A stretch of DNA of 64,000 bases from the NCBI GenBank assembly GCA_002269645.1, contig NIVC01002009.1:31127-95126 (forward strand), given 5' to 3'. Below the pieces are notes generated by a model. It was not told the origin of the DNA, made no database searches, and saw nothing but the letters and a program-made list of their open reading frames with translations. This document shows positions 1-64,000 of the stretch, one piece after another. The position numbers and the translations under genes are program-made. The DNA is from Macrostomum lignano. Lineage: Eukaryota. How positions within the stretch are numbered: position 1 is the first letter of the stretch; each line of letters begins with the position of its first letter.

Positions 1-440
1 CTTATCTCCTCTTCCATTCTCTCGTCTCCTCTTCAATTCTCTAATCTCCTCTTCAATTCTCTCATCTCCTTTTCCATTCTCTTATCTCCTCTTCAATTCT
101 CTTATCTCCTCTTCCATTCTCTCGTCTCCTCTTCCATTCTCTCATCTCCTCTTCCATTCCCTTGTCTCCTCTTCAATTCTCGTATCTCCTCTTCCATTCT
201 CTCATCTCCTCTTCCATTCTCTCATCTCCTCTTCCATTCTCTCATCTCCTCTTCCATTCTCTATCTCCTCTCCATTCTCTTCTCTCCTCTCCATTCTCTT
301 CTCTCCTCTCCATTCTCTAATCTCCTCTTCAATTTTCTCATCTCATCTCCTCTACCTTCTCTACTCTCTCCATTCTCTCATCTCCTCTTCCATTCTCTTA
401 TCTCCTCTTGCATTCTCTTATTTCCTCTCTATGTTTTTCC
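1..440. repeat. CT-rich ~20-bp minisatellite (unit ~ctctcatctcctcttccatt)
   Basis: Tandem units are directly visible. The array lies downstream of the YLPM1-like exon donor, so it is probably intronic. Confidence 0.9.
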
Positions 441-800
441 TCTCTTCACTACTCTGGTCCGCAGTTATGCAATAGATTCTCAATCTGGCCCCGGTGAGTA
501 AAAAGTTTGCCGGCACCCGGCATACAGTTACACCTGTGGTGCACTTAGAAATCATAAGCCAAGCAACAAACCGGTGCTTAAAACTCGCTATGGATCACCG
601 CTTCTATCTGAGAACCTTGAGCCATATGGAGCTCCTATTTTTTCCGATGGAGGGAGTGTGGTCAATAAAGGCTTTTGTCATCATCCATAGGGTCGAAAAC
701 TCTCAGCTACGTCCTCTATTCACTTTGCTGAAATTTAGTTTTCCACCAAGTTGATTACTTAAAGTAGAAAGGCCTGAAATTATTTAAAAGAAAAACAAAC

Positions 801-2909
801 CTGTTGCATCTCTTTCTCTTTGATGAGGCGGGCCAATCTGCTTTTCCCTGCGCCAGGCAGTCCGCGCAGTAAAATGCACAGGTTGTGCGGCCGGCTCTGC
901 CTACCGGGCTGGCACAGCAAGCTTAACAGGTCCACCGGTGGCTCCAGAGCCGGCTGCGACGCTTCTTTCAACGAACGAGCCGCAGCTGAAGCGAATAGCG
1001 GCTTCGGTTTTGACTGTTGCTGCGACGGCGACTGCAACTGCTGGATCTGCATCAGAGGCTGCACAGCTGGCTGCTGATCAGGCTTTGAGATCTGGTGCTG
1101 CATCAAAGGCACTGGTTGCGACTGCCGGGAAGGGCCGGCAAAGCCTTGCGCCTGGTAAGGACGACCTTGGGATTGCCAATCCTGGCGCTGGGGAGGCTGC
1201 CTACTTTTATTTGGTTGGTGGTAAGACTGATGCCGCTCATCTTGCTGTGGAGGCTGGAAGTTTGAGAAACTGCGCTGCTGCTGAGTTACTTGAGCTTGTT
1301 GAAAATTCTGGTAACCTCTGTGCGGTTCTTCACGTTTTTCACGCTCAAGCTGAACAATCCCATATGGCAAGCCTTGCTGCTTCGGTACCGGCTGAATTCC
1401 ATATGGAATTTGCCTTTCTTCCTGTCTAGGATTCCATAATTCAGATTGTTGCTGGTTATGCTCCTGTGGCTGATCAAGATTTTGGTATTGATTATCGGAA
1501 AGCTCTACACTGCTTTTATTCTCCTCCTGATGGCGTTGGTACAGGTGTTCTTGCTGTTGCTGGCTTAGCTGGAATGACCTCTGTGGTGTTGGACGCTTCT
1601 GGTAATGCTGCTGATCTACATGATGCTGTTGTCCTAAACCATGCTGCTGGAACTGCTGCTCTGCATGCTGTTGTTGGAACCGCGGTTGTCCTGGATGCTG
1701 TTGTTGGAACTGATGTTGTCCTGCATGATGCTGTTGGAACTGCTGTTGTCCCGTTTGATGCTTCCGGTACTGATCATCATAATGCTCATATTGTTGATCG
1801 TATTGCTTTTGCAGCTCATGTTCCGAATTGCCTTGCGGGTAGCGATCATGGTGTTCATAGTGCTGCTGATATTGCTCATACTGTGCATGCTGCTGCGGAC
1901 GATGCTGTGCATAACGCTCTTGCTGTTCATAGTGCTGCTGGTAAGGCTTGTTCTGAATCTGGTGGTGTTGGTAATTCTGCGCTTGCTGTGCAATCTGCTG
2001 GTACTGATCTGACTGTACCTGGCGTTCATGGTATTGATCTTTTTGTGACTGGCGTTGCTGATACTTCTGTTCTGGAACACTACGCTGTTGATGTTCCTGA
2101 TCTCTATGAAACTGCTGCTGACGTTGCCCGATGCTTTCCTGATTCTGCTGGAAGCCTTGCTGCCTTTGCTGGAAGCCTTGATGCGTCTGCCGGAAACCTT
2201 GCTGATCTTGCTGGAAACCTAGCTGATCTTGCTGGAAACCTTGCTGATCTTGCTGGAAACCCGGATGCTTCTGCTGGAAACCTTGCTGCCTTTGCAGGAA
2301 ACCCTGATGCTTCTGCTGGAAACCTTGCTGATCTTGCTGGAAACCTTGCTGATCTTGCTGGAAACTCTGATTCTTCTGCTGAAAACCTTGCTGCCTTTGC
2401 AGGAAACCCTGTTGATTTTGCAGACTTTTTTGCTGAAACTGTTGATCTTGATGTGTATAGAAGTCTTGCTGTTGCGAATTTTGCTCTGCACTAAGAAACT
2501 CTTGTTCACTCTGCTTGCCCAATGGGTTTGACATAGATAGTTGCTGCTGTTGCGTGCCAAAAGCAGCTGCAGGGGCTGGAGGCCGAAGGTCCATCAGTGG
2601 AACAGGCTGCTGCCTCTGCTGCAATGATGCAGGTGATGGTCTAGCAGCAAACTGAGCACTACCTATAGGCCTTAACTGGGCTGCAGGATTCTGCTGCGTT
2701 TCAAATAAGCCTTTGCCAGATGCATTTCCGCTGGCGCCTCCAGCAATTCCCACAGGAGGATTTGGCTGCACTTGGGGGCCATCCCACTGCCGTTTCCGAT
2801 TGGGCATAAGAGGAACAACCTGTTGGCCTGAGTTGGCTGGCCTTGCAGCATTAGCAAAAGCGCCAATGCCAACTGCCTGCACAGAGCCAATGGCAGCAGG
2901 AAATCCCGG
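801..2909 (-). CDS. YLPM1: Large exon of YLP motif-containing protein 1-like gene (Q/P-rich region plus start of P-loop domain)
   Basis: The ORF end VDLLSLLCQPGRQSRPHNLCILLRGLPGAGKSRLARLIKEKEMQ matches the YLPM1/ZAP3 motif (DDILKPPGRESRPERIVVIMRGLPGSGKTHVAKLIRDKEVE, recalled). Donor cag|gtttg is at 801/800. The 5' boundary is uncertain: candidate acceptor cccttacag| at 2910, and the frame is open to 3020. The gene continues left of the window. Confidence 0.8.
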
Positions 2910-3639
2910 CTGTAAGGGAGGTCGCCAATCCAGCAATTGAAGGGTAGAAGCAAGAATAATAAGCATCAGCATTGCTACACAAAATGAAGAGACCATTGTG
3001 ATGAAAACATTGTCTACCAATATTTAAAGAACAAAGAAAAATAGATTATTAAGACCCAACTTTTTATATATTAGTGCTTAGCATATCAACTTTTTGGCCC
3101 TATTAAGTTAAATACAATAAGTTGATCTAAGTTGTTCCAATAAAAGTTGATATTTGTGAGACATTTTGCAAAGTCTCTCGGCCTTCCTATAGATCCTAAT
3201 GATAAATTATATCATAAGGCTAGTCAAGTAATCTAAAAATTAGAAGGTGCTTAATAGCCTTAGCTTTTTATATAAAACTGATTTTGAAAAGTTTTAAATA
3301 AAATTCAATAAAGTTTGATATTAAACAAATATATTTTTATATTTAGGCTATTTAAAATAGGCTTTTTTATACTTATAATATGCTTTTTTAATTGTCTATT
3401 AATCTTATTCTTATATTATTTGAAAAGCTAGTTTTTGTATTTAAATTAGGGTCTATTTTGGCCCATGTCACAGAATACATTCTATAAATCTATTTTTGTA
3501 GTATTATAAATATAATAGATAGTATCTTTACAATTACTAATAAACCAAAATCTCTACCTATAAAAATCAAAACTCTGTGTGTCTGTCTATGGACAATATT
3601 GTTCACTATGGACTCCCAAACTGCTCAACCAAAATAAGA

Positions 3640-4080
3640 GAGAGAGAGAGTAAAGAGTAGAGAGGAGAGATGAGAGAGTAAAGGAGAGAGTTGAGAGAAG
3701 GAAGTGTTAAGAGAGAGGAGAGTGAAAAATGAGAAGAGGGGAGAGAAAAGAGAGTAGAGAGAAGAGAGAAATAAAAAAAGATAAAAGAATAGAAAGGAGA
3801 CAAGAGAGCAAACGAGAAAGGAGGGAAAAAGAAAATAATAGAGGAGAAGAAAGATACGAGAGGAGAGAGGAAAGAGAAAAAAAGAAAAGAGATGAAAGAG
3901 AGAGAAGAGAAGAGAGACAAGGGATGAGAGAGGAGAGAGGAAACAGAAGAGAAGATAGAAGAAGAGAAGAGAGACAAGGGATGAGAGAGGAGAGAGAAAA
4001 CAGAAGAGAAGATAGAAGAAGAGAAGAGAGACAAGGGATGAGAGAGGAGAGAGGAAACAGAAGAGAAGATAGAAGTTTCA
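3640..4080. repeat. GA-rich low-complexity tract with ~60-bp tandem repeats
   Basis: Purine-only runs. The unit agaagagagacaagggatgagagaggagag... occurs about 3 times. Confidence 0.85.
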
Positions 4081-4829
4081 AAGGATCCAAGGGATGTAAG
4101 GAGAGTCAGAGACAGAAGCCAAAGTTTGCCAATATATGGTTTGAGTCAAACAAACATTGCCTGACATTTTGTGCAGTATCCCAGCCAACAATTTGCCTCA
4201 AATCTTAATTTTACACAATTGTACTCTATTTTATGTTTACCTTTATCCTATTAACTATTAACAAGTCTTTGTTTGAGTATGGCCTCAGATTTCAGAATAC
4301 ATTAAAATTAGTTACAGGTAGGCCTATTAGAATTCCCTGGGTTCAAATAGCTTGTTCTCTAATAAAATGATAATGTATACTTTAATATTATTTTATCTCT
4401 TATATATTGCCTAGTCATATGTAGACATTTTAATAAAAATCCAAATGTTTATATAATTAAAAAACCTCAACTAGGCCTAGGCCTAAATTTTTCAATTAGC
4501 ATTTATATTAATTATAAAGACATTGTGATTAGCAAAGGGATTTGGTATTTGTTGTCTCTTTTTTGCTAAGGGCATAAACTAGGGCATAAACAAGGGGTTT
4601 AAACTGTTAAAATTAGGCCCTAGTGTTGTGGCACTGGCCAAATGAATGAAATCAATTCACTTAAGGCGAAGGAGAGGAGAGGAGAGGTGGCTCTCAGCTA
4701 CAGTGAGCTAGCCAATATATATTATCTGACTGGTATAAGCTAGATGTACATCGATGCGCGTATGTTACATAATAGCATTGAGCATGCACATTCACAACAC
4801 CTAGGGCACCTAATAAGCCTTTACAAATA

Positions 4830-5566
4830 CAGGGTAGTCCAGAAAGGTCTCCCAGATTACAAATAGAGTTTTCTCAAGTCTACACTGGATTGATGGTTTG
4901 GGCTTGAAACTTGACCTGCTTAAACTTTATTCTGAATATATTTTTTTGTCTAAAAATCTTAGCAATTGCTAAAAAATCATGAAGTTACAGCAGTTTTTCT
5001 AAAAAACACTGTTTTTTGTTAAATCAGTTGGGTTTTAGCACAATCTGATATGCAGCTGTTAGTCAGTGCTCCACATGATGACCTTTGTTATTATCAATAC
5101 AAGTCTGCAGGCACTTCTTAAAGCTATTATAAGGCTGTTGACAGCAAAGTTGACTGGTATATCCTGCATTTCCTGCATTATCCATGCCTTAAGCTCATCC
5201 AGGCTGTCCACTGGCTGTTAGTAGACATTGTCTTTCACCCATCCCCAGACACTTACAACGCCATCGCTGCTAGACCAAAAACGGACTCTTCAATTCATCC
5301 AGCCAGGATGCCATTTTAAATCTTTCAACTGGCATGTAAGTCATAAAGCTAGAATGAAATATGCATATCAATAAGTGAAAACGGTGTTTTTTAGAAAAAC
5401 TGCTGTGACTTCATGATTTTTTTAGCAATTTCTAAGATTATTAGACAAAAAAATATATTCAGAATAAAGTTTAAGCAGGTCAAGTTTCAGCACAACCTAT
5501 CATTATCAATCCAGTGCAGAGAAAACTTTGTAATCCGGGTCCGGGAAACCTTTCTGGACCACACTA
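4830..5566 (-). mobile_element. Internally deleted Tc1/mariner element
   Basis: Imperfect TIRs of ~190 bp (cagggtagtccagaaagg / cctttctggaccacacta), with TA on both flanks. The minus strand carries a remnant reading WGWVKDNVY*QPVDSLDELKAWIMQEMQDIP, typical of a Tc1/mariner transposase C-terminus. Confidence 0.85.
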
Positions 5567-6869
5567 TATATAAAGATAAAATGAACTTGAAAGATAGGCC
5601 TAACTAAATAATATGTTATAATTATATAATTATTATTAGTATAAAAAATAGATAATTGTTTAAGCTAAAATTACAACTATAACTAAGATGACCTCTTTGG
5701 CCATGCTTATGCTATGGTTAGGTCCTATGGACTATATTGATGAGTTTGTTTGTTTGCTATTTGGATGGGCTTAGGTTTATTAATTTTTATATTTTTTAGG
5801 CCTACTGTACTGGACTTAGTGTCATGGTGTCAGAGGTGTATAGGTGTAGCCTTAATTATGTAAGCCATGACATTATGTACAAGGTGGCAAGGCCTATTTA
5901 ATTTTTAAAGATTATGTTATAAGTGTTGATAACTTTAGATGGATGGACCCATAGATGTATCATAGATCTTATATCCTTAGATAGGGGCCTAGGCCACTTT
6001 GTAGGGCCTATGGCGTTAATAGGAAAAGTAAGACTAGGCCCACTATTTTTCGTCACTTGTGCAAAAAAAGCCGACATGGATTGCTTATAGATTTGAGTTC
6101 AGTAGCTTAGGGACATAGACGCTAGTTTTTGAGAAGTTGATAGAACTTCTCATGAATTAAATAAAAAGCTACTCAATCAAACTAAGAATGATGCTTAATA
6201 TATTAATTATTATAAATAACAATCAGAATAAGAATAAGATGAGTTCAGTAGTTGATTTTCGCACTGACGCGAGTTCCGAATTTTTTAAATTAGCTTCTAT
6301 GGCCACATAAGTGGTTAATGAGTGGCCCATCTTGTGTATATATATATATGATGTTTGATGTACATACGGACTACGGTATTTAAATGTAACAAGAACAAGA
6401 GTTGGGACATAAGGCCGTATCGGATTTTCAGATTATTTAAATATGTCACAAAAACAAAAGCTTCTTTTTTTACCTAAGAAGCTGAGAATTTTAAATTATT
6501 ATACCTTAATATAAAATTCCTTTACCAAAATTTCTGTCTTTAGATTTCGAAAATATCGCATGATTGTTTCTGCTAAAAACATGGCTAGCTAAATTTAAAT
6601 TTTAAACAAGAAAAATGCAAAGTCTTAATCTGCTCTGCTATTAGCGAAAAGAGATTCGTAACCAGTAAATTAGTGTAGTCTACCTGTCCATCTCTCTTAA
6701 ATCACTAAAAGTATTGTATAATTAATTGCATTTAATGTCTTGTATTTCCCACATCTCTTTTTGCGTTCAAAAATTATTTTGCTATTTTACTTTTTTGACC
6801 AGGGCCTTGGCCCTAGCTAGGCTAGGCTAAGGCCTGCCGCCTATTCAGAATTTCAGATCAGACTAGCAA

Positions 6870-7950
6870 TCAGCGCCCCCCGTTGGGGAGCCAAAAAAAT
6901 GCAGCAGAATTTTTTTTAATAAACTACATGTCAGCGTCTCTTTGCATTATAGCTCAGCAACGCCTTGTAAGCCTTGACATGTCAGCAATTCCCCCCCCCC
7001 CACAAGCCTTAGCATATCAACTCCCCCTTGACATCTCAGCAATGCCCCCATAAGCCTTGAAATCTTAAAAAATCTTTCAACCTTCTAACCCTAACCCTAG
7101 TCTAACCCTAGCCCTAACCCTAACCCTAACCTTAAAGCATTGACATTTCAGTAATTCTCTGTGAGAGTCATTATAGCACTACAGCATTCTAGCAATTCCC
7201 TGCAAGCCTTGACATCATAGGGATTCCAAAATGAATCTCTTAACTTCGACATGAAGCTTCTTTTATTTTTTACATTACACTTTATCTATCAGCGATCCCT
7301 CCCATGAAGAGCCAATAAATAATGAAAACATTTTTCAATAAACTACATGTAGCTTGTGAATTTAGCCTTGACATCTCAGTTATTCCCCCATGAGCCTTGA
7401 CATCTCAGCTATTCCCCCTGTAAGCCTTGATATATTATTATTAATGATGCCCCCCATAAACCTTGATATCTGAAAAATCCCCTGTTAATCTTGAAACCCA
7501 CTAAAATCTAACCCTCAACCCTGCAACCCAAACCTGACCTAAACCTAACTTTAACCCAACCTAAAGCCTTGAATCTCAGCAATTCTTCTCCCCTAAGCCT
7601 TGACATTTTAGTGATTCCTTAGTTAAGAATCACAGCACTATAGCGATTCCCTCCAAGCCTTGGCATCGTAGCAATTCCCAAATGAATCTTTTAACTTTGA
7701 CATCATGACTTTTCTTTTATGTATACATGGTGCTTCTTTTCTTTTTTATATGACTCTTCTTCTATCAGCGCCCCCCATAGCAAGCCAACAAAGAATGTAA
7801 TAAAAAATTGAGTAAAGTACATGAACTTTGAAGTAGCTTCTGACATTTGCTTCTTTGCTTCTCTGACATCTCAGAACCCCCCCCCCCCATAATCTCAGTT
7901 ATTCTCCGTGAGCCTTGACATCTTAGTAATTCTCCCCAGCACAGCACAAT
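6870..7950. repeat. Degenerate ~420-480-bp tandem unit containing telomere-like (CCCTAA)n
   Basis: The unit start tcagcgcccccc...agcca recurs at ~6870, ~7287 and ~7763. The subrepeat agccttgacatctcagcaattcccc recurs throughout. ctaaccctaaccct runs lie at ~7086-7131 and, degenerate, at ~7508-7565. Confidence 0.65.
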
Positions 7951-7999
7951 AGCTTCATTTAATTTTTACATGACACTTCTTTCATGTCTGACATTACGC

Positions 8000-8600
8000 T
8001 TATTTTAATTTTTTACATGACGTTTCTTTTATTCTTCTATGACGCTTCTATAATTTCTCAAATGACACTTGTATTAGTTTTTATATGAGGCTTCTATGAT
8101 CTTTTGATGACCCTTCTATGATTTTTTACATGACACTTCTATGATGTTTTGATGACACTTCCAGGATTGTTTACATAACGCTTCTATGATTGTTTACATG
8201 ACGCTTCTATGATTGTTTACATGACACTTCTATGATTTTTTACATGATGCTTCTATGATTTTTTACATGACATTTCTATGATCTTTTGATGACGCTTCTA
8301 TGATTTTTTACATGACACTTCTATGATTTTATTACATGACACTTCTATGGATTTTTACATGACTCTTCTATGATTTTTTACATGACACTTCTATGATTTT
8401 TTACATGACACTTCTATGATCTTTTGATGACCCTTCTATGATTTTTACATGACACTTCTATGATCTTTTGATGACACTTCTAGGATTGTTTACATGACGC
8501 TTCTATGATTGTTTACATGATGCTTCTATGATTGTTTACATGACACTTCTATGATTTTTTACACAACACTTCTATGATTTTTTACATGACGCTTCTATGA
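8000..8600. repeat. ~21-23-bp minisatellite (atgacacttctatgattttttac)
   Basis: More than 20 tandem copies are visible. Confidence 0.9.
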
Positions 8601-9006
8601 TTTTTCTATGGTTACGCAATCTAAATCAAGTCTAGTGCTATATGCTTCCACACTACGATTCTTTTATTTTTTATTTTTTAATTGGGCCAATTTTTGGCAG
8701 TTGTAAAGAAGGGCATGTTTAATTATTTTTTAACTTAAATGACTCAATGAGTACCAAAGTGCATTTATTGTGATGGGAGACACATTTAACTGCATGAAAC
8801 TATTCAGTTTAGGTAAATTTATTAGTTTTAGATTGACTTTTTAATTATAACTGTGTAGTTATTAAACAAGTACTAAATATAAGATTAATGCCATTTAATC
8901 TTAAATGGCATTGTTTCACCTTTATCTTAGAAGTTTCAACTGATTGTCCTTGATCATTGCTTGCAGTGACTAGATGGCTGGACATCCACCTATGCCAACC
9001 TTCATT

Positions 9007-9187
9007 CAGGGGTGGACCTAGGATTTTATCCAGGGGGGCAAGCCTCATGTCTGGTTAGGCCAGAGCTGCAATTAGGGTACCATAATACCAATACAGCATG
9101 ATACCAATACATCTGAGGATTTTTTGGCGGAGTTGAGGGGAGGGGGGGGGGCCATGGCCCCCTTGGCCCCCCCTCAGTCTGCCCCTG
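9007..9187. mobile_element. 181-bp hAT-type MITE
   Basis: Termini caggggtggac / gtctgcccctg. Perfect 8-bp TSD ccttcatt at 8999-9006 and 9188-9195. Confidence 0.85.
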
Positions 9188-9419
9188 CCTTCATTGTGTG
9201 CCCTGCAACCTAAACTTGCATTGTATATAGCAAGCCAGTTAGACAAGTTATACTATATTTTATTACATTATTACATTTTATTATTGTTTTCTATTATAAT
9301 AAATATATCTTGGTGTTCATTTTTAAAAGTTGAAAAATAATTAAATATGTGCTTCTTTACAATTGCCCAATTTTCCTTCGAAATCAGTTTGTCATTTTGA
9401 TGATATAAAATTGTATATT

Positions 9420-9700
9420 GCAAATTGCATGAGTGGCAATCCTATACTTTTGCTCAATAATTGCTTGTCTCCAAACTTGTGGTTGTTCTTAGCAAACAAT
9501 TCTAAGAATTCCCTAAATCTATTTACACATGGTAAGTCAATTATTATGGAATTGCATATTGCAAAATTGCATATTGCATGAGTGGCAATCCTATACTTTT
9601 GCTCAATAATTGCTTGTCTCCAAACTTGTGGTTGTTCTTAGCAAACAATTCTAAGAATTCCCTAAATCTATTTACACATGGTAAGTCAATTATTATGGAA
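9420..9700. repeat. ~150-bp direct tandem duplication (2 copies)
   Basis: The block ttgcatgagtggcaatcc...tattatggaa appears twice. Confidence 0.9.
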
Positions 9701-10831
9701 ATATAATCTATAAACTATAAACTAGATAAAGTTAAATATTATTTGTTAGTCAAAGTAAAAAAAGCAATTGTCAAAGTAAATAGGCCTAGTAGTGCACTAG
9801 GTGTGCCATCATTTCATCTGCTGGTAGATGAAACAAATTTTTGAAAAAAAATTAGCTACATAGTTAGTAGAACTAATTTTTCATAATTAAATATTGCAAA
9901 TCATGCAGAAATAGTTAAAATAGGATGTTAGTTTTCTAGGCATAATTTTGTTCATAACAAAATGTATATGAATTTTAAATATCCATTGAAAAAGAAGTTA
10001 TGGATGGAAGTAGCAGTTACAAATATTGAAGGCAAAGACAGAGTTTGCTATTGAATACGATTGGCCAGCTGTTATAAGCATTGTTATGACCCATCCAATG
10101 ATGATAACACATTTTCATTATGAACAATTATTCAGCTTACAAAAAGTTAGTATATATGTATACTATGGGTCCCTTGGGGAAAATATTTTTTAGATTGTAC
10201 ATTTGTGCTTCTAATGTAATGAGTTCATTATCTTCATTATAAGTTCTTTTTAAGATATACAGATCTTAAATATACAGATATTTATTTTCAATATTATATG
10301 TACTGGCATCATACTTAGTCTTAATATTTTGTGGTAGACAAAATGTCTGCATCATATTTTTGTAGACAAAAGAATGGCAGACAAATTGGCAGCAGACAAA
10401 ATGGCCATCAACTGTGCACTATTGCCATTACCTAGTAGAAAAAGAGTGCCAAAGTTAGGCCTTGCCCCTATTGTATAGATAGAAATAATGCTATAATAAG
10501 AACTCCTCAGTAGGCTTATAAGCATCAAATAGAATATCACTTATGCCATACATATTATAAAACTTTTATTTAACATGGGCCTTGGTACTTAGGCCTAATT
10601 CCATTGTATTTAGTATACATAGTGGCATCCAATAACTATAAATCTACAAAGTTAGTCTTTTTTTATAATTTGACTCAAATATTCTTTAACTATTTTTATA
10701 TAATCACACAAAATTTGAAGTCTCAAAATTAATTTTAAATGGTATATGTACTTTTAAAGTTTTATCTGTTTTCTATTATCAAGATAAATAGCTATTTCAA
10801 CCTCCAACTCTCTTTCCTTCCCTTATCTGGC

Positions 10832-11222
10832 AAGGAATTTTGGTTGTTTTGCCCCTAAACCATTCTGGCCATGGACATTTTGCATTCCAGACCATTTTGC
10901 CCATAGTTTATTTTGCCTATATAAACCAGTTTGGCTATATGCATTTTGGCAAAAGTGGTCATTATGTAGTTTAAAGATATAGCTATGAATATATCCTTAA
11001 TTTTGTCTTTTTAATGCTTATTTTTTAATATATAATAAAAAATGAATTGTTAGTATATAAGTTATTATAATTGTGAATTATTACAAGTCTTTTCTAAGAA
11101 ATTCTATGAAATAAATTAAACTACACTGTACATTTTGGCCTATCTGAATGAACTGAATTGAGTTGAATTGACAAAGTGTCCATGGCCAAAATGGTTTTTT
11201 GGGTAAAGCAACCAGTTACCTT
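10832..11222. mobile_element. MITE-like element with ~50-bp TIRs
   Basis: ggttgttttgcccctaaaccattctggccatggacattt is inverted-repeated as aagtgtccatggccaaaatggtttttt...gcaacc. No clear TSD. Confidence 0.6.
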
Positions 11223-12373
11223 AGCAAGATATACACTTAATAATAATCAAAATTTGGTGCCTTTGAGAGTGCACAATAAATTCTAGCTCAGTATTGACTT
11301 TTGAATGACACAAATTGCAACACACAATGCAGAGTTGCACATGCACACAATGCTAGGCAAGAAGGGTTTAGGAAGGGTGGAGGCAAATATTAGATGGATT
11401 GAAGCTTCCAATTGGTTTTCTGTGTTTTTTTCAAGCATTTTATAAAATCAAAATGGTTGACAAGGTGATAGATGCTAGTCAAGACACTGCTTACTGGGAC
11501 AAAGGGTGGCAACTTTTTAATTTTTCTAAGTATATATAAGGGATTTAAATAAAATTAACTAATTTTTGGCTATTATACAACATAAGTTGCTCCATATAAA
11601 GCAATAAATAGCCTTCAAACTTGACAATTCTTTATTGACTCATTCTCTGTCTAAATATAAAGTTGCAATTCTACAATTTAATCAGAACAGAAACTATAAA
11701 CAAAGTTTGTCTACTTTTTCTGCTATGGGTGGCTTTGGACCATTTTCATTCATTCAATACCCTAGTATCAGTGTTCAGATTTTGATATGTCCCCTGCACT
11801 AATGACTGTAGGTTGCGCAGTAAAAGGGCGGCATAGATCCACTGTGTGGGAATGTGGCTGCATAGGAACTTGGCTGTGTGTCAGCGTGGCAACTGCTATC
11901 CCCAACAGCCTGTGACAAAGTATACAGTAAGATAGAGGGAAGAGCTGAGACCTTTTAGTCTCTCTTGCAAGTTAAATACAGTTGCACATTGGTCTGAGAG
12001 AGACCACAATCTTTTCCATTAGTGGCCTGAGCTTGGCAGTAGGCTTGGGACTACGGAAAAATGTAGCCTAGACATTAAATTGGGTCTTCATGTTCAATTC
12101 TTTGCTTTTTGGAGAGACAAAAGGTGATGGATAAAACGACAAAAATCTACTCTCTATCTCTATCTACTATACTCAGAACAGAGGTGGTAGGCCAGTGTAC
12201 ATAGTAGCAATATAGTGTTTTGGAATTTAACTTATGACTTTATTTGTAACCCAATAAATCAAGTTTAAATTGGAATTGTTTGAATGTTTACAACTATTAT
12301 CTGTCATATTTCATGCCGACCGCCGCGGCAGCAACAGCAGAAGCAGAAGACAAGAGTGCAGCAGCGCAGTAGC

Positions 12374-15300
12374 ATGAATCGCTACCAGACCCTTAAGCAG
12401 CTGGGCGATGGCACCTACGGCTCTGTGCTGCTCGGCACCCTCACCGAGACCAGCGAGAAGGTGGCCATCAAAAAGATGAAGAAGAAGTTCTACAACTGGG
12501 ACGAGTGCCTGAATCTTCGCGAAGTGAAGTCCCTTCGCCGGCTGAACCACCCCAACATTGTCCGCCTCAAGGAGGTGGTCCGCGAGAACGACTACCTGTA
12601 CCTGATATTCGAGTACATGCAGGAGAATCTGTACGAGGTGATGAAGAAGCGGACTAAGCTGTTCCCAGAGGAGGTGGTGCGCAACATCGTCTGGCAGTGC
12701 ACGGACGGCCTGGCCTACATGCACCGGATGGGCTTCTTCCACCGCGACTTGAAGCCGGAGAACATCCTGTGCAATCCGGACCATCACATCAAGCTGGCGG
12801 ACTTCGGCCTGGCCAGGGAGATCCGGTCCAAGCCGCCCTACACGGACTACGTGGCCACCCGCTGGTACCGCGCGCCGGAGATCCTGCTCCGCTCCACCTC
12901 CTACAACTCGCCTATTGACGTGTTCGCCATGGGCTGCATCATGGCTGAGCTGTACACCTTCAGGCCGCTGTTCCCCGGCAGCTCGGAGATCGACATGATC
13001 TTCAAGATCTGCTCGGTGCTCGGGACGCCTCGCAACGACGATTGGCCTGAAGGCTTCCAACTGGCGGCCGCTATGAACTTCAAATTCCCGCAGTGCATCG
13101 CCACGCAGCTGTCCTCGCTGATTCCCAACGCGTCAACCGACGGCATCGCCATCATGCTGGACATGCTGGCCTGGAACCCCAAGCACCGGCCCAATGCCAA
13201 GGACGCGCTGAAGCATGCCTACTTTGCGGCCAGCAGTCAGCGGCTGCAGCCCAATGCCGCTAGCGCCAGGAGGCAGCCGTTTAATAATAGGAGCAATGGA
13301 CAGGTAAATAGGAGCTTATCGCCTGCTTTAGTTAGATTTTCTAAACATATCGGCAGTTCATTCTTATTCAATTTAGTGATGGTTTTTACTTTTTGAAAAT
13401 GCTTCAGACACTGCTTATTTTAAAGATGGGTTTTGGGATTAAGGTTACGAGAGTTCTTAGGGATGGGAATTAAAAATCCAAATCTTAGTGATAAGAATTT
13501 AAAGCCCAATTTTAGGGATAGGAATTTAAGATCCCAATCTGAGGGATGGGAATTCGGGATCCCAATCTGAGGGATGGGAATTTGAGATCCCAGTCTGAGG
13601 GATGGGAATTTGAGATCCCAATCTGAGGGATGGGAATTTGAGATCCCAATCTTAGGGATGAGAATTTGAGATCCCAATCTTAGGGATGCTAGTTTGCGAT
13701 CTCAATGTTTGTTCAGTCTGTTGTTATGCTTTTAATTAAGCTGGTAGTCTATCTACCTGTACTGCAACTTTCAGGTACCGATCGCTGAAGTGTCGCCCCT
13801 GCAGCAGCAACAGCAGCAGCAGCTGGTGCAGCAGCGCCAGGAATCCGTGACCGTCCCCGTGCCGGGCGCCAAGTCCAGCCGGAACCGCTGGGCCGGCGGC
13901 GGCCAAGGCCCGGACGCCAAGGACAGCTTCGACCAGCTCATGGACGACTTCGATCTGAGCTACAGCAGCAAGCCAAAGATGGCCAGGCAGCACCAGCAGC
14001 CGCTGCCCGGGCTGTCCCGGCCGCAGCAGCCAGCTGCCAAGGCGTTCCCGGCTCCGCCCGCCGCTAACCGGCAGGGCGCCACCGACAGCTGGATGGATGC
14101 CGACGAGGATTTCAGCAGCTTCTTGGGTCGGCCAGCGCAGCCGCCGCAGCAGCAGCAGCAGCCGGCAAGGGGGCACCAGGCCTCGTATCTTGGCGGCGGC
14201 AACCGCGCCCACGGAGGCAACCCCGGCATTGGCGGCGCCAATCGGCGAGAGAGCATCGATATTGACGACATCCTGGGCTCGAATCTGCTAGGCGGACCGA
14301 CCAGCGGCAAACGGGTGCAGCCACAGGTTGGTCTTTGTTGTGCTTAGATGGAGAGTTTGCTACTGCTGTCCTAGATTATTTCATCTTTGTTGGGGTAGCC
14401 ATCCTCCCAGAGCCTCAGTTCCAGTTGCTAAGATCCTCAGTTGCTGAGCCGCCACTTTCCCAAATCGTGGTGCCACTTGCAATCCTCCCACCTCCCCTAA
14501 GCTGAACGTCTAAATCCCCCGAACCGCATCCCCAAATCCCCTAAACCGCATCCCCAAATCCTCAAACCGCATCCCCAAATCCCCTAAACCGCATCCCCAA
14601 ATCCCAAACCGTATCCCCAAATAATCTAAACCGCATCCCCAAATCCCCTGAACCGCATCCCCAAATCCCCAAGCCGCATCCTCAAATCCTCTAAACCGCA
14701 TCCCCAAATCCCCAAACCGCACCCCAAATCCCCCAAACTGCATCCCCAAATCCCCCAAATCCCCCAAACCGCATCCCCAAATCCCCAAGCCGCATCCCCA
14801 AATCCCCAAGCCGCATCCCCAAATCCCCCAAACCGCATCCCCAAATCCCCAAGCCGCATCCCTAAATCCCCTAAACCGCATCCCCAAATCCCAAACCGCA
14901 TCCCCAAATCCCCAAGCCGCATCCCCAAATCCCCCAAACCGCATCCCCAAATCCCCAAGCCGCATCCCCAATTCCCCCAAACTGCATCCTCAAATCCCCA
15001 AGCCGCATCCCCAAATCCTTCAACGCAAATCCGCTCCCCCAATCGCAGATGTCCGGCAAGCCGGCCGGCTCCGACCTGCCCGCCATGGGCGGCCGCCGGG
15101 ACTCCGGGAAGCAGTCGGCGGGCTCGCTGTACAAATCGCGGTCCCGCTACCTGCCCGGCATCAACCCCAAGAGCATCGGCTCCAACGCGGCCGTCGATCC
15201 GTTCAGCATGGGCGGCGGCAGCTACGGCGCCGGCTACGGAGCTCAGCAGCAGCAGCCTGGCCGGGGCGGCGGCGGCCTCGGCGCACCCGCGGCAGCTCCG

Positions 15301-15474
15301 CCTGCGGCTGTCGGGCAGAAGCCTCTGGCTGGCGGCTACGTTCCGTCGACATTTGCGGGCGGCGGCACCGGTAAAGGCGGCGGCTACGGCGCTGGTGGTC
15401 GCGGAGGCGGCGGAGGCGGCGGCGGCGGCGCCAACATGCGAACTGACTGGGCGGCAAAGTACTTGAAGTCCTAA
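12374..15474 (+). CDS. MAK: MAK/ICK (CILK1)-family Ser/Thr kinase, 3 coding exons, ~635 aa
   Basis: Exons 12374-13303, 13775-14326 and 15049-15474, with all junctions phase 0 and GT-AG. Kinase motifs [26 protein letters not shown] and the TDY activation loop ([16 protein letters not shown]). The C-terminal RTDWAAKY is the MAK/ICK tail motif. Confidence 0.92.
13515..13690. repeat. 28-bp minisatellite in kinase intron 1
   Basis: gggatgggaatttgagatcccaatctga, about 6 copies. Confidence 0.9.
14510..15030. repeat. ~20-21-bp C-rich minisatellite in kinase intron 2
   Basis: ccgcatccccaaatccccaag units run up to the acceptor at 15048. Confidence 0.9.
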
Positions 15475-16519
15475 TTGAAATACGCGATCACCAAATGTGT
15501 CTGTTTTGCTTCTTTTTTATCTTGTTTGTGCATGTTCTCTTTCTGTTCTGCTGGATGATTGGTAGACTGAAAAGTCTGTTTTGAGTTCTTGTTTTGTGAG
15601 TTCGAGTCCCGGACCTTCAATCTGCGGCCGCTGATCTCTCAATTTTTATTGTGTTTTGACTTCTGTCTGTCTGTATCGGAGACTATCACTTGTTATTCTT
15701 GCAATTTGAGGCTTCTACTTTAAATATATTTATATATAATATTCATTGTCAACTTTAGTGCTGATATATATATTGTAGCAGAGAGTATATTTATTTTGCC
15801 GAATTTCTCAAATACTAATACCTGTCCTTATATTTCATTGCCTCTAACTTGAAGATTTGAAAGAGCAGAATTTTCCTTATATGTGTGAAGTATATACTTA
15901 GAGCTTCTCTCGGTTACTGATATTTAATTTACTCTTTAATTTACTCTAAGCGTAAAAGTCGCGTTTTTCTACTACTAGTAGGCCTGTTTGCATCGGCGAG
16001 AGTTTTTCTCTAAAGTATATGAATAATTTAGCAAGCTGTCGCAGCTGATGAGACAAAATGTAAATGCTGCGTGTTTTTCTCTATCTGACTTCACTTCAAT
16101 TATTGCTGTTGTTGATTTTTTGTCACCATAATTGTCTGGCACAATAGTACCCACCCCTTTGCGGTAATTTGTTAATAATCTTATTTTCCTTTTAACATAG
16201 AACAGTTTTTTTCAATATTTGCCTTTTTGCCTCGGATATTTTTTCTATACAAATTTTCATTTTATATTATCAAGCTTTAGACGGATACTAAAATAACTGG
16301 ATCTGTCACTCGCAACAAAACACTCAGCTACTCTTAGTAGCAAAATAAGCGTATTTAAAGTTTTTTAACTGCAACAATGGGCTCTGACTTTCTGCAAGCA
16401 GACGCGTTAAATTAGCATCTTAATCATGTTTTCCAGCTGCGCCGAAATCCACTGCGTGTGCATAGCAAGCAAAAGAGAAGTCCGATAAACAGTTGGGCTT
16501 TCCTCTTGCCCGCTTGTAT

Positions 16520-16740
16520 CTGTTCACGTCTATCCTTACTGCTCTCTCATTGGCTGGGCTAGATTGGGCCTGCCCCCCCCAGACTGAGTTTCGTCCGTCT
16601 GACTTTGGCATCTATCCTTACTGCTCTCTCATTGGCTGGGCTAGATTGGGCCTGCCCCCTAGGCTAAGTTTCGTCCGTCTGACTTTGGCCTCTCTCCTTA
16701 CTGCTCTCTCATTGGCTGGCTAGGCTGAGTTTCGTCCGTC
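16520..16740. repeat. ~80-bp tandem repeat, ~3 copies
   Basis: ccttactgctctctcattggctgggctagattgggcctgcccc...tttcgtccgtctgactttggc is repeated. Confidence 0.8.
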
Positions 16741-17449
16741 TTGCATTCACTTGAATATATTTTGTCTAAATTCTTGTTAAGAATTAAGAATCCCCATCTG
16801 CTCCCAAGGCCACAAACCCCGATTAAGGAAAAGAAATTTTACGTACTAACCCCGATTAAGGAAAAGAAATTTTACGTACTAAAAGTGACAATGCGCAGAC
16901 AAGCTACTGAAGAAAAGTAGACGACAACTTCAACTGCGAGTGGTATATCTAGTCATTCTGGAATCTGTGATGAATTCTAACTATTCAAAATATAATCCGT
17001 CCATACCTGTCCCGCCTCTGTACATTCCCGCCGACCGAATTGGGTCAAACGAGTTTTAAACTTTTTTTGTTTTTTTTTGATTGCGGATAAATTTCATTCC
17101 TTAACTATTCGGTTGTCCAATTCCGCAGCAACTGCATATCGATCCCTAAGTTCAGGTGTGACACCAGAAGCTGTATCACCTTTCCTCTGCTCTGACTTTC
17201 TACTCCCTTAAGTTAATTGTTTCGTTTTTTGAATAAAGAAAATTTTCTTGCATAATTCAAATGCGCGTTTGGGTGAAACTTCCTAATGGCGAATATTATA
17301 TTTAACTAATAAATAAATTTGCGGCAGATACTACTGAAGAGGCTCTTCTTAAGTAGATACAGATTTTTCTATGTTCTTACTCTTTCATAGTAATTATGTT
17401 ATTGCACTGTCATGCTATGTAAAGTAGATAAAATATACTCAATAATATA

Positions 17450-17900
17450 TGAGATTATCAGGCAAAGAAGATTATCTGGCTGAGATGGGAGATTATCAGT
17501 CTGAAATGGGAGATTATCAGTCTAGGATGGGAATATCAGTCTGAGATGGGAGATTATCAGTCTGAGATGAGAGATTATTAGGCTGAGAAAGGAGATTATG
17601 AGGCTGCAATGGGAGAATATCAGTTCGAGATAAGAGATTATCACTATGGGATTGAAGATAATGAGGCTGAGATAGGAAATCATCAGGTTGAGATGGGAGA
17701 TAATTAGTTTGAGATAGGAGGTTATCAGTCCGAGATGGGAGAGTATCAGTCTGGGATGGGAGATTATCAGGCTGAAATGGGAGATTATTAGGCTGAAAAG
17801 GGAGATTACCAGGCTGATAATCTGAGATGGGAGATTCTCAGTTTAGAGTATGGAGATTATCGAACCGAGATGCTTGGAATTCCGATTAGGAACTGAAATG
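17450..17900. repeat. 21-bp minisatellite (gagattatcagtctgagatgg)
   Basis: About 20 degenerate tandem copies, just upstream of the TFIIF acceptor. Confidence 0.85.
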
Positions 17901-17987
17901 GGAGTCTTAGATGCAGGCATAGGAAGATTACCTGGAATGCCACTGAATGCGGTGTACTAATGCTGTTGGCAACAATTCCGATTGCAG

Positions 17988-20900
17988 GCAAATCAGCAGC
18001 AGCAGCAGCCGCGCGGCATCGTGAGCTACCAGCCCGGCCCGCCCGCTGGCGCCCCCGGCGCGCCCGGCGTCACCCGCCTGCTGCTGCCGCGCGGCCTACC
18101 GGCATCAACGGCCGGCCAGATGATCCGCGTCTCGCCCGCATTGCCAGGCGCCGCCGCCACTGGCGCCTTCCCGGTTGCCATTCTGCCGCCTGGCGGTGGC
18201 GCCACCTCAGTTGCTGGTGTGCGGCCGCAGCTGCTGCAGCAGCAACAGCAAGTCATCCGGCTTGGCTCATCGCAGCAGCCGCAGTTCTACCAGCTGCAGA
18301 GAGCGACTGCTCAGCAGCAGCCTCAGCCAGCCGCTTCATCGTCTGTGCAGAGTCAGGCCCCGCCGCAGTACCAGTACCGCATTATCGTGCCTAGCAACAC
18401 CTCGCTAAGGCGGCTGAGCGTGCTGAGCTTCAGCAGCTCGCAGGTGCCGGATTTGTCCACCGCCACAGAGGCCAGCCTGCAGCGACTTGGCAGGTTCGGC
18501 CGCCTGCCCACCGCCGTTGCAGCGGCAGCCGCGGCAGCCGCTGAGGCCGAGAATCCCAGCCAGCAGCAGCGCCCGATGTACGGCGAGGGCAGCGCCTACA
18601 GACAGGCCGAACGGGACGAGGCCAAGAAGCGGAAACACGCCGGGGCGCTTCGGTGAGATCTGCGGGTGTCCGCTCGTCTGGCTGGGGTGTCCGCCGGTTT
18701 TAATGAGGTGTCCGTCTGCAGTGTTGGAGGGTGTCTGACTGCAGTGTTAGAGGGTGTCCGTCTGCATTGCTAAGAGAGTGTCCGTCTGCAGTGTTGGATG
18801 GGAGGGTGTCCGTCTGCAGTGTTGGATGGGAGGGTGTCCGTCTGCAGTGTTGGATGGGAGGGTGTCCGTCTGCAGTGTTGGAGGGGAGGGTATCCGTCTG
18901 CAGTGCTAAGAGGGTGTCCGTCTGCAGTGCTAAGAGGGTGTCCGTCTGCAGGGCTAAGAGAGTGTCCGTCTGCAGTGTTGGATGGGAGGGTGTCCGTCTG
19001 CAGTGCTAAGAGGGTGTCCGTCTGCAGTGCTAAGAGGGTGTCCGTCTGCAGGGCTAAGAGAGTGTCCGTCTGCAGTGTTGGATGGGAGGGTGTCCGTCTG
19101 CAGTGCTAAGAGGGTGTCCGTCTGCAGTGCTAAGAGGGTGTCCGTCTGCAGTGCTAAGAGGGTGTCCGTCTGCAGTGTTGGATGGGAGGGTGTCCGTCTG
19201 TAGTGCTAAGAGGGTGTCCGTCTGCAGTGCTAAGAGGGTGTCCGTCTGCAGTGTTGGAGGGTGTCCGTCTGCAGTGTTGGATGGGAGGGTGTCTGTCTGC
19301 AGTGTTGAATGGGAGGGTGTCCGTCGGCAGTGTTGGATGGGAGGGTGTCCGTCTGCAGTGCTAAGAGGGTGTCTTTCTGCAGTGTTGGAGGGTGTCCATC
19401 TGCAGTGTTGAGAAGGTGTCCGTCTGCAGTGTCCGTTTGCTTTTTTTAATTGTGTCTACGCTCGTATCTGTCCATCTTAAGTGTTTATCCGTATTTTATC
19501 TAACTGTCTGGGGTGTCCATCTCGATCCATGTATATTTTGGTCTATACCAGCCGCTGCCCTCGCCCCCGCCTTGCAGCCGGTTCAACCCCTTCAACCAGC
19601 CGATGCAGCTGTCCTTCACCGGATCAGGTCGCGATGCCGCCAAAAAGTTCAAAGGCTCGCGCGAGGGCGGCATCACGGCCAACGCCGCCTACTGGGTGTT
19701 CATGAAGAGCGAAGCCAACAACACCTTCGAGGCTCTGCCCGCGGACGACTTCTACAAGTTCGTGCCTGACGTGGCCTACCGGCACTTCAACTCGGAGGAG
19801 GCGGAGGAGGAGTTCAACAAGCGGGACAAGACGCTCAACAAGTACAACCTGATGCTGCGGCACCGTCTCAACGCCAAGGACGAGGGCGGAGGCGAGGAGA
19901 AGTCGGCTGGCGACAAGGACGGCGACGACGGCGAGGATCTAGACCGGGGAGACGGCGGCGGTGGCGGCGGCCGATCGTCGCGTCGGTCGCGTCTGCAGCT
20001 GACCGACATGGACGAATTCGGCGACGAGGCCGGCGATTCGGACGAAGCCGACGCTGACGATCGCGACGGGGGAACGGCGGCCACCTCGAAGTCCGGCGGC
20101 CGGAGCGCCGGCCCGGCCGCTTCGTCGTCAAAGAAAGGAGGCGCTGCCGGCGGTGGGCGCGGCAAGCGTCGGGCGCCGCGGTTCAAGCGCAAGCGAAAAG
20201 AGGGCCAGCCTGGCAGCGAGGACGAAGGCGGCGGCGAGCGTGACCCGGACGGCGAAGTCGAAGACGAGTCGGAGCTGGACGATCACGAGGGCGACGAGCT
20301 GGACTACCTGACCCACAGCAGCTCTGGCAGCGTGTCCGAGTCTGAGAAGGTGGACATCTACGAGGAGAAGGGCCTGGACCAGGAGGACGCCATGAAGGGC
20401 CTGCTGGTGTCCGACGAAGAGGAGAGCGAGACCGAGGGCGGTGCCGCCGCCGGTGCCGACGGTGAGAAAAACGGTGCCGAGAATGACGCGTCGACCAGCA
20501 AGAAGTCGGCGGCCGGGAGCAAGCCGAGCAAGTCTGTCGGCAAAGGCGCCGATGAGGATGACGGGGAAGACGGCGAGGACGAGGAGGACAGCGACAGAAG
20601 CGGCGGCGGCGGCGGCAGCGGCTCCGACGACTCCTCGGACAGAAAAACTTCCAAGAAGGAGAAAAAGCAGCAACATAAGAAAAAGAAGAAGCACAAGAAA
20701 GCTAAGCAGCCTTCCCCGGCTAAGGAGACGGAGAGGCGCGAGGCGCTGGTGAAGCGCATCAAGGAGAAGGCGCAGCTGGGTGGGGAGGCAGTCTCTGACG
20801 GGCCGCCAGCCAAGCGCCAGAAGACGTCGTCAGCTTCGGCTGGCCAGGCGGCCAACCTGATCGACGAGTCGTTGATTCGGCACTACCTGGGCAGGCGGCC

Positions 20901-21087
20901 GATGACGCTGGCCGAGCTGTCCAAGAAGCTGCGCAGCAAATATAAAAAGTACAAGGAGACCAACAAGTCGGTGCTGTGCCAGGCGCTGGCGGCCGCTCTG
21001 ACTGGCATGTTCGAGAGGCAGGCGATAAAGAAGACCACAGTGAATGCCGAGTGCACGTACTCGCTGAACCAGAGTGGCGGGCGCTGA
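17988..21087 (+). CDS. GTF2F1: General transcription factor IIF subunit 1 (RAP74/TFIIF alpha)
   Basis: Exons 17988-18652 and 19578-21087 (phase-2 junction cg|c). The RAP74 dimerisation region reads YRIIVP..., GEGSAYRQAERDEAKKRK, KKFKGSREGGITANAAYWVF, FEALPADDFYKFVP, SEEAEEEFNKR. An acidic linker follows, then a C-terminal winged helix (ESLIRHYLGRRPMTLAELSKK). The start codon or first exon was not identified. Confidence 0.92.
18660..19435. repeat. 21/24-bp minisatellite filling the TFIIF intron
   Basis: gggtgtccgtctgcagtgctaaga / ...gttggatggga units. Confidence 0.92.
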
Positions 21088-22107
21088 TTTTTTTAGTATA
21101 GTGGACTAGCGGATGCGCCCCCCTCTGAGGGACCGGCTGATGGCATTTCTGTGGCGTCTCTTTCTCCCGCCCCGTCACACTGATAGTTGTGGCATTCTCG
21201 CCGTTGCACTTTCACCTGTTCTGACCTATTCTGTAACTCCTTTACGCTCAGTTAAACAAGTTTTTTGCGCGCTAATTCAAAATTTGCTGTCTTAGAATAA
21301 TAAGCAGATGACTTTCTATCTTAGAAAGGTCAGTCAGGGGCAGACGCTGGCAATAGTCAGTCCAAGGACTACTCAAGTAGGACGGAAAACTACGTGCCTA
21401 CTGTACCGTGCCTAAAAATCATGAAAAGTTTTATGAATGTCAATAGAGCTATAAGAAGGCAAGACATATCAAAAGATGAAGATTAGGCCTTCCTTATATC
21501 GCAAGGAATGACAATTTTTGTGGTAAAAAATGGCAACCTATTATCTCGGTACAAGATTGGACGCAAAAAAATCTTTCACCGAGTGCATAACAACTGCTAA
21601 TATTAGTCTTCGTGATTGTTCTGCGTGTCCTGTAATTGCTGTCAGTCCTGTCAGTCCTGTGTTTAATAATATTCGGTAAATTCTGTTGCAACACCGCAGA
21701 TTTCTGTTAGGCTGAAGGCTTGACGCTTGTAAAATTTATTTTTCACCTCCATGTTTCCACACACTTCATCCAAGATGCTACTATTGCTACTAGACAGTTA
21801 GGTAGTGTGTTGATAATGTAAACAGGGTCTAATAATAGTTATTGTCTTTTCTTGCTTAACCTGTTTAATTATCCTGGCAAATACAACATACAAATATGCT
21901 TAGTAACAATGTATTAAAGGTGTTAGCTTACTGTATTTTAATTGGTCTACTGTGTTGCGTTCGTTCATTCCGTTGTTGGCAGTCTAAAGGTCAAAAGAGT
22001 TTGTAAATATTATTTTAACGCTTAAACCCGAACTAACTACTTCAATATTCCATTAGATAAGTAGTTTTGCAGCACATTGAAACTATTTTTATTCATGCCG
22101 GCCGCTG

Positions 22108-23450
22108 ATGTACCGCCTGTACAGACAGGTGCCAGTCGCGGGCCGCTACCTGCTGCTGTGCCTGTACCTGTGCCTGTGGGTGTTCGCCCTCTTCAACTAC
22201 AGCAGCAGGTGCCGCTACTCGCAGCCGGACGTCTTCATTGAAGACTGGCCAGCCGACGACTCAAGGCTGAAGTCGGGCCGCTGTTACCTGCGGCGGGACA
22301 GCCTCCAGCTGCAGCCAATAGATATGCATAATGCACCTGAGCTGCATCATCTAGAGACTGCTCTGGCTGGTCCCGAAGTTCCGGCACAGATGAGGTTGCG
22401 TCCTGGCGGAAGCTGGGCTCCATCAAACTGCACCCCACTGCAACACGTAGCCGTGATGGTGGCCTTCAGGAATCGGGACTTTCACTTGCGGCTGCTGCTG
22501 AACCGGCTGCATCGGATGCTGAGAAGGCAGCTGATCAAGTACACTGTGTTTGTGGTTGAGCAGGTGAGTAATGCGTTAAGCAGTAACTTGAGCAGTTGAG
22601 CAGGCAGTTAAGCAGTGAGTTGAGCAGTGAGCTGTGAATTGAGCAGGTGAGCAGGCAGTTGAGCACTGTGTTTCAGCACGTAAACAGACTTAAGCAGATA
22701 GAGGCAGCTTCTAAAATCTACCCAGCCTCTGTGCCCCATCACCCAGACCGGACCGGAGCCCTTCAACCGAGGCATGCTGATGAACGTTGGCGTGGTGGAG
22801 GCCCTGAAGCTGGCCAGCTTTGACTGCTTCATCTTCCACGATGTGGACATGATTCCCGAGCACGATCGGAATGTGTACCTGTGCGATGAGAACGCCAGGC
22901 ACCTGGCATCCGCCATTGACGAGATGCGGTATCACGTGATGTTCTACAACTACCTCGGCGCTGTGCTGGGTGAGTAGCTATGCCGATATGTATCGTTTGA
23001 CGTGTTGTTAGTAAGCGGGATTAAAACCAGTTCTCTTCCCATCGGTCGTGTGCAGCGATGAGCAGCAAGAACTTCTTCCGCATCAACGGCTTCTCCAACG
23101 TGTACTGGGGCTGGGGCAACGAGGACGACGACATCAGCGCCCGCACGATGGAGGCCGGCATGCTGGTGTCCCGTCCGCCGCCCACCCTCGGCCGCTACAA
23201 GATGGTGCGCCACCCCAAGGCCGTCCGCATCGAGAGCGGCAACGAGTACTTCATGGCCTGGCGGGCCAGGCACTATGAGGACGGGCTGAACGCGCTGAGC
23301 AGGGCCTCGTACTCAGTGCTGAGTCGCCAGGCGATGCCTTTGTACACAAACATCTCCGTGCGGCTGTCCCGCCAGCGGCATCGAATAACGCCCGAGTGGC
23401 TGTCCAACTCGGACTCCGTATGGTGGTTTCTGCGATTCTACTATCCATAG
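22108..23450 (+). CDS. GT7-family beta-1,4-galactosyltransferase-like, copy 1
   Basis: Exons 22108-22563, 22747-22969 and 23056-23450. Type II TM segment (YLLLCLYLCLWVFALF). Motifs VAFRNRDFHL, EQTGPEPFNRGMLMNVG, FIFHDVD, INGFSNVYWGWGNEDDD and MVRH. Confidence 0.9.
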
Positions 23451-23549
23451 GCCGCCCTTTTTGACCCTGTCGAGTTGAGCTTTTGGCGCAGCGGTCCAGC
23501 CAAGAGGCATTCGCTCTTAGCAACTGCATTAGCGCCCCAATCACGCGGG

Positions 23550-23730
23550 TGAGTCGCCCATCAGCCCCACCTGAGAATCGCCCATCAGCCTCACATGAGA
23601 ATCGCCCATCAGCCTCACATGAGAATCGCCCATCAGCCTCACCTGAGAATCGCCCATCAGCCTCACCTGAGAATCGCCCATCAGCCTCACATGTGAATCG
23701 CCCATCAGACCCATCTGAGAATCGCCTCTA
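23550..23730. repeat. 24-bp minisatellite
   Basis: gagaatcgcccatcagcctcacat units. A paralogous array lies at ~31165-31315. Confidence 0.85.
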
Positions 23731-24259
23731 AATTACTGATAAAATCTGTCTTAATCCACTCCAGAGAGTCCGAAACGGACCAACCGCAGTCAGCGCAACT
23801 CGCAGCCTGTATAGTCATAAAACTGAATGCTGAATTCTTTCACCGAGAGCTGCCCATATTGAAGTATTATTATATAAACCTACCTTTGATGTACTATAGC
23901 TCCAATTGCAATCGGAATTATATTCCATTTTTTGTTTCGCTCAGCTTTGACTCTCCAGTTAATGCGAGTAAGTAATATTATTGATTACTTATCCCTGGTG
24001 CTCGGTTCGTCAAATCGCAATATTATTTTAGGCTTTTCGCTTCCCTGAATTGGTAGTTTTTTCTATGTATTTTACTGCAATGTCGGCGCTATACTACTAT
24101 TAATAAATTAAATTGTTTAAATATAAATGATTTCTTGACGCTTCAATGTCATATTGATGTTCAGTTCACAGTTTTGTGAAATTACTCAGCTTATGTAATT
24201 GTTAAGTGAATTAAAAAAGCTTGCTTTGCTGGACATCGCTTCTTTGTTCATCGCTTATC

Positions 24260-24430
24260 GGGGGCGCAGATAAGGAGGGGGGTTGGGCGCAGATAAGGAG
24301 GGGGGTTGGGCGCAGATAAGGAGGGAGTTGGGCTTAGAAAAGGAGAGGGTTGGACCCAGATAAATATGGGGGTCGGGCGCAGATAAGGAGGGGGGTGGGC
24401 ACAGATAAGGAGGGGGTTGGGCGCAGATAA
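24260..24430. repeat. ~21-22-bp G-rich minisatellite (short allele)
   Basis: gggggttgggcgcagataagga, about 8 copies. Confidence 0.85.
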
Positions 24431-24702
24431 TGAGGGGTAAGAGCACAACTGAGGAAAGAGGGTAAAATTGAATAGCCAATCAGAAGTAAGAGGGAGAGAG
24501 AAAAGAAACAGATTGAACTGGACAGAGGGAAGCAGCAAATAGAGGGACGACCGGACGAGGCAGTTTAACTGAAGAGATGACCAGACGACTTAGAAAGTTG
24601 CGACATCCAGAGCCATTATGCTTCTGACGAATGCGCCTGGATCCGAAAACCACCCTGCAAAATGTCTCGCAGTTACTGTCATGCACATTTCGCTGACACT
24701 AA

Positions 24703-26005
24703 GCCTCCCAGAGTGTCAGTTGTTGGGTCAGCTTCCCAGATTCTCAGTTGCTGAACCAGCCTCCCAAATCCTCAGTTGCTAGGCCAGCCTCCCAGAGTGT
24801 CAGTTGCTGGGTCAGCCTCCCAGATCCTCAGTTGCTGAGCCAGCCTCCTAAATCCTCAGTTGCTGGGCCAGCCTCCCAGATCCTTGCGGTTGCTGGGCCA
24901 GCCTTCTAGATCCTTGCGGTTGCTGGGCCAGCCTCCCAGATCCTTGCGGTTGCTGGGCCAGCCTCCCAGATCCTTGCGGTTGCTGGGCCAGCCTCCTAGA
25001 GTGTCAGTTGCTGGGCCAGCCTCCTAGAGTGTCAGTTGCTGGGCCAGCCTCCTAGAGTGTCAGTTGCTGGGCCAGCCTCCTAGAGTGTCAGTTGCTGGGC
25101 CAGCCTCCTAGAGTGTCAGTTGCTGGGCCAGCCTCTTAGATCCTCAGTTTCTGGGCCAGCCTCTCAGATTCTCAGTTGCTGGGCCAGCCTCTCAGATCCT
25201 CAGTTGCTGGGCCTGCCTCCCAGATCCTCAGTTGCTGGGCCAGCCTCCCAGAGTGTCAGTTGCTGGGCCAGCCTCCCAGAGTGTCAGTTGCTGGGCCTGC
25301 CTCCCAGGTCCTCAGTTGCTGGGCCAGCCTCCCAGAGTGTCAGTTGCTGGGCCTGCCTCCCAGATCCTCAGTTGCTGGGCCAGCCTCCCAGAGTGTCAGT
25401 TGCTGGGCCAGCCTCCCAGATTCTTAGTTGCTGGGCCAGCATCCCAGAGTGTCAGTTGCTGAGCCAGCCTTCTAGATCCTTGCGGTTGCTGGGCCAGCCT
25501 CCCAGATCCTTGCGGTTGCTGGGCCAGCCTCCTAGAGTGTCAGTTGCTGGGCCAGCCTCTTAGATCCTCAGTTTCTGGGCCAGCCTCTCAGATTCTCAGT
25601 TTCTGGGCCAGCTTCCCAGATCCTTAGTTGCTGGGCCAGCCTCTCAGATCCTCAGTTGCTGGGCCAGCCTCTCAGATCCTCAGTTGCTGGGCCAGCCTCT
25701 CAGATCCTCAGTTTCTGGGCCAGCTTCCCAGATCCTCAGTTGCTGGGCCAGCCTCTCAGATCCTCAGTTGCTGGACCAGCCTCTCAGATCCTCAGTTGCT
25801 GCTGGGCCAGCCTGCCAGATCCTCAGTTGCTGGGCCAGCCTCCCAGATCCTCAGTTGCTGGGCCAGCCTCTCAGATCCTCAGTTGCTGGGCCAGCCTCTC
25901 AGATCCTCAGTTGCTGGGCCAGCCTCTTGGATCCTCAGTTGCTGGGCCAGCCTCTCAGATCCTCAGTTGCTGCTGGGCCAGCCTCCCAGAGTGTCAGTTG
26001 CTGGG
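24703..26005. repeat. 28-bp minisatellite
   Basis: ctgggccagcctcccagatcctcagttg, about 45 copies with variant units. Confidence 0.92.
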
Positions 26006-26162
26006 CCGCCCCGCCCCTAAACTCTTGGGTTTAAAGAATTGGCTAACTTTCTGCACAGGCCGCAACTTGCATAGCCTGTCTGATTGACAGAACCTAATCT
26101 TACATAACTTCGTACGTACACCGCGTTTTCAAGTCTTTTTTTAATTTTTAACATTTTTAACT

Positions 26163-26481
26163 GGGGCTTGTAGTCTAGTGGTGAGAGCGTCGCACTCACG
26201 ACTAGAAAACGAGAAAACGACGGTCGGGGGTTCGATTCCCAATCCCACTAGAACAATTTGTGTCCTTGAGCCTGACACTTAACTCTGCATTGCTTCAGTT
26301 CACCCAGCAGTAAAATGGGTGCCAGCATTAGCTGGGGTAATTGAGGCTGTGTAGCGACCCCCCAGTCCTTGGACTGAACAGCTGGACGCAGCCTTCAGAT
26401 GCGCCGCGCAATAGCTGCGGCTGAGCTGTCGTTTGCACATCTGGCCATTAGGGCAGGTGTAGTCAATTATTATTATTTATT
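26163..26481 (+). mobile_element. tRNA-derived SINE with CORE-like central domain
   Basis: A box tagtctagtgg and B box ggttcgattccc. The segment gtccttgagcctgacacttaac...cagtt...gtaaaatggg resembles the CORE-SINE consensus (recalled). (TTA)n tail. Confidence 0.7.
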
Positions 26482-27744
26482 TTAGCATATTTTTACCAGC
26501 AAGGTCATTGGGTGTGCATATTTACTTTTTCATATCCAAATTGTCGGTATGAGTAGTCAGTTTCGCGTTTTCAGCCTGGATTTGTATTTACAGATTTGTT
26601 TTCTATGGAAAATTTCATTCTGACCATCAGTTTAAGCCTTCTGTTTAATACTGAAAGCAGAGTTGTTTTCTGTGCAATTCGAGTTCCCTTGCTTCGGTTG
26701 GTTTGCATTTCTGTGATCCAAATTCTACTCAAAATATCTTTATAATTAGATGCAAAAAATCATTGTGCAATTCAGTCTTTACGTTTTCGATTTCATGATT
26801 TTTTCAGCAATATAATGCGACTATGGAATTCGCCGCGATCTCAAACCCTGTTACAATTATTGAATAATAATAGCTCGTATTTACTTAATTATTATTAGTT
26901 TACTTCTTGAATCTCTCAAAATGTATCAGCTAGTCAACACTGGCTTCTGTCTTTTACAATTGTGAAAAAGTACACATTATACTACTCTATTTATAACCGG
27001 ACTGCTATGAAATGTGCGTTCGGTGTTTGTTGTTGACCTGTCATTTTTGTTCGGGCTTCCCTAGCTCCTTTACGAGCGTATTCAACTGGGATGAATCAGT
27101 TGTTGTGAGGTGGTTAAAATAAATTCTCATAGCAACTTCCAGCAAATTGACAGTTTCTGCAGGTTAGAATTTGTCTCTCTGAGATTTCACATCAGGTCGC
27201 TCAATGCAACATAATTTTAACATGCAAAATTGTGTTAAAAAACGGCCCATTTAGTGACAAGCATTAAATTCTGCTCCATGACGGCTATGCTTGGATATTA
27301 TTGAGTAATATTTCGTTAGTGTATCGCTAATGATAAAAATAATAATGATAAGCTAAACATTTGATGACGCCATTCGTGAGAGTTCAAATAGTTGTTTTTA
27401 TTAGAATATATTAGTGCATTGTGATTGTAATTAAGATCATCTAAAGTTATGATGCTAAATATAACTTACTGCATGCATTAGTAATCAGTAGACAACAGTG
27501 ACAATAGAATTTTTACTCTAATAAGCAAATATGACAACTGTAATGTAAAACTAAAAGGTTGTCACTAAAACAGGGCCTCGGGGACCGTTTTAATCAGCAT
27601 TTTGCATTTTAAACTTACGTCGCGTGGAGTCAACCCTAAATTAATTTCAATTCACTTCATCTTGAGTTTCTTGCCATTGGGAGTAAAAATAAGGGTGACT
27701 GATTTAAAAGCTAAACCTTTGCAAAATATGAACAACCCTGCTAC

Positions 27745-29470
27745 TCACTGAGACACCCATCACTGGAAACCCATCACTGAGACACATCACCGAGGCACCC
27801 ATCACTGAGACACCCATCACTGAGGCACCCATCACTGAGACACATCACCGAGGCACCCATCACTGAGACACCCATCACTGAGACACCCATCACTGAGACA
27901 CATCACCGAGGCACCCATCACTGAGACACCCATCACTGAGACACCCATCACTGAGACACATCACCGAGGCACCCATCACTGAGACACCCATCACTGAGAC
28001 ACCCATCACTGAGACACCCATCACTGATCACTGAGACACCCATCACTGAGACACCCATCAATGAGACACCCATCACTGAGACACCCATCACTGGAAACCC
28101 ATCACTGAGACATCCATCACTGATCACTGAGACACCCATCACTGAGACACCCATAATTGAGACACCCATCATTGAGACACCCATCATTAATCACTGAGAC
28201 ACCCATCACTGGAAACCCATCACTGAGACACCCATCACTGGAAACCCATCACTGAGCCACCCATCACTGGAAACCCATCACTGAGACACACATCGCTGAG
28301 GCACCATCACTGAGACACCCATCACTGAGACACCCATCACTGATCACTGAGACACCCATCACTGAGACACCCATCAATGAGACACCCATCACTGGAAACC
28401 CATCACTGAGACATCCATCACTGATCACTGAGACACCCATCACTGAGACACCCATAATTGAGACACCCATCATTGAGACACCCATCATTAATCACTGAGA
28501 CACCCATCACTGGAAACCCATCACTGAGACACCCATCACTGGAAACCCATCACTGAGCCACCCATCACTGGAAACCCATCACTGAGACACACATCGCTGA
28601 GGCACCATCACTGAGACACCCATCATTAAGACACCCATCATTAAGACACCCATCACTGAGACACCCATAATTGAGACACCCATCATTGAGACACCCATCA
28701 TTAATCACTGAGACACCAATCACTGGAAACCCATCACTGAGACACATCACTGAGACACACATCATTTATCGCTAGAGACACACATCACCCATCACTGGAA
28801 ACCCATCACTGAGACACACATCGCTGAGGCACCATCACTGAGACACCCATCATTAAGACACCCATCACTGAGACACATCACTGAGACACAAATCACTGGA
28901 AACCCATCACTGAGACACCCATCACTGAGACACCCATCACTGAGACACCCATCACTGAGACACACATCATTTATCACTGAGACACCCATCACTGAGACAC
29001 ACATCACCCATCACTGGAAACCCATCACTGAGACACACATCGCTGAGGCACCATCACTGAGACACCCATCATTGATCACAGAGACACCTATCATTGAGAC
29101 ACCCATCATTGATCACAGAGACACCCATCATTGATCACAGAGACACCCATCATTGATCACAGAGACACCCATCATTGATCACAGAGACACCCATCATTGA
29201 TCACAGAGACACCTATCATTGATCACTGAGACACCCATCACTGAGACACATTGCTGAGGCACCCATCGCTGAGACACCCATCATTGATTACTGAGACACC
29301 GATCATTGAGACACCCATCATTGATCACTGAGACACCCATCATTGATCACTGAGACACACATCACTGATCGCTGAGACACCCATCATTAAGACACCCTTC
29401 ATTGATCACTGAGACACCCATCATTGATCACTGAGACACACATCACTGATCACTGAGACACACATCAATG
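27745..29470. repeat. 15-bp-unit minisatellite (ccatcactgagacac) with higher-order duplications
   Basis: More than 100 units. A ~300-bp block recurs within the array. Confidence 0.93.
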
Positions 29471-29714
29471 GGACAGAAGTTGGGAGATTTCTAGAATTAT
29501 GCTGTAGTTTAAGCAGGCCTTGAATCAAAATTCTGTTACAATCCTCTTGCATGGCAGAATATTAGGCTAAGTCTCCGGCATCCACCTGTATTCAGTTTGG
29601 GCCATGCATAGAGGACTTGATTACAAGAGGCGGCAAGCAAAGCAGCTGAGACCCGATATCCCTACTCTCTATTTTGTCCCCACCAACAGACGCTGGCAGG
29701 GCCGCCGCTTCCCG

Positions 29715-31054
29715 ATGCGCGTCTGCTGGCACATGTCTGTCGCGGGCCGCTACCTGCTGCTGTGCCTGTACCTGTGCCTGTGGGTGTTCGCCCTCTTCAA
29801 CTACAGCAGCAGGTGCCGCTACTCGCAGCCGGACGTCTTCATTGAAGACTGGCCAGCCGACGACTCAAGGCTGAAGTCGGGCCGCTGTTACCTGCGGCGG
29901 GACAGCCTCCAGCTGCAGCCAATAGATATGCATAATGCACCTGAGCTGCATCATCTAGAGACTGCTCTGGCTGGTCCCGAAGTTCCGGCACAGATGAGGT
30001 TGCGTCCTGGCGGAAGCTGGGCTCCATCAAACTGCACCCCACTGCAACACGTAGCCGTGATGGTGGCCTTCAGGAATCGGGACTTTCACTTGCGGCTGCT
30101 GCTGAACCGGCTGCATCGGATGCTGAGAAGGCAGCTGATCAAGTACACTGTGTTTGTGGTTGAGCAGGTGAGTAATGCGTTAAGCAGTAACTTGAGCAGT
30201 TGAGCAGGCAGTTAAGCAGTGAGTTGAGCAGTGAGCTGTGAATTGAGCAGGTGAGCAGGCAGTTGAGCACTGTGTTTCAGCACGTAAACAGACTTAAGCA
30301 GATAGAGGCAGCTTCTAAAATCTACCCAGCCTCTGTGCCCCATCACCCAGACCGGACCGGAGCCCTTCAACCGAGGCATGCTGATGAACGTTGGCGTGGT
30401 GGAGGCCCTGAAGCTGGCCAGCTTTGACTGCTTCATCTTCCACGATGTGGACATGATTCCCGAGCACGATCGGAATGTGTACCTGTGCGATGAGAACGCC
30501 AGGCACCTGGCATCCGCCATTGACGAGATGCGGTATCACGTGATGTTCTACAACTACCTCGGCGCTGTGCTGGGTGAGTAGCTATGCCGATATGTATCGT
30601 TTGACGTGTTGTTAGTAAGCGGGATTAAAACCAGTTCTCTTCCCATCGGTCGTGTGCAGCGATGAGCAGCAAGAACTTCTTCCGCATCAACGGCTTCTCC
30701 AACGTGTACTGGGGCTGGGGCAACGAGGACGACGACATCAGCGCCCGCACGATGGAGGCCGGCATGCTGGTGTCCCGTCCGCCGCCCACCCTCGGCCGCT
30801 ACAAGATGGTGCGCCACCCCAAGGCCGTCCGCATCGAGAGCGGCAACGAGTACTTCATGGCCTGGCGGGCCAGGCACTATGAGGACGGGCTGAACGCGCT
30901 GAGCAGGGCCTCGTACTCAGTGCTGAGTCGCCAGGCGATGCCTTTGTACACAAACATCTCCGTGCGGCTGTCCCGCCAGCGGCATCGAATAACGCCCGAG
31001 TGGCTGTCCAACTCGGACTCCGTATGGTGGTTTCTGCGATTCTACTATCCATAG
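29715..31054 (+). CDS. GT7-family beta-1,4-galactosyltransferase-like, copy 2
   Basis: Exons 29715 (or 29733)-30167, 30351-30573 and 30660-31054. From VAGRY onward the protein is identical to copy 1, with a constant 7604-bp offset. Confidence 0.9.
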
Positions 31055-31849
31055 GCCGCCCTTTTTGACCCTGTCGAGTTGAGCTTTTGGCGCAGCGGTC
31101 CAGCCAAGAGGCATTCGCTCTTAGCAACTGCATTACGAGCGTAGCGCCCCAATCACGCGGGTGAGTCGCCCATCAGCCCCACCTGAGAATCGCCCATCAG
31201 CCTCACATGAGAATCGCCCATCAGCCTCACATGAGAATCGCCCATCAGCCTCACCTGAGAATCGCCCATCAGCCTCACATGTGAATCGCCCATCAGACCC
31301 ATCTGAGAATCGCCTCTAAATTACTGATAAAATCTGTCTTAATCCACTCCAGAGAGTCCGAAACGGACCAACCGCAGTCAGCGCAACTCGCAGCCTGTAT
31401 AGTCATAAAACTGAATGCTGAATTCTTCCACCGAGAGCTGCCCATATTGAAGTATTATTATATAAACCTACCTTTGATGTACTATAGCTCCAATTGCAAT
31501 CGGAATTATATTCCATTTTTTGTTTCGCTCAGCTTTGACTCTCCAGTTAATGCGAGTAAGTAATATTATTGATTACTTATCCCTGGTGCTCGTTCGTCAA
31601 ATCGCAATATTATTTTAGGCTTTTCGCTTCCCTGAATTGGTAGTTTTTTCTATGTATTTTACTGCAATGTCGGCGCTATACTACTATTAATAAATTAAAT
31701 TGTTTAAATATAAATGATTTCTTGACGCTTCAATGTCATATTGATGTTTAGTTCACAGTTTTATGAAATTACTCAGCTTATGTAATTGTTAAGTGAATTA
31801 AAAAACCTTGCTTTGCTGGACATCGCTTCTTTGTTCATCGCTTATCGGG

Positions 31850-32495
31850 GGCGCAGATAAGGAGGGGGTTGGGCGCAGATAAGGAGGGGGGTTGGGCGCA
31901 GATAAGGAGGGGGTTGGGCGCAGATAAGGGGGTTGGGCGCAGATAAGGAGGTGGGTTGGGCGCAGATAAGGAGGTGGGTTGGGCGCAGATAAGGAGGGGG
32001 GTTGGGCGCAGATAAGGAGGGGGGTTGGGCGCAGATAAGGAGGGGGGTTGGGCGCAGATAAGGAGGGGGGTTGGACGCAGATAATGAGGGGGGTTGGGCG
32101 CAGATAAGGAGGGGGGTTGGACGCAGATAAGGAGGGGGGTTGGGCGCAGATAAGGAGGGGGTTGGACGCAGATACTGAGGGGGGTTGGGCGCAGATAAGG
32201 AGGGGGTTGGACGCAGATAATGAGGGGGGTTGGGCGCAGATAATGAGGGGGGTTGGGCGCAGATAATGAGGGGGGTTGGGCGCAGTTAAGGAGGGGGGTT
32301 GGGCGCAGATAATGAGGGGGGTTGGGCGCAGATAATGAGGGGGGTTGGGCGCAGTTAAGGAGGGGGTTGGGCGCAGATACTGAGGGGGTTGGGCGCAGAT
32401 AATGAGGGGGGTTGGGCGCAGATAAGGAGGGGGTTGGACGCAGATAATGAGGGGGTTTGGGCGCAGATACTGAGGGGGGTTGGGCGCAGATAATG
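31850..32495. repeat. ~21-22-bp G-rich minisatellite (expanded allele)
   Basis: Same unit as 24260-24430 but about 30 copies. Confidence 0.9.
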
Positions 32496-32801
32496 AGGGT
32501 AAGAGCACGACTGAGGAAAGAGGGTAAAATTGAATTGCAAATCAGAAGTGAGCAAGAGGGAGAGAGAAAAGAAAGATTGAACTGGACAGAGGGAAGCAGT
32601 AAACAGAGGGACGACCGGACGAGGCAGTTTAACTGGAGAGATGACCAGACGACTTAGAAAGTTGCGACATCCAGAGCCATTATGCTTCTGACGAATGCGC
32701 CTGGATCCGAAAACCACCCTGCAAAGTGTCTCGCAGTTACTGTCTGGCACAATTCCGCTGACTCCTAAGCACTCACTCAGGGTGTAGAGGCCCTGACTTT
32801 C

Positions 32802-33991
32802 TCATCGATTGTCAGGCATGGTACACGTGTTGTATTTTCTGCTTTTGTCCGTGCAGACCGAAGACCGGGTGGTTTGGGTTCGGGTACTGGACTGCCCAGA
32901 GCTTGCCGAGTGTGATAGGAAGGAGAGCGGCGACCCCTGAGGCGTACAGAAATTCGTCCAGCTCTCGCGAGGGAGATGCGAATGATGATTGATGAGGCTG
33001 CGATCATGTAGCCACTCAGCAGCACCAGAGAGGTGAACACGGGCCTGGAGGCACGCAGACACTTCGCAGACTCTAGTGAAGACTGCGACTGGAGGAAAGA
33101 ATTTAAAAGAGGATGAGAAATAAATGAGAAGTAAAGACTATCTTACCGGGAGAGGCTAACTCGATGAGCTCACGAACGATTGCGCGTATTTCATCACTTT
33201 CAATGATTTTCACAAGTACTTGAAGGGCTAGCGGGGAGAGTAGGCTAGCACGAAAGCCGGGCGTGGGCCGTGCACGCACCTAGATACTGTACATGGTGGG
33301 ATAGAGAGCAGGGGGCTGGGTTGGGGCTAAGGGCCGCTAAGCCACACAAGGGCTGGGGAGGGGGGCAAAACTCAGTTGAAGGACGATAGAAAAAAAAGAG
33401 GGGGAGGCTAGCCAATCAGGTGCCTCCGCGGGGACATGATTGGACTGGCCCAAACGAAAGAGAAACTAAACGGGGACAGACAGCCAATGAAAGTAAAACT
33501 ACGAGAAAACTAAAATGATAAACAAGAATGGTGGCTGAAGACAGGGGGAAGGCAGACCAGAATGATCAAGTTGCAGGGAGAGGAGAGGTGGAGCGCAAGG
33601 GTCGGGGCAAGGGCACTGTGAAGCGCAGCTCACGACACACTCTCTGTCTTGGAGGTTGGCCGGCACTCCGGGGCTTGATTGTGTTGCTTTAACCCTCGAG
33701 TCGGACTCTTTAACCCGGCTACTGGCCTGTGAGCTTCTCTGCATGGTAGCTTACCACACGTTTGAATTTCTGCTTGAACAGTGTGTGCGCAGTGTTGGTT
33801 TTGAACTAGGTCCACGACTTTTGTCTGCCACAAATTGACTATCAATCTTAATAACCCAACCTAAACCTAATTACCACAACCGTCGCAGTCTGAGCTAGGA
33901 CCTCTAGGAGTGGTGGTACCGTTGTATAAGGCCGTAAACTATTCGAGTTTAATGGAATATTATTTAAAGGCCGAACTTTAAATGTACTCAT
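32802..33991 (-). CDS. Candidate 4-exon ORF of unknown function (~185 aa)
   Basis: Hand-built model with exons 33991-33875, 33824-33755, 33227-33147 and 33088-32802. All introns are GT-AG and phase-compatible, and the spliced frame has no stop. No recognisable homology. Confidence 0.35.
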
Positions 33992-34025
33992 AGGCGTAGG
34001 AAAGTTTCAAAAAGTGGGGGGCCAA

Positions 34026-34576
34026 TGAAGTGACACATTTTGGTCCAAAAAGTTCCCATCCAGATTGAATGTATTTTAACCAATGAATGCGCTCCAAATA
34101 GCAAGCTGAGGACACGACCAATGAAGACTGAAAAGTACTATAAAAGCCCATGTCAACCAAGCAAGAAGCTCGCCTCCTTTTTCCTTAGCTCCACAATAGA
34201 CTGAACCTTCGGTTCACCCAAACAACCAGAACCCATTGTAACTTGAATCAATTGAGCTTCTTATTTGGAACTCCATCTTAGACATTATACTTTGTAAGAT
34301 AACATAACAGATTGTGACCATCAAATACAACAGTCTGTAAGTTACCATCAAGTGTTTGCATCATCAGGAAAAGTCAGTTGAATCCGCCGCCTCAGCTAGT
34401 TATTTGGCTCTCACATTGATATTTGAAGTAGACATAGAGCCATACAAGTGACGGACCAGAAGAACGATAATACCAACATCTTATTTAAAATATTTCACTG
34501 GTTCCCTGACTGGGAGTCGAACCCGGGCCGCCTGGGTGAGAGCCAGGAATCCTAACCGCTAGACTGTGTCACTTCA
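34026..34576 (+). mobile_element. Nested LTR-like unit with 12-bp inverted termini, ending in a tRNA-Glu copy
   Basis: Termini tgaagtgacaca / tgtgtcacttca, flanked by ccaa / ccag. Internal CCAAT x2 and TATAAAA (34139-34145). TTCA at 34494-34497 is followed by TGG plus the tRNA complement. Confidence 0.5.
34499..34564 (-). pseudogene. 5'-truncated tRNA-Glu(CTC) copy with encoded CCA
   Basis: The reverse complement gtctagcggttaggattcctggctctcacccaggcggcccgggttcgactcccagtcagggaacca has the anticodon arm CCTGG-CT CTC AC-CCAGG, T loop TTCGACT and 3' CCA. It starts at tRNA position ~10. Confidence 0.85.
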
Positions 34577-36520
34577 CCAGGTCCAGTGGCGGATTAGGGG
34601 GGGGGGCGCATAGGGCAGGGCGCACGCCCCCATCGAGTTAGATTTTTATATATGGAAAATGCACATTATCATGTAGCGATTATTTTCAGAATCCGTCTTG
34701 TCAGCACTCATTTTAGCGCCGCAGGCACTCATTCAGGCACTCATTTTAGCGTCGCATGCACTCATTTTAGCGTCGCATGCACTCATTTTAGCGTCGCATG
34801 CACTCATTTTAGCGTCGCATGCACTCATTTTAGCGCCGCAGGCACTCATTTTGGCGCTGAAGGCGCTGTTTTGTCGCCCTGCAGCAAAATGCATTCATGC
34901 AAAGCAGCAAAAATAAAAAATAAGCAAAAAGTCTACATTTTAAATTTAAAATGTGGAGGGGTCAGATACCATTACTGCCCCCCCCCATTTTAAAAAGTGG
35001 GGGGCATGGCCCCACTGTCCACACCTTCCTAAGCCTATGAGTGTACTTTCTTAACTTTGAATCTGCTGCACATCGACACAGAGGGATAATTTTTGTTATT
35101 TCTTCAAATTGATGGTCTATTCAACAGCAGGAATGCCAAGCCACTTTTCCGCCCGTCGAACTACCAAGAGGGGGAATCCCCCCAGACAATTTTTTTGCTG
35201 CGCCGGAACGGAGCAACGCAGGCACACGGAATTCGAGAACACGGGCTAACTTTTTGTTGCGCACATTCTCAAACAAGAATCAAGTCGCCAGCCCTCCGGA
35301 CCGTCGAGATATTCGACGATTCTGCTAGAAGGTCGGATTTTTCCCATAAGCGCTAGTGTATTCAGTACACCCCTGTGCGCCAATCAGCACTGCGCCTCAG
35401 TGCAGCCTTGCCAAGCCTCCAAATTTTATCAGCACGTCGACCACATGTGTCTGCATCAGCTCTGGCTTCGTTAGTCACTGGCCTTCACCGAGACGGAGCT
35501 TCTAGACCTTCAACAGGTGGCACCACGTGACTATGAACACCCTGATGCGAATTTCTAGAGTTTTGCTGATCAAGCCTCGACAGTGGGCAAAATTCAACTG
35601 CTAGGTATCCTCAGCTAGTCTCTCGAGCATTCCGTCATCACCCGGACGCCGTCGGCACCTTCAACAGATTACAGCAGGTGACTATGGACACCTTGATGCG
35701 AATTTCTATAGTTTCGCCGATCAAGCCTCGACAGTGGGAAAGCCTCAACTGCTGGACATCCTCAGCTAGTCTCTCGAGCATTCCGTCACCACCCCGACGC
35801 CGTCGGCTCCTTCAACAGATGACACCAGGTGACTATAGACACGCTGTTGTGAATTTCTTTGATGTCGCTCACCAGCATCAATAATGGACAAACTTTCATT
35901 TCTGGTCGTTCTCAACTAGACTCTCAAATAGTCTATCATCACCAGACATGATTAAGTAAACGTGATGACGTAATTTGTTAATTACACTGTAAATTGAACA
36001 GAATCTTCGCGAAGAAAAAAATACTAGAAATTATCCAATTTTCTGTGTGGAATGAATATCAATTCATAATATACTGAATCTCTAGTCTTCTGTCCTAAAA
36101 GTTGCTAAAATTGTTTAAAATAAAAAAATCATCTCTTTTGGGTGTTTATAGTCGGTTTCGTCTCCTTGAAGGTGCCGACGACGGCAGAATGACAACCGGA
36201 TGCTTGAAAAACTAGTTGAGGATACCTACCAGTAGAGGTTTGCCCATTATTGAAGATTGATTAGAACAATCTAACATATTTGCAACAGGATGTTCATAAT
36301 CACCTGGTGTAATCTGTTGAAAGTGCCGATGGCGTCGGGGTGATGATGGAATGCTTGAGAGACTAGCTGAGGATGTCCAGCAGTTGAGGCTTTCTCACTG
36401 TCGAGGTCGAGGCCTGATCGGCGAAACTAGAGAAATTCGCATCAGGGTGTTCATACGAGCTAGTCACCTCGTGCCACCCGTTGAAGGTCCAGAAGCTCCG
36501 CCTGGGAGAAGGCTAGTGAC

Positions 36521-37223
36521 TGTTGTGTCTCGGCCTAATGGCCGCTGGACGGGTCAAGGTTCGGGCCCTCCCCGCCTGAGACACCCCTGTCCCAGCCCTC
36601 ACCCCGGCTATTCCTACCCTGTCTCGCTCGGTTCGGCGAGAGTTCGCCTGACCGAACACCCTGGGATCGGCGAGAGTTCACCGTTCCCAGGTCCCTGCAG
36701 ATCCCGGCCCCACGCGGCAACCCAGAAGAACGAAAGCTCGAGCTCACCTCCTCTTGATATATCGAGTTACTAACGAAGCGTTTATTGGCCCGAAGCAGTT
36801 ATTGGCACGCGAAGGCAGAGGTACGCCGATGAACGCAAAAACAGTAAGAACGAAGCGGACACCAATAGAGAGCCACGTGGAGCGCAGCCCGCTCAGGGCT
36901 AGCATTTAAATAATACACAAAAAAGGGGGAAGGGGGGGGCAGACTGGAGACGGCGAGCCAAACCCTGGGGCCCAGCCGGCTTATCAGCCAGCCAGCCAAT
37001 ACGAGCAGCCCCAGGGTGAGGCGGGCAACGAGGGAGGGGGGGGGTCGGCACCCAGATTGGACAGAGATTGGGCCGGGGCTGGGTGCAAAGGGCTAGGCCA
37101 GGGTTGAGACTTACGCCTCTCACAAACCCTGGCCCGGGCGCGAGACGGGGGACGGGGCGGGGTGGCATGAAAACTGAAAACAAAAGTACGAGTACATACA
37201 CACTGGAAGGGCGCAGCCCAACA
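36521..37223 (-). repeat. 3' LTR of the Gypsy element
   Basis: Matches 44461-45163; the only differences seen are two G-run lengths. Minus-strand AATAAA at ~36781-36786. Confidence 0.97.
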
Positions 37224-37235
37224 TCCTCCCCCTCC
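37224..37235 (-). other. Polypurine tract
   Basis: ggagggggagga on the minus strand, abutting the 3' LTR. Confidence 0.9.
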
Positions 37236-37462
37236 AAGAAAAAGAAGAGGAGAAAGGGGATGTCAAGCAAAAAGCAACGCATGAACAAGCAAGTCTGAAA
37301 AAAAGTTTATTCAAGAAACGACGGCCGAAAAATAACAGAAAAACTTTGACGCGACGCGTGGATATCGCCGGCATTACAAAAAACAAAAACGAAAAAATGA
37401 AAACGGGACACAAACTATTGCGTACGCAAAATTGAAAACGGGCTTAAGAACGCAATTCTACT

Positions 37463-38137
37463 CTACAATCGGCCAAAAAATCTACTACAGTTGGTCGCAA
37501 ACAGTCGAGTCCAGTACCTGCGATCACATTCACTGTCCGCTAGGGCTTCCGGCACGAACTTGATGGCTGTCGGGTCCTTGGGGTCTCCACCAAACGGTGC
37601 GGCCGATGTCACTAGCAGGCGCTGCCGCGGGAGACGCTTAGCCCGTTGGACCGCTCGCGGGGATCCTCGGCACCGAGCGGACACCTCGAAGAAGACCCCG
37701 TGGCACTTGCTCACCAGCGCGGCCTCGACGGCCTCCGGCAAGTCCAGGTCCTCGGCCAGCATGACGCTCATCGTTTGAAACTCCGGCTGCCGGAGGAATC
37801 CTAGGGCGACCGCCCAGGCAGGTTCGCCGCCTTCAACTCGGAACAAAACCGGCAGGCCGAACTCCTTGGCAAGCAAGAACTGCTCCATCGCCGCCGTTAA
37901 CTGGTCCTGGCGCTGCGACCTCTCAGCGTCCCAATTGAGCTCGACTTCGCCGACCGCCACGACACGCGGCCAGCTACCCGCTAGAAATCGTCGTACATCG
38001 TCTCGCAGCGATGGCCACCACGGTGCAGCACTGGCCTTCAGGCCCAGGGCGAACACGATCCGTCGGTCTTGCAGCAGTGGTCGGACACGGGACATTCTAG
38101 ACGCAGGCAGTACGGCGAGTTTACAGCCGCTAGACAT
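37463..38137 (-). CDS. TatD-like (amidohydrolase TIM-barrel) domain, apparently lacking most metal ligands; Gypsy cargo
   Basis: Matches to the TatD consensus (recalled): IVFALGLK ~ VYAAVGIHP, VVAVGEVELNW ~ VVAIGEIGLDY, QFLLAKEFGLPVLF ~ QLELAKELNLPVII, RLPRQRLLVTSAAPF ~ KIPLDRLLLETDAPY, TNCSRFFG ~ ENARRLF. The N-terminal strand LVDAKAYL (~LIDSHCHL) lies in the overlapping upstream frame. Confidence 0.75.
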   Translation of the reverse strand: MSSGCKLAVLPASRMSRVRPLLQDRRIVFALGLKASAAPWWPSLRDDVRRFLAGSWPRVVAVGEVELNWDAERSQRQDQLTAAMEQFLLAKEFGLPVLFRVEGGEPAWAVALGFLRQPEFQTMSVMLAEDLDLPEAVEAALVSKCHGVFFEVSARCRGSPRAVQRAKRLPRQRLLVTSAAPFGGDPKDPTAIKFVPEALADSECDRRYWTRLFATNCSRFFGRL

Positions 38138-38769
38138 CGACGCACGCCACGAAGGTCCTCGGGCTGAATCGACCGGCCCAGCCTCGTTAGGTATGCCTTT
38201 GCATCGACGAGACGCTTAGCCGAGCTGACCTTGCGCTGATTCGGGTCGTCACGGGGGGAGACCTCCTGGACCGTGTCGGCCGGTCGTACTTGCTCGGGGT
38301 CGACACCCGTTAACTCTTCGGTCGCCAAGTCGCGCTGGGCCGTCAGCGGAGTCTGCGAAAGGTGCGGCCCGTCACTCCCCTCCTCCGGGCGCCGCGCGAG
38401 GCCAGGATCCACTAAGAGAGACAGACCCCGGAGCCTCCCCAACAAGGGACCCCCCAACTCACACAGCTCAAAACCCCGCACAGCCAACAACACGCACTCA
38501 AACGCCGCCTGCAGCACCGAAGGCGGGACCCTCCGACACCTCCCGGAGCCACCACCAGAACCTCTCTTCCGCCCATACTGATTGCACAGAAACGACACAG
38601 ACACTGCTAAGAATCTAGACAACTGCTCAGGCACACTCACACCAGCCCCATCAAGAAACCTCGCCACCTCCTGAACCACCAGGCAAGCTCCTTCACTATC
38701 CCCAGCCCTCAACCGCGCCAGCAGCGCACCCCTCAGCCGCCTACACTCAGCAAGCGCAGCCGGAGCCAA
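38038..38769 (-). CDS. Gypsy cargo ORF, unknown helical region that ends with the TatD N-terminal strand
   Basis: 243-aa ORF with the frame open from ~38822. No signal peptide or clear TM segment. Probably fused to the neighbouring ORFs. Confidence 0.55.
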   Translation of the reverse strand: MAPAALAECRRLRGALLARLRAGDSEGACLVVQEVARFLDGAGVSVPEQLSRFLAVSVSFLCNQYGRKRGSGGGSGRCRRVPPSVLQAAFECVLLAVRGFELCELGGPLLGRLRGLSLLVDPGLARRPEEGSDGPHLSQTPLTAQRDLATEELTGVDPEQVRPADTVQEVSPRDDPNQRKVSSAKRLVDAKAYLTRLGRSIQPEDLRGVRRCLAAVNSPYCLRLECPVSDHCCKTDGSCSPWA

Positions 38770-38896
38770 TAACTCGGCTGGGATCTCCGCGTGAACTGGA
38801 GCTTCCCTGCGGCGCTTCCCTTAAGACTAGCCAAAGCTAACCTGACCTGCTCGGGCAACTCAACGTCAGGGGGAGGATTGAAAAAGTAGGCGTACT

Positions 38897-39136
38897 TTAA
38901 CACCCCTTGACACGCTGCCTCCCAACCCGATCGTATACTTCCCGAAACACTGGGTCAGATAAAACGCACATCGCCATCACGTCTCGCTGAGACTCCGGAG
39001 ACTCTACCTCGGCAGGACAGACGCGGGGCCGCTTTGAGTACAGACGACTACACGCTGCCTCAATCTCCGCAGAGTTAGCAGTCCGACCCACGCCTAACAC
39101 GCCATACAAATCAGTCGGTGTCGTTGGCGACGACAT
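38897..39136 (-). CDS. J-domain-like module without HPD; Gypsy cargo
   Basis: DLYGVLGVGRTANSAEIEAA...VLSDPVFREVYDRVG matches both ends of the DnaJ J-domain consensus (DYYEILGV..A...EIK.A...VLSDP..R..YD..G). The HPD position reads KRPR. Acceptor-like ttgcag| lies 7 nt upstream of the ATG. Confidence 0.65.
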   Translation of the reverse strand: MSSPTTPTDLYGVLGVGRTANSAEIEAACSRLYSKRPRVCPAEVESPESQRDVMAMCVLSDPVFREVYDRVGRQRVKGC

Positions 39137-39436
39137 GGTCCTCCTGCAATGATGACATTTAAACCCAATCACTACCTATGCCTTGCGGACTAGCAACTGT
39201 GACCCTGACCTGACCCATCCTATGACATGTTTATTTTACAATACGATTGAGAACGCTTCTTGCCTAGCATACTTTGTAATTTTAATACATTTAATGTTTT
39301 TTACGTGCTTTCCATGCGTTCCATTTTATGATTTTTTTGTGCTTTGGGGTTGTATCATTTTTTTCATTTTAGGTTATTTTAGGCTTTCTACCATAGACAA
39401 CAGCGTGGAGGCATTAATACAAGTGCATATTAAAAA

Positions 39437-42400
39437 TCAATTTATGACGACCGCCTTGTGAGCCCACTGCGAATTAACGATACAATACCGGATTCCCGTA
39501 ATACGCTGGGGCACACCCCGACGCTCGCGCAGTCTGCGCGGAGACACGGCTGGCGCCGCTGGAGCCACCGGTGCGCATGGCGCAACTGGCGTTCCCGGCC
39601 CTACTATCCCATGCCGAGGCCCAACGGCAACTGGTGGCACCACATACGAGTAAAACTCCTCCTCCTCCTCAAGTTCCGGCTCTTTAGTCGCCGGCCCCGC
39701 GGGCTCCTGTCTGCACCCTGCCGGCTCAGGCGGATGCGCCGACCGGCGCTGCACTGCCGTATGCCTATTCATCAACCTGAACTGCTCAGGCCGCTCGGGT
39801 ACTTTTCGCAAATTATTATAATGCACTATTTTGCTCTTTCCCCTATTGGCGTGCTTTACCCGGTAATTCAAATCGGATATCTTCTCTAACACCTTCGCCG
39901 GCCCCTTCCAATTGCAATGGAACTTGGCTGCCTCCCCTGCCTGCAGCGCAGGCGAGTATTCTAGGACGGCATCCCCACTTCTATGGCCGGGCCTCGCACC
40001 CTTGAGTCGTACAGCACTTTCTGTTTCCTCTGGTACTGCTGCAGGTTGGTCCGCACCTGCGAATGAGCCTCAGCCAGACTATTACCTAATGACTGAACAT
40101 ACGCCGGAGCACTGGCAGGAATGGACTCAGGCAAGGTTCCGATGTCCACTGGAAGCCGCATCTCCCTGGCGTACAGCATGTAGTACGGGGTGTACCCCGT
40201 GCCTCTGTGAACGCTGCTACGGTACGCCATGAGAGACGGGTGGATCAGATCCTCCCAGTCTCCTTCGCCCACCGACTCACTCATCCTGCACTTGATCATT
40301 GACTTCAACGTCTTATTGAAACTCTCAGCCTGACCATCAGCCATCGGGTGATAGGAGGACGTTCTGCATTTCTTAACGGCAAGCAACCGACACAACTGCT
40401 TCATCAAAGCCGACTCAAAATTGGTGCCCTTATCGGTGACTAGAAATTCAGGACAACCAAAGTGCGCAATCCAGTGATCAAAAATCGCTCGCGCCACCGT
40501 CGGGGCTCGCTGATTCGACAAGGGCACCGCCACCGGCCACTTAGTAAAAGAATCCTGGATTGTCAGCACGAATCGATTGCCACCTCTGGACTTGGGCAAC
40601 GGCCCGACAATGTCACTCATGATCCTCTGGAAAGCTCCTTCCGAGCAGATTGGCTGCAAAGGCGCCCGGTTGCTGCGCCCAGGCTTCGCCTTCGCACAGT
40701 GGACACAGCTCCGGCAATACTCTTCCACGGAACGACTCAGCCCCGGCCACCAGTATCTCGCCTTCACTTTCTCTTGTGTCTTCCTAACCCCAAGGTGCCC
40801 TCCTGCAACCCCATCATGAAGCTCACTGAGCACTTTCGGCAGCAAAGCCGGCGGCAGCAAGATCTTTTTCTGGCACCCACTCCCGGGACTCTGAAAATAC
40901 AACAGATCAGACTCTACTCTTATCAGCTGCCGTTGTGCCCACAGCACACGCTCCTCCCACGACATCACTCTAGGCGCACTGGGGTTCGAACCCGGGTCCA
41001 GGGCATAGGAGCGGACAGCTGCAAGCTTCTTCTCGGCCACTTGCGCCTGCTGGACTTCCTTCGAAGACAGCCCACTGCCAAACACCGCGTTCACTACTGG
41101 CACATTCTCGCTAAACTGGCAGCTAGGGCAGCTCTCATGGCCAGCGTGTTTTCGGTACTTGCGAGACAGCGAATCAGCGTTGCCGTGCTCCTTGCCTGGC
41201 CTGTGAATGATCTCAAAGTCGAAGTTCTGGAGCGACTCAAGCCACCTTGCGCACTGACCCTCTACGTCCTTCAGACTGGCTAGCCACTGCAAAGCTTTGT
41301 GGTCTGAACGAACAGTGAACTTTCTACCTAACAAATAGTACCTATACTTTTTGACGAAGTGCACGACGGCAAGCAACTCTAACCTGGTGGTGCAATAATT
41401 TTTCTCCGCCGCATGAATCATCCTAGACCCGTAAGCGATCACCTTCTCACGGCCATCTGCTTGACGCTGTGACAGGACGGCTCCCAGCCCGACGCGCGAA
41501 CTGGCGTCCGTGTCGAGGATGAACTCCCCGGCACCAGGCGAAAAATCCGGGAATGCCATCACATTCGGTGAACACAAAGCGTCTTTCAGCCTGCAAAACG
41601 AGCTCTCCTCTTCACTACCCCACTCAAACTTCACTCCGTCTGCGGTTAACCTATACAGCGGCGCTGCAATCTCTGAAAACTGCGGGATAAATGACTGATA
41701 GTAGGCGCACGTACCCAGGAATGCCTGCACCTTCTTGGCGCTACATGGCCTCGGCCAATTCTGGATCTCCTCGCACTTGCTCGGATCCGTTGCGATCCCC
41801 TCCTGAGAGACGATGTGGCCCAGAAACTTCACCCGCTCTGCGAGGAACACACACTTGGCGGGCTTCAGCTTGACATTGGCATCCCTCAGGCACTGGAAAA
41901 CATGCTTCAATCGCTCGAGATGCTGACCCACCGACTTGGCGAACACGACTATATCGTCAAAGTACACCAGGCACTCCTTCCAGTTAACCTCAGACAGGGC
42001 CATAGACATTAGCCTGGCGAACGTAGCGGGAGCATTGCGCAAGCCAAAACTCATGCACTTCCAGGCGAACTGACCCCTGTTGGGTACCACGAACGCCGTT
42101 TTCAACTGGTCCTTCGGCTCAATCGGGCACTGATGATAGCCGGAGGCCAGATCCATCGTCGAGAAAACACAGTTCCCTCCTAGCGCATCAAGCGTCTCGT
42201 CCATCCGCGGCGGTGGGTAAGGATCTGGCACTGTGACCTCGTTAAGGCGCCGATAGTCTAGACACAACCTCAAGCTACCGTCGGCCTTTTTAACCGGCAC
42301 GATCGGGCTCGCCCACGGAGAGTAGCAGGGATAGATGCGATCCTGCTGCAACAACTCATCAACCTGCTTATCAATTTCCTCCTTCCAGCGCGGTGGAATC

Positions 42401-43410
42401 CTACGCGCGGGCTGACTTACTGGCTTGGCGTTGCCGGTGTCAATCTCATGCGCCATCAAGTGTGACTGTCCCAACTCCGAGCTATCCCTGGCAAAGACAT
42501 CACGATTCCGAGCCATCAGGCGCTCAAACTCGTGCTTCTCATCGCCCGTCAGGCCACATCCTCCCCACTCCTTGACATCGCTGAGGGGGTTCCAGTCGTC
42601 TCGGACACTCTCCACCGAGTTCACCTGCCACCCAGCTGGCTGCTGGGCCGCCACTGGGGAGAACCAACCAATTCGGCTTCCCTTCCTTAATGACAGACTG
42701 CATCCTGACGTGTTCAACACCCTGACAGCCAAGCGACCGTCCCCGTCAGGCATCTGTACCGATCTGGCCACCATCTGCTCGTTACTCACTCTCCTCTCAG
42801 ACTCCACAATGCCTAGGAACTGAACCCCAGAGGGAACCCTTCTCTGCAACCTGACGTGCACCACCTTCTCTTGACCTGCATTGAACTGCTCAGGCTGACT
42901 CAGCACCAGACGGCAAAGACGCGGCTTATCTGCTGATAAGCGAAACGGATACACACAGGATGCAGTCTGCAAGCAATTCCTAGCAAAGTCAATCGCCATC
43001 CCGTGTCTCACGAAAAAGTCAGTGCCCAGAATACATGCCACAGCCAGTTCCTCGACCACAGCGAACTCGTGCAAAAACTCGGTGTCCCCAACAGAAAACT
43101 TCATCGTCACCATTCCATGTACAGCAATCGGTTCCCCATTGGCAGCGAAAACGGAAAAATTCGGCAAATTCGGCGATAAGTCAATGTCGGCTTTTCTAGA
43201 CTTCAGGAAACGGTTGCTTAACAACGACACGGTGGCCCCGCTGTCCAGCAGACATGCAATCGGGGGCCCAAACCTAAACTGTGCATCCACATAGCCCAGT
43301 CCCTGCCGACTCAGCACACTCTGGGACAAGGCCGCGGCCCCCGATGCACCCGGATTCACTGACGCTGGGGCCCGGACGGGTGCCCCGGCCGAGCCCCCAA
43401 TCCGTTTCCC
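39437..43410 (-). CDS. pol: Gypsy Pol polyprotein (protease, RT, RNase H, integrase)
   Basis: Motifs LLDSGAT, YFDD, DTDAS, HHCC (H..GGHLG, C..C), DIVGP...DKGTNF...AESFN. One -1 break at ~39970 falls in a G run; restoring it gives VGDAVLEYSP...WKGPAKVLEKISDLNYRV through to 39437. Confidence 0.96.
43346..43410 (-). other. -1 ribosomal frameshift signal: G GGA AAC plus H-type pseudoknot
   Basis: Slippery heptamer 43410-43404 in gag frame SGN, 6-nt spacer, stem 1 GGGGCTCGG/CCGGGCCCC, stem 2 GCACCCG/CGGGTGC. Pol is in the -1 frame. Confidence 0.85.
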
Positions 43411-44336
43411 GAACCCGACTGGTCCCACCGACGATAGCAGCGGTTGCGCATGTGCCCTGACTGGCCACACTCCCGGCAGACCACTGCATTACGGCACCGA
43501 GCCGTAGTATGCCCTGTCTGCAGGCACCGACCACACTGCCTCTGCTGCTGACTCTGCTCAGGGGCTCGATGCTGCAAGCTCACTTTTGGCTGCTCAGACC
43601 TTGCTGTCGCCATCGGCGCAGTGGGCGCTGCAGCACTTGCTTTTAGCTGAGCCACTTCCGCTTTCAGAGTTGCTATCTCGGCGGCTGCCCTGGACTCCTG
43701 GCTGTTGCCAGCCGCTGCGGCCTGACCCCCCACCATGTGCACAGCTCGCTTACCCTCGGGCTCCATCAGAGCCAACGATGCCCTCACTTGACGCACCCGC
43801 CTAATAGCGTCCTGGAGCGTCTCTGGCGCTTGCAGCAGCACGCTCTCCAGCACCCGGGCTGGCACCCGAATCCCCTTCAAAAACCTGTCTTTCACCAACT
43901 CTTCTCGCTGGGCCGCTGGCAGCATTGGGTACGATTTTCTCATAAGCTCCTTGAGCACGTCTGCATATTCTTCAATGGGCTCGCCATCTTTCTGATTCCT
44001 ACTCTGGAACTCGGTCTTGTAATCTTGAGCAGTCCTATTCTCATCAAACCTAGCTTCTAGCTGCTCAACAAACTCATCATACGGCAAATCATCGGCCAAC
44101 TCAAGATTCGCAACAGCCTTAAAAGCAGTATTAAAGTCAAGCAGACTGAGCAGCGCCTGCTTGCGCTGATCCCCTAGAATATGAGCCGCCTCACAATACC
44201 CTGTGAATTGTTGCATCCAAAGGGCAAAGTCCTGTGTGGGCACGTACTTATTTGGCCTCGGCACCCGCTGTGCCACATTAAGTTCGTTTTGCAGACGCGC
44301 CGTCAGGGCGTCAATCAGATCGTCTAAATTGGCCAT
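43356..44336 (-). CDS. gag: Gypsy Gag with two CCHC zinc knuckles
   Basis: ATG at 44336 (MANLDDLIDAL). Knuckles CGRCLQTGHTTARC and CRECGQSGHMRNRC. Capsid-like RNQKDGEPIEEY...L motif. Confidence 0.93.
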   Translation of the reverse strand: MANLDDLIDALTARLQNELNVAQRVPRPNKYVPTQDFALWMQQFTGYCEAAHILGDQRKQALLSLLDFNTAFKAVANLELADDLPYDEFVEQLEARFDENRTAQDYKTEFQSRNQKDGEPIEEYADVLKELMRKSYPMLPAAQREELVKDRFLKGIRVPARVLESVLLQAPETLQDAIRRVRQVRASLALMEPEGKRAVHMVGGQAAAAGNSQESRAAAEIATLKAEVAQLKASAAAPTAPMATARSEQPKVSLQHRAPEQSQQQRQCGRCLQTGHTTARCRNAVVCRECGQSGHMRNRCYRRWDQSGSGNGLGARPGHPSGPQRQ

Positions 44337-44440
44337 GGCTACAAAAACACAGAGACAACCGAAGCAAACAACACACAAATAAACTAGGCAACACACACAA
44401 CCCTAAACACACGGCAGGACAGCAGGGGAGAGGACCGCTG

Positions 44441-44458
44441 ATCCTGGTCACGGCACCA
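44441..44458 (-). other. Primer-binding site, tRNA-His
   Basis: TGGTGCCGTGACCAGGAT starts 2 nt inside the 5' LTR boundary. It is complementary to the invertebrate tRNA-His 3' end ATCCTGGTCACGGCA-CCA (recalled). Confidence 0.9.
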
Positions 44459-44460
44459 CT

Positions 44461-45163
44461 TGTTGTGTCTCGGCCTAATGGCCGCTGGACGGGTCAAGGT
44501 TCGGGCCCTCCCCGCCTGAGACACCCCTGTCCCAGCCCTCACCCCGGCTATTCCTACCCTGTCTCGCTCGGTTCGGCGAGAGTTCGCCTGACCGAACACC
44601 CTGGGATCGGCGAGAGTTCACCGTTCCCAGGTCCCTGCAGATCCCGGCCCCACGCGGCAACCCAGAAGAACGAAAGCTCGAGCTCACCTCCTCTTGATAT
44701 ATCGAGTTACTAACGAAGCGTTTATTGGCCCGAAGCAGTTATTGGCACGCGAAGGCAGAGGTACGCCGATGAACGCAAAAACAGTAAGAACGAAGCGGAC
44801 ACCAATAGAGAGCCACGTGGAGCGCAGCCCGCTCAGGGCTAGCATTTAAATAATACACAAAAAAGGGGGAAGGGGGGGCAGACTGGAGACGGCGAGCCAA
44901 ACCCTGGGGCCCAGCCGGCTTATCAGCCAGCCAGCCAATACGAGCAGCCCCAGGGTGAGGCGGGCAACGAGGGAGGGGGGGGGGTCGGCACCCAGATTGG
45001 ACAGAGATTGGGCCGGGGCTGGGTGCAAAGGGCTAGGCCAGGGTTGAGACTTACGCCTCTCACAAACCCTGGCCCGGGCGCGAGACGGGGGACGGGGCGG
45101 GGTGGCATGAAAACTGAAAACAAAAGTACGAGTACATACACACTGGAAGGGCGCAGCCCAACA
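44461..45163 (-). repeat. 5' LTR of the Gypsy element
   Basis: 703 bp, TG...CA, direct repeat of 36521-37223. Confidence 0.97.
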
Positions 45164-46713
45164 TGACCAACGAAGTCAGAGCTGATGCAGACACATGTGG
45201 TTGACGTGCTGATGAAATTTGGAGACTTGGCAAGGCTGCACTGAGGCGCAGTGCTGATTGGCGCACAGGGGTGTACTGAATACACTATAGCGCTTATGGG
45301 AAAAATCCGACCTTCTAGCAGAATCGTCGAATATCTCGACGGTCCGGAGGGCTGGGGCGACTTGATTCTTGTTTGAGAATGTGCGCAACAAAAAGCTAGC
45401 CCGTGTTCTCGAATTTCGTGTGCCTGCGTTGCTCCGTTCCGGTGCAGCAAAAAATTGTCAGGGGGGTGGAAATTCCCCCCCCTCTCTTGGTAGTTCTACT
45501 GTTAATATCAAAGTTCATATCAGGCCTAAACAGCTTTGCTCAGCCTGTAAATGAACGCTTCAATTAAGAAACTTTTTTATTGAAAATTATACAATTATAC
45601 GTGTGAAACAAAAAATCTTTAGACAAACAATACATGGCTCTTTGCATTGTGTATCAAATACTTCAAAATCGCTTCTACGTATGCTTACTCGCAAGTAGCC
45701 CATCGCTTATACGCGTACATCTAACATGTACGAGTATCCTACTGAAGGCACCTGGCACAGTGCCGGCTGTCATAAAAACCTTAAATTTTAAATATCCAAT
45801 TAAGTGATATTTTGCACTCCAAATATAACTTGAGAAGCTATACAAGCGTATATGGTCATTCTAAATAGCCGAATTAAACTTTAAATGAAAATGTTGTTTA
45901 TAGCCTTTCTGGTACCAATTTTGAATTCTACTCGTACCATCATCCCGTTCGGTGCACGCGGCACCTCATTTTGCATATGCTTCAATTATTTCAATAATTC
46001 TGCTCTGTTCTCTCTGCACAGCAGCAGTATTTCAAGCTTTCTACATATCTGTTCGATAGCTCGATGCCTCGCAATGGTTTGACGCGATTCAAAACATTTC
46101 TGTCGCATGAGTCTTTTTGTCAGCTTGCTTCTTGCAACGGCCCACACAAGGCTCGGCATGTTTAGAAGCGTCTAGCAGAATGCACTGCCTGTCTCCCATT
46201 GATGAAACAGAGCTCTCTTATTGGTCCGTAGCCTCACAATTGCAACTGTAAAACTATATTTTTATTTAAAAAGAAACAGAAGAAACAACGGCCCCGTCTT
46301 TCCATATAGCGCTTCAAAACCGAGATCGTATTTTCTATTCGAGTTGACCGTGTCAAAGGCAGGTAAGTCTATTGTACGCATGACAGCATGCAGAGTTCCA
46401 AACCTTTTGCTGCCCATTTTTCAACAAGTTATCCGTGTTGAATACTAAGCAAATCTATATAACTAAATCTATCTTTGCTAAAGTCTGGAGGCAGGGCTGG
46501 CGTCTTGTCTCCTGTCTGAGAGGTGAGGAACAGTAAGTGATCCCGTATCCTTGTGGCAGCACAAAAATTGACAGACAAAGGTAAAGTACATGTACGCACC
46601 TGTGTACTGAATCTGATGTGTGGCAAATGCCCCCCCCCATCCAAACCGTCAGAAAACGAAGCTGAACTCTGCCCTTGCCGTGCTGCAAGTCAAGCGAAGC
46701 TCTTTACCCCGCC

Positions 46714-48089
46714 ATGTTCTGCCGCGGGTACCCGATACGCGTCAGCAGGCACATGTCTGTCGCGGGCCGCTACCTGCTGCTGTGCCTGTACCTGTGCCTG
46801 TGGGTGTTTGCCCTCTTCAACTACAGCAGCAGGTGCCGCTACTCAGAGCCGGACGTCTTCATTGAAGACTGGCCAGTCGACGACTCCAGGCTGAAGTCGG
46901 GCCGCTGTTACCTGCGGCGGGACAGCCTCCAGCTGCAGCCAATAGATATGCATAATGCACCTGAGCTGCATCATCTGGAGACTGCTCTGGCTGGTCCCGA
47001 AGTTCCGGCACAGATGAGGTTGCGTCCTGGCGGAAGCTGGGCTCCATCAAACTGTACCCCACTGCAACACGTAGCCGTGATGGTGGCCTTCAGGAATCGG
47101 GACTTTCACTTGCGGCTGCTGCTGAACCGGCTGCATCGGATGCTGAGAAGGCAGCTGATCAAGTACACTGTGTTTGTGGTTGAGCAGGTGAGCAATGCGT
47201 TAAGCAGTAACTTGAGCAGGTGAGCAGTCATTTGAGCAGGCAGCTGATCAAGTACACTGTGTTTGTGGTTGAGCAGGTGAGCAATGAAGTTAAGAATTAA
47301 GAAGTAAGTTCAGCAGTTCAGCAGGTGAGCAGTGAGTTGAGCAGGTAAAGAGGCAGCTTTTAAAATCTTCTCTGCCGCATCACCCAGACAGGACCGGAGC
47401 CCTTCAACCGAGGCATGCTGATAAATGTTGGCGTGGTGGAGGCACTGAAGCTGGCCAGCTTTGACTGCTTCGTCTTCCACGATGTGGACATGATTCCCGA
47501 GCACGATCGGAATGTGTACCTGTGCGATGAGAACGCCAGGCACCTGGCATCCGCCATTGACGAGATGCGGTATCACGTGATGTTCTACAACTACCTCGGC
47601 GCTGTGCTGGGTGAGTAGCTATGCCGATATGTATGGTTTTGACGTGTTAGTAAGCGGGATTAAAAGCAGTTCTCTTCCCATCGGTTGTGTGCAGCGATGA
47701 GCAGCAAGAACTTCTTCCGCATCAACGGCTTCTCCAACGTGTACTGGGGCTGGGGCAACGAGGACGACGACATCAGCGCCCGCACGATGGAGGCCGGCAT
47801 GCTGGTGTCCCGTCCGCCGCCCGCCCTCGGCCGCTACAAGATGGTGCGCCACCCCAAGGCCGTCCGCATCGAGGGCGGGTACACGCACTTTATGGCCTGG
47901 CGGGCCAGGCACTATGAGGACGGGCTGAACGCGCTCAGAAAGAACTCGTACACGATCGTCAGTCGCCAGGCGATGCCTTTGTACACAAACATCTCAGTGC
48001 GGCTGTCGCTCTCCCGGCACCAGATGAAGCAGGAGTGGCTGTCAAAAACAGACTCCGTTTGGTGGTTTCTACGATTCTATTATCCGTAG
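46714..48089 (+). CDS. GT7-family beta-1,4-galactosyltransferase-like, copy 3 (diverged C-terminus)
   Basis: Exons 46714 (or 46753)-47187, 47388-47610 and 47695-48089. Same motifs and intron positions as copies 1 and 2. Confidence 0.9.
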
Positions 48090-49839
48090 ATGTACTTGAG
48101 CATATTTTATTAGGTATTTTAACTGCTGTTCGCTCTTCCACTACAGTCTGCAGGCCATTTTCTGATTTTCTGATTGCAATCGTCAAAATATTTGAGCCTG
48201 AGTATGCATTACTTTTGATGTAAATAATGGCTCTCAGTTATCGATCATATGGGAGCCGTCTTTCGATTGCCCCAAGTTTCACTACTAGCGGCGTTATCGA
48301 AACCTGTTAGCACTGCCCGAGGTTGTAATGTACTTTAGGTTGTCTTTGTTTGTATAAGTACATTTTAAAGGATTGCTCGGCTCTAAAACTCGACTTTTAG
48401 TCTGATTTTTACTTGATACCAAATCTATTTAGCCATGGTATGTAATTTTGGCCAAGGACAAAAATTGCCTCATTCTTTCAACTTTCAACTTTCAGCTGGA
48501 ACATTAATTCACGCGATTCCCATTGCACACCAGAACGCAACGCTGCATATTTTTGCTTGCATTTTAGCTCGCCTGTTAAAACTATTTAGTGCAATTCGAG
48601 ACATTTCAAAAGCAAGTCGCAACTCGCAAGAATTGGATGGGACGGAGAGGCAGTGGCCTCTAAACGAAAGCTCAGGCCGCCGCAGCCGCCCCTGAGCATT
48701 TTCGAGGAACAATGGACCAAAGCGACCCCCTTCCGACGCGTACAGCCACAACGACCATCTACGAATAGTCAACGTGCAGAAAAGAAGTAATGCAGCTAGC
48801 TATTATGCCTGCTCAAAGCAATACTGTCCAAGCATTCAATTCTTGCAGCAAAATTAAGCGTAGAAAACTGTGAATAACCATTTGAACAGTGTAACTGCAC
48901 AGCCACTTACAGCACATGGGGCTCACTGATAGTTCGGTGAAAGATGAGACAAAGATAGTGTACACTGTTTGCAATGCCAGATTATTTAAATTTACTATTC
49001 TGAAGACCAACGAGTGCTGCAGAAATTCATACAACATGAGCTTTTATTAACGAACGGAAAGGCCCGATAGCAACGTGCCTTCGAACTGTGTAGTATCTTC
49101 GGACCTATACTTAGCAACATGAAAGTCGCCCTGGGCACCCTTTGCCAGGGAAATATCTCAAGACCGAAACTTTATATTTCGCAGTAAAAAAATTGAATTT
49201 GATTTTTGAATTTTTTGAATTTCCTAACACCAAAATAGAGTTGAGTTGCGAAGGTTAGTTTCTCTCAGCGTAGCGAAATTAAGAATTTATTTCATATTAT
49301 GATCGAGCGTAGCAACGGGCAAGTGCACAGAGGTGGCCAGAAACGTTTAAATCAGGAGTCGGCAGGAGTCGGCCAAATGCGGTCCGCTAAGCCTCTCTAT
49401 CCGGCTCTCGGGTCCTTTGAAACTTCACAATAGCAATCCTATCCGCTTAAGGTTCATGTCTCTTCTCAGCTCTCTCTTCTCCTCTCTCTCTTCCCCCTCT
49501 CTATTTTCTCCCCTCTTCTCTCCCTTCTCCTATTTCCTCTCTCTCCTCTGCCCTCTCCTCCCCCCCGCTGTCCTCTCTCTATCCTCTCTATCCTCTCTTC
49601 TCTCTCCTCTCCTCTGTTAAGATAGAGGCGTTGCTGTAGGTACAATCATCGATTTCTGATATGTCCTATTTTAATCGTCGAATCGGTATTTCCCCCTTCT
49701 AGAATATTTCAGAATTCGTCTTAATATCGTACAGTGTACTTGTTTATGTTTGAATTCCAGCAATTAGTGTTTAGGAGCAACTTAATTTGCGATGCAACAT
49801 GCTGGATTGCTGGCCAACTCGTATGCTTTTGGAATCTAC

Positions 49840-50519
49840 TAGGGGTCACAATCCCGGGATCCCGGGATTTAGGGCTTTTTCCGGGATTCCGGGATCCCGG
49901 GATTCACAGGGTCGGGATTCAATCCCGGAAAGTTTATGCTATGTTTTTATTATGTCTGATATAATAGCAATTAGCAAGACAGTTAGGTAAAATATGGAAC
50001 ATACATGCATCCATGTCCACTTTCCGCTGCCCACTTTGTAAAATCTTTGATGTTTGTGTTCAGTCTTGTTTAAATAATTTAACGTTGACTTTAAATTTTG
50101 AACACATCGTGCATGTCGTGACAACCTTGACAACGTGAATGCCCACTGCCCATGCCCAGACAGTAGTAGTTTATGATTGTGAATGTAATATATACATTCA
50201 TATTGCTTTGCACAGTGATACATGTACGAACGTACATTACATAATCTAATATATGTTATACATATGCATATTACAATACATTGATATTACGAGTAGTAAT
50301 ATACTACTATAATATTTAATATACTACGAGTATAATAACATCATTGTTATAATGTTATATATTACATTACCAGCCTAGCATTACCCCTATAGCTCCTACC
50401 ATAACTGTAAGCGTTATAAAAATGTCAGTCGCAGCTTTTTTATGACAATGTTATGACAAGGATGGTACTGGAAAATATCAATCCCGGGATTGACAGAATA
50501 CGGGATTTTGTGACCCCTA
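49840..50519. mobile_element. 680-bp hAT-type MITE
   Basis: TIR taggggtcacaa / ttgtgaccccta, perfect 8-bp TSD gaatctac, subterminal atcccgggat repeats. Confidence 0.9.
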
Positions 50520-50878
50520 GAATCTACCCAAACAAATAAACTCTGCTGTTAATAAAATATTCCCTTTAATGTCCATCATACACTGTGGGAACCAGGACTA
50601 GGCATTCGGCAATTTAGCAAAAATAAAGTCACTTTAAGGCTAAGCCTCACTGCCTTGCGTGCGTCCCTATCTTTATCTACTCTCTGTCCGTCTTCTATCT
50701 CTTATCTAAATGTACATTGATTATCGATCGGTCCCTCAAGGCTTAGCATGCCAGGCCCCTTTTTAACCCCTCTTAGCTCTCTAACCCAATTTAGTCGTCT
50801 AACTGCGGCACTTTCAATTCAATTTAACTGGTTTGATCAACTGCTTTATTTCGTTTGTGGAAGGGGGGCAGCCTACAG

Positions 50879-53800
50879 TAGGGATTGCAATCCTGGGATT
50901 GGGGTCCCGAATCCCGGGACAAATTTTTGTTTTTATTTTTACAAAGTGTTGTAATATGAACATAATTGGACTCACAACTAGTTTATTATACTGCGCTAAT
51001 TCCGTTAACCGCCTTCACGTCGCGTGGCGCTTTTTTAAACCCGGCATCACAGATTTAAATGTGAAATTTATTCCAATTTAAATTTTGATATTTGATTTGC
51101 TTCTTTACTACTAGTTATTACTTTTATACTACTTTGTGGCGGCCCAATCAGCACGCAGCCAGCGATTGCGAGTACATCTGCACTGAAACCCCCTGCCCGC
51201 CAGGCTGGGGGGTGGGTGTACTCGGACAGACAGCCAATATGCTAAGTCGGGGGGTTGGCCTTCAATCGTGCCACCTTCTTAGCGCACCTCCCCATGTGAT
51301 CGCGTGCTCGCATCAGTGAACAGCTCGACGGCCGACAACAACAGCAGCCTGCTGCTCATTCCCGATGTGCTGACGGGCCGGCGCTTCCTGGTCGACACGG
51401 GCGTTGAGGTTAGCATCTTCCCTGTCACTGGTACCGATGCACACCTGCGGTCCCCTGGCCCGCCGCTTTACGCAGCCAATGGCAGCCTGATTCGCACCTT
51501 CGGCTCCCGGCAGCTCACGCTCGACCTCGGCATCAAGCGATGCTCCTGGCCGTTCGTCTTGGCCGAAGTGTCGCGCCCGCTAATCGGCGCGGACTTCCTT
51601 CGCCACCACGGCCTGCTGGTGGACCTGCCGCACCGGCGGCTCCTGGACGCCCGCTCGCTCGCCAGCGTGAACCTGCTGGACGGCATTGGGCCTGGCCTGC
51701 AGCTCGCCGCGGCTTCCACCGCAGACCCGTACAGCCAGCTGCTGGCCGAGTTCCCCGCCCTCACCGAGCCCAGTTTCCAGCGGGCTGAGCCACGACACGG
51801 GTGGAGCACCACGTCCCGACGCAGGGCCCGCCGGTCCATGCCCGCCCTCCCGCCTGCCGCCGGACAAGCTGGCGGTGGCCAAGGAGGAGTTCCGGCTCCT
51901 GGAGCAGCTCGGCATCGTTTGCCGGTCAAACAGCCCGTGGTCCTCGCCGCTGCACATGGTGCCCAAGGCCTCGGGTGGCTGGCGTCCCTGTGGCGATTTC
52001 AGGCGGCTCAACGACGCCACGGTGCCCGACCGCTACCCGGTGCCGCACATCCAGGACTTTTCAGCGCGCCTGGCCGGCTGCTCGGTCTTTTCCAAGATCG
52101 ACCTGGTTCGCGGCTACCACCAGGTACCCGTGGCTGCGGCCGACGTGCCCAAGACCGCCGTCATCACCCCGTTCGGCCTCTTCGAGTTCCTGCGAATGCC
52201 GTTCGGGCTCAAGAACGCCGCCCAGGCCTTCCAGCGGTTGGTGGATTTTGTCTGCCAGGATCTCGACTTCGTTTTCGCCTACATTGACGATTTCCTGGTC
52301 GCCAGCCGCAGCCCGCAGCAGCACCTGGAGCACCTGCGCACGCTGTTCTAGCGCCTGGCGGACAACGGTCTGATCATCAATCCGGCGAAGTGCGAGTTCG
52401 GCTGCAGCGAGATCGACTTCCTCGGCCACCAAATCAGCGCCCAGGGAGCCGTGCCGCTGCCCGCCAAAAGTCGACGCTATCGCCAGGTTTGCACCGCCAG
52501 CCACCGTCAAGGGCCTGCAGGAGTTCGCCGGCATGGTGAATTCCTACCACCGCTTCGTGCCGCGGGCCGCCCAGCTGCTGCGCCCCATCCATGCGGCCAC
52601 GGCCGGCAAGGAGAAGCTCGTGAGGTGGACACCCGAGCTGACTGCCGCCTTCGAAGGAGCCAAGCGGGCGCTGGCTTCAACCGCACTGCTGGTGCACCCG
52701 CGGGCGGACGCGCCCATCGCCCTCACTGTCGACGCCTCGGACACCGCCGTCGGCGCAGCGCTCGAGCAGCGGGTGGGCGGCGCGTGGCAGCCGCTCGCCT
52801 TCTTCAGCCGGCAGCTCCGAACGCCCGAGCAGAAGTACAGCGCGTTCGACCGCGAGCTGCTCGCCCTGTACCTGGCGGTCCGGCATTTCCGCTACGCGCT
52901 CGAGGGCCGCGCCTTCACCGCCTTCACGGATCACAAGCCGCTGGTCGCGGCCATGTCTAAGATGTCGGACCCGTGGTCGGCACGACAGCAGCGGCATCTG
53001 GCGTACGTGTCTGAGTTCACCACCGATGTCCAGCACGTCGCGGGCAAGGACAACCCGGTGGCGGACGCGCTGTCCCGCTGCACGATCGCCTCGGTGCAGC
53101 CCCGGCTGCTCCCCGGTGTTGACTTCGCGGCCATGGCGCAGGCGCAGACAGCCGACCCAGCTGCCCAAGAGGACGCTAGCCTTCAGCTCGAGCCGCTGCA
53201 GCTCAGCCCTGGCATCGCCCTGCTGTGCGACATCTCAACCGGCCGGCCGCGCCCGCTGGTGCCTCCGGATTTCCGCCGTGCCGTCTTCGACGCCATCCAC
53301 GGCCTCGCCCACCCGTCAGTCCGCAGCACGCGGCGCCTCGTGGCCGCCAAATTCGTGTGGGCTGGCATGAACCGGGACGTCAGCCGGTGGGCGCGCACTT
53401 GCGTAGCCTGCCAGACGGCCAAGGTGCATCGGCACGTCACCGCCCCGGTGGTCTCTTCGCGTCCCAGACCAGCGCTTCGCCCACGTGCATGTCGACTTGG
53501 TGGGGCCGCTGCCGTCGTCTCAAGGGTTTACGCACTTGCTGACGATCGTTGACCGATTCACCAGGTGGCCGGAGGCGATCCCGATGACTTCCGCCGCAGC
53601 CTGTGCCTCTGCCTTCATCACCCACTGGGTTGCCCGATTTGGCGTGCCGGGTGACCTCACCTCGGACCGCGGCTCGCAGTTCACGTCGCAGCTCTGGTCC
53701 AACATCTCCCGGCTGCTCGGCATACAGCTGCACCGGACTACGGCCTTCCATCCGCAGGCGAACGGGCTGGTCGAGCGGTTCCATCGGCAGCTGAAGGCCG

Positions 53801-54915
53801 CCCTCAGGGCGCGGCTGACAGGACCGGCCTGGGTTAGCGAGCTGCCCTAGGTGCTGCTCGGCATCCGGACGGCGCCCAAGGAGGACCTGCCGGCATCATC
53901 GGCTGAGCTGGTCTACGGAGCGCCTCTGCGTGCCCGGTGAGTGCCTGCAGCCCGGCCCGGCAACCGAAGGCCACGACCAGTTTCTCGTTCGGCTCCGCGA
54001 CGCAGTCCAGACGTTCCGGCCGACACCCACGGCGCATCACGGCTGCCGCCCGGCCGCCTGGCCCGCCGCACTGGATGCCTGCCCGTTCGTGTTCGTCCAG
54101 CGTCCAGCTAAAACTTACTTAAATACGTCACAAAATAATCGCCGGAATTCGGCCAATCCCAGGATCAGAAAAATACAGATTTTTAAGCTTCCGGGTTGGA
54201 ATTTTAAGGCTAAACGTTTTTTGCTACCAACTTTGATTGTAGATCGAGAGTTAATGATCTACTTGCAGATGAAAAACAGCATTATCTTATGATTTTGACG
54301 TATTTAAGTTGTATAAAATTACTAGTATATTAGTAGTTAAGAAGTAAACCAAATATCAAAATTTACATTGCAATAAATTTCACATTAAAATCTGTTATGC
54401 CACAAATTTCAAATGCAATATACATGGATGTGTTTATCGAGTATCGAGTAGGAGTGTATAAAACGAAAAGTATTGATTAAGCTTCTGAAGCTGATCTAAA
54501 TTAACTCGATCCATTGAGACTATCTACTCTGATCTCACTCTCACACAGCATCAAATACTGAGCTCGTAGCAACTAGCAACTACGAGGTACCAACCAACCA
54601 AGCGGAAGCTTATCAACTGACAACTACCAACCAATACCAATTGCCAAGTCTATCCATTAAGTAATTTGAAAAACGAAAACAAAAATTCTGACAGACATTT
54701 AGTTTTCACTCGAGTAACAGTAACGGTTTAAAAAGACGCCACGCGACGTGAGGCAATTAACGGAAATTAGCGCAGTATAATAAACTAGTTTTGGGCCCAA
54801 TTATGTTCATATTACAACACCCTTTTTGTTATAACAAAAATACAAACAAAAATTTTTCCCGAGGATCGGGAAATTTAGATTTTAAATCCCGGGATTGGGA
54901 TTTGGGCAATCCCTG
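50879..54915. mobile_element. ~4-kb TIR element (hAT-like ends) enclosing a Gypsy pol fragment
   Basis: 50879-51041 is inverted at 54727-54915, and 51043-51135 is inverted at 54310-54405. Ends tagggattgc / gcaatccctg. Shares the atcccgggat motif with the adjacent MITE. No clean TSD. Confidence 0.7.
51304..54103 (+). pseudogene. pol: Decayed Gypsy pol (PR-RT-RH-IN), truncated
   Basis: Motifs FLVDTGVEVS, YIDD, VDASD, HVDLVGP and SDRGSQF...NGLVERFH. Several frameshifts and two nonsense codons (52349-52351, 53848-53850). No gag or paired LTRs. Confidence 0.92.
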
Positions 54916-57900
54916 TAACAGACCCGTCCGCCCAACAGAAACCAATCAGAAACTCATTATGAACCCTAACCCTAGCTTTTATTTCGTCATCGGTATTCGG
55001 TACAAGTAGTATGAAGACGCACACGTCTTTTTGCCACCAGTGAACGGGCTTCTTTTTAGACGTGGGTCTTCATACTACTTGGTAAACCTAGTTTTGTACC
55101 GATGAAAAAGAACTTTGAGAAGCTCAAGAAAAATGCAAATCTCTACTTCTCCCATTGTATCTCTTTGTCTGTTCTGTTTCTCTCCTCTCTAACCTCTCTC
55201 TAGTCTCCCCCTCTCCTCTCACTTCTCTCTCGTTTTATCTCTTATCTCCTCTTTTCTCTTCTCCCTCTATTCACTTTAATTTCCTCTCATTTGGGCCGCA
55301 GCCGCAGCCATGAGCTGGATTCTTCTCTAATAGGCCCTCGATCTAAAAAAATTGTCTAAAGTCTACAGCGTAGCAGGGTTATACCCAAGGAAGGATCCTC
55401 TTAGCAATTAGCAATCATCAGCTTAAGTGCTTGGAAAGTCAGGCCAGTTTTGTGGGACATAATACTCGTACTCTCAATCAGATAGTAAACTGGCATAAGA
55501 TACCCCAAGCCTCTTCTCCAACGGGGTTGCAAAGAAAGCTATAGATAAATCATTCCAAAACACTGTACATTGCTACTTCATAAGCCGTATCTCAACTTTT
55601 GGTCAGGGGAAGGGATTGTACACGTAGTGACTTGGAGCTTGCCCCCGCCAAACTTTGTACTGGGCTTGCAATTCGAATGTGCTGTTAAAGAGCTAAATTT
55701 AACACCAAATTCTAATCACGTGACGCCCGTTTATCGGCCAAGCCCTCTCGCCACAACCCCACTTGGAAGGGACGGGTGTGTGTACATTGTATGTACGATT
55801 CTTCCTTCCTTTCCTTTCCTTTCTAACCAGCTTAAGTCAGCCTAACGCCAAAGCAATAGCAATCGCAAGCAAATGCAGATTATGCAAAGCGGTATGCAGC
55901 TTAATCTGATGAATTTTGGTGCAAAAAATGCATTTTTTACCTGAAAAGAACATCGAATGGTTATGAAACTCAAGTAAAATGTTAAATTAACTATATGGAA
56001 CACTGTGCATTGGTTTCAGTGCAAATTCCTAACATTTCCAGTTTAAATAGCCCCGGAACTAACATAAAAGTAAAAAATCAAGTTTTCAGTTTATTATCGA
56101 TAATGTTTTACCCAATGAACCGAATCTCTAGAAATTGCACACAAATATGCCTCGTTTGTGGGAAATCAGGCGTCATTAAAATATTGCCGTCCTATTGCGT
56201 TTTTTGCCTGATTTCAAGCAAAATATTAAAAAATCACTACTCTGATCGATTTCCAATCACTTTTGACACATGAGCACTTGTTGCAGACACTCAAAAACTT
56301 GGTCAATTTAAGCCAGACATTAGTACAACTCGCTGACGTTTCCGCCTTTGATCTATCATTCTTTTAAAATTTTAATCATCAATTTTTCGGGCACCCTATC
56401 AGCCAAAAATCACAAATTATCGATTTCTGATCGATTTATAAAGCCGAAAGCAGCGAAATCAGACGACGGCAATTTAAACCAATATAGTACAGCAACTATG
56501 CTATAGAAATTCGAAATCGGATTATTCGCACCATGTTCTCAAAATTATAATGAGCAATAATGTGAAAGTCATGTGATTTTTTTAAAAATCGATTTTTGTC
56601 GATTTTCTCAGCACTGCAGAATCGTAGGAAAACAAAACTTTAGACACTTGTAGATATTTGCATTGCGCATCCAACTACACTGCTTTGAAGCGCAAACTCA
56701 AGAAGCTTCGTAGGAAAAAGTGGCGAAATAATAAAATGAGGGTCATTTTTTACCCAAAAAACCCACCAAAACTGCATAAAGATGTCGAAATAAATTTAAG
56801 TGCGTGGGATGGGCCTTCGGCCGCCATGGGTAGAAATTATTCACTCGCCCGAGGCCCCGCCAGTCGGCGCCTTCGGCGGCGCCGGCCTCGGCTCGTTCAC
56901 TGGTGGAACTACTAGCAATGTGCCAAGTTTTTCGTTTCTAGGAAAGTCGGAGAGTTTTTGTTTAATCAGTGTACCATCCAATTCGGTCAAAAGTGGCCCC
57001 ATTTTATGTAAAGTAAATTAGAGACACCACAGTTGCAGTCTGCACTGACCTGACCCTCCTGAACACCATTACTACGTATCGTGCAGATAGAGCTGGGTTT
57101 TCAGATGTTTTGACGCAAAAAACGCAAATTATACTACTATCTGAAAATGAAGTAAGTAGTATACAAAAACGCTATCCTAAGCGTGATATATGGCAATATG
57201 TAGTTGTAATAATCCATGTGCTCATATATGTACATTAATTCCATGTACATTAATCCCTATCTATCTCAAATTGGATATGTACATTAATTCCATGTACATT
57301 AATCCATATCTCAAATGTCCATGTCTATCCCCAATTCTATATGTACACTCACATTAATCTACAGTGTCATCCCCAGACGGTCTGAGCGCGCACCAAAATT
57401 ACATGTACAATACTACATGTACGCAGAGGCGAGAATTACTAATCTCATCTACTACCAAATGAGTCAACTAACCGTGTAGCGCACATCATGTATAAGTATT
57501 TACAATGAAGATATATTTACATTTAATCAGTAGCATATTACAGGAATCGAGACATGTACACCATCACCAGCAAATAGAATATACAGAAAATTTTACATTG
57601 TTTTTTCAATAATTTTCTCTTCATAAATGATTTTAAACAGGTCTGACATGCAAAATATGTACAATAGATTTTTACATTGGCAATTTCGCCACACACAATA
57701 CAAAAATGCTCTATGTACATGAATTATATATATACAGCAAATAGATTCTGATAAATACAGCAGTATTACAATGCAAATTATGTACAATAAATAGATTTTA
57801 CTAATTTAATATTGCAAAATGTACATTGAATTGTCAGTCACCATTATTTATAGCCATAAGGCCTGCTGCAGGCCCCGTACACCCGTTTTGTCAGGACGCG

Positions 57901-60110
57901 CTGAAACGTCTTGTCCATATTGATCGTGTGGATGGTACAAGACCCCTTGTCGCGCTTTAATCCGCAAAATATGCCACTGACGCTGGTGTACACTATGGAA
58001 TTAATTATGTTGCATGTTGAATCACCCTTTATCTTCGGCTATATTCAAAATTCAACCCCAAGACTTGTTCGAAAACATCCACCCCTCAGCAGACCCCTAT
58101 AAAGCAAATCGAATTGAACCACTCGTCCCTGTTTCTCTCTGTCACCCTTCTGAATGCTAAGGAATTTCGACCCCTCTCCATTTTCAGTGTACAAACAGAT
58201 CTTTTCACAGCACGGAGCCTATATTAAACCTCATTCAGCAAAACCCCTCTTCTCCAATTACGTCATCCATGCCGCCCCAGTTAGCAAGAAACTAACTTTC
58301 AATGCACACATCAACCCCACGAATCTGAGCAAATCCGAGTCAACCTTCAACTGCATCGACCCAATACCCCTGCATCTGTCAATGTACACAGCCTATGAAT
58401 CAGTGTCTCCTCCGCATACAATTCCGAGACTGAATTCTATAGATGTGTTTTGTCACAGAAATACTTTGGCACTATGGCCAATGCGGTATACTAGAAGTAG
58501 TGAAGTCCACCCGCCCAAAAACGTGCTGCTATGCCAATTCTATCGCTTCCCCTGCCCTCTCACTTCAAGCTTTCAGACTCTATGAAAGTTCGATCTCTCG
58601 AAGCAGGAATGAATCACCCACTGACCTCTCCAAGTTGGAATTCCGTCCAAGTTTATTAAAAGCTAAATTACTATCTCGTAAAAAGCACATTTCATATAAG
58701 GCGAGTTTTCTACAGTTTTTTAATTTTAACGTTAAAAGTTAGACTTTGTGGATAAAAATCAGTAATTTCATCACTGGAAACTTCAACAGTTAATTTACCC
58801 AAATGCCGTTTCAACTTTACTTGAGACGGCTTCGAAGCAGGAATAAATCCCACATGGAAGTCCGCAGCCAGCCCAGCCCAAGAAATAGTTAATGGAGGCT
58901 AAATTACTAGTAATGCAATTTTTTTCATGAAAAACACGAGTTTTCCTCATTTTTCGATTTTAAACGTTAAAATGCTTACTTTATGGATCGAAATCTGTCA
59001 TTTTATCAATAGAAATCATAATTTTAGCTAATAAACCATCAAAAATGCTGTTTTGTCATTCAAATAGGCATGTATATTGCCCAAGAAGCTGGGGAAATAT
59101 TGTATAGACACTGTAAAATTGGGGCTAAAAACACAGTCTGCTATTAAACTTAAAGTTTTCAGCATTCAATTGATTTCGATTACTAAATCATGTCATTGAT
59201 GCTATTTTAAACGTTATTCTCAGTTCTGAAGCTCCCAACAGCCTCTTTTAGATGCACTGAATCGGTTTTGTTGCATACTTTGCATGTTGAATCACCCTTC
59301 AATTCAACGATTCTCCGCTATACATTCTAGCCATATCAAAATTCAACCCAGGACTATTAATGTTCGCTAATATGGAGAGAACAGCACAACACCTAACCCA
59401 GCCTCACCAAGGCAATTCTTTACTACCGCGTAAATGCCATAACTGACTCTCTGTCACTATAACCCCAGGTCCATCCCTAAACATTACGTAAACAGAAGTA
59501 GAAAACTCTGTCTCTCTGATTTTTTGGCTCGAGACAGGGGCTGTCACCTATTACTCTTTGATGGATATTTTAGATGATGGCAAGAGCTTTTCATCGACCA
59601 TTAACTCTTCCCCAAGCCTCTGTCAATCGGATGCTTTGCACACAAGCCCCATTTCCCCCAGGTCATTAAATTGATACAGCGATTTTTGACATCCATTTTC
59701 TCGCAGAGACAGGCGGGCCTTAAAAACCACAGAAGTTATCTTTCATATTTTTCATCTGTATTTAGCTATTATTGGTCAGCTTCTGCCAATTGTTTTCTGG
59801 ATAAACACCGTTTTCTATCCGATTCAAGTCGAAAAGATATGTTGCAAGAGGAAGCGGTCTTCTTCTTTGAGAGACTGTACTCTGACGAAGTCGCCATTTC
59901 ACTCCTGCGAGAGTGCCGGTTGGATGGCTCCGCTCAGATCCAATAAAATACCGCATGAGAAAAGAATTGGCGGGGTAATTTTGACCCCAACTTTTCTATA
60001 CCAAATGCGGAATGGAGTGTTCAATCGTACACTAATCTGGAGAATATAGACCCGGGAAAGAAAATCACGCACAATTCTCGTGCCCCTACCCCACCCTCCC
60101 TCTTGCGGGG

Positions 60111-60117
60111 TATATAA
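60111..60117 (+). promoter_or_regulatory. Candidate TATA box of the pPolB gene
   Basis: gggTATATAAagc lies ~145 nt upstream of ATG 60260 and is followed by a (CAG)n-rich leader. Confidence 0.5.
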
Positions 60118-60259
60118 AGCGGGTGAGAGCTGCTGCAGCCGCATCCGCAGAAGCAGCCAGCAGCAGCAGAAACCACAACAGCAGCATCAGCAACAACAGC
60201 AGCAGCAGCAGCAGCCGCAGCATCAGCAGCATCAACAACCATCTACCTTCCCCATCGAA

Positions 60260-63200
60260 ATGGCATCGAAGCGCTCTGCTGCGGAAGCGGCAATATCGGC
60301 ATTGTGGGGGCAGGCCGGCCCATCGAGGCAGCAGCAGCAGCAGCAGCAGCAGTCACAGCCTCCGGCTGCAAAGCGGAGACAACTAGGTGAGTCTTGCAAG
60401 TCTGTGTAAAAATTTCTTTTTCGTCTTTGTCTTTTACGAAACTCTAAATTCGGGATTATTGAAAAATATAGGGCTGTTCTCTGTAAAACTGATTTTTCAT
60501 CTTTAGAATTCATTTGGCTTTCGCAAACTCAAAATCAGGCTTATTGAAATATTAGGCCCACTGTAAAACTGCTTTTCACCCTTCGCATTCGGAGTTGCTT
60601 TCCAAACTCTAAATTCAGCTTATTGAAATTCGGATTCGGACTTCGGACTGTCTGTCGCAGATTGAAGTAAAGGGAGGAACTGCTTTTGGTTCAGCATTCA
60701 TTTGTATTCGTGTGATTTGCAAACTCTAAATTCATGCTTATTGAAATAATATAGTGCTTTCTTTGAAACTACTGCTTTTCATCTTTAGCATTCATTTTGG
60801 CTTAAAATTTATGAATTTCCTCCTGCCATAGATGTTGAAGTAAAAAGAGGAAACTGGATTTCTCAATTCAGGCCTATTGAAATAACAGAGTTTTAGAGAA
60901 TATCCGCAGCAGCAGCAGTATAGCCAGATAATGCCTGTAGAGGATAGTCATAAAATTCCAGGGGCAGTATATGACTAATCCTTGAACTAGAGAGAAGCAA
61001 AAACAGCAATCCTGCGGCGCGAACGTGACTCAGCGGGGGGGGGGTGGGCAGGCGGCAGTGATAAAATCAACCCCGATTTTTGGGCTCAGCATGATGATGT
61101 AATCACCGCTGCAATTGACAGTAGGGTTTTGGCAGCAATAAAACTTGGCTGCTACAGTGAGGGTTATTAATCAGACAGCTTTAAAAACCCAAAAGCAGCC
61201 GCGCGGTATTGTTGCTGGTGTCAAGGAGGCACAATGGAGACACGTGCTGATAGGGGTTTTCTTAAATTTTACAATGTCTGCTGTGGCAGGATCTGTGTTA
61301 TCAGGGTCATCAATCAAACATTTTTGACAACCTAAAATTCGAAACGGGGGTCAATCAACCCCACATTTCTTTTGTTGCTACGTGTCGGAACGTGCCGAGT
61401 TGGGGTTTTTACAACTCGCCGATTTTTGTTGCTTGGGGTGGGCGATAAAATTGCTGCTGCTGCAGGCAATCAATCAAAAGTTTTTGACAGTTGTAAAATT
61501 CCAAGCGGTCAGAATTTTAGTCACCATGCGCATTTTTATTGCAGATTTGGCTCAATTTCAACCCCCGCCCCAGCCCGACACTGTCGAAGGCGATGGTAAG
61601 GAGTTGATTTTATTTCATGAGTCATTCACTCGCAATTCTAATTTCAAAACCCTCCATTTTTCAGGCTTCATTGCGCGTCTTGGCGGGCGAAAGCCCTGCC
61701 TAAGTTTAGAGCCAAGGGGGTAGAATATGTGGTGTCGTTCACCGATACCACTGATATTCGCGCCACGTTTGGTGGCATAATTTCTGTGCTTTGCGCCGAC
61801 CGAATGTCAACGATTTCATCTCGGCCAAGTTGACTGCCGACAACATGCTGCTCACGGTTAATGTCCCGCCGGTCCGCGCCGCCCGCTTCACTGCAGAGTT
61901 GATATTTAAACATATCAAGAAGGTTCTGCAGTCGGACTCCAGTGTCTTGGGCAACAACTTTAAATTGTTTTTGCTCAAGGCCTGGGTCCCGCGGGGCGGC
62001 TGCGGCAGCCTAGATGCGGCGGAGCGCCACATTCAGGCCAGGCATTCAATTGGGGGACGCAATTATGTCATCATCGCCAACAGCGATAAGCGCTGTCTCA
62101 TTCGAGCGCTGGTGGTGGCCAAGGCCTTTGCCGATCTGCAGGCCAAAGCCATCACTAAGAACACGTGGAAAACAATCAAGGCCGACTCCCCAATGCAGAA
62201 GAAGCTGACTGGGAGCTTCAGATTGCCGCCAAATTGTATTCGGTGAGTAAAAAATGTTCTTGCACATTTTAATTTGCATTTTTATTAATATACAAATGTT
62301 TTAGTCTTTATCAACCATTGCACAGGCCGGGCCTTTCGGGGTTGATGTGCTCACCCAACTGCTGGCAGTTCTGAACGCCCAGTCGCCCGGCCGAGATTTC
62401 GGCGTCCGGGTATACAGTGCTGAGGAGGGCAATACATGCGTGTATGCCCTGCCCGGCCGCGAAGTGCTGAATCTGCACCTAATTGGCGAACACTTTAACG
62501 CGGTGTGCAAGGTGCCGCCATTTTTCGGAGCCCGCCGCTATTGCGACCGCTGCCAGCAACCGTACGACTGCATGTCTAGAGAACACAGGTGCGCCAACAC
62601 CTGCCCTCAGTGCAAAGTGCCCGGCACCGACTGCAAAAGCCTGCAGCGTGACTACAAACGCTGTGCTGATTGTGGCCTCAAGTGCTACAATCAGCAGTGC
62701 TTCGACAACCACCGCCGAAAGAACCGGGCGGGGCGGTCACGCTGCAGCTCAACCCGTGTCTGCCCCAATTGCGGGTATTGCGAAGACCTGAAAGCCGGTC
62801 AAAAGGAGCCGGAGCACAAATGCGGGCACATCAAGTGCCCACTGTGTAAACAGTACGACGAGGCCGGCTCGCATTTGTGCTTCGTCAAGGCTCCCAAAGT
62901 GAAAGCATCAACTATGCCGTACGTGTTCTACGATACGGAAACATACACGGACGAGGAGAAGCAGCATCACGTGCACCTGGTGACTGCCGTCACGTGCTGC
63001 GAGACCTGCTCCGGCCGGGCGTTTCCGCGCGAGACTTGCCGCCTCTGCAATGGCCTGCATAGCGCCGCCAATTGTCTGACTGGCCGCGATCTGGGGGAGG
63101 AATTCTCCAATTGCGTCAGCCACTCAGACTGCGCCTGCCAAATGGCCGATTTTGTGTCTGTGGGCCCGGCCTCGCTGAATGCATTTTTCGCCTGGCTGAG

Positions 63201-64000
63201 CACAGCTTTCCGAGGCGGCGCCATTGTTGTAGCGCATAATGCATCAGGCTACGATTCGTTTCTACTGCTTGGCGCTCTACTCAACGGCCTGGCCAAGAAG
63301 CGGCCACAAGTACTGTTCCAGGGCAGCCGGCTAATGAGCATGACGGTGGATAAATTGGTATTCAAAGATTCGTTAAATTTCATACCAATCCCGCTTGCGC
63401 AATTCCCAAAAGCGCTGGGCTCGCTGACACAAAGCTGGCCAAGGGGACGTTTCCCCACGAGTTCAACAAGCCGGCTAATTGGAACTACGTGGGCTCCTAC
63501 CCGGCCATTGAGTATTATGGCGGCAAAGCAAACAAGGACTATGACTCAATCTGTGCTTGGCTAGCCTCGCGACAGGGCGAGTTGTTCAACTTTAATCGGG
63601 AATATCTCGATTATTGTTTGAGCGACACAGTCCTGCTTCGCGAGGGCTGTATCAAGTACAGGGCAATAATTGGAGACATTTGCGACGGCCTGGAACGTTT
63701 GTACAGGCCAATACGATTGCCAGTTTGGCAATGGCCGTTTTCACCACCCGATTTATGGAGCCCAACTCGGTCGGCGTGATTGCCCGGCAGGCCGACCAGC
63801 AGTCATTCAAGGCGCGCAAGTGGCTGACCTATTTGAATGCCACCGAATTTGGCGGGCGGCTGCGCACCTGCGACTCGACTGACGGCGAGGCGGTCATTCT
63901 TGGCCGCAAGGTGGATGGTTTTGATGAGGCGAGCAACACTGTCTTGCAGTTTCATGGCTGTTTCTACCATGGCTGCGAGCAGTGCATGCCTGATCAGGAT
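60260..64000 (+). CDS. Polinton/Maverick-type protein-primed family B DNA polymerase, intron-containing, several 1-nt frameshifts, incomplete at window edge
   Basis: Motifs NSDKRCLIRALVVAKA, a Cys-rich zinc-finger array, ExoI YVFYDTETY, ExoII AHNASGYDS, FKDSLNF, KGTFPH, ExoIII YCLSDTVLL and Vsr-like KVDGF...FHGCFYHGC. Predicted exons 60260-60386, 61545-61595, 61665-62242 and 62326 onward. Confidence 0.85.

Follow-up and report, generated by a model that had tools for sequence, protein, structure and literature searches.

A J-domain gene in the third-ORF position of a branch of Ty3/Gypsy retrotransposons of the flatworm Macrostomum lignano

Errantiviruses carry env at the position of a third open reading frame. 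Beyond gag and pol, LTR retrotransposons of animals are not generally known to encode more than an env or one small accessory ORF, and proteins serving counter-defence or the recruitment of host chaperones have rarely been documented in them. Outside the retroelements, polyomaviruses encode J domains and hijack Hsp70, whose stimulation requires the HPD motif of the J domain (passages of PMC13254874). The element described here shares with errantiviruses and env-bearing Ty3/Gypsy elements a third sense ORF (ORF3) between pol and the polypurine tract, with an acceptor-like site before it. It differs from errantiviruses in that ORF3 encodes soluble J, helical and TatD parts without a transmembrane-like segment, and in that its reverse transcriptase (RT) falls beside Gmr1/Osvaldo, in a tree holding no errantivirus row.

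The DNA analyzed (the window, 64,000 nucleotides of the M. lignano genome) contains a complete, young Ty3/Gypsy LTR retrotransposon on the minus strand, whose near-identical LTRs, aligned over 705 columns, differ by 2 one-base gaps and show 0 mismatches. The LTRs, target-site duplication, primer-binding site, polypurine tract, gag and pol bear out the coordinates and the type of element given in a preliminary description of this DNA. Its central claim, that a third ORF other than env lies between pol and the polypurine tract, with J-domain and TatD homology and no transmembrane-like segment, holds as well. From the 5' end of the element, its parts are:

45164..45167: 4-bp target-site duplication, upstream copy (the same 4 bases stand beside both LTRs)
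44461..45163, minus strand: 5' LTR, 703 nt, TG...CA, with TATA-like and AATAAA motifs
near 44687, minus strand: donor-like AG/GTGAG inside the 5' LTR
44441..44458, minus strand: primer-binding site, complementary to the 3' end of host tRNA-His(GTG)
43356..44336, minus strand: gag (Pfam Retrotrans_gag, CCHC knuckles)
43404..43410, minus strand: GGGAAAC slippery-type heptamer in the gag-pol overlap
39437..43488, minus strand: pol, order PR-RT-RH-IN (Pfam), with a frame break near 39970
39137..39436, minus strand: spacer between pol and ORF3, 300 nt, 64% A+T, with three AATAAA/ATTAAA hexamers
AG at 39145-39144, minus strand: acceptor-like TTGCAG closing the spacer, 7 nt before the ORF3 ATG
37463..39136, minus strand: ORF3, 558 aa in open copies (ATG at 39136, stop at 37463)
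38930..39112, minus strand: J domain, ORF3 residues 9-69, HPD replaced in the window's family
38407..38763, minus strand: basic five-helix domain, ORF3 residues ~126-244, common to all ORF3 families
37466..38220, minus strand: TatD-type TIM barrel, ORF3 residues ~307-558, most catalytic residues gone
37224..37235, minus strand: polypurine tract
36521..37223, minus strand: 3' LTR
36517..36520: 4-bp target-site duplication, downstream copy

Within the primer-binding site, a 15-nt complement corresponds to the 3' end of a tRNA-His predicted by ARAGORN in another host locus (L130), and the heptamer at 43404..43410 is presumably the site of gag-pol frameshifting. Inverted arms that are 96-100% alike lie outside the element at some distance (35191-35477 and 45164-45454), and the insertion seems to have hit the margin of a foldback resembling a MITE; further inverted repeats occupy 35506-36455. 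Elsewhere, the window holds three copies, 95-100% alike, of one segment (22114-23305, 29718-30909 and 46666-48089), the frames of which we take to resemble beta-1,4-galactosyltransferase.

A search of the genome with the DNA of the cassette yielded 27 matches, 19 of them spanning nearly the whole 2181-nt query, and in 10 of the 20 fetched loci of the window's element family (hereafter family A) ORF3 was a single open frame of 558-562 aa. The cassette is thus not a one-off insertion, and its expected presence in other full-length copies is borne out. Most near-full matches carry 0-4 substitutions, and M. lignano gene models are 98% identical to the cassette; primers and an LTR motif published for this species likewise match the genome searched. 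In the window copy, the ORF3 frame is broken near 38920, 38805 and 38086 and that of pol near 39970, breaks that this copy has alone or shares with few others; compared to one open copy, the window shows 1 substitution and three one-base length differences, at the same three ORF3 positions. Other copies vary in length at the same few sites, and of the 35 one-base differences 14 fall in runs of at least 3 bases (background 14%). Contigs assembled from public data (four runs, each from a separate study) also disagree with the window, at two of the break sites in all four cases and at the third in two of the four listed. Judging from these comparisons, the frame breaks of the window copy are probably assembly errors.

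Pfam searches with pieces of the window ORF3 returned DnaJ at E 4.9e-5 and TatD_DNase at E 5.7e-6, each falling slightly short of its curated cut-off, and no family for the middle piece. The J domain of family A scores 23.8 bits (cut-off 27.8) and matches DNAJB13 in the PDB (E 6e-5), while DnaJ is found at 48-65 bits, above the Pfam cut-off, in seven sister families. The HPD motif is intact in 7 of 8 families, with RPD in its place in one family B copy, and is absent only in family A, which for this reason is not to be filed as a working J-protein of Hsp40 class C. In that family, the J domain is followed by a family-specific proline-rich motif and then by a helix.

The helical domain (115 aa) was aligned over nine rows at 24-50% identity, is basic in net charge in all nine and was modeled as five helices with a pLDDT of 92. 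No Pfam family matched more than one of the nine rows and no PDB sequence match fell below E 0.02; Foldseek searches of PDB and BFVD gave no match at E 0.001 and no viral fusogen. The best VIA hits, cobalamin-cap-like bundles (Z 8.6), lie within the noise for helical bundles. J-proteins of the DnaJ-X type (PF14308; Djp1/Caj1) resemble ORF3 in having a helical domain after the J domain, with an Atlas feature score of 0.76 (lead level 0.9), but PF14308 matched none of the nine rows and nothing in the genome, and the element domain measures 115 aa versus 203.

An AlphaFold2 model of an open ORF3 copy, computed from an input alignment that included bacterial TatD rows, reached a mean pLDDT of 65.8, with the barrel mostly at 80-95 and residues 243-346 below 50. 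In Foldseek the modeled barrel matched TatD structures at E 5.7e-6, in VIA it was superposed on them with an rmsd of 2.5 over 204 residues (Z 20.6), and a profile from four element rows alone retrieved 12 TatD chains from the PDB (best E 7e-9), confirming at the level of model and profile that this part of ORF3 adopts a TatD TIM-barrel fold. The J-domain and TatD homologies first proposed from the sequence alone are therefore both upheld. The element barrel shares the fold (Z 20.6-17.5), the GE motif and a remnant of the HxH strand with TatD nucleases (E. coli TatD, YcfH and YjjV; human TATDN1/3), but is fused to J and helical domains in a retrotransposon and has five of the six catalytic or ligand positions replaced. 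The sole survivor is E91, kept in 4 of 4 rows of the joint TatD alignment by sequence alignment. The H62 position is occupied by Lys or Arg in 3 of 3 rows, that of H127 by Arg in three rows and Gln in one, those of H152, E201 and D203 by small neutral residues in all covering rows, and at most one His is left in the HxH strand. Since E91A, E201A and D203A mutants of E. coli TatD are inactive and H62A is much reduced (sections of PMC4176340; residue roles in human paralogues are treated in parts of PMC10085689), replacement of catalytic positions leads us to predict that the barrel is nuclease-dead. The basic side chains that replace two of the ligands would suit phosphate binding, and fit a barrel that holds nucleic-acid ends without cutting.

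Host TATDN1-like and TATDN3-like exons have kept their catalytic motifs. As to a possible donor of the barrel, bacterial YcfH-type proteins scored 44-56 bits and host exon pieces 5-12 bits, in a comparison where the query itself had selected the bacterial set and the host sequences were fragments; further scores were 38.9 for S. aureus, 29.0 for TATDN3 and 25.8 for TATDN1. No 19-residue window exceeded a Kyte-Doolittle value of 1.49 in the ORF3 proteins scanned (n=7), and the statement that the cargo has no transmembrane segment is thus sustained by hydropathy, a criterion distinct from signal-peptide prediction.

Protein searches of the genome revealed diverged ORF3 relatives (33-39% identity), mostly 3' of pol inside LTRs; pol was present at 11 of 18 fetched diverged loci, the other seven being truncated. 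Searching with the J part of one diverged relative listed 148 matches, several of them in multi-copy sets, and the 20 loci fetched thereafter included 14 with pol upstream and two ordinary host J genes. At least eight families, with pol 43-55% identical, carry a J domain, an acidic linker and the 115-aa five-helix domain. Over eight families the open ORF3 frames range from 283 to 562 aa, at 24-50% identity, those of the J and helical families without TatD measuring 283-328 aa from the first Met. The TatD barrel is restricted to one sub-branch. A chromodomain was found in family H only (L088, L089), at ORF3 residues 151-201 between the J and helical domains (Chromo, E 1.4e-12), unlike in chromoviruses, where it sits at the integrase C-terminus; two of its three aromatic-cage positions appear to be kept. 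The constant core consists of the J and helical domains, and TatD is a later addition in one sub-branch. Among the matches listed, an RT row was read by eye upstream of the J match in 22 of 23 cases for family I and 17 of 21 for family H, and ORF3 elements occupy on the order of 100 assembly loci, a figure that is not a copy number because the assembly is redundant and only matches listed are counted.

Some loci depart from this layout. In L099:2164-5460, annotated publicly as one protein (P0019), ORF3 is fused in frame to RNase H, without integrase, and we read this locus as a deletion derivative of family F. A P-loop frame (GPPGVGKT), presumably SF3-helicase-like, is inserted in a decayed ORF3 copy (L066:8143-8668 on the oriented strand, and L065) and is possibly a virus-derived or Helitron-like insertion. 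Five J-domain matches lie inside very long open frames of up to 1449 aa (C575:335814, C3488:57828 and 89405, C1744:6568, C1901:447), which may represent a host gene or another repeat.

The evolutionary position of these families was assessed with a tree built from 21 RT-RNase H rows and rooted on two long outgroup branches. Left out of it were L081 (partial RT), L092 (its RT seems to come from a different nested element) and the interrupted loci L108, L110, L111, L113-L119, L121 and L126. The ORF3 families formed one clade (96/97), within which the TatD-bearing families made up a sub-clade (100/98). Their sister group (95/96) comprised six rows, including the published Gmr1/Osvaldo family Mlig-id38, none of which gave a J, helical or TatD match. 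The RT placement is away from the Mag and CsRN1 anchors, Gmr1/Osvaldo being anchored by one published family only. Mlig-id38 (PMC12801592) resembles the window's element in its genome of residence and its layout of LTR, gag and pol, and belongs to the group sister to the ORF3 clade, but gave no match to the J, helical and TatD parts and has a different LTR. The simplest order of events is that an ORF3 of J and helical domains was gained at the base, followed by TatD in one branch, the chromodomain in one family and loss of HPD in family A. The best explanation of the whole is that ORF3 was gained once by a Gmr1/Osvaldo-related branch of Ty3/Gypsy and kept under selection. The preliminary description had both folds lacking their key motifs, which stands for TatD and, for the J domain, holds in the window's family only: since HPD was lost late, in one family, the cassette is first of all that of a J-protein with an intact Hsp70-stimulating motif and not a double pseudo-enzyme.

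Elements of A2, B2 and D have lost ORF3 or keep it in truncated form. Family A2 (L109, L112), the closest RT relative of family A (80%), has LTRs 98.7-98.9% alike, an open pol in L109 and no detectable J, helical or TatD part. Its ORF3 position is taken up by unrelated GC-rich sequence in which open frames of 247 and 141 aa overlap (L109:3450-4193, L112:3569-4192); the idea of an ORF3 remnant in this family found no support (BLASTP E 2.2). Subfamily B2 (L059-L061, L127) has LTRs more than 99% alike and an open pol, and all that is left of its ORF3 is a 181-aa C-terminal part of the barrel. Because these A2 and B2 elements are young and have no full ORF3, the gene is accessory and dispensable in cis.

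Selection on ORF3 was evaluated by counting methods on natural open frames. A dN/dS ratio near 1 had been named at the outset as evidence against a captured and repurposed accessory protein; among family A variants the ratio is 0.28-0.33 (Fisher p 6e-5 and 1e-5) and thus below 1. Family B gave 0.19-0.28 (p 0.0009 and 0.002), the comparison of families B and C 0.06-0.13 with dS near saturation, and pN/pS is 0.27 in family G and 0.28 in family F; one family C pair stands at 0.81 (10 changes) and family I at a pN/pS of 1.28 (5 changes). Within family A the helical part is constrained (p 0.0007 and 0.003), and constraint is not significant for the TatD part alone (p 0.22 and 0.065) or for the J part compared to L017 (p 0.29). 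These substitution patterns support purifying selection on ORF3.

In all 8 families the J motif is preceded, at a distance of 1-31 nt, by a YAG, which belongs to a TTGCAG in five and directly adjoins an ATG in three; family C has no in-frame ATG and so asks for an upstream exon. The splicing to an acceptor near 39143 that had been anticipated was not observed: in contigs from four public runs, which span the entire element, neither a joint between LTR and ORF3 nor a break at 39143 appears, three of these runs being RNA by guess only and contigs dropping rare forms. None of the runs listed for the element is on record as RNA. Automatic gene models with an in-frame intron (P0004/P0005) or an LTR-to-ORF3 join (P0007) were not seen in these contigs either and were set aside. 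In M. lignano, 30% of genes are trans-spliced and the host spliced leader (SL) ends in ATG (parts of PMC8629364). SL trans-splicing is a possible second route to a putative ORF3 message, SL-supplied starts fitting only 3 of 8 families because exon phases differ among families. A heat-shock link was rejected as well for the TatD branch: seven LTRs of its elements contained no heat-shock element with at most 1 mismatch, unlike the heat-inducible LTR families of M. lignano (PMC12801592), and the LTR is unlike that of Mlig-id38.

We tentatively prefer, with somewhat less than even confidence, the reading that ORF3 encodes a modular accessory protein that would recruit Hsp70 and aim it, in the nucleus, at chromatin or nucleic acid, be it host silencing complexes or the cDNA-integrase complex. 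ORF3 would be produced from a subgenomic RNA through the acceptor before its start, and its HPD-bearing J domain would stimulate host Hsp70. The basic helical domain, whose targeting role is a guess, might together with an optional module (chromodomain or nuclease-dead TatD) direct this activity to chromatin or nucleic acid, where host silencing complexes would be loosened, or the element's own cDNA-integrase complex remodeled and shielded, much as polyomavirus T antigens work. The HPD-less family of the window could act as a binder or decoy without Hsp70 stimulation or lean on sister families in trans. T antigens resemble ORF3 in combining an HPD-bearing J domain at the N-terminus with a part for targeting, putative in ORF3, and in the working proposed here (passages of PMC13254874), but no homology was found beyond J, the helical domain having been searched with Foldseek, ORF3 has no helicase or origin-binding part, and an RNA retroelement is set against a DNA virus. 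The larger picture seems to us rather unlikely in its entirety. It would be a T-antigen-like retrotransposon system in which a J adaptor aims Hsp70 at chromatin or DNA via exchangeable modules (chromodomain, nuclease-dead TatD barrel and a helical domain of novel fold), dismantling silencing or shielding cDNA, with expression by env-like subgenomic RNA or SL trans-splicing, and with families coexisting in three roles, the active ones as helpers, those without HPD as decoys and those without ORF3 as free riders.

Alternatively, ORF3 may be a co-chaperone dedicated to the cytoplasmic particle, bringing Hsp70 to Gag or Gag-Pol so as to assist in particle assembly, in the folding of RT or in uncoating; its helical domain would bind Gag and the added domains would be secondary. 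Reverse-transcribing particles need chaperones, and both the conservation of HPD in seven families out of eight and the constant J and helical core fit such a role. We nevertheless hold it unlikely, as both add-on modules are chromatin or nucleic-acid folds, close relatives with an open pol do without ORF3, and the window's own successful family has no HPD. A third reading, that ORF3 titrates host Hsp70/J-protein or TatD-partner factors (e.g. Piwi/Argonaute loaders) without remodeling them, with the window's form as its end point, would account for a HPD-less family that is young and numerous (19 near-full matches, most with 0-4 substitutions) and whose helical part stays constrained. It has a precedent in pseudo-J proteins such as Pam16, which inhibit their active partners (passages of PMC13254874). 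Retention of HPD over deep divergence in most families goes beyond what a pure decoy would need, however, and makes this account improbable.

That captured host or bacterial gene fragments are carried along neutrally would agree with the loss or truncation of ORF3 in A2, B2 and D, but is very improbable given open frames of 283-562 aa in eight families that share 24-50% identity, a dN/dS far below 1 and a conserved acceptor-like site. Equally hard to credit is a substitute for env mediating spread between cells, e.g. from soma or neoblast to germ line, for although position and acceptor mimic env and the elements are young and multi-copy, the seven proteins scanned have no hydrophobic segment above 1.49, the helical domain matches no viral fusogen, and all recognizable domains are intracellular.

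Outside the species, a word-index search with the whole protein, in libraries poor in flatworm genomes, found no homolog at E 0.001. A search with representatives gave 12 matches, namely three M. lignano gene models, one Logan fragment and otherwise ordinary TatD or DnaJ proteins. The Logan fragment (P0006, 166 aa) is 51% identical to the window barrel, is not among the matches listed for the M. lignano genome and may come from a related species. Profile searches returned three bacterial TatD proteins and two M. lignano models, scans of viral and metagenome contigs with the TatD alignment returned nothing, and the ESM Atlas gave no usable match to the whole ORF3 protein. The published literature searched, a body distinct from Repbase, Dfam, GyDB and the 2020 classification, showed no description of a J/TatD ORF3 in LTR retrotransposons, so that the suspected novelty stands within that scope. 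The main text of PMC12801592, on M. lignano LTR elements, does not mention DnaJ, TatD, HSP40, ORF3 or J-domain, and 10.1101/2023.10.26.564294 and PMC10468722 mention neither DnaJ nor TatD. The 137 families that have been catalogued by RT probably include those treated here. The ORF3 cargo is thus real, selected and apparently undescribed, in a known kind of element.

A J gene selected across a whole clade, with swappable chromatin or nucleic-acid modules, would be a parallel among retroelements to the J-proteins of viruses. M. lignano is a tractable model in this respect, with RNAi, transgenesis and a stem-cell biology, and its element families, which differ in the presence of HPD, of TatD and of ORF3 itself, are natural controls. 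Furthermore, a sizeable share of the J-domain matches in this genome is transposon cargo, with consequences for the counting of Hsp40 genes and for heat-shock transcriptomics in M. lignano.

What the first reader, a model, noticed from the sequence alone, without database searches (positions are those of the whole stretch)
37463..38230. TatD-like domain looks like a pseudo-nuclease
Aligned by eye to the TatD consensus, the HxH ligands become KAY (LVDAKAYL), the strand-6 His becomes R (LPVLFRV) and the catalytic Asp of ETDAP becomes A (TSAAP). Only the Glu of GE is kept. The frame is stop-free over 224 codons and keeps the structural hydrophobic pattern. Inference: selection for a non-catalytic role such as DNA/RNA binding or competing with host TATDN1/2/3.
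Basis: partly seen in the sequence, partly recalled or inferred. Interest (0 to 1): 0.75.

Follow-up and report, generated by a model that had tools for sequence, protein, structure and literature searches.

The report
Dead-nuclease gene in flatworm retrotransposon
A young Gypsy-type jumping gene, almost certainly of the flatworm Macrostomum lignano, carries a third gene that joins a disabled chaperone-like domain to a TatD nuclease fold lacking nearly all its metal-binding residues yet apparently kept by selection, which points to an undescribed non-enzymatic helper role.

Summary
It ends a third gene, about 555 codons, between pol and the 3' LTR of a young Ty3/Gypsy retrotransposon, almost certainly of Macrostomum lignano. 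The window splits this gene over three frame changes, and LVDAKAYL lies outside the 224-codon frame. Contigs of 4 of 4 runs show a gap at each frame change but keep the site substitutions, so the breaks are probably assembly errors.

The model is a TatD barrel (Z 22.1 to YcfH). Only the strand-4 Glu of seven site residues remains. A 51%-identical relative lacks the same downstream ligands and is stop-free, which neutral drift gave in 12 of 2000 runs. The N-terminal J-like domain also lacks its HPD motif.

Best reading: a selected, non-catalytic accessory protein (0.6). A rewired active site remains possible (0.17), because the kept Glu is the key residue in human TATDN1/3. The donor is unresolved. 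My literature searches found no TatD or DnaJ cargo in retrotransposons.

The parts
45164..45167 (.). Target-site duplication, 4 bp (TGAC), outer side of the 5' LTR
   Evidence: Same 4 bases at 36517-36520; the host flanks with one copy align across the junction to the opposite arm of a foldback repeat (83.8% over 717 nt)
44461..45163 (-). 5' LTR, 703 bp, TG...CA; no heat-shock element
   Evidence: 99.7% identical to the 3' LTR, 0 mismatches, 2 one-base gaps; HSE scan empty
44682..44690 (-). Candidate splice donor (GAG|GTGAGC) for a subgenomic mRNA; inferred
   Evidence: Only match to the donor pattern in the first 900 nt of the element; no joint observed
44447..44458 (-). Primer-binding site TGGTGCCGTGAC (tRNA-His-type; that assignment is recalled, not from a call)
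   Evidence: Position 2 nt behind the 5' LTR
43356..44396 (-). gag ORF
   Evidence: Retrotrans_gag E 9.3e-5, zf-CCHC E 0.025
39437..43470 (-). pol, order PR-RT-RNase H-IN; frame change near 39972 in the window copy
   Evidence: RVT_1 E 6.5e-33, RT_RNaseH E 1.9e-33, rve, Integrase_p58_C; gap at this place in 4 of 4 runs
39144..39149 (-). Candidate splice acceptor (TTGCAG), 7 nt before the ATG of the third gene; inferred
   Evidence: Sequence; AT-rich 300-nt spacer after pol, GC about 0.35; the match of gene model P0002 starts here
38924..39136 (-). Third gene, part 1: J-like domain with RPR in place of HPD
   Evidence: Pfam DnaJ E 7.5e-5, below the cut-off; PDB DnaJ chains E 3e-4, alignment shows HPD replaced
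38808..38921 (-). Third gene, linker; frame changes near 38920 and 38804 in the window copy
   Evidence: Read in frame by P0001 and P0002; gaps at both places in 4 of 4 runs
38215..38802 (-). Third gene, part 2: helical region of no known family, then a probably disordered stretch
   Evidence: No Pfam or NCBIfam hit; single-sequence model pLDDT 48.6, helices 9-131; no fold match at E<=0.001
37463..38211 (-). Third gene, part 3: TatD-fold domain lacking six of seven site residues; frame change near 38086 in the window copy; stop at 37465-37463
   Evidence: gap at the frame change in 4 of 4 runs
37224..37235 (-). Polypurine tract directly before the 3' LTR
36521..37223 (-). 3' LTR
36517..36520 (.). 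Target-site duplication, outer side of the 3' LTR

Best explanation
A young Ty3/Gypsy retrotransposon of a macrostomid flatworm carries a sense-strand third gene in the env position. Shown: the element's anatomy; one J-like + helical + TatD-like chain of about 555 residues when read with X at the three frame changes; a TatD barrel with only the strand-4 Glu left; a J-like domain without HPD; no membrane segment. Inferred: the gene is read from a spliced subgenomic mRNA (donor in the 5' LTR, acceptor just before the ATG) into a soluble accessory protein. The barrel no longer holds two metals and cuts nothing. Its mouth has Lys, Lys and Arg where TatD has His, so it most likely binds nucleic-acid ends or RNA:DNA hybrids of the element's own replication intermediates and protects or escorts them. 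The J-like and helical parts would supply protein contacts without stimulating Hsp70. Non-catalytic and selected: about 0.6. Nucleic-acid binding specifically: about 0.35.
For: Fold: top 9 of 50 listed VIA rows are TatD-type chains, Z 22.1-18.4, best rmsd 2.5 over 218 residues; other amidohydrolase folds score 14.2 or less. Foldseek best E 6e-9, YcfH. Site: in 11 TatD rows the strand-4 Glu, strand-5 His, strand-6 His and strand-8 Glu and Asp are 11 of 11, the strand-3 His 10 of 11, HxH 7 of 7 rows that reach it; here only the Glu remains. The 237-residue domain has 1 His, at the start of strand 7, against 7-11 in six TatDs counted. Not errors: one other letter is listed inside the domain across 4 runs, a Thr codon. 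Selection: P0003 (51% identical, 166 aa) keeps GE, has the same Arg on strand 5, no strand-6 His and Gly at the Asp position; a neutral simulation to that distance stayed stop-free in 12 of 2000 runs. Coding-like GC3 0.71 against 0.35-0.38 in the flanking non-coding parts. HPD lost. Highest 19-residue hydropathy 1.49.
Against: No activity or binding data. The kept Glu bridges both metals and is the key residue in TATDN1/3. Acidic residues after strands 6 and 7 and two Cys are identical in the window and P0003. The model was built on an alignment holding nine bacterial-type TatD rows, which pulls it towards TatD, and strands 6-8 have pLDDT near 57-69. Selection rests on one unnamed, N-terminally incomplete relative whose genomic context I could not see. 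Exact identity to P0003 is not significantly higher at core columns (31 of 54 against 48 of 103, p 0.24). The basic surplus of the domain (35 K+R, 29 D+E) is not shared by P0003 (14, 15). 62 'other letter' rows and 3 gap rows were not shown. Splicing was not observed.
Confidence: 0.6

Rival explanations
1. Rewired enzyme: the His-based site was replaced by a carboxylate site (strand-4 Glu plus the conserved Glu-Asp after strand 6 and the Glu on strand 7), with Lys and Arg holding the phosphate, so the domain is still a nuclease or phosphoesterase, perhaps of new specificity.
For: The essential Glu is kept in both sequences; E-D after strand 6, the strand-7 Glu and the strand-5 Arg are identical in the window and P0003. 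Single His149, His174 or Asp222 changes barely affected TATDN1. The review PMC10211241 notes that some pseudoenzymes have migrated residues (search listing only).
Against: Six of seven site residues are lost together, and the strand-8 Asp position differs between the two sequences (Ala, Gly). The equivalent D218A cut TATDN3 activity 30-fold, and TATDN2 needed a second Glu, E705 (PMC10711561 abstract). The strand-5 Arg and strand-7 Glu could simply pair inside the barrel (inference).
Confidence: 0.17
2. Host-directed decoy: the protein competes with host TATDN enzymes for R-loops or reverse-transcription hybrids, or titrates J-protein partners, and so blocks a host restriction.
For: Two independently disabled host-like modules in one gene. 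Human TATDN2 degrades the RNA strand of R-loops (abstract). Viral pseudoenzymes that compete with host enzymes are known (PMC7605207 abstract).
Against: No call shows that host TatD restricts retrotransposons, or that this domain derives from a host TATDN (one search does not resolve the donor).
Confidence: 0.1
3. Decaying relic: a captured or inherited TatD/DnaJ gene that has lost function and is carried passively in a young element.
For: Both domains score below their Pfam cut-offs; three frame changes in the window copy; bdelloid extra ORFs showed no significant departure from neutrality within the genome (PMC5408684 passages).
Against: The frame changes are not shared by the main contigs of 4 of 4 runs, and pol has the same kind of break. 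Stop-free divergence to 51% identity occurred in 12 of 2000 neutral runs, indels ignored; the hydrophobic core is kept.
Confidence: 0.08
4. The third gene serves the host or is a structural part of the particle, and the TatD barrel is only a stable scaffold with no nucleic-acid role.
For: P0003 has no basic surplus; the middle region has only weak, inconsistent likeness to helical repeat scaffolds (recognition 1632, below the reliable range).
Against: The gene sits inside a young insertion with near-identical LTRs and a target-site duplication, and in at least two other gene-model contexts, so it moves with the element.
Confidence: 0.05

Closest known systems
TatD/YcfH/TATDN metal-dependent 3'-5' exonucleases and AP endonucleases (PF01026, TIGR00010; PDB 6l25, 4pe8, 1yix, 8efg, 2y1h)
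   Same: TIM-barrel fold (Z 22.1, rmsd 2.5, 218 aligned), GE motif with its Glu, strand order, leading Asp of strand 1.
   Different: Neither HxH nor (G/A)xN on strand 1; strand-3, -5 and -6 His and strand-8 Glu/Asp lost; 15-22% identity to solved chains; fused behind a J-like and a helical domain; inside a retrotransposon.
Juno and Vesta LTR retrotransposons of bdelloid rotifers with DEDDy exonuclease or GDSL esterase ORF3 (PMC5408684; passages read)
   Same: An enzyme-derived, non-env third ORF in an invertebrate LTR retrotransposon, proposed to be auxiliary in replication.
   Different: Their invariant residues are reported intact and the folds differ; TatD and DnaJ occur 0 times in that text. 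Catalytically dead GDSL derivatives are noted there only for the Athena-L family.
J-domain proteins (DnaJ/Hsp40, PF00226)
   Same: Weak but repeated match over the whole 63-position domain.
   Different: HPD replaced by RPR; score below the cut-off. That HPD is needed to stimulate Hsp70 is textbook knowledge, recalled.
Pseudonucleases such as Maelstrom and EXD1 (passage in PMC5408684) and fungal Dis3/RNase II pseudonucleases (PMC8097288, listing only)
   Same: Nuclease fold kept, catalytic residues lost, RNA binding retained: the working model here.
   Different: Those are host genes of other folds; binding is not shown here.
Sea-urchin Gypsy clade with an intact TatD third gene (earlier scan note e1-7881919, unchecked AI note)
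   Same: Same position and same domain family.
   Different: Reported as catalytically intact; no J-like domain is mentioned in the lines shown. Kinship with this element was not tested.

Membership tests
TatD family (PF01026) | TatD-type TIM-barrel fold | tested here: met
   Model pLDDT 71.7, pTM 0.76, eight strands; Foldseek E 6e-9; VIA Z 22.1. The alignment held bacterial TatD rows; single-sequence evidence agrees (Pfam E 4.8e-6; Atlas 0.93, 30 of 30 hits TatD).
TatD family (PF01026) | Pfam gathering score 27 bits | tested here: not met
   26.6, 26.4 and 20.2 bits; the window pieces lack strands 1-2.
TatD family (PF01026) | Strand-1 motif HxH (group II) or (G/A)xN (group I), as defined in PMC10085689 section 12 | tested here: not met
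   K-x-Y at these columns.
TatD family (PF01026) | Bridging Glu of GE | tested here: met
   Glu codon at 37948; also in P0003.
TatD family (PF01026) | Two His ligands of metal B (strands 5, 6) and the strand-8 Asp | tested here: not met
   Arg on strand 5; no His on strand 6 under either register (differ by three columns); Ala at the Asp (Gly in P0003).
TatD family (PF01026) | Metal-dependent nuclease activity | not testable with these tools
   Needs an assay.
J-domain proteins (PF00226) | J-domain sequence pattern | tested here: inconclusive
   E 7.5e-5 over positions 1-63 of 63 but 23.2 bits against a cut-off of 27.8; not folded.
J-domain proteins (PF00226) | HPD motif | tested here: not met
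   RPR at the aligned place in the three alignments shown.
Ty3/Gypsy LTR retrotransposons | gag, then pol in the order PR-RT-RNase H-IN | tested here: met
Ty3/Gypsy LTR retrotransposons | Paired TG...CA LTRs, PBS, PPT, target-site duplication | tested here: met
Ty3/Gypsy LTR retrotransposons | Clade (Mag, CsRN1, Gmr1/Osvaldo, Mdg3/Micropia) by RT tree | not tested
   No reference RT sequences were at hand.
env-carrying elements | Membrane segment in the third ORF | tested here: not met
   Highest 19-residue Kyte-Doolittle mean 1.49.
Heat-induced LTR families of M. lignano (PMC12801592) | Canonical heat-shock element in the LTR | tested here: not met
   No two- or three-unit HSE in the LTR.

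The most novel reading that the evidence does not exclude
A lineage of animal Gypsy retrotransposons that inherited an active TatD third gene turned it, in flatworms, into a double decoy: a dead TatD barrel that shields the element's RNA:DNA intermediates from host TATDN-type nucleases, fused to an HPD-less J domain that intercepts chaperone machinery. It would be a retrotransposon counter-defence protein built from two pseudo-modules, and would imply that host TatD enzymes restrict retrotransposons.
Probability: 0.15. Interest if true: 0.8.

Novelty: new variant of a known kind. Interest (0 to 1): 0.5.

Why it matters
Extra genes of LTR retrotransposons show what limits these elements in their hosts. 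This one keeps two host-like folds but has dropped the working motif of each, and the sequence evidence says selection retains it. If it binds hybrids or blocks host TatD enzymes, it gives TATDN proteins a role in retrotransposon control and supplies a TatD pseudo-nuclease, which my searches did not find described. It is testable in a worm with transgenesis (PMC5730564, listing only). It also shows an annotation trap: UniProt lists these pieces as a host 'J domain-containing protein' and 'ribonuclease H'.

Tried and rejected
Stand-alone 224-codon gene: rejected, the frame starts off-register.

Pseudogene by frameshift: rejected as the family state, since the gaps are window-specific.

No whole genome is held, so copies could not be counted; contig depth is no copy number and was not used.

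Expression: no RNA holder listed, which is no evidence either way. The gene models skip 38640-38353 as an in-frame GT-AG intron; one search lists no such joint, and the 5' LTR was outside the laid stretch, so neither splice was tested properly.

Homologue searches; 0 hits among 1422 candidates; 1 among 6559; 3 among 8000, only P0003 degenerate; 11 hits, 3 close. Metagenome scan: 8 loci of 394 matches, 24-43% identical; 6 of 8 translated with a strand-1 HxH, the other 2 were cut short, and none matched gag, pol, J or the middle region. Viral contigs: 0 of 170 and 0 of 7. BFVD: one match at E<=0.001, a Yasminevirus protein at 19% identity, not followed.

Middle region: no family, no reliable fold. 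Rfam: 0 matches.

Donor: a profile of the two degenerate sequences alone ranks S. aureus YcfH 28.1 bits, TATDN3 22.4, YjjV 21.0, TATDN1 18.3, E. coli TatD 15.1. These are too close to call, TATDN2 was not among the hits, and no eukaryotic TatD sequences were in hand for a tree.

Heat-shock link, suggested by the J domain: no HSE.

No complex prediction was run; no binding claim needed one.

Full report
Context. The finding lies in an 8.6-kb Ty3/Gypsy retrotransposon on the minus strand. Its LTRs (36521-37223 and 44461-45163) differ by 0 mismatches and 2 one-base gaps. They begin TG and end CA and are flanked by a 4-bp duplication. A primer-binding site and a polypurine tract are in place. gag and pol have the order PR-RT-RNase H-IN. 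The closest database proteins are two Macrostomum lignano gene models, P0001 and P0002, 97% and 96% identical to the finding's ORF, so the host is almost certainly that flatworm (inference). The two models share only the element-derived part and match the window only inside the element. This suggests further insertions, although gene models can stitch distant exons.

Observation. The 224-codon ORF exists and hits Pfam TatD at E 4.8e-6 from profile position 53 on. Between pol and the 3' LTR the window changes frame near 38920, 38804 and 38086. P0001 and P0002 read through all three places as one chain: J-like domain, linker, helical region, TatD-like domain. Read with X at each change, the chain is 555 residues with no stop. 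About the first 17 codons of the 224-codon ORF are therefore off-frame.

Are the breaks and the substitutions real? I laid 4 of the 24 listed runs, from four studies, on 37230-44450. The main contigs of 4 of 4 runs show a gap against the window at each of the three frame changes, and also at the frame change in pol near 39972. Inside the TatD-like part one other letter is listed, in 3 of 4 runs, and it falls in a Thr codon away from the site. 62 weaker rows of that table were not shown. The frame changes therefore belong to this assembled copy and are probably sequencing errors; the site substitutions belong to the family.

Fold. A 237-residue stretch of P0001, aligned with P0003 and nine bacterial-type TatD rows, gave a model with pLDDT 71.7 and eight strands. 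Foldseek's best match is E. coli YcfH, E 6e-9. VIA-align ranks S. aureus YcfH first (Z 22.1, rmsd 2.5, 218 aligned), human TATDN1 and TATDN3 at 19.5 and 19.4, and non-TatD amidohydrolase folds at 14.2 or less. The alignment biases the model, but single-sequence tests agree.

Site. Against 11 TatD rows only the strand-4 Glu remains of seven positions. HxH is K-x-Y, the strand-3 His is Lys, the strand-5 His is Arg, strand 6 has no His under either register, and the strand-8 Asp is Ala; the neighbouring Glu is Thr. I left P0005 (itself degenerate), P0004 (a fragment with an internal repeat), P0007 (represented by its cluster member P0012) and most near-duplicate cluster members out of that set. 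The domain holds 1 His against 7-11 in six TatDs counted. The Arg is on strand 5, not 6.

A caution on 'dead'. In PMC10085689 (sections 12, 14, 15 and passages read) E112A was the only TATDN1 change that reduced both activities; H149A, H174A and D222A did little singly, while D218A cut TATDN3 30-fold. The residue kept here is thus the most important one. Window and P0003 also share E-D after strand 6, a strand-7 Glu and two Cys. Loss of all other ligands at once makes a normal two-metal site very unlikely, but a rewired site is not excluded (0.17). I could not measure distances in the model.

Selection. One relative outside the family was found among 1.84 billion representatives: P0003, unnamed, 166 aa, 51% identical. 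It keeps GE, has the same strand-5 Arg, no strand-6 His and Gly at the Asp position; it does not reach strands 1-3. Neutral substitution to that distance stayed stop-free in 12 of 2000 runs. Both sequences are hydrophobic at 42 of 54 core columns against 33 of 103 others (p 5e-8), but exact identity is not enriched there (p 0.24). This is one comparison, with unknown context for P0003.

Rest of the gene. The N-terminal 71 residues match DnaJ weakly but repeatedly, and HPD is replaced by RPR. The middle region is helical, then probably disordered, with no family or reliable fold. There is no membrane segment, so this is not env. A donor-like site in the 5' LTR and an acceptor-like site 7 nt before the ATG suggest a spliced mRNA (inference). 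The LTR has no heat-shock element, so this is not one of the HSE-bearing families of PMC12801592 (abstract, first part of Results, passages, Table S1 and part 1 of 8 of supplement 5 seen). That supplement lists six families only, so no family name could be assigned; supplements 2-4 were not read.

Mechanism. Most likely (0.6) a soluble, non-catalytic accessory protein kept because it helps the element. The Lys, Lys and Arg at former His positions suggest that it binds nucleic-acid ends or RNA:DNA hybrids of the replication cycle (0.35 for this detail). P0003's neutral charge argues against leaning on that. Rivals: rewired enzyme 0.17, host-directed decoy 0.1, relic 0.08, plain scaffold 0.05. 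The donor is unresolved.

What is known. Enzyme-derived third ORFs occur in bdelloid Juno and Vesta elements, with intact catalytic residues (PMC5408684, passages). TatD and DnaJ occur 0 times in PMC12801592, PMC5408684, PMC6431247 and PMC13524379 (term searches). Library searches pairing TatD or DnaJ/J-domain with retrotransposon terms and TatD with pseudoenzyme terms listed nothing on such cargo. I saw listings only, 20 of 178 rows and 20 of 31, plus passages of PMC6962438 and PMC10778899. PMC5408686, with one TatD mention, was not opened. Repbase and most subscription journals are not covered. An unchecked scan note, e1-7881919, reports a sea-urchin Gypsy clade with an intact TatD third gene. 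If it holds, this element may be a derived, inactivated member, and the donor question moves from host capture to inheritance. I could not test this.

Verdict. Observation partly confirmed; interpretation partly supported. A real third gene of a flatworm Gypsy element, built from two apparently disabled modules: a new variant of a known kind, interest 0.5.

Noticed in passing
window 39136-38924 (-): The J-like domain at the start of the same gene has RPR in place of HPD: a second disabled module.
   Followed up: yes
window 38780-39147: A low-depth contig of run X3, about 91% alike (33 other letters), covers only the J-like domain and linker and stops at the acceptor-like site; a loose end at 38780 in X1. 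Possibly a related family with a different downstream part, or a host gene.
   Followed up: no
window 35155-35842 and 36142-36520 plus 45164-45499: The retrotransposon inserted into one arm of a foldback element with arms of about 700 bp and 151-bp internal units.
   Followed up: partly
window 22122-23450, 29701-31054, 46721-48089: Three copies, about 91-98% alike, of a gene that reads like a beta-1,4-galactosyltransferase (label recalled, not searched).
   Followed up: no
window 51304-53850 (+): A second, unrelated Gypsy-like pol, 31-41% identical to this one, split over several frames.
   Followed up: no
P0005 (ENA, 192 aa, unnamed): A bacterial-type TatD that has also lost its site, including the GE Glu and both downstream His: perhaps an independent TatD pseudo-enzyme.
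   Followed up: no
window 38640-38353 (-): An in-frame 288-nt stretch with GT...AG ends that both gene models skip; it could give a shorter isoform. No joint was listed.
   Followed up: partly
BFVD A0A5K0U911: An uncharacterised Yasminevirus protein has the TatD fold (E 2.2e-6, TM 0.69).
   Followed up: no

What the first reader, a model, noticed from the sequence alone, without database searches (positions are those of the whole stretch)
60260..64000. Polinton/Maverick-type DNA polymerase gene with spliceosomal introns and a polyQ leader exon
Seen: pPolB motifs and a Vsr-like insert, interrupted by GT-AG introns at 60387-61544, 61596-61664 and 62243-62325. The intron at 62243 splits conserved sequence and contains stops. 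A TATA box and a Q-rich, basic first exon (PAAKRRQ, NLS-like) lie upstream. About five breaks are each repairable by one added base, several in runs, and I saw no nonsense codon in the repaired frame. Known: Polinton pPolB genes are usually intronless, though introns have been reported in some nematode elements. Inference: a host-adapted virus-like element or a domesticated polymerase.
Basis: partly seen in the sequence, partly recalled or inferred. Interest (0 to 1): 0.7.

Follow-up and report, generated by a model that had tools for sequence, protein, structure and literature searches.

The report
Spliced Polinton polymerase in a flatworm
A multi-copy, virus-like jumping element of the flatworm Macrostomum lignano carries its DNA polymerase gene split by host-style introns shared across the family, although such genes are usually described as intron-free; it is not a domesticated host gene.

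Summary
The observation mostly holds. 60260-64000 is the 5' two-thirds of a Polinton/adintovirus-type pPolB (terminal-protein domain, vOTU protease, Cys-rich region, exonuclease, Vsr-like motif); the polymerase motifs lie past the window edge. Homologues name the host as Macrostomum lignano and show a dispersed family with two subfamilies about 60% alike, so this is not a domesticated gene. Intron 2 (61596-61664) is skipped exactly in one contig of an RNA-guess run and not in the DNA run. Intron 3 is frame-breaking and splits the vOTU domain, which is one ORF in 48 of 60 relatives; its acceptor may be 62304 rather than 62325. Intron 1 and exon 1 rest on motifs and gene models only, and most of the CAG tract is 5' UTR. 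The five frame breaks look like assembly errors: 0 stops in 752 codons, and 663/666 identity to a sister model that reads through. An inverted copy of the pPolB 3' end lies upstream (57844-57960). Integrase, capsid genes and TIRs could not be tested. Verdict: new variant of a known kind.

The parts
57844..57960 (-). Inverted copy of the last ~38 codons and stop of the same pPolB family; starts abruptly. Either part of a long left terminal inverted repeat or the tail of a neighbouring truncated copy
   Evidence: tblastn 81-92% identity to the C-termini of P0001, P0004, P0005, P0040; ORF list
57961..60110 (.). Multi-copy, apparently non-coding spacer and promoter region; no PC4-like or other element gene detected
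   Evidence: covered by DNA contigs in every bin; no tblastn hit of the non-pPolB parts of 51 models
60111..60118 (+). TATA box (consensus match only)
   Evidence: the only TATA[AT]A[AT] match in 57900-61600
60135..60259 (+). CAG-rich putative 5' UTR (no ATG before 60260)
60260..60386 (+). Putative coding exon 1: Q8 run and basic PAAKRRQ patch, phase-1 donor
   Evidence: sequence; sister model P0013 carries a Q-run plus PPAAKRGRQL and joins at the same donor; no RNA junction
60387..61544 (+). Putative intron 1 (1158 nt, phase 1)
   Evidence: GTGAGT...TTGCAG; models of subfamily B imply a phase-1 acceptor at the homologous place; an RNA-guess contig crosses the acceptor unspliced
61545..61595 (+). 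Exon 2 (51 nt), linker just before the terminal-protein domain
   Evidence: 16/16 identical to five sister models
61596..61664 (+). Intron 2 (69 nt, phase 1, in frame, stop-free)
   Evidence: exact 69-nt GT..AG joint in run X11 (RNA guess; one contig, depth 12.5, 24 letters on the short side), depth 0 in DNA run X1; six subfamily-A models join here
61665..62242 (+). Exon 3: terminal-protein (little-finger/PAD-like) domain and first half of vOTU with the catalytic Cys; three frame breaks
62243..62304 (+). Intron 3, phase 0 and frame-breaking; acceptor either 62304 (62 nt) or 62325 (83 nt), both giving the same downstream frame
   Evidence: GC 0.21; stop 9 codons in if retained
62305..64000 (+). 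Exon 4, open at the window edge: second half of vOTU (His), Cys-rich region, ExoI-III, Vsr-like motif; two frame breaks. Gene expected to end near 65.4 kb

Best explanation
This is one recent copy of a dispersed Polinton/Maverick-type element family of Macrostomum lignano. Its pPolB has the known TP-vOTU-Exo-palm layout. The gene gained spliceosomal introns in its 5' quarter before the family split into subfamilies A and B. Shown: the domains, the multi-copy status and one exact splice joint (intron 2). Inferred: the gene is transcribed by host Pol II from the TATA box and spliced by the host spliceosome. Intron 3 must be removed to join the vOTU Cys and His halves and to keep the frame into the exonuclease and polymerase. 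By analogy with Krupovic et al., vOTU then releases the terminal protein that primes replication of an excised element. The introns most likely persist because the element lives in the nucleus as an integrated template and splicing costs it little; they may also help expression like host introns. The five breaks in this copy are most likely long-read assembly errors.
For: Family and host: 38 longer homologues at 40-98% identity, most named M. lignano DNA polymerase, plus 13 further cluster members. All 28 of 28 scanned hit PF03175. The 13 Macrostomum sequences in the tree form one clade with support 1.0 and two subclades. Named relatives are Nematostella, Apostichopus and sea-urchin adintovirus PolB; the best BFVD fold match is an adintovirus polymerase, E 1e-9. 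Residues 239-372 of sister model P0007 match OTU folds, Z 8.6, rmsd 2.7, 111 aligned. Splicing: exact 69-nt GT..AG joint in X11 and not in X1. Of 24 models with the anchor, 6 A-type join exon 2 to exon 3 as predicted, 14 B-type have the homologous junction, 3 B-type begin at exon 3, and 1 A-type joins there from elsewhere. B-type models show Y, H or D before exon 2, as expected from a phase-1 acceptor, and P0036 joins right after the residue homologous to donor 3. Both OTU halves lie in one ORF in 48 of 60 relatives, out of 80 loci examined. Breaks: 0 stops in 752 codons and 663/666 identity to P0003, which reads through all five. Laid contigs differ in length from the window at 4 of the 5 break places among the 12 rows shown, 74 not shown. 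6 of 10 listed coding substitutions are synonymous (small n).
Against: The RNA label of X11 is a guess, and it covers 30 of 30 bins like DNA. The intron-2 joint is one contig flagged 'between: not known'. X11 also holds unspliced intron-3 sequence (depth 50.6 at 62249) and a contig that crosses acceptor 1 unspliced (61311-61596). The database models are unverified predictions: many lack a start Met or skip short stretches, so their junctions are weak evidence, and no DNA of subfamily B was seen. Intronless homologues and 5 of 10 A-type models favour acceptor 62325, while 30 of 32 B-type models favour the 62304 equivalent. Mononucleotide runs at the breaks (4 of 5 against a 37% background) are only weakly informative. 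A 1175-codon Gypsy ORF in the same window is unbroken, so errors are not uniform. No integrase, ATPase, capsid gene or TIR was seen for this clade.
Confidence: 0.65

Rival explanations
1. The family is intron-bearing as above, but this copy is a young pseudogene and its five frame breaks are real.
For: Other long ORFs in the window are unbroken. Contigs cannot be tied to this locus, and depth at the break places also includes contigs without the listed difference. Decayed pPolB copies with frameshifts are common among relatives (L033/L034). The upstream layout, with an inverted tail and no PC4-like gene, looks rearranged.
Against: Five breaks against only 3 amino-acid differences and no stop relative to P0003 is the reverse of ordinary decay (established expectation). 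Non-coding places in the stretch show the same kind of length difference. A long-read assembly of this species is reported as error-rich (PMC5730564 passages).
Confidence: 0.2
2. Exon 1 and intron 1 are not used. The mRNA starts or is trans-spliced inside 'intron 1', and translation begins at the ATG at 61526, in frame with exon 2.
For: The ATG at 61526 has a caccATG context with an AG just upstream. Model P0008 starts there. Contigs of all three RNA-guess runs lie over 61304-61596 (table 8).
Against: Those runs may hold DNA or pre-mRNA. The TATA box, ATG and GTGAGT donor fit well. P0013 uses the same donor. B-type models have a phase-1 acceptor and no Met at that place (P0048), and one B model (P0037) has KRQRL just before it.
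Confidence: 0.2
3. The AT-rich inserts are secondary insertions in one lineage of dead copies and are not spliced.
For: Intron 2 is in frame and stop-free. Only one joint was seen, in a run of uncertain type. Published intact Mavericks have intronless core genes.
Against: The joint has exactly the GT-AG length. Coding segments on both sides are conserved across subfamilies about 60% alike, and models of both subfamilies break at the same places.
Confidence: 0.08
4. A domesticated, host-fixed polymerase gene.
For: It has host-like features: a TATA box, introns and a Q-rich start.
Against: There are dozens of near-identical and diverged copies. Models sit between exons of unrelated host genes (ADAM in P0024 and zinc-finger in P0033 flank it on both sides). 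X1 lays 1853 contigs on the stretch, spread over all likeness classes.
Confidence: 0.03

Closest known systems
Polinton/Maverick (adintovirus) pPolB with TP-vOTU-Exo-palm layout (Krupovic et al. 2024, PMC11161782; Starrett et al. 2021, PMC8502044; passages seen)
   Same: N-terminal TP-like domain, vOTU with Cys and His present, exonuclease motifs, PF03175 in sister models; 32-36% identity to cnidarian and echinoderm elements
   Different: Three predicted spliceosomal introns in the TP/vOTU part; long-branch clade so far seen only in M. lignano; other core genes not seen
Intact vertebrate Mavericks (PMC8097293) and nematode Mavericks (bioRxiv 2022.07.12.499685); passages seen
   Same: Dispersed multi-copy elements with pPolB; in one nematode element the pPolB 3' end adjoins the TIR
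   Different: Core genes are stated to be intronless; in nematodes introns are reported in cargo genes only
Introner-bearing maverick/polinton-like proviruses of dinoflagellates (PMC11957031; passages seen)
   Same: Spliceosomal introns inside integrated polinton-like elements
   Different: Those come from young mobile introners in protists. Here the positions look shared by subfamilies about 60% alike in an animal; an introner origin was not tested
Integrase-linked pPolB1 Polintons of M. lignano listed in Jeong et al. 2023 (PMC10748475, table S3)
   Same: Same host: 78 rows on NIVC01 contigs, which PMC5730564 identifies as the M. lignano assembly
   Different: 47 of the 70 rows seen are 1100 aa or longer, more than this clade's last exon (~1024+ codons) can give, so they are probably other, intron-poor families; 5 of 70 fall at 1010-1060 aa. 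Introns in pPolB are not discussed
Adenovirus E2B and P-element transposase (recalled, no call)
   Same: A spliced mRNA for a replication or transposition enzyme in which one intron decides between a short and a full product
   Different: Analogy only; regulated splicing is not shown here

Membership tests
Polinton/Maverick pPolB protein | PF03175 type-B protein-primed polymerase with ExoI-III and PolA-C motifs | tested here: met
   ExoI-III in the window; PF03175 E 2e-4 on a window fragment, below the curated cut-off; E 3e-41 in sister P0039; PolA-C only in sister models because they lie past the window edge
Polinton/Maverick pPolB protein | N-terminal vOTU protease domain with catalytic Cys and His | tested here: met
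   OTU fold Z 8.6, rmsd 2.7, 111 aligned on sister model P0007; Cys at 62094 and His at 62491
Polinton/Maverick pPolB protein | Terminal-protein (little-finger/PAD-like) domain before vOTU | tested here: inconclusive
   model residues 115-238 match PDB 4irc_A 239-341 (polymerase-DNA complex; its identity as Pol IV little finger is recalled) at only Z 5.2; a profile of relatives hits the window at E 2e-5
Polinton/Maverick element | rve-type integrase gene within the element | tested here: inconclusive
   none in 54.9-64 kb; none in 28 of 51 gene models scanned; DNA beyond 64000 and the genome are not held. The nearby integrases belong to Gypsy elements
Polinton/Maverick element | Packaging ATPase, protease, major and minor capsid genes | not testable with these tools
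   the window ends inside pPolB; no genome held
Polinton/Maverick element | [quoted passage not shown] | tested here: inconclusive
   the inverted pPolB tail at 57844-57960 fits a long TIR but the partner arm is outside the window; no clear terminal motif found
Polinton/Maverick element | Dispersed multi-copy insertions | tested here: met
Canonical intact Mavericks as described for vertebrates and nematodes | Intronless core ORFs | tested here: not met
   frame-breaking intron 3 and spliced intron 2
Vsr-bearing pPolB2 subgroup (Jeong et al. 2023) | Vsr domain within a pPolB2-class enzyme | tested here: inconclusive
   Vsr-like motif at 63947 (motif recalled; no Pfam hit); homologue P0081 is named a very-short-patch endonuclease by its source; the paper lists 748 pPolB1 and 0 pPolB2 for flatworms; class not tested against their sequences
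Domesticated single-copy host gene | Single fixed locus | tested here: not met

The most novel reading that the evidence does not exclude
The clade is a stripped-down, still-amplifying self-synthesising element. Its long inverted termini include the pPolB 3' end, it lacks its own integrase and capsid genes, and it uses host splicing as a switch: retaining intron 3 gives a short terminal-protein product with half a vOTU domain (stop 9 codons into the intron), while removing it gives the full polymerase, possibly only in stem or germ cells.
Probability: 0.12. Interest if true: 0.78.

Novelty: new variant of a known kind. Interest (0 to 1): 0.5.

Why it matters
Surveys define intact Polintons by continuous ORFs (pPolB of at least 900 aa in Jeong et al.; intronless ORFs in Barreat and Katzourakis). 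An intron-bearing lineage would therefore be scored as truncated or decayed, and its TP/vOTU part missed. Old introns in the replicase imply long nuclear residence and dependence on the host spliceosome, which bears on whether such elements behave as viruses or as transposons. M. lignano is a transgenic model with rich RNA data, so splicing and its cell-type control can be checked directly. The claim is tempered because this scan has unchecked notes of intron-split pPolBs in other genomes, so the trait is probably recurrent rather than unique.

Tried and rejected
No whole genome is held, so the rest of the gene, the TIR partner and other core genes were out of reach. No RNA holder was listed on record; the RNA labels are guesses. 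No joint for intron 1 or intron 3 was listed in the 4 of 24 runs laid. This is not evidence against splicing: contigs drop variants, and the repeat at 60129-60364 was skipped by the tool. Summed contig depth was not used as a copy number. Pfam on 11 raw window fragments gave only one weak PF03175 hit. Viral-contig scans found no relative with P0005 or A2 and five distant loci with A1, which were not analysed further. The metagenome scan gave 80 distant loci (best segments 24-38%) and no close flatworm relative. Of the 12 loci with split OTU halves, only L033 was read (L034 is 99.9% identical): it is decayed, with no intron at the intron-3 site; the other 10 were not read. A search for shorter homologues of the PC4-like region found none, and none was found beside the metagenomic relatives; an Atlas look-up gave PC4 clusters at 0.87-0.89, a lead only. 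Foldseek on PDB gave no E below 0.001. Small Cys-rich ORFs at 55986-57805 have no Pfam hit. Scan notes by place and by sequence were empty. Literature searches found no paper describing introns in an animal Polinton pPolB or Polintons of M. lignano. Subscription journals, Repbase and bioRxiv supplements were not searchable and may bear on this.
Full report
What is in the sequence. The three GT-AG pairs are at the stated coordinates. Intron GC is 0.41, 0.33 and 0.25 against 0.54-0.64 in the exons, and the lowest 60-nt GC window in 61545-64000 (0.18) lies in intron 3. Donor-like GTRAG words alone are not enriched (5 seen, 7.9 expected). A TATA box sits at 60111 and the first ATG at 60260, so the long CAG tract (60135-60240) is untranslated in this model; coding exon 1 holds a Q8 run and PAAKRRQ. 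The window contains the OTU Cys and His, ExoI-III and a Vsr-like motif (the Vsr label is recalled; a homologue is so named by its source), but not PolA-C. The last exon is at least about 1024 codons by column count, so the gene should end near 65.4 kb.

What it is. A search with the exon-4 fragment returned 38 longer proteins at 40-98% identity, most named Macrostomum lignano DNA-directed DNA polymerase; cluster look-ups added 13. All 28 scanned hit PF03175. In a tree of 68 core regions, the 13 Macrostomum sequences form one long-branch clade (support 1.0) with two subclades: A, which includes this copy's sisters, and B, about 55-63% identical to the window. The sister group is three unnamed ENA/Logan proteins. 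Named relatives at 32-36% are from Nematostella, Apostichopus and a sea-urchin adintovirus. A model of sister protein P0007 matches OTU proteases (Z 8.6, rmsd 2.7, 111 residues) and, weakly, part of a polymerase-DNA complex (4irc_A, Z 5.2); its best viral fold match is an adintovirus polymerase. This is the TP-vOTU-Exo-palm layout of Krupovic et al. (PMC11161782, passages). Gene models place family members between exons of unrelated host genes, and DNA run X1 lays 1853 contigs of mixed likeness on all 30 bins. The element is dispersed and multi-copy, not domesticated.

Are the introns real? Intron 2: one contig of run X11 (RNA by guess) skips exactly 69 nt with GT..AG ends, while DNA run X1 shows depth 0 for that joint. 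Limits: it is a single contig, flagged 'between: not known', and X11 also covers intronic and intergenic bins. The intron is in frame and stop-free, so RNA and gene models are its only support. Of 24 models with the anchor, 6 A-type join as predicted, 14 B-type have the homologous junction, 3 begin at exon 3 and 1 joins there from elsewhere. Intron 3: retention gives a stop after 9 codons, and it lies between the vOTU Cys and His. In metagenomic relatives both OTU halves are in one ORF in 48 of 60 loci that have both, out of 80 examined; the split case that I read was decay, with no intron at this site. B-type model P0036 joins right after the residue homologous to the donor, which suggests the same donor in subfamily B. 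The acceptor is uncertain. Five of 10 A-type models and the loop length of intronless homologues fit 62325. But 30 of 32 B-type models keep seven more residues, and the window's 62305-62322 resembles them more than intronic sequence does (1 of 1235 windows, 29 of 20000 shuffles). I slightly prefer 62304. Intron 1: B-type models have Y, H or D before exon 2, as a phase-1 acceptor would give; P0013 carries a Q-run with PPAAKRGRQL up to the same donor; P0037 has KRQRL before exon 2. Against it, X11 has a contig that crosses the acceptor unspliced, and an in-frame ATG at 61526 offers another start. All these models are unverified predictions.

The breaks. Five frame changes lie near 61684, 61801, 62210, 63416 and 63696. 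Between them there are 0 stops in 752 codons, and 663 of 666 compared residues equal sister model P0003, which reads through all five. Laid contigs differ in length from the window at four of the five places among the 12 rows shown (74 not shown), and at several non-coding places. Five breaks with only three substitutions fits sequencing error better than decay (inference). However, contigs cannot be assigned to this locus and other long ORFs in the window are intact, so I put error at about 0.7.

Surroundings. The last 38 codons of the same pPolB lie inverted at 57844-57960. Model P0008 shows tail-to-tail pPolB pieces and a PC4-like gene at another locus. B-type models share an upstream stretch that I read by eye as the antisense of that PC4-like gene (inference, not tested by a tool). 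No such gene was found upstream in this window. So this copy either has a long left TIR that includes the pPolB end and has lost the inner genes, or it abuts a truncated neighbour. Jeong et al. (PMC10748475; abstract, sections 8 and 15, passages, and parts 251 and 253 of 266 of the supplement) list 78 integrase-linked pPolB ORFs on NIVC01 contigs, the M. lignano assembly (PMC5730564, passages). Of the 70 rows seen, 47 are 1100 aa or longer, probably other families. Whether this clade is among the rest is unknown. A second accession with 350 occurrences is recalled as another M. lignano assembly but was not confirmed by a call.

How it most likely works. Shown: the domain anatomy, the multi-copy state and one splice joint. 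Inferred: Pol II transcription from the TATA box, host splicing of three 5' introns, a TP-vOTU-polymerase polyprotein, vOTU cleavage and protein-primed copying as proposed for Polintons. The basic patch is a plausible nuclear localisation signal, and similar patches occur at this position in intronless homologues, so exon 1 need not be host-derived. The CAG runs fit microsatellite growth in a Q-rich genome. A regulated intron 3, by analogy with the P element and adenovirus E2B (recalled), is not excluded but has no positive evidence.

Comparison with what is known. Intact vertebrate Mavericks are reported as intronless (PMC8097293, passages). Nematode core genes are intronless and introns occur in cargo (bioRxiv 2022.07.12.499685, passages). 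Introner-derived introns occur in dinoflagellate polinton-like proviruses (PMC11957031, passages). OTU-bearing PolB defines adintoviruses (PMC8502044, passages). Passages of PMC12220804, bioRxiv 2024.01.15.575659, PMC12801592 and PMC6431247 added nothing on this point. Searches found no description of introns in an animal Polinton pPolB; the library lacks most subscription papers and Repbase. Seven unchecked notes of this scan report intron-split pPolBs in other genomes; they are leads, not support, and they lowered my estimate of uniqueness.

Verdict. It works like a Polinton pPolB and is one by protein features. Membership of the whole element in the Polintons (integrase, capsid genes, TIR) is untested. 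It is a new variant of a known kind; interest 0.5.

Noticed in passing
window 57844-57960 (-): Inverted last ~38 codons of the same pPolB family; an X11 contig joins 57919 to 61349 on opposite strands, which suggests internally deleted copies.
   Followed up: partly
window 36774-44746 (-): Gypsy-type retroelement with unbroken gag (43356-44402) and pol (39961-43488) ORFs and two extra ORFs, one TatD DNase-like (37463-38215, Pfam E 6e-6, just under the cut-off). It is nested between inverted repeats at 35191-35477 and 45164-45454.
   Followed up: partly
window 50876-54915: Element with inverted ends (50946-51113 / 54331-54820; termini look hAT-like by recall) that holds a decayed, GC-rich Gypsy pol fragment with stops and frameshifts.
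   Followed up: no
window 57108-57350: A short stretch shared with an abundant contig in all three RNA-guess runs, with the same 255-nt loose end at 57108; possibly a repeat piece inside a highly expressed transcript.
   Followed up: no
window 22114-23305, 29718-30909, 46738-47944: Three near-identical copies (95-100%) of a segment with a glycosyltransferase family 7 exon; tandem duplication or misassembly.
   Followed up: no
window 780-3023 (-), 12284-13396 (+), 19504-21087 (+): Host genes: a very Q-rich ORF ending in a P-loop motif, a protein kinase (MAK/ICK-like by recall) and TFIIF-alpha, each as a long open frame.
   Followed up: no
database proteins P0008, P0007 and B-type models: Other loci of the family carry a PC4-like gene head-to-head with pPolB and further small ORFs; P0008 shows tail-to-tail pPolB pieces.
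   Followed up: partly
L048 1-18603: A metagenomic Polinton with a continuous 1388-aa pPolB and ORFs that look like integrase, two minor capsid, major capsid, protease and ATPase genes (read by eye, not scanned).
   Followed up: no
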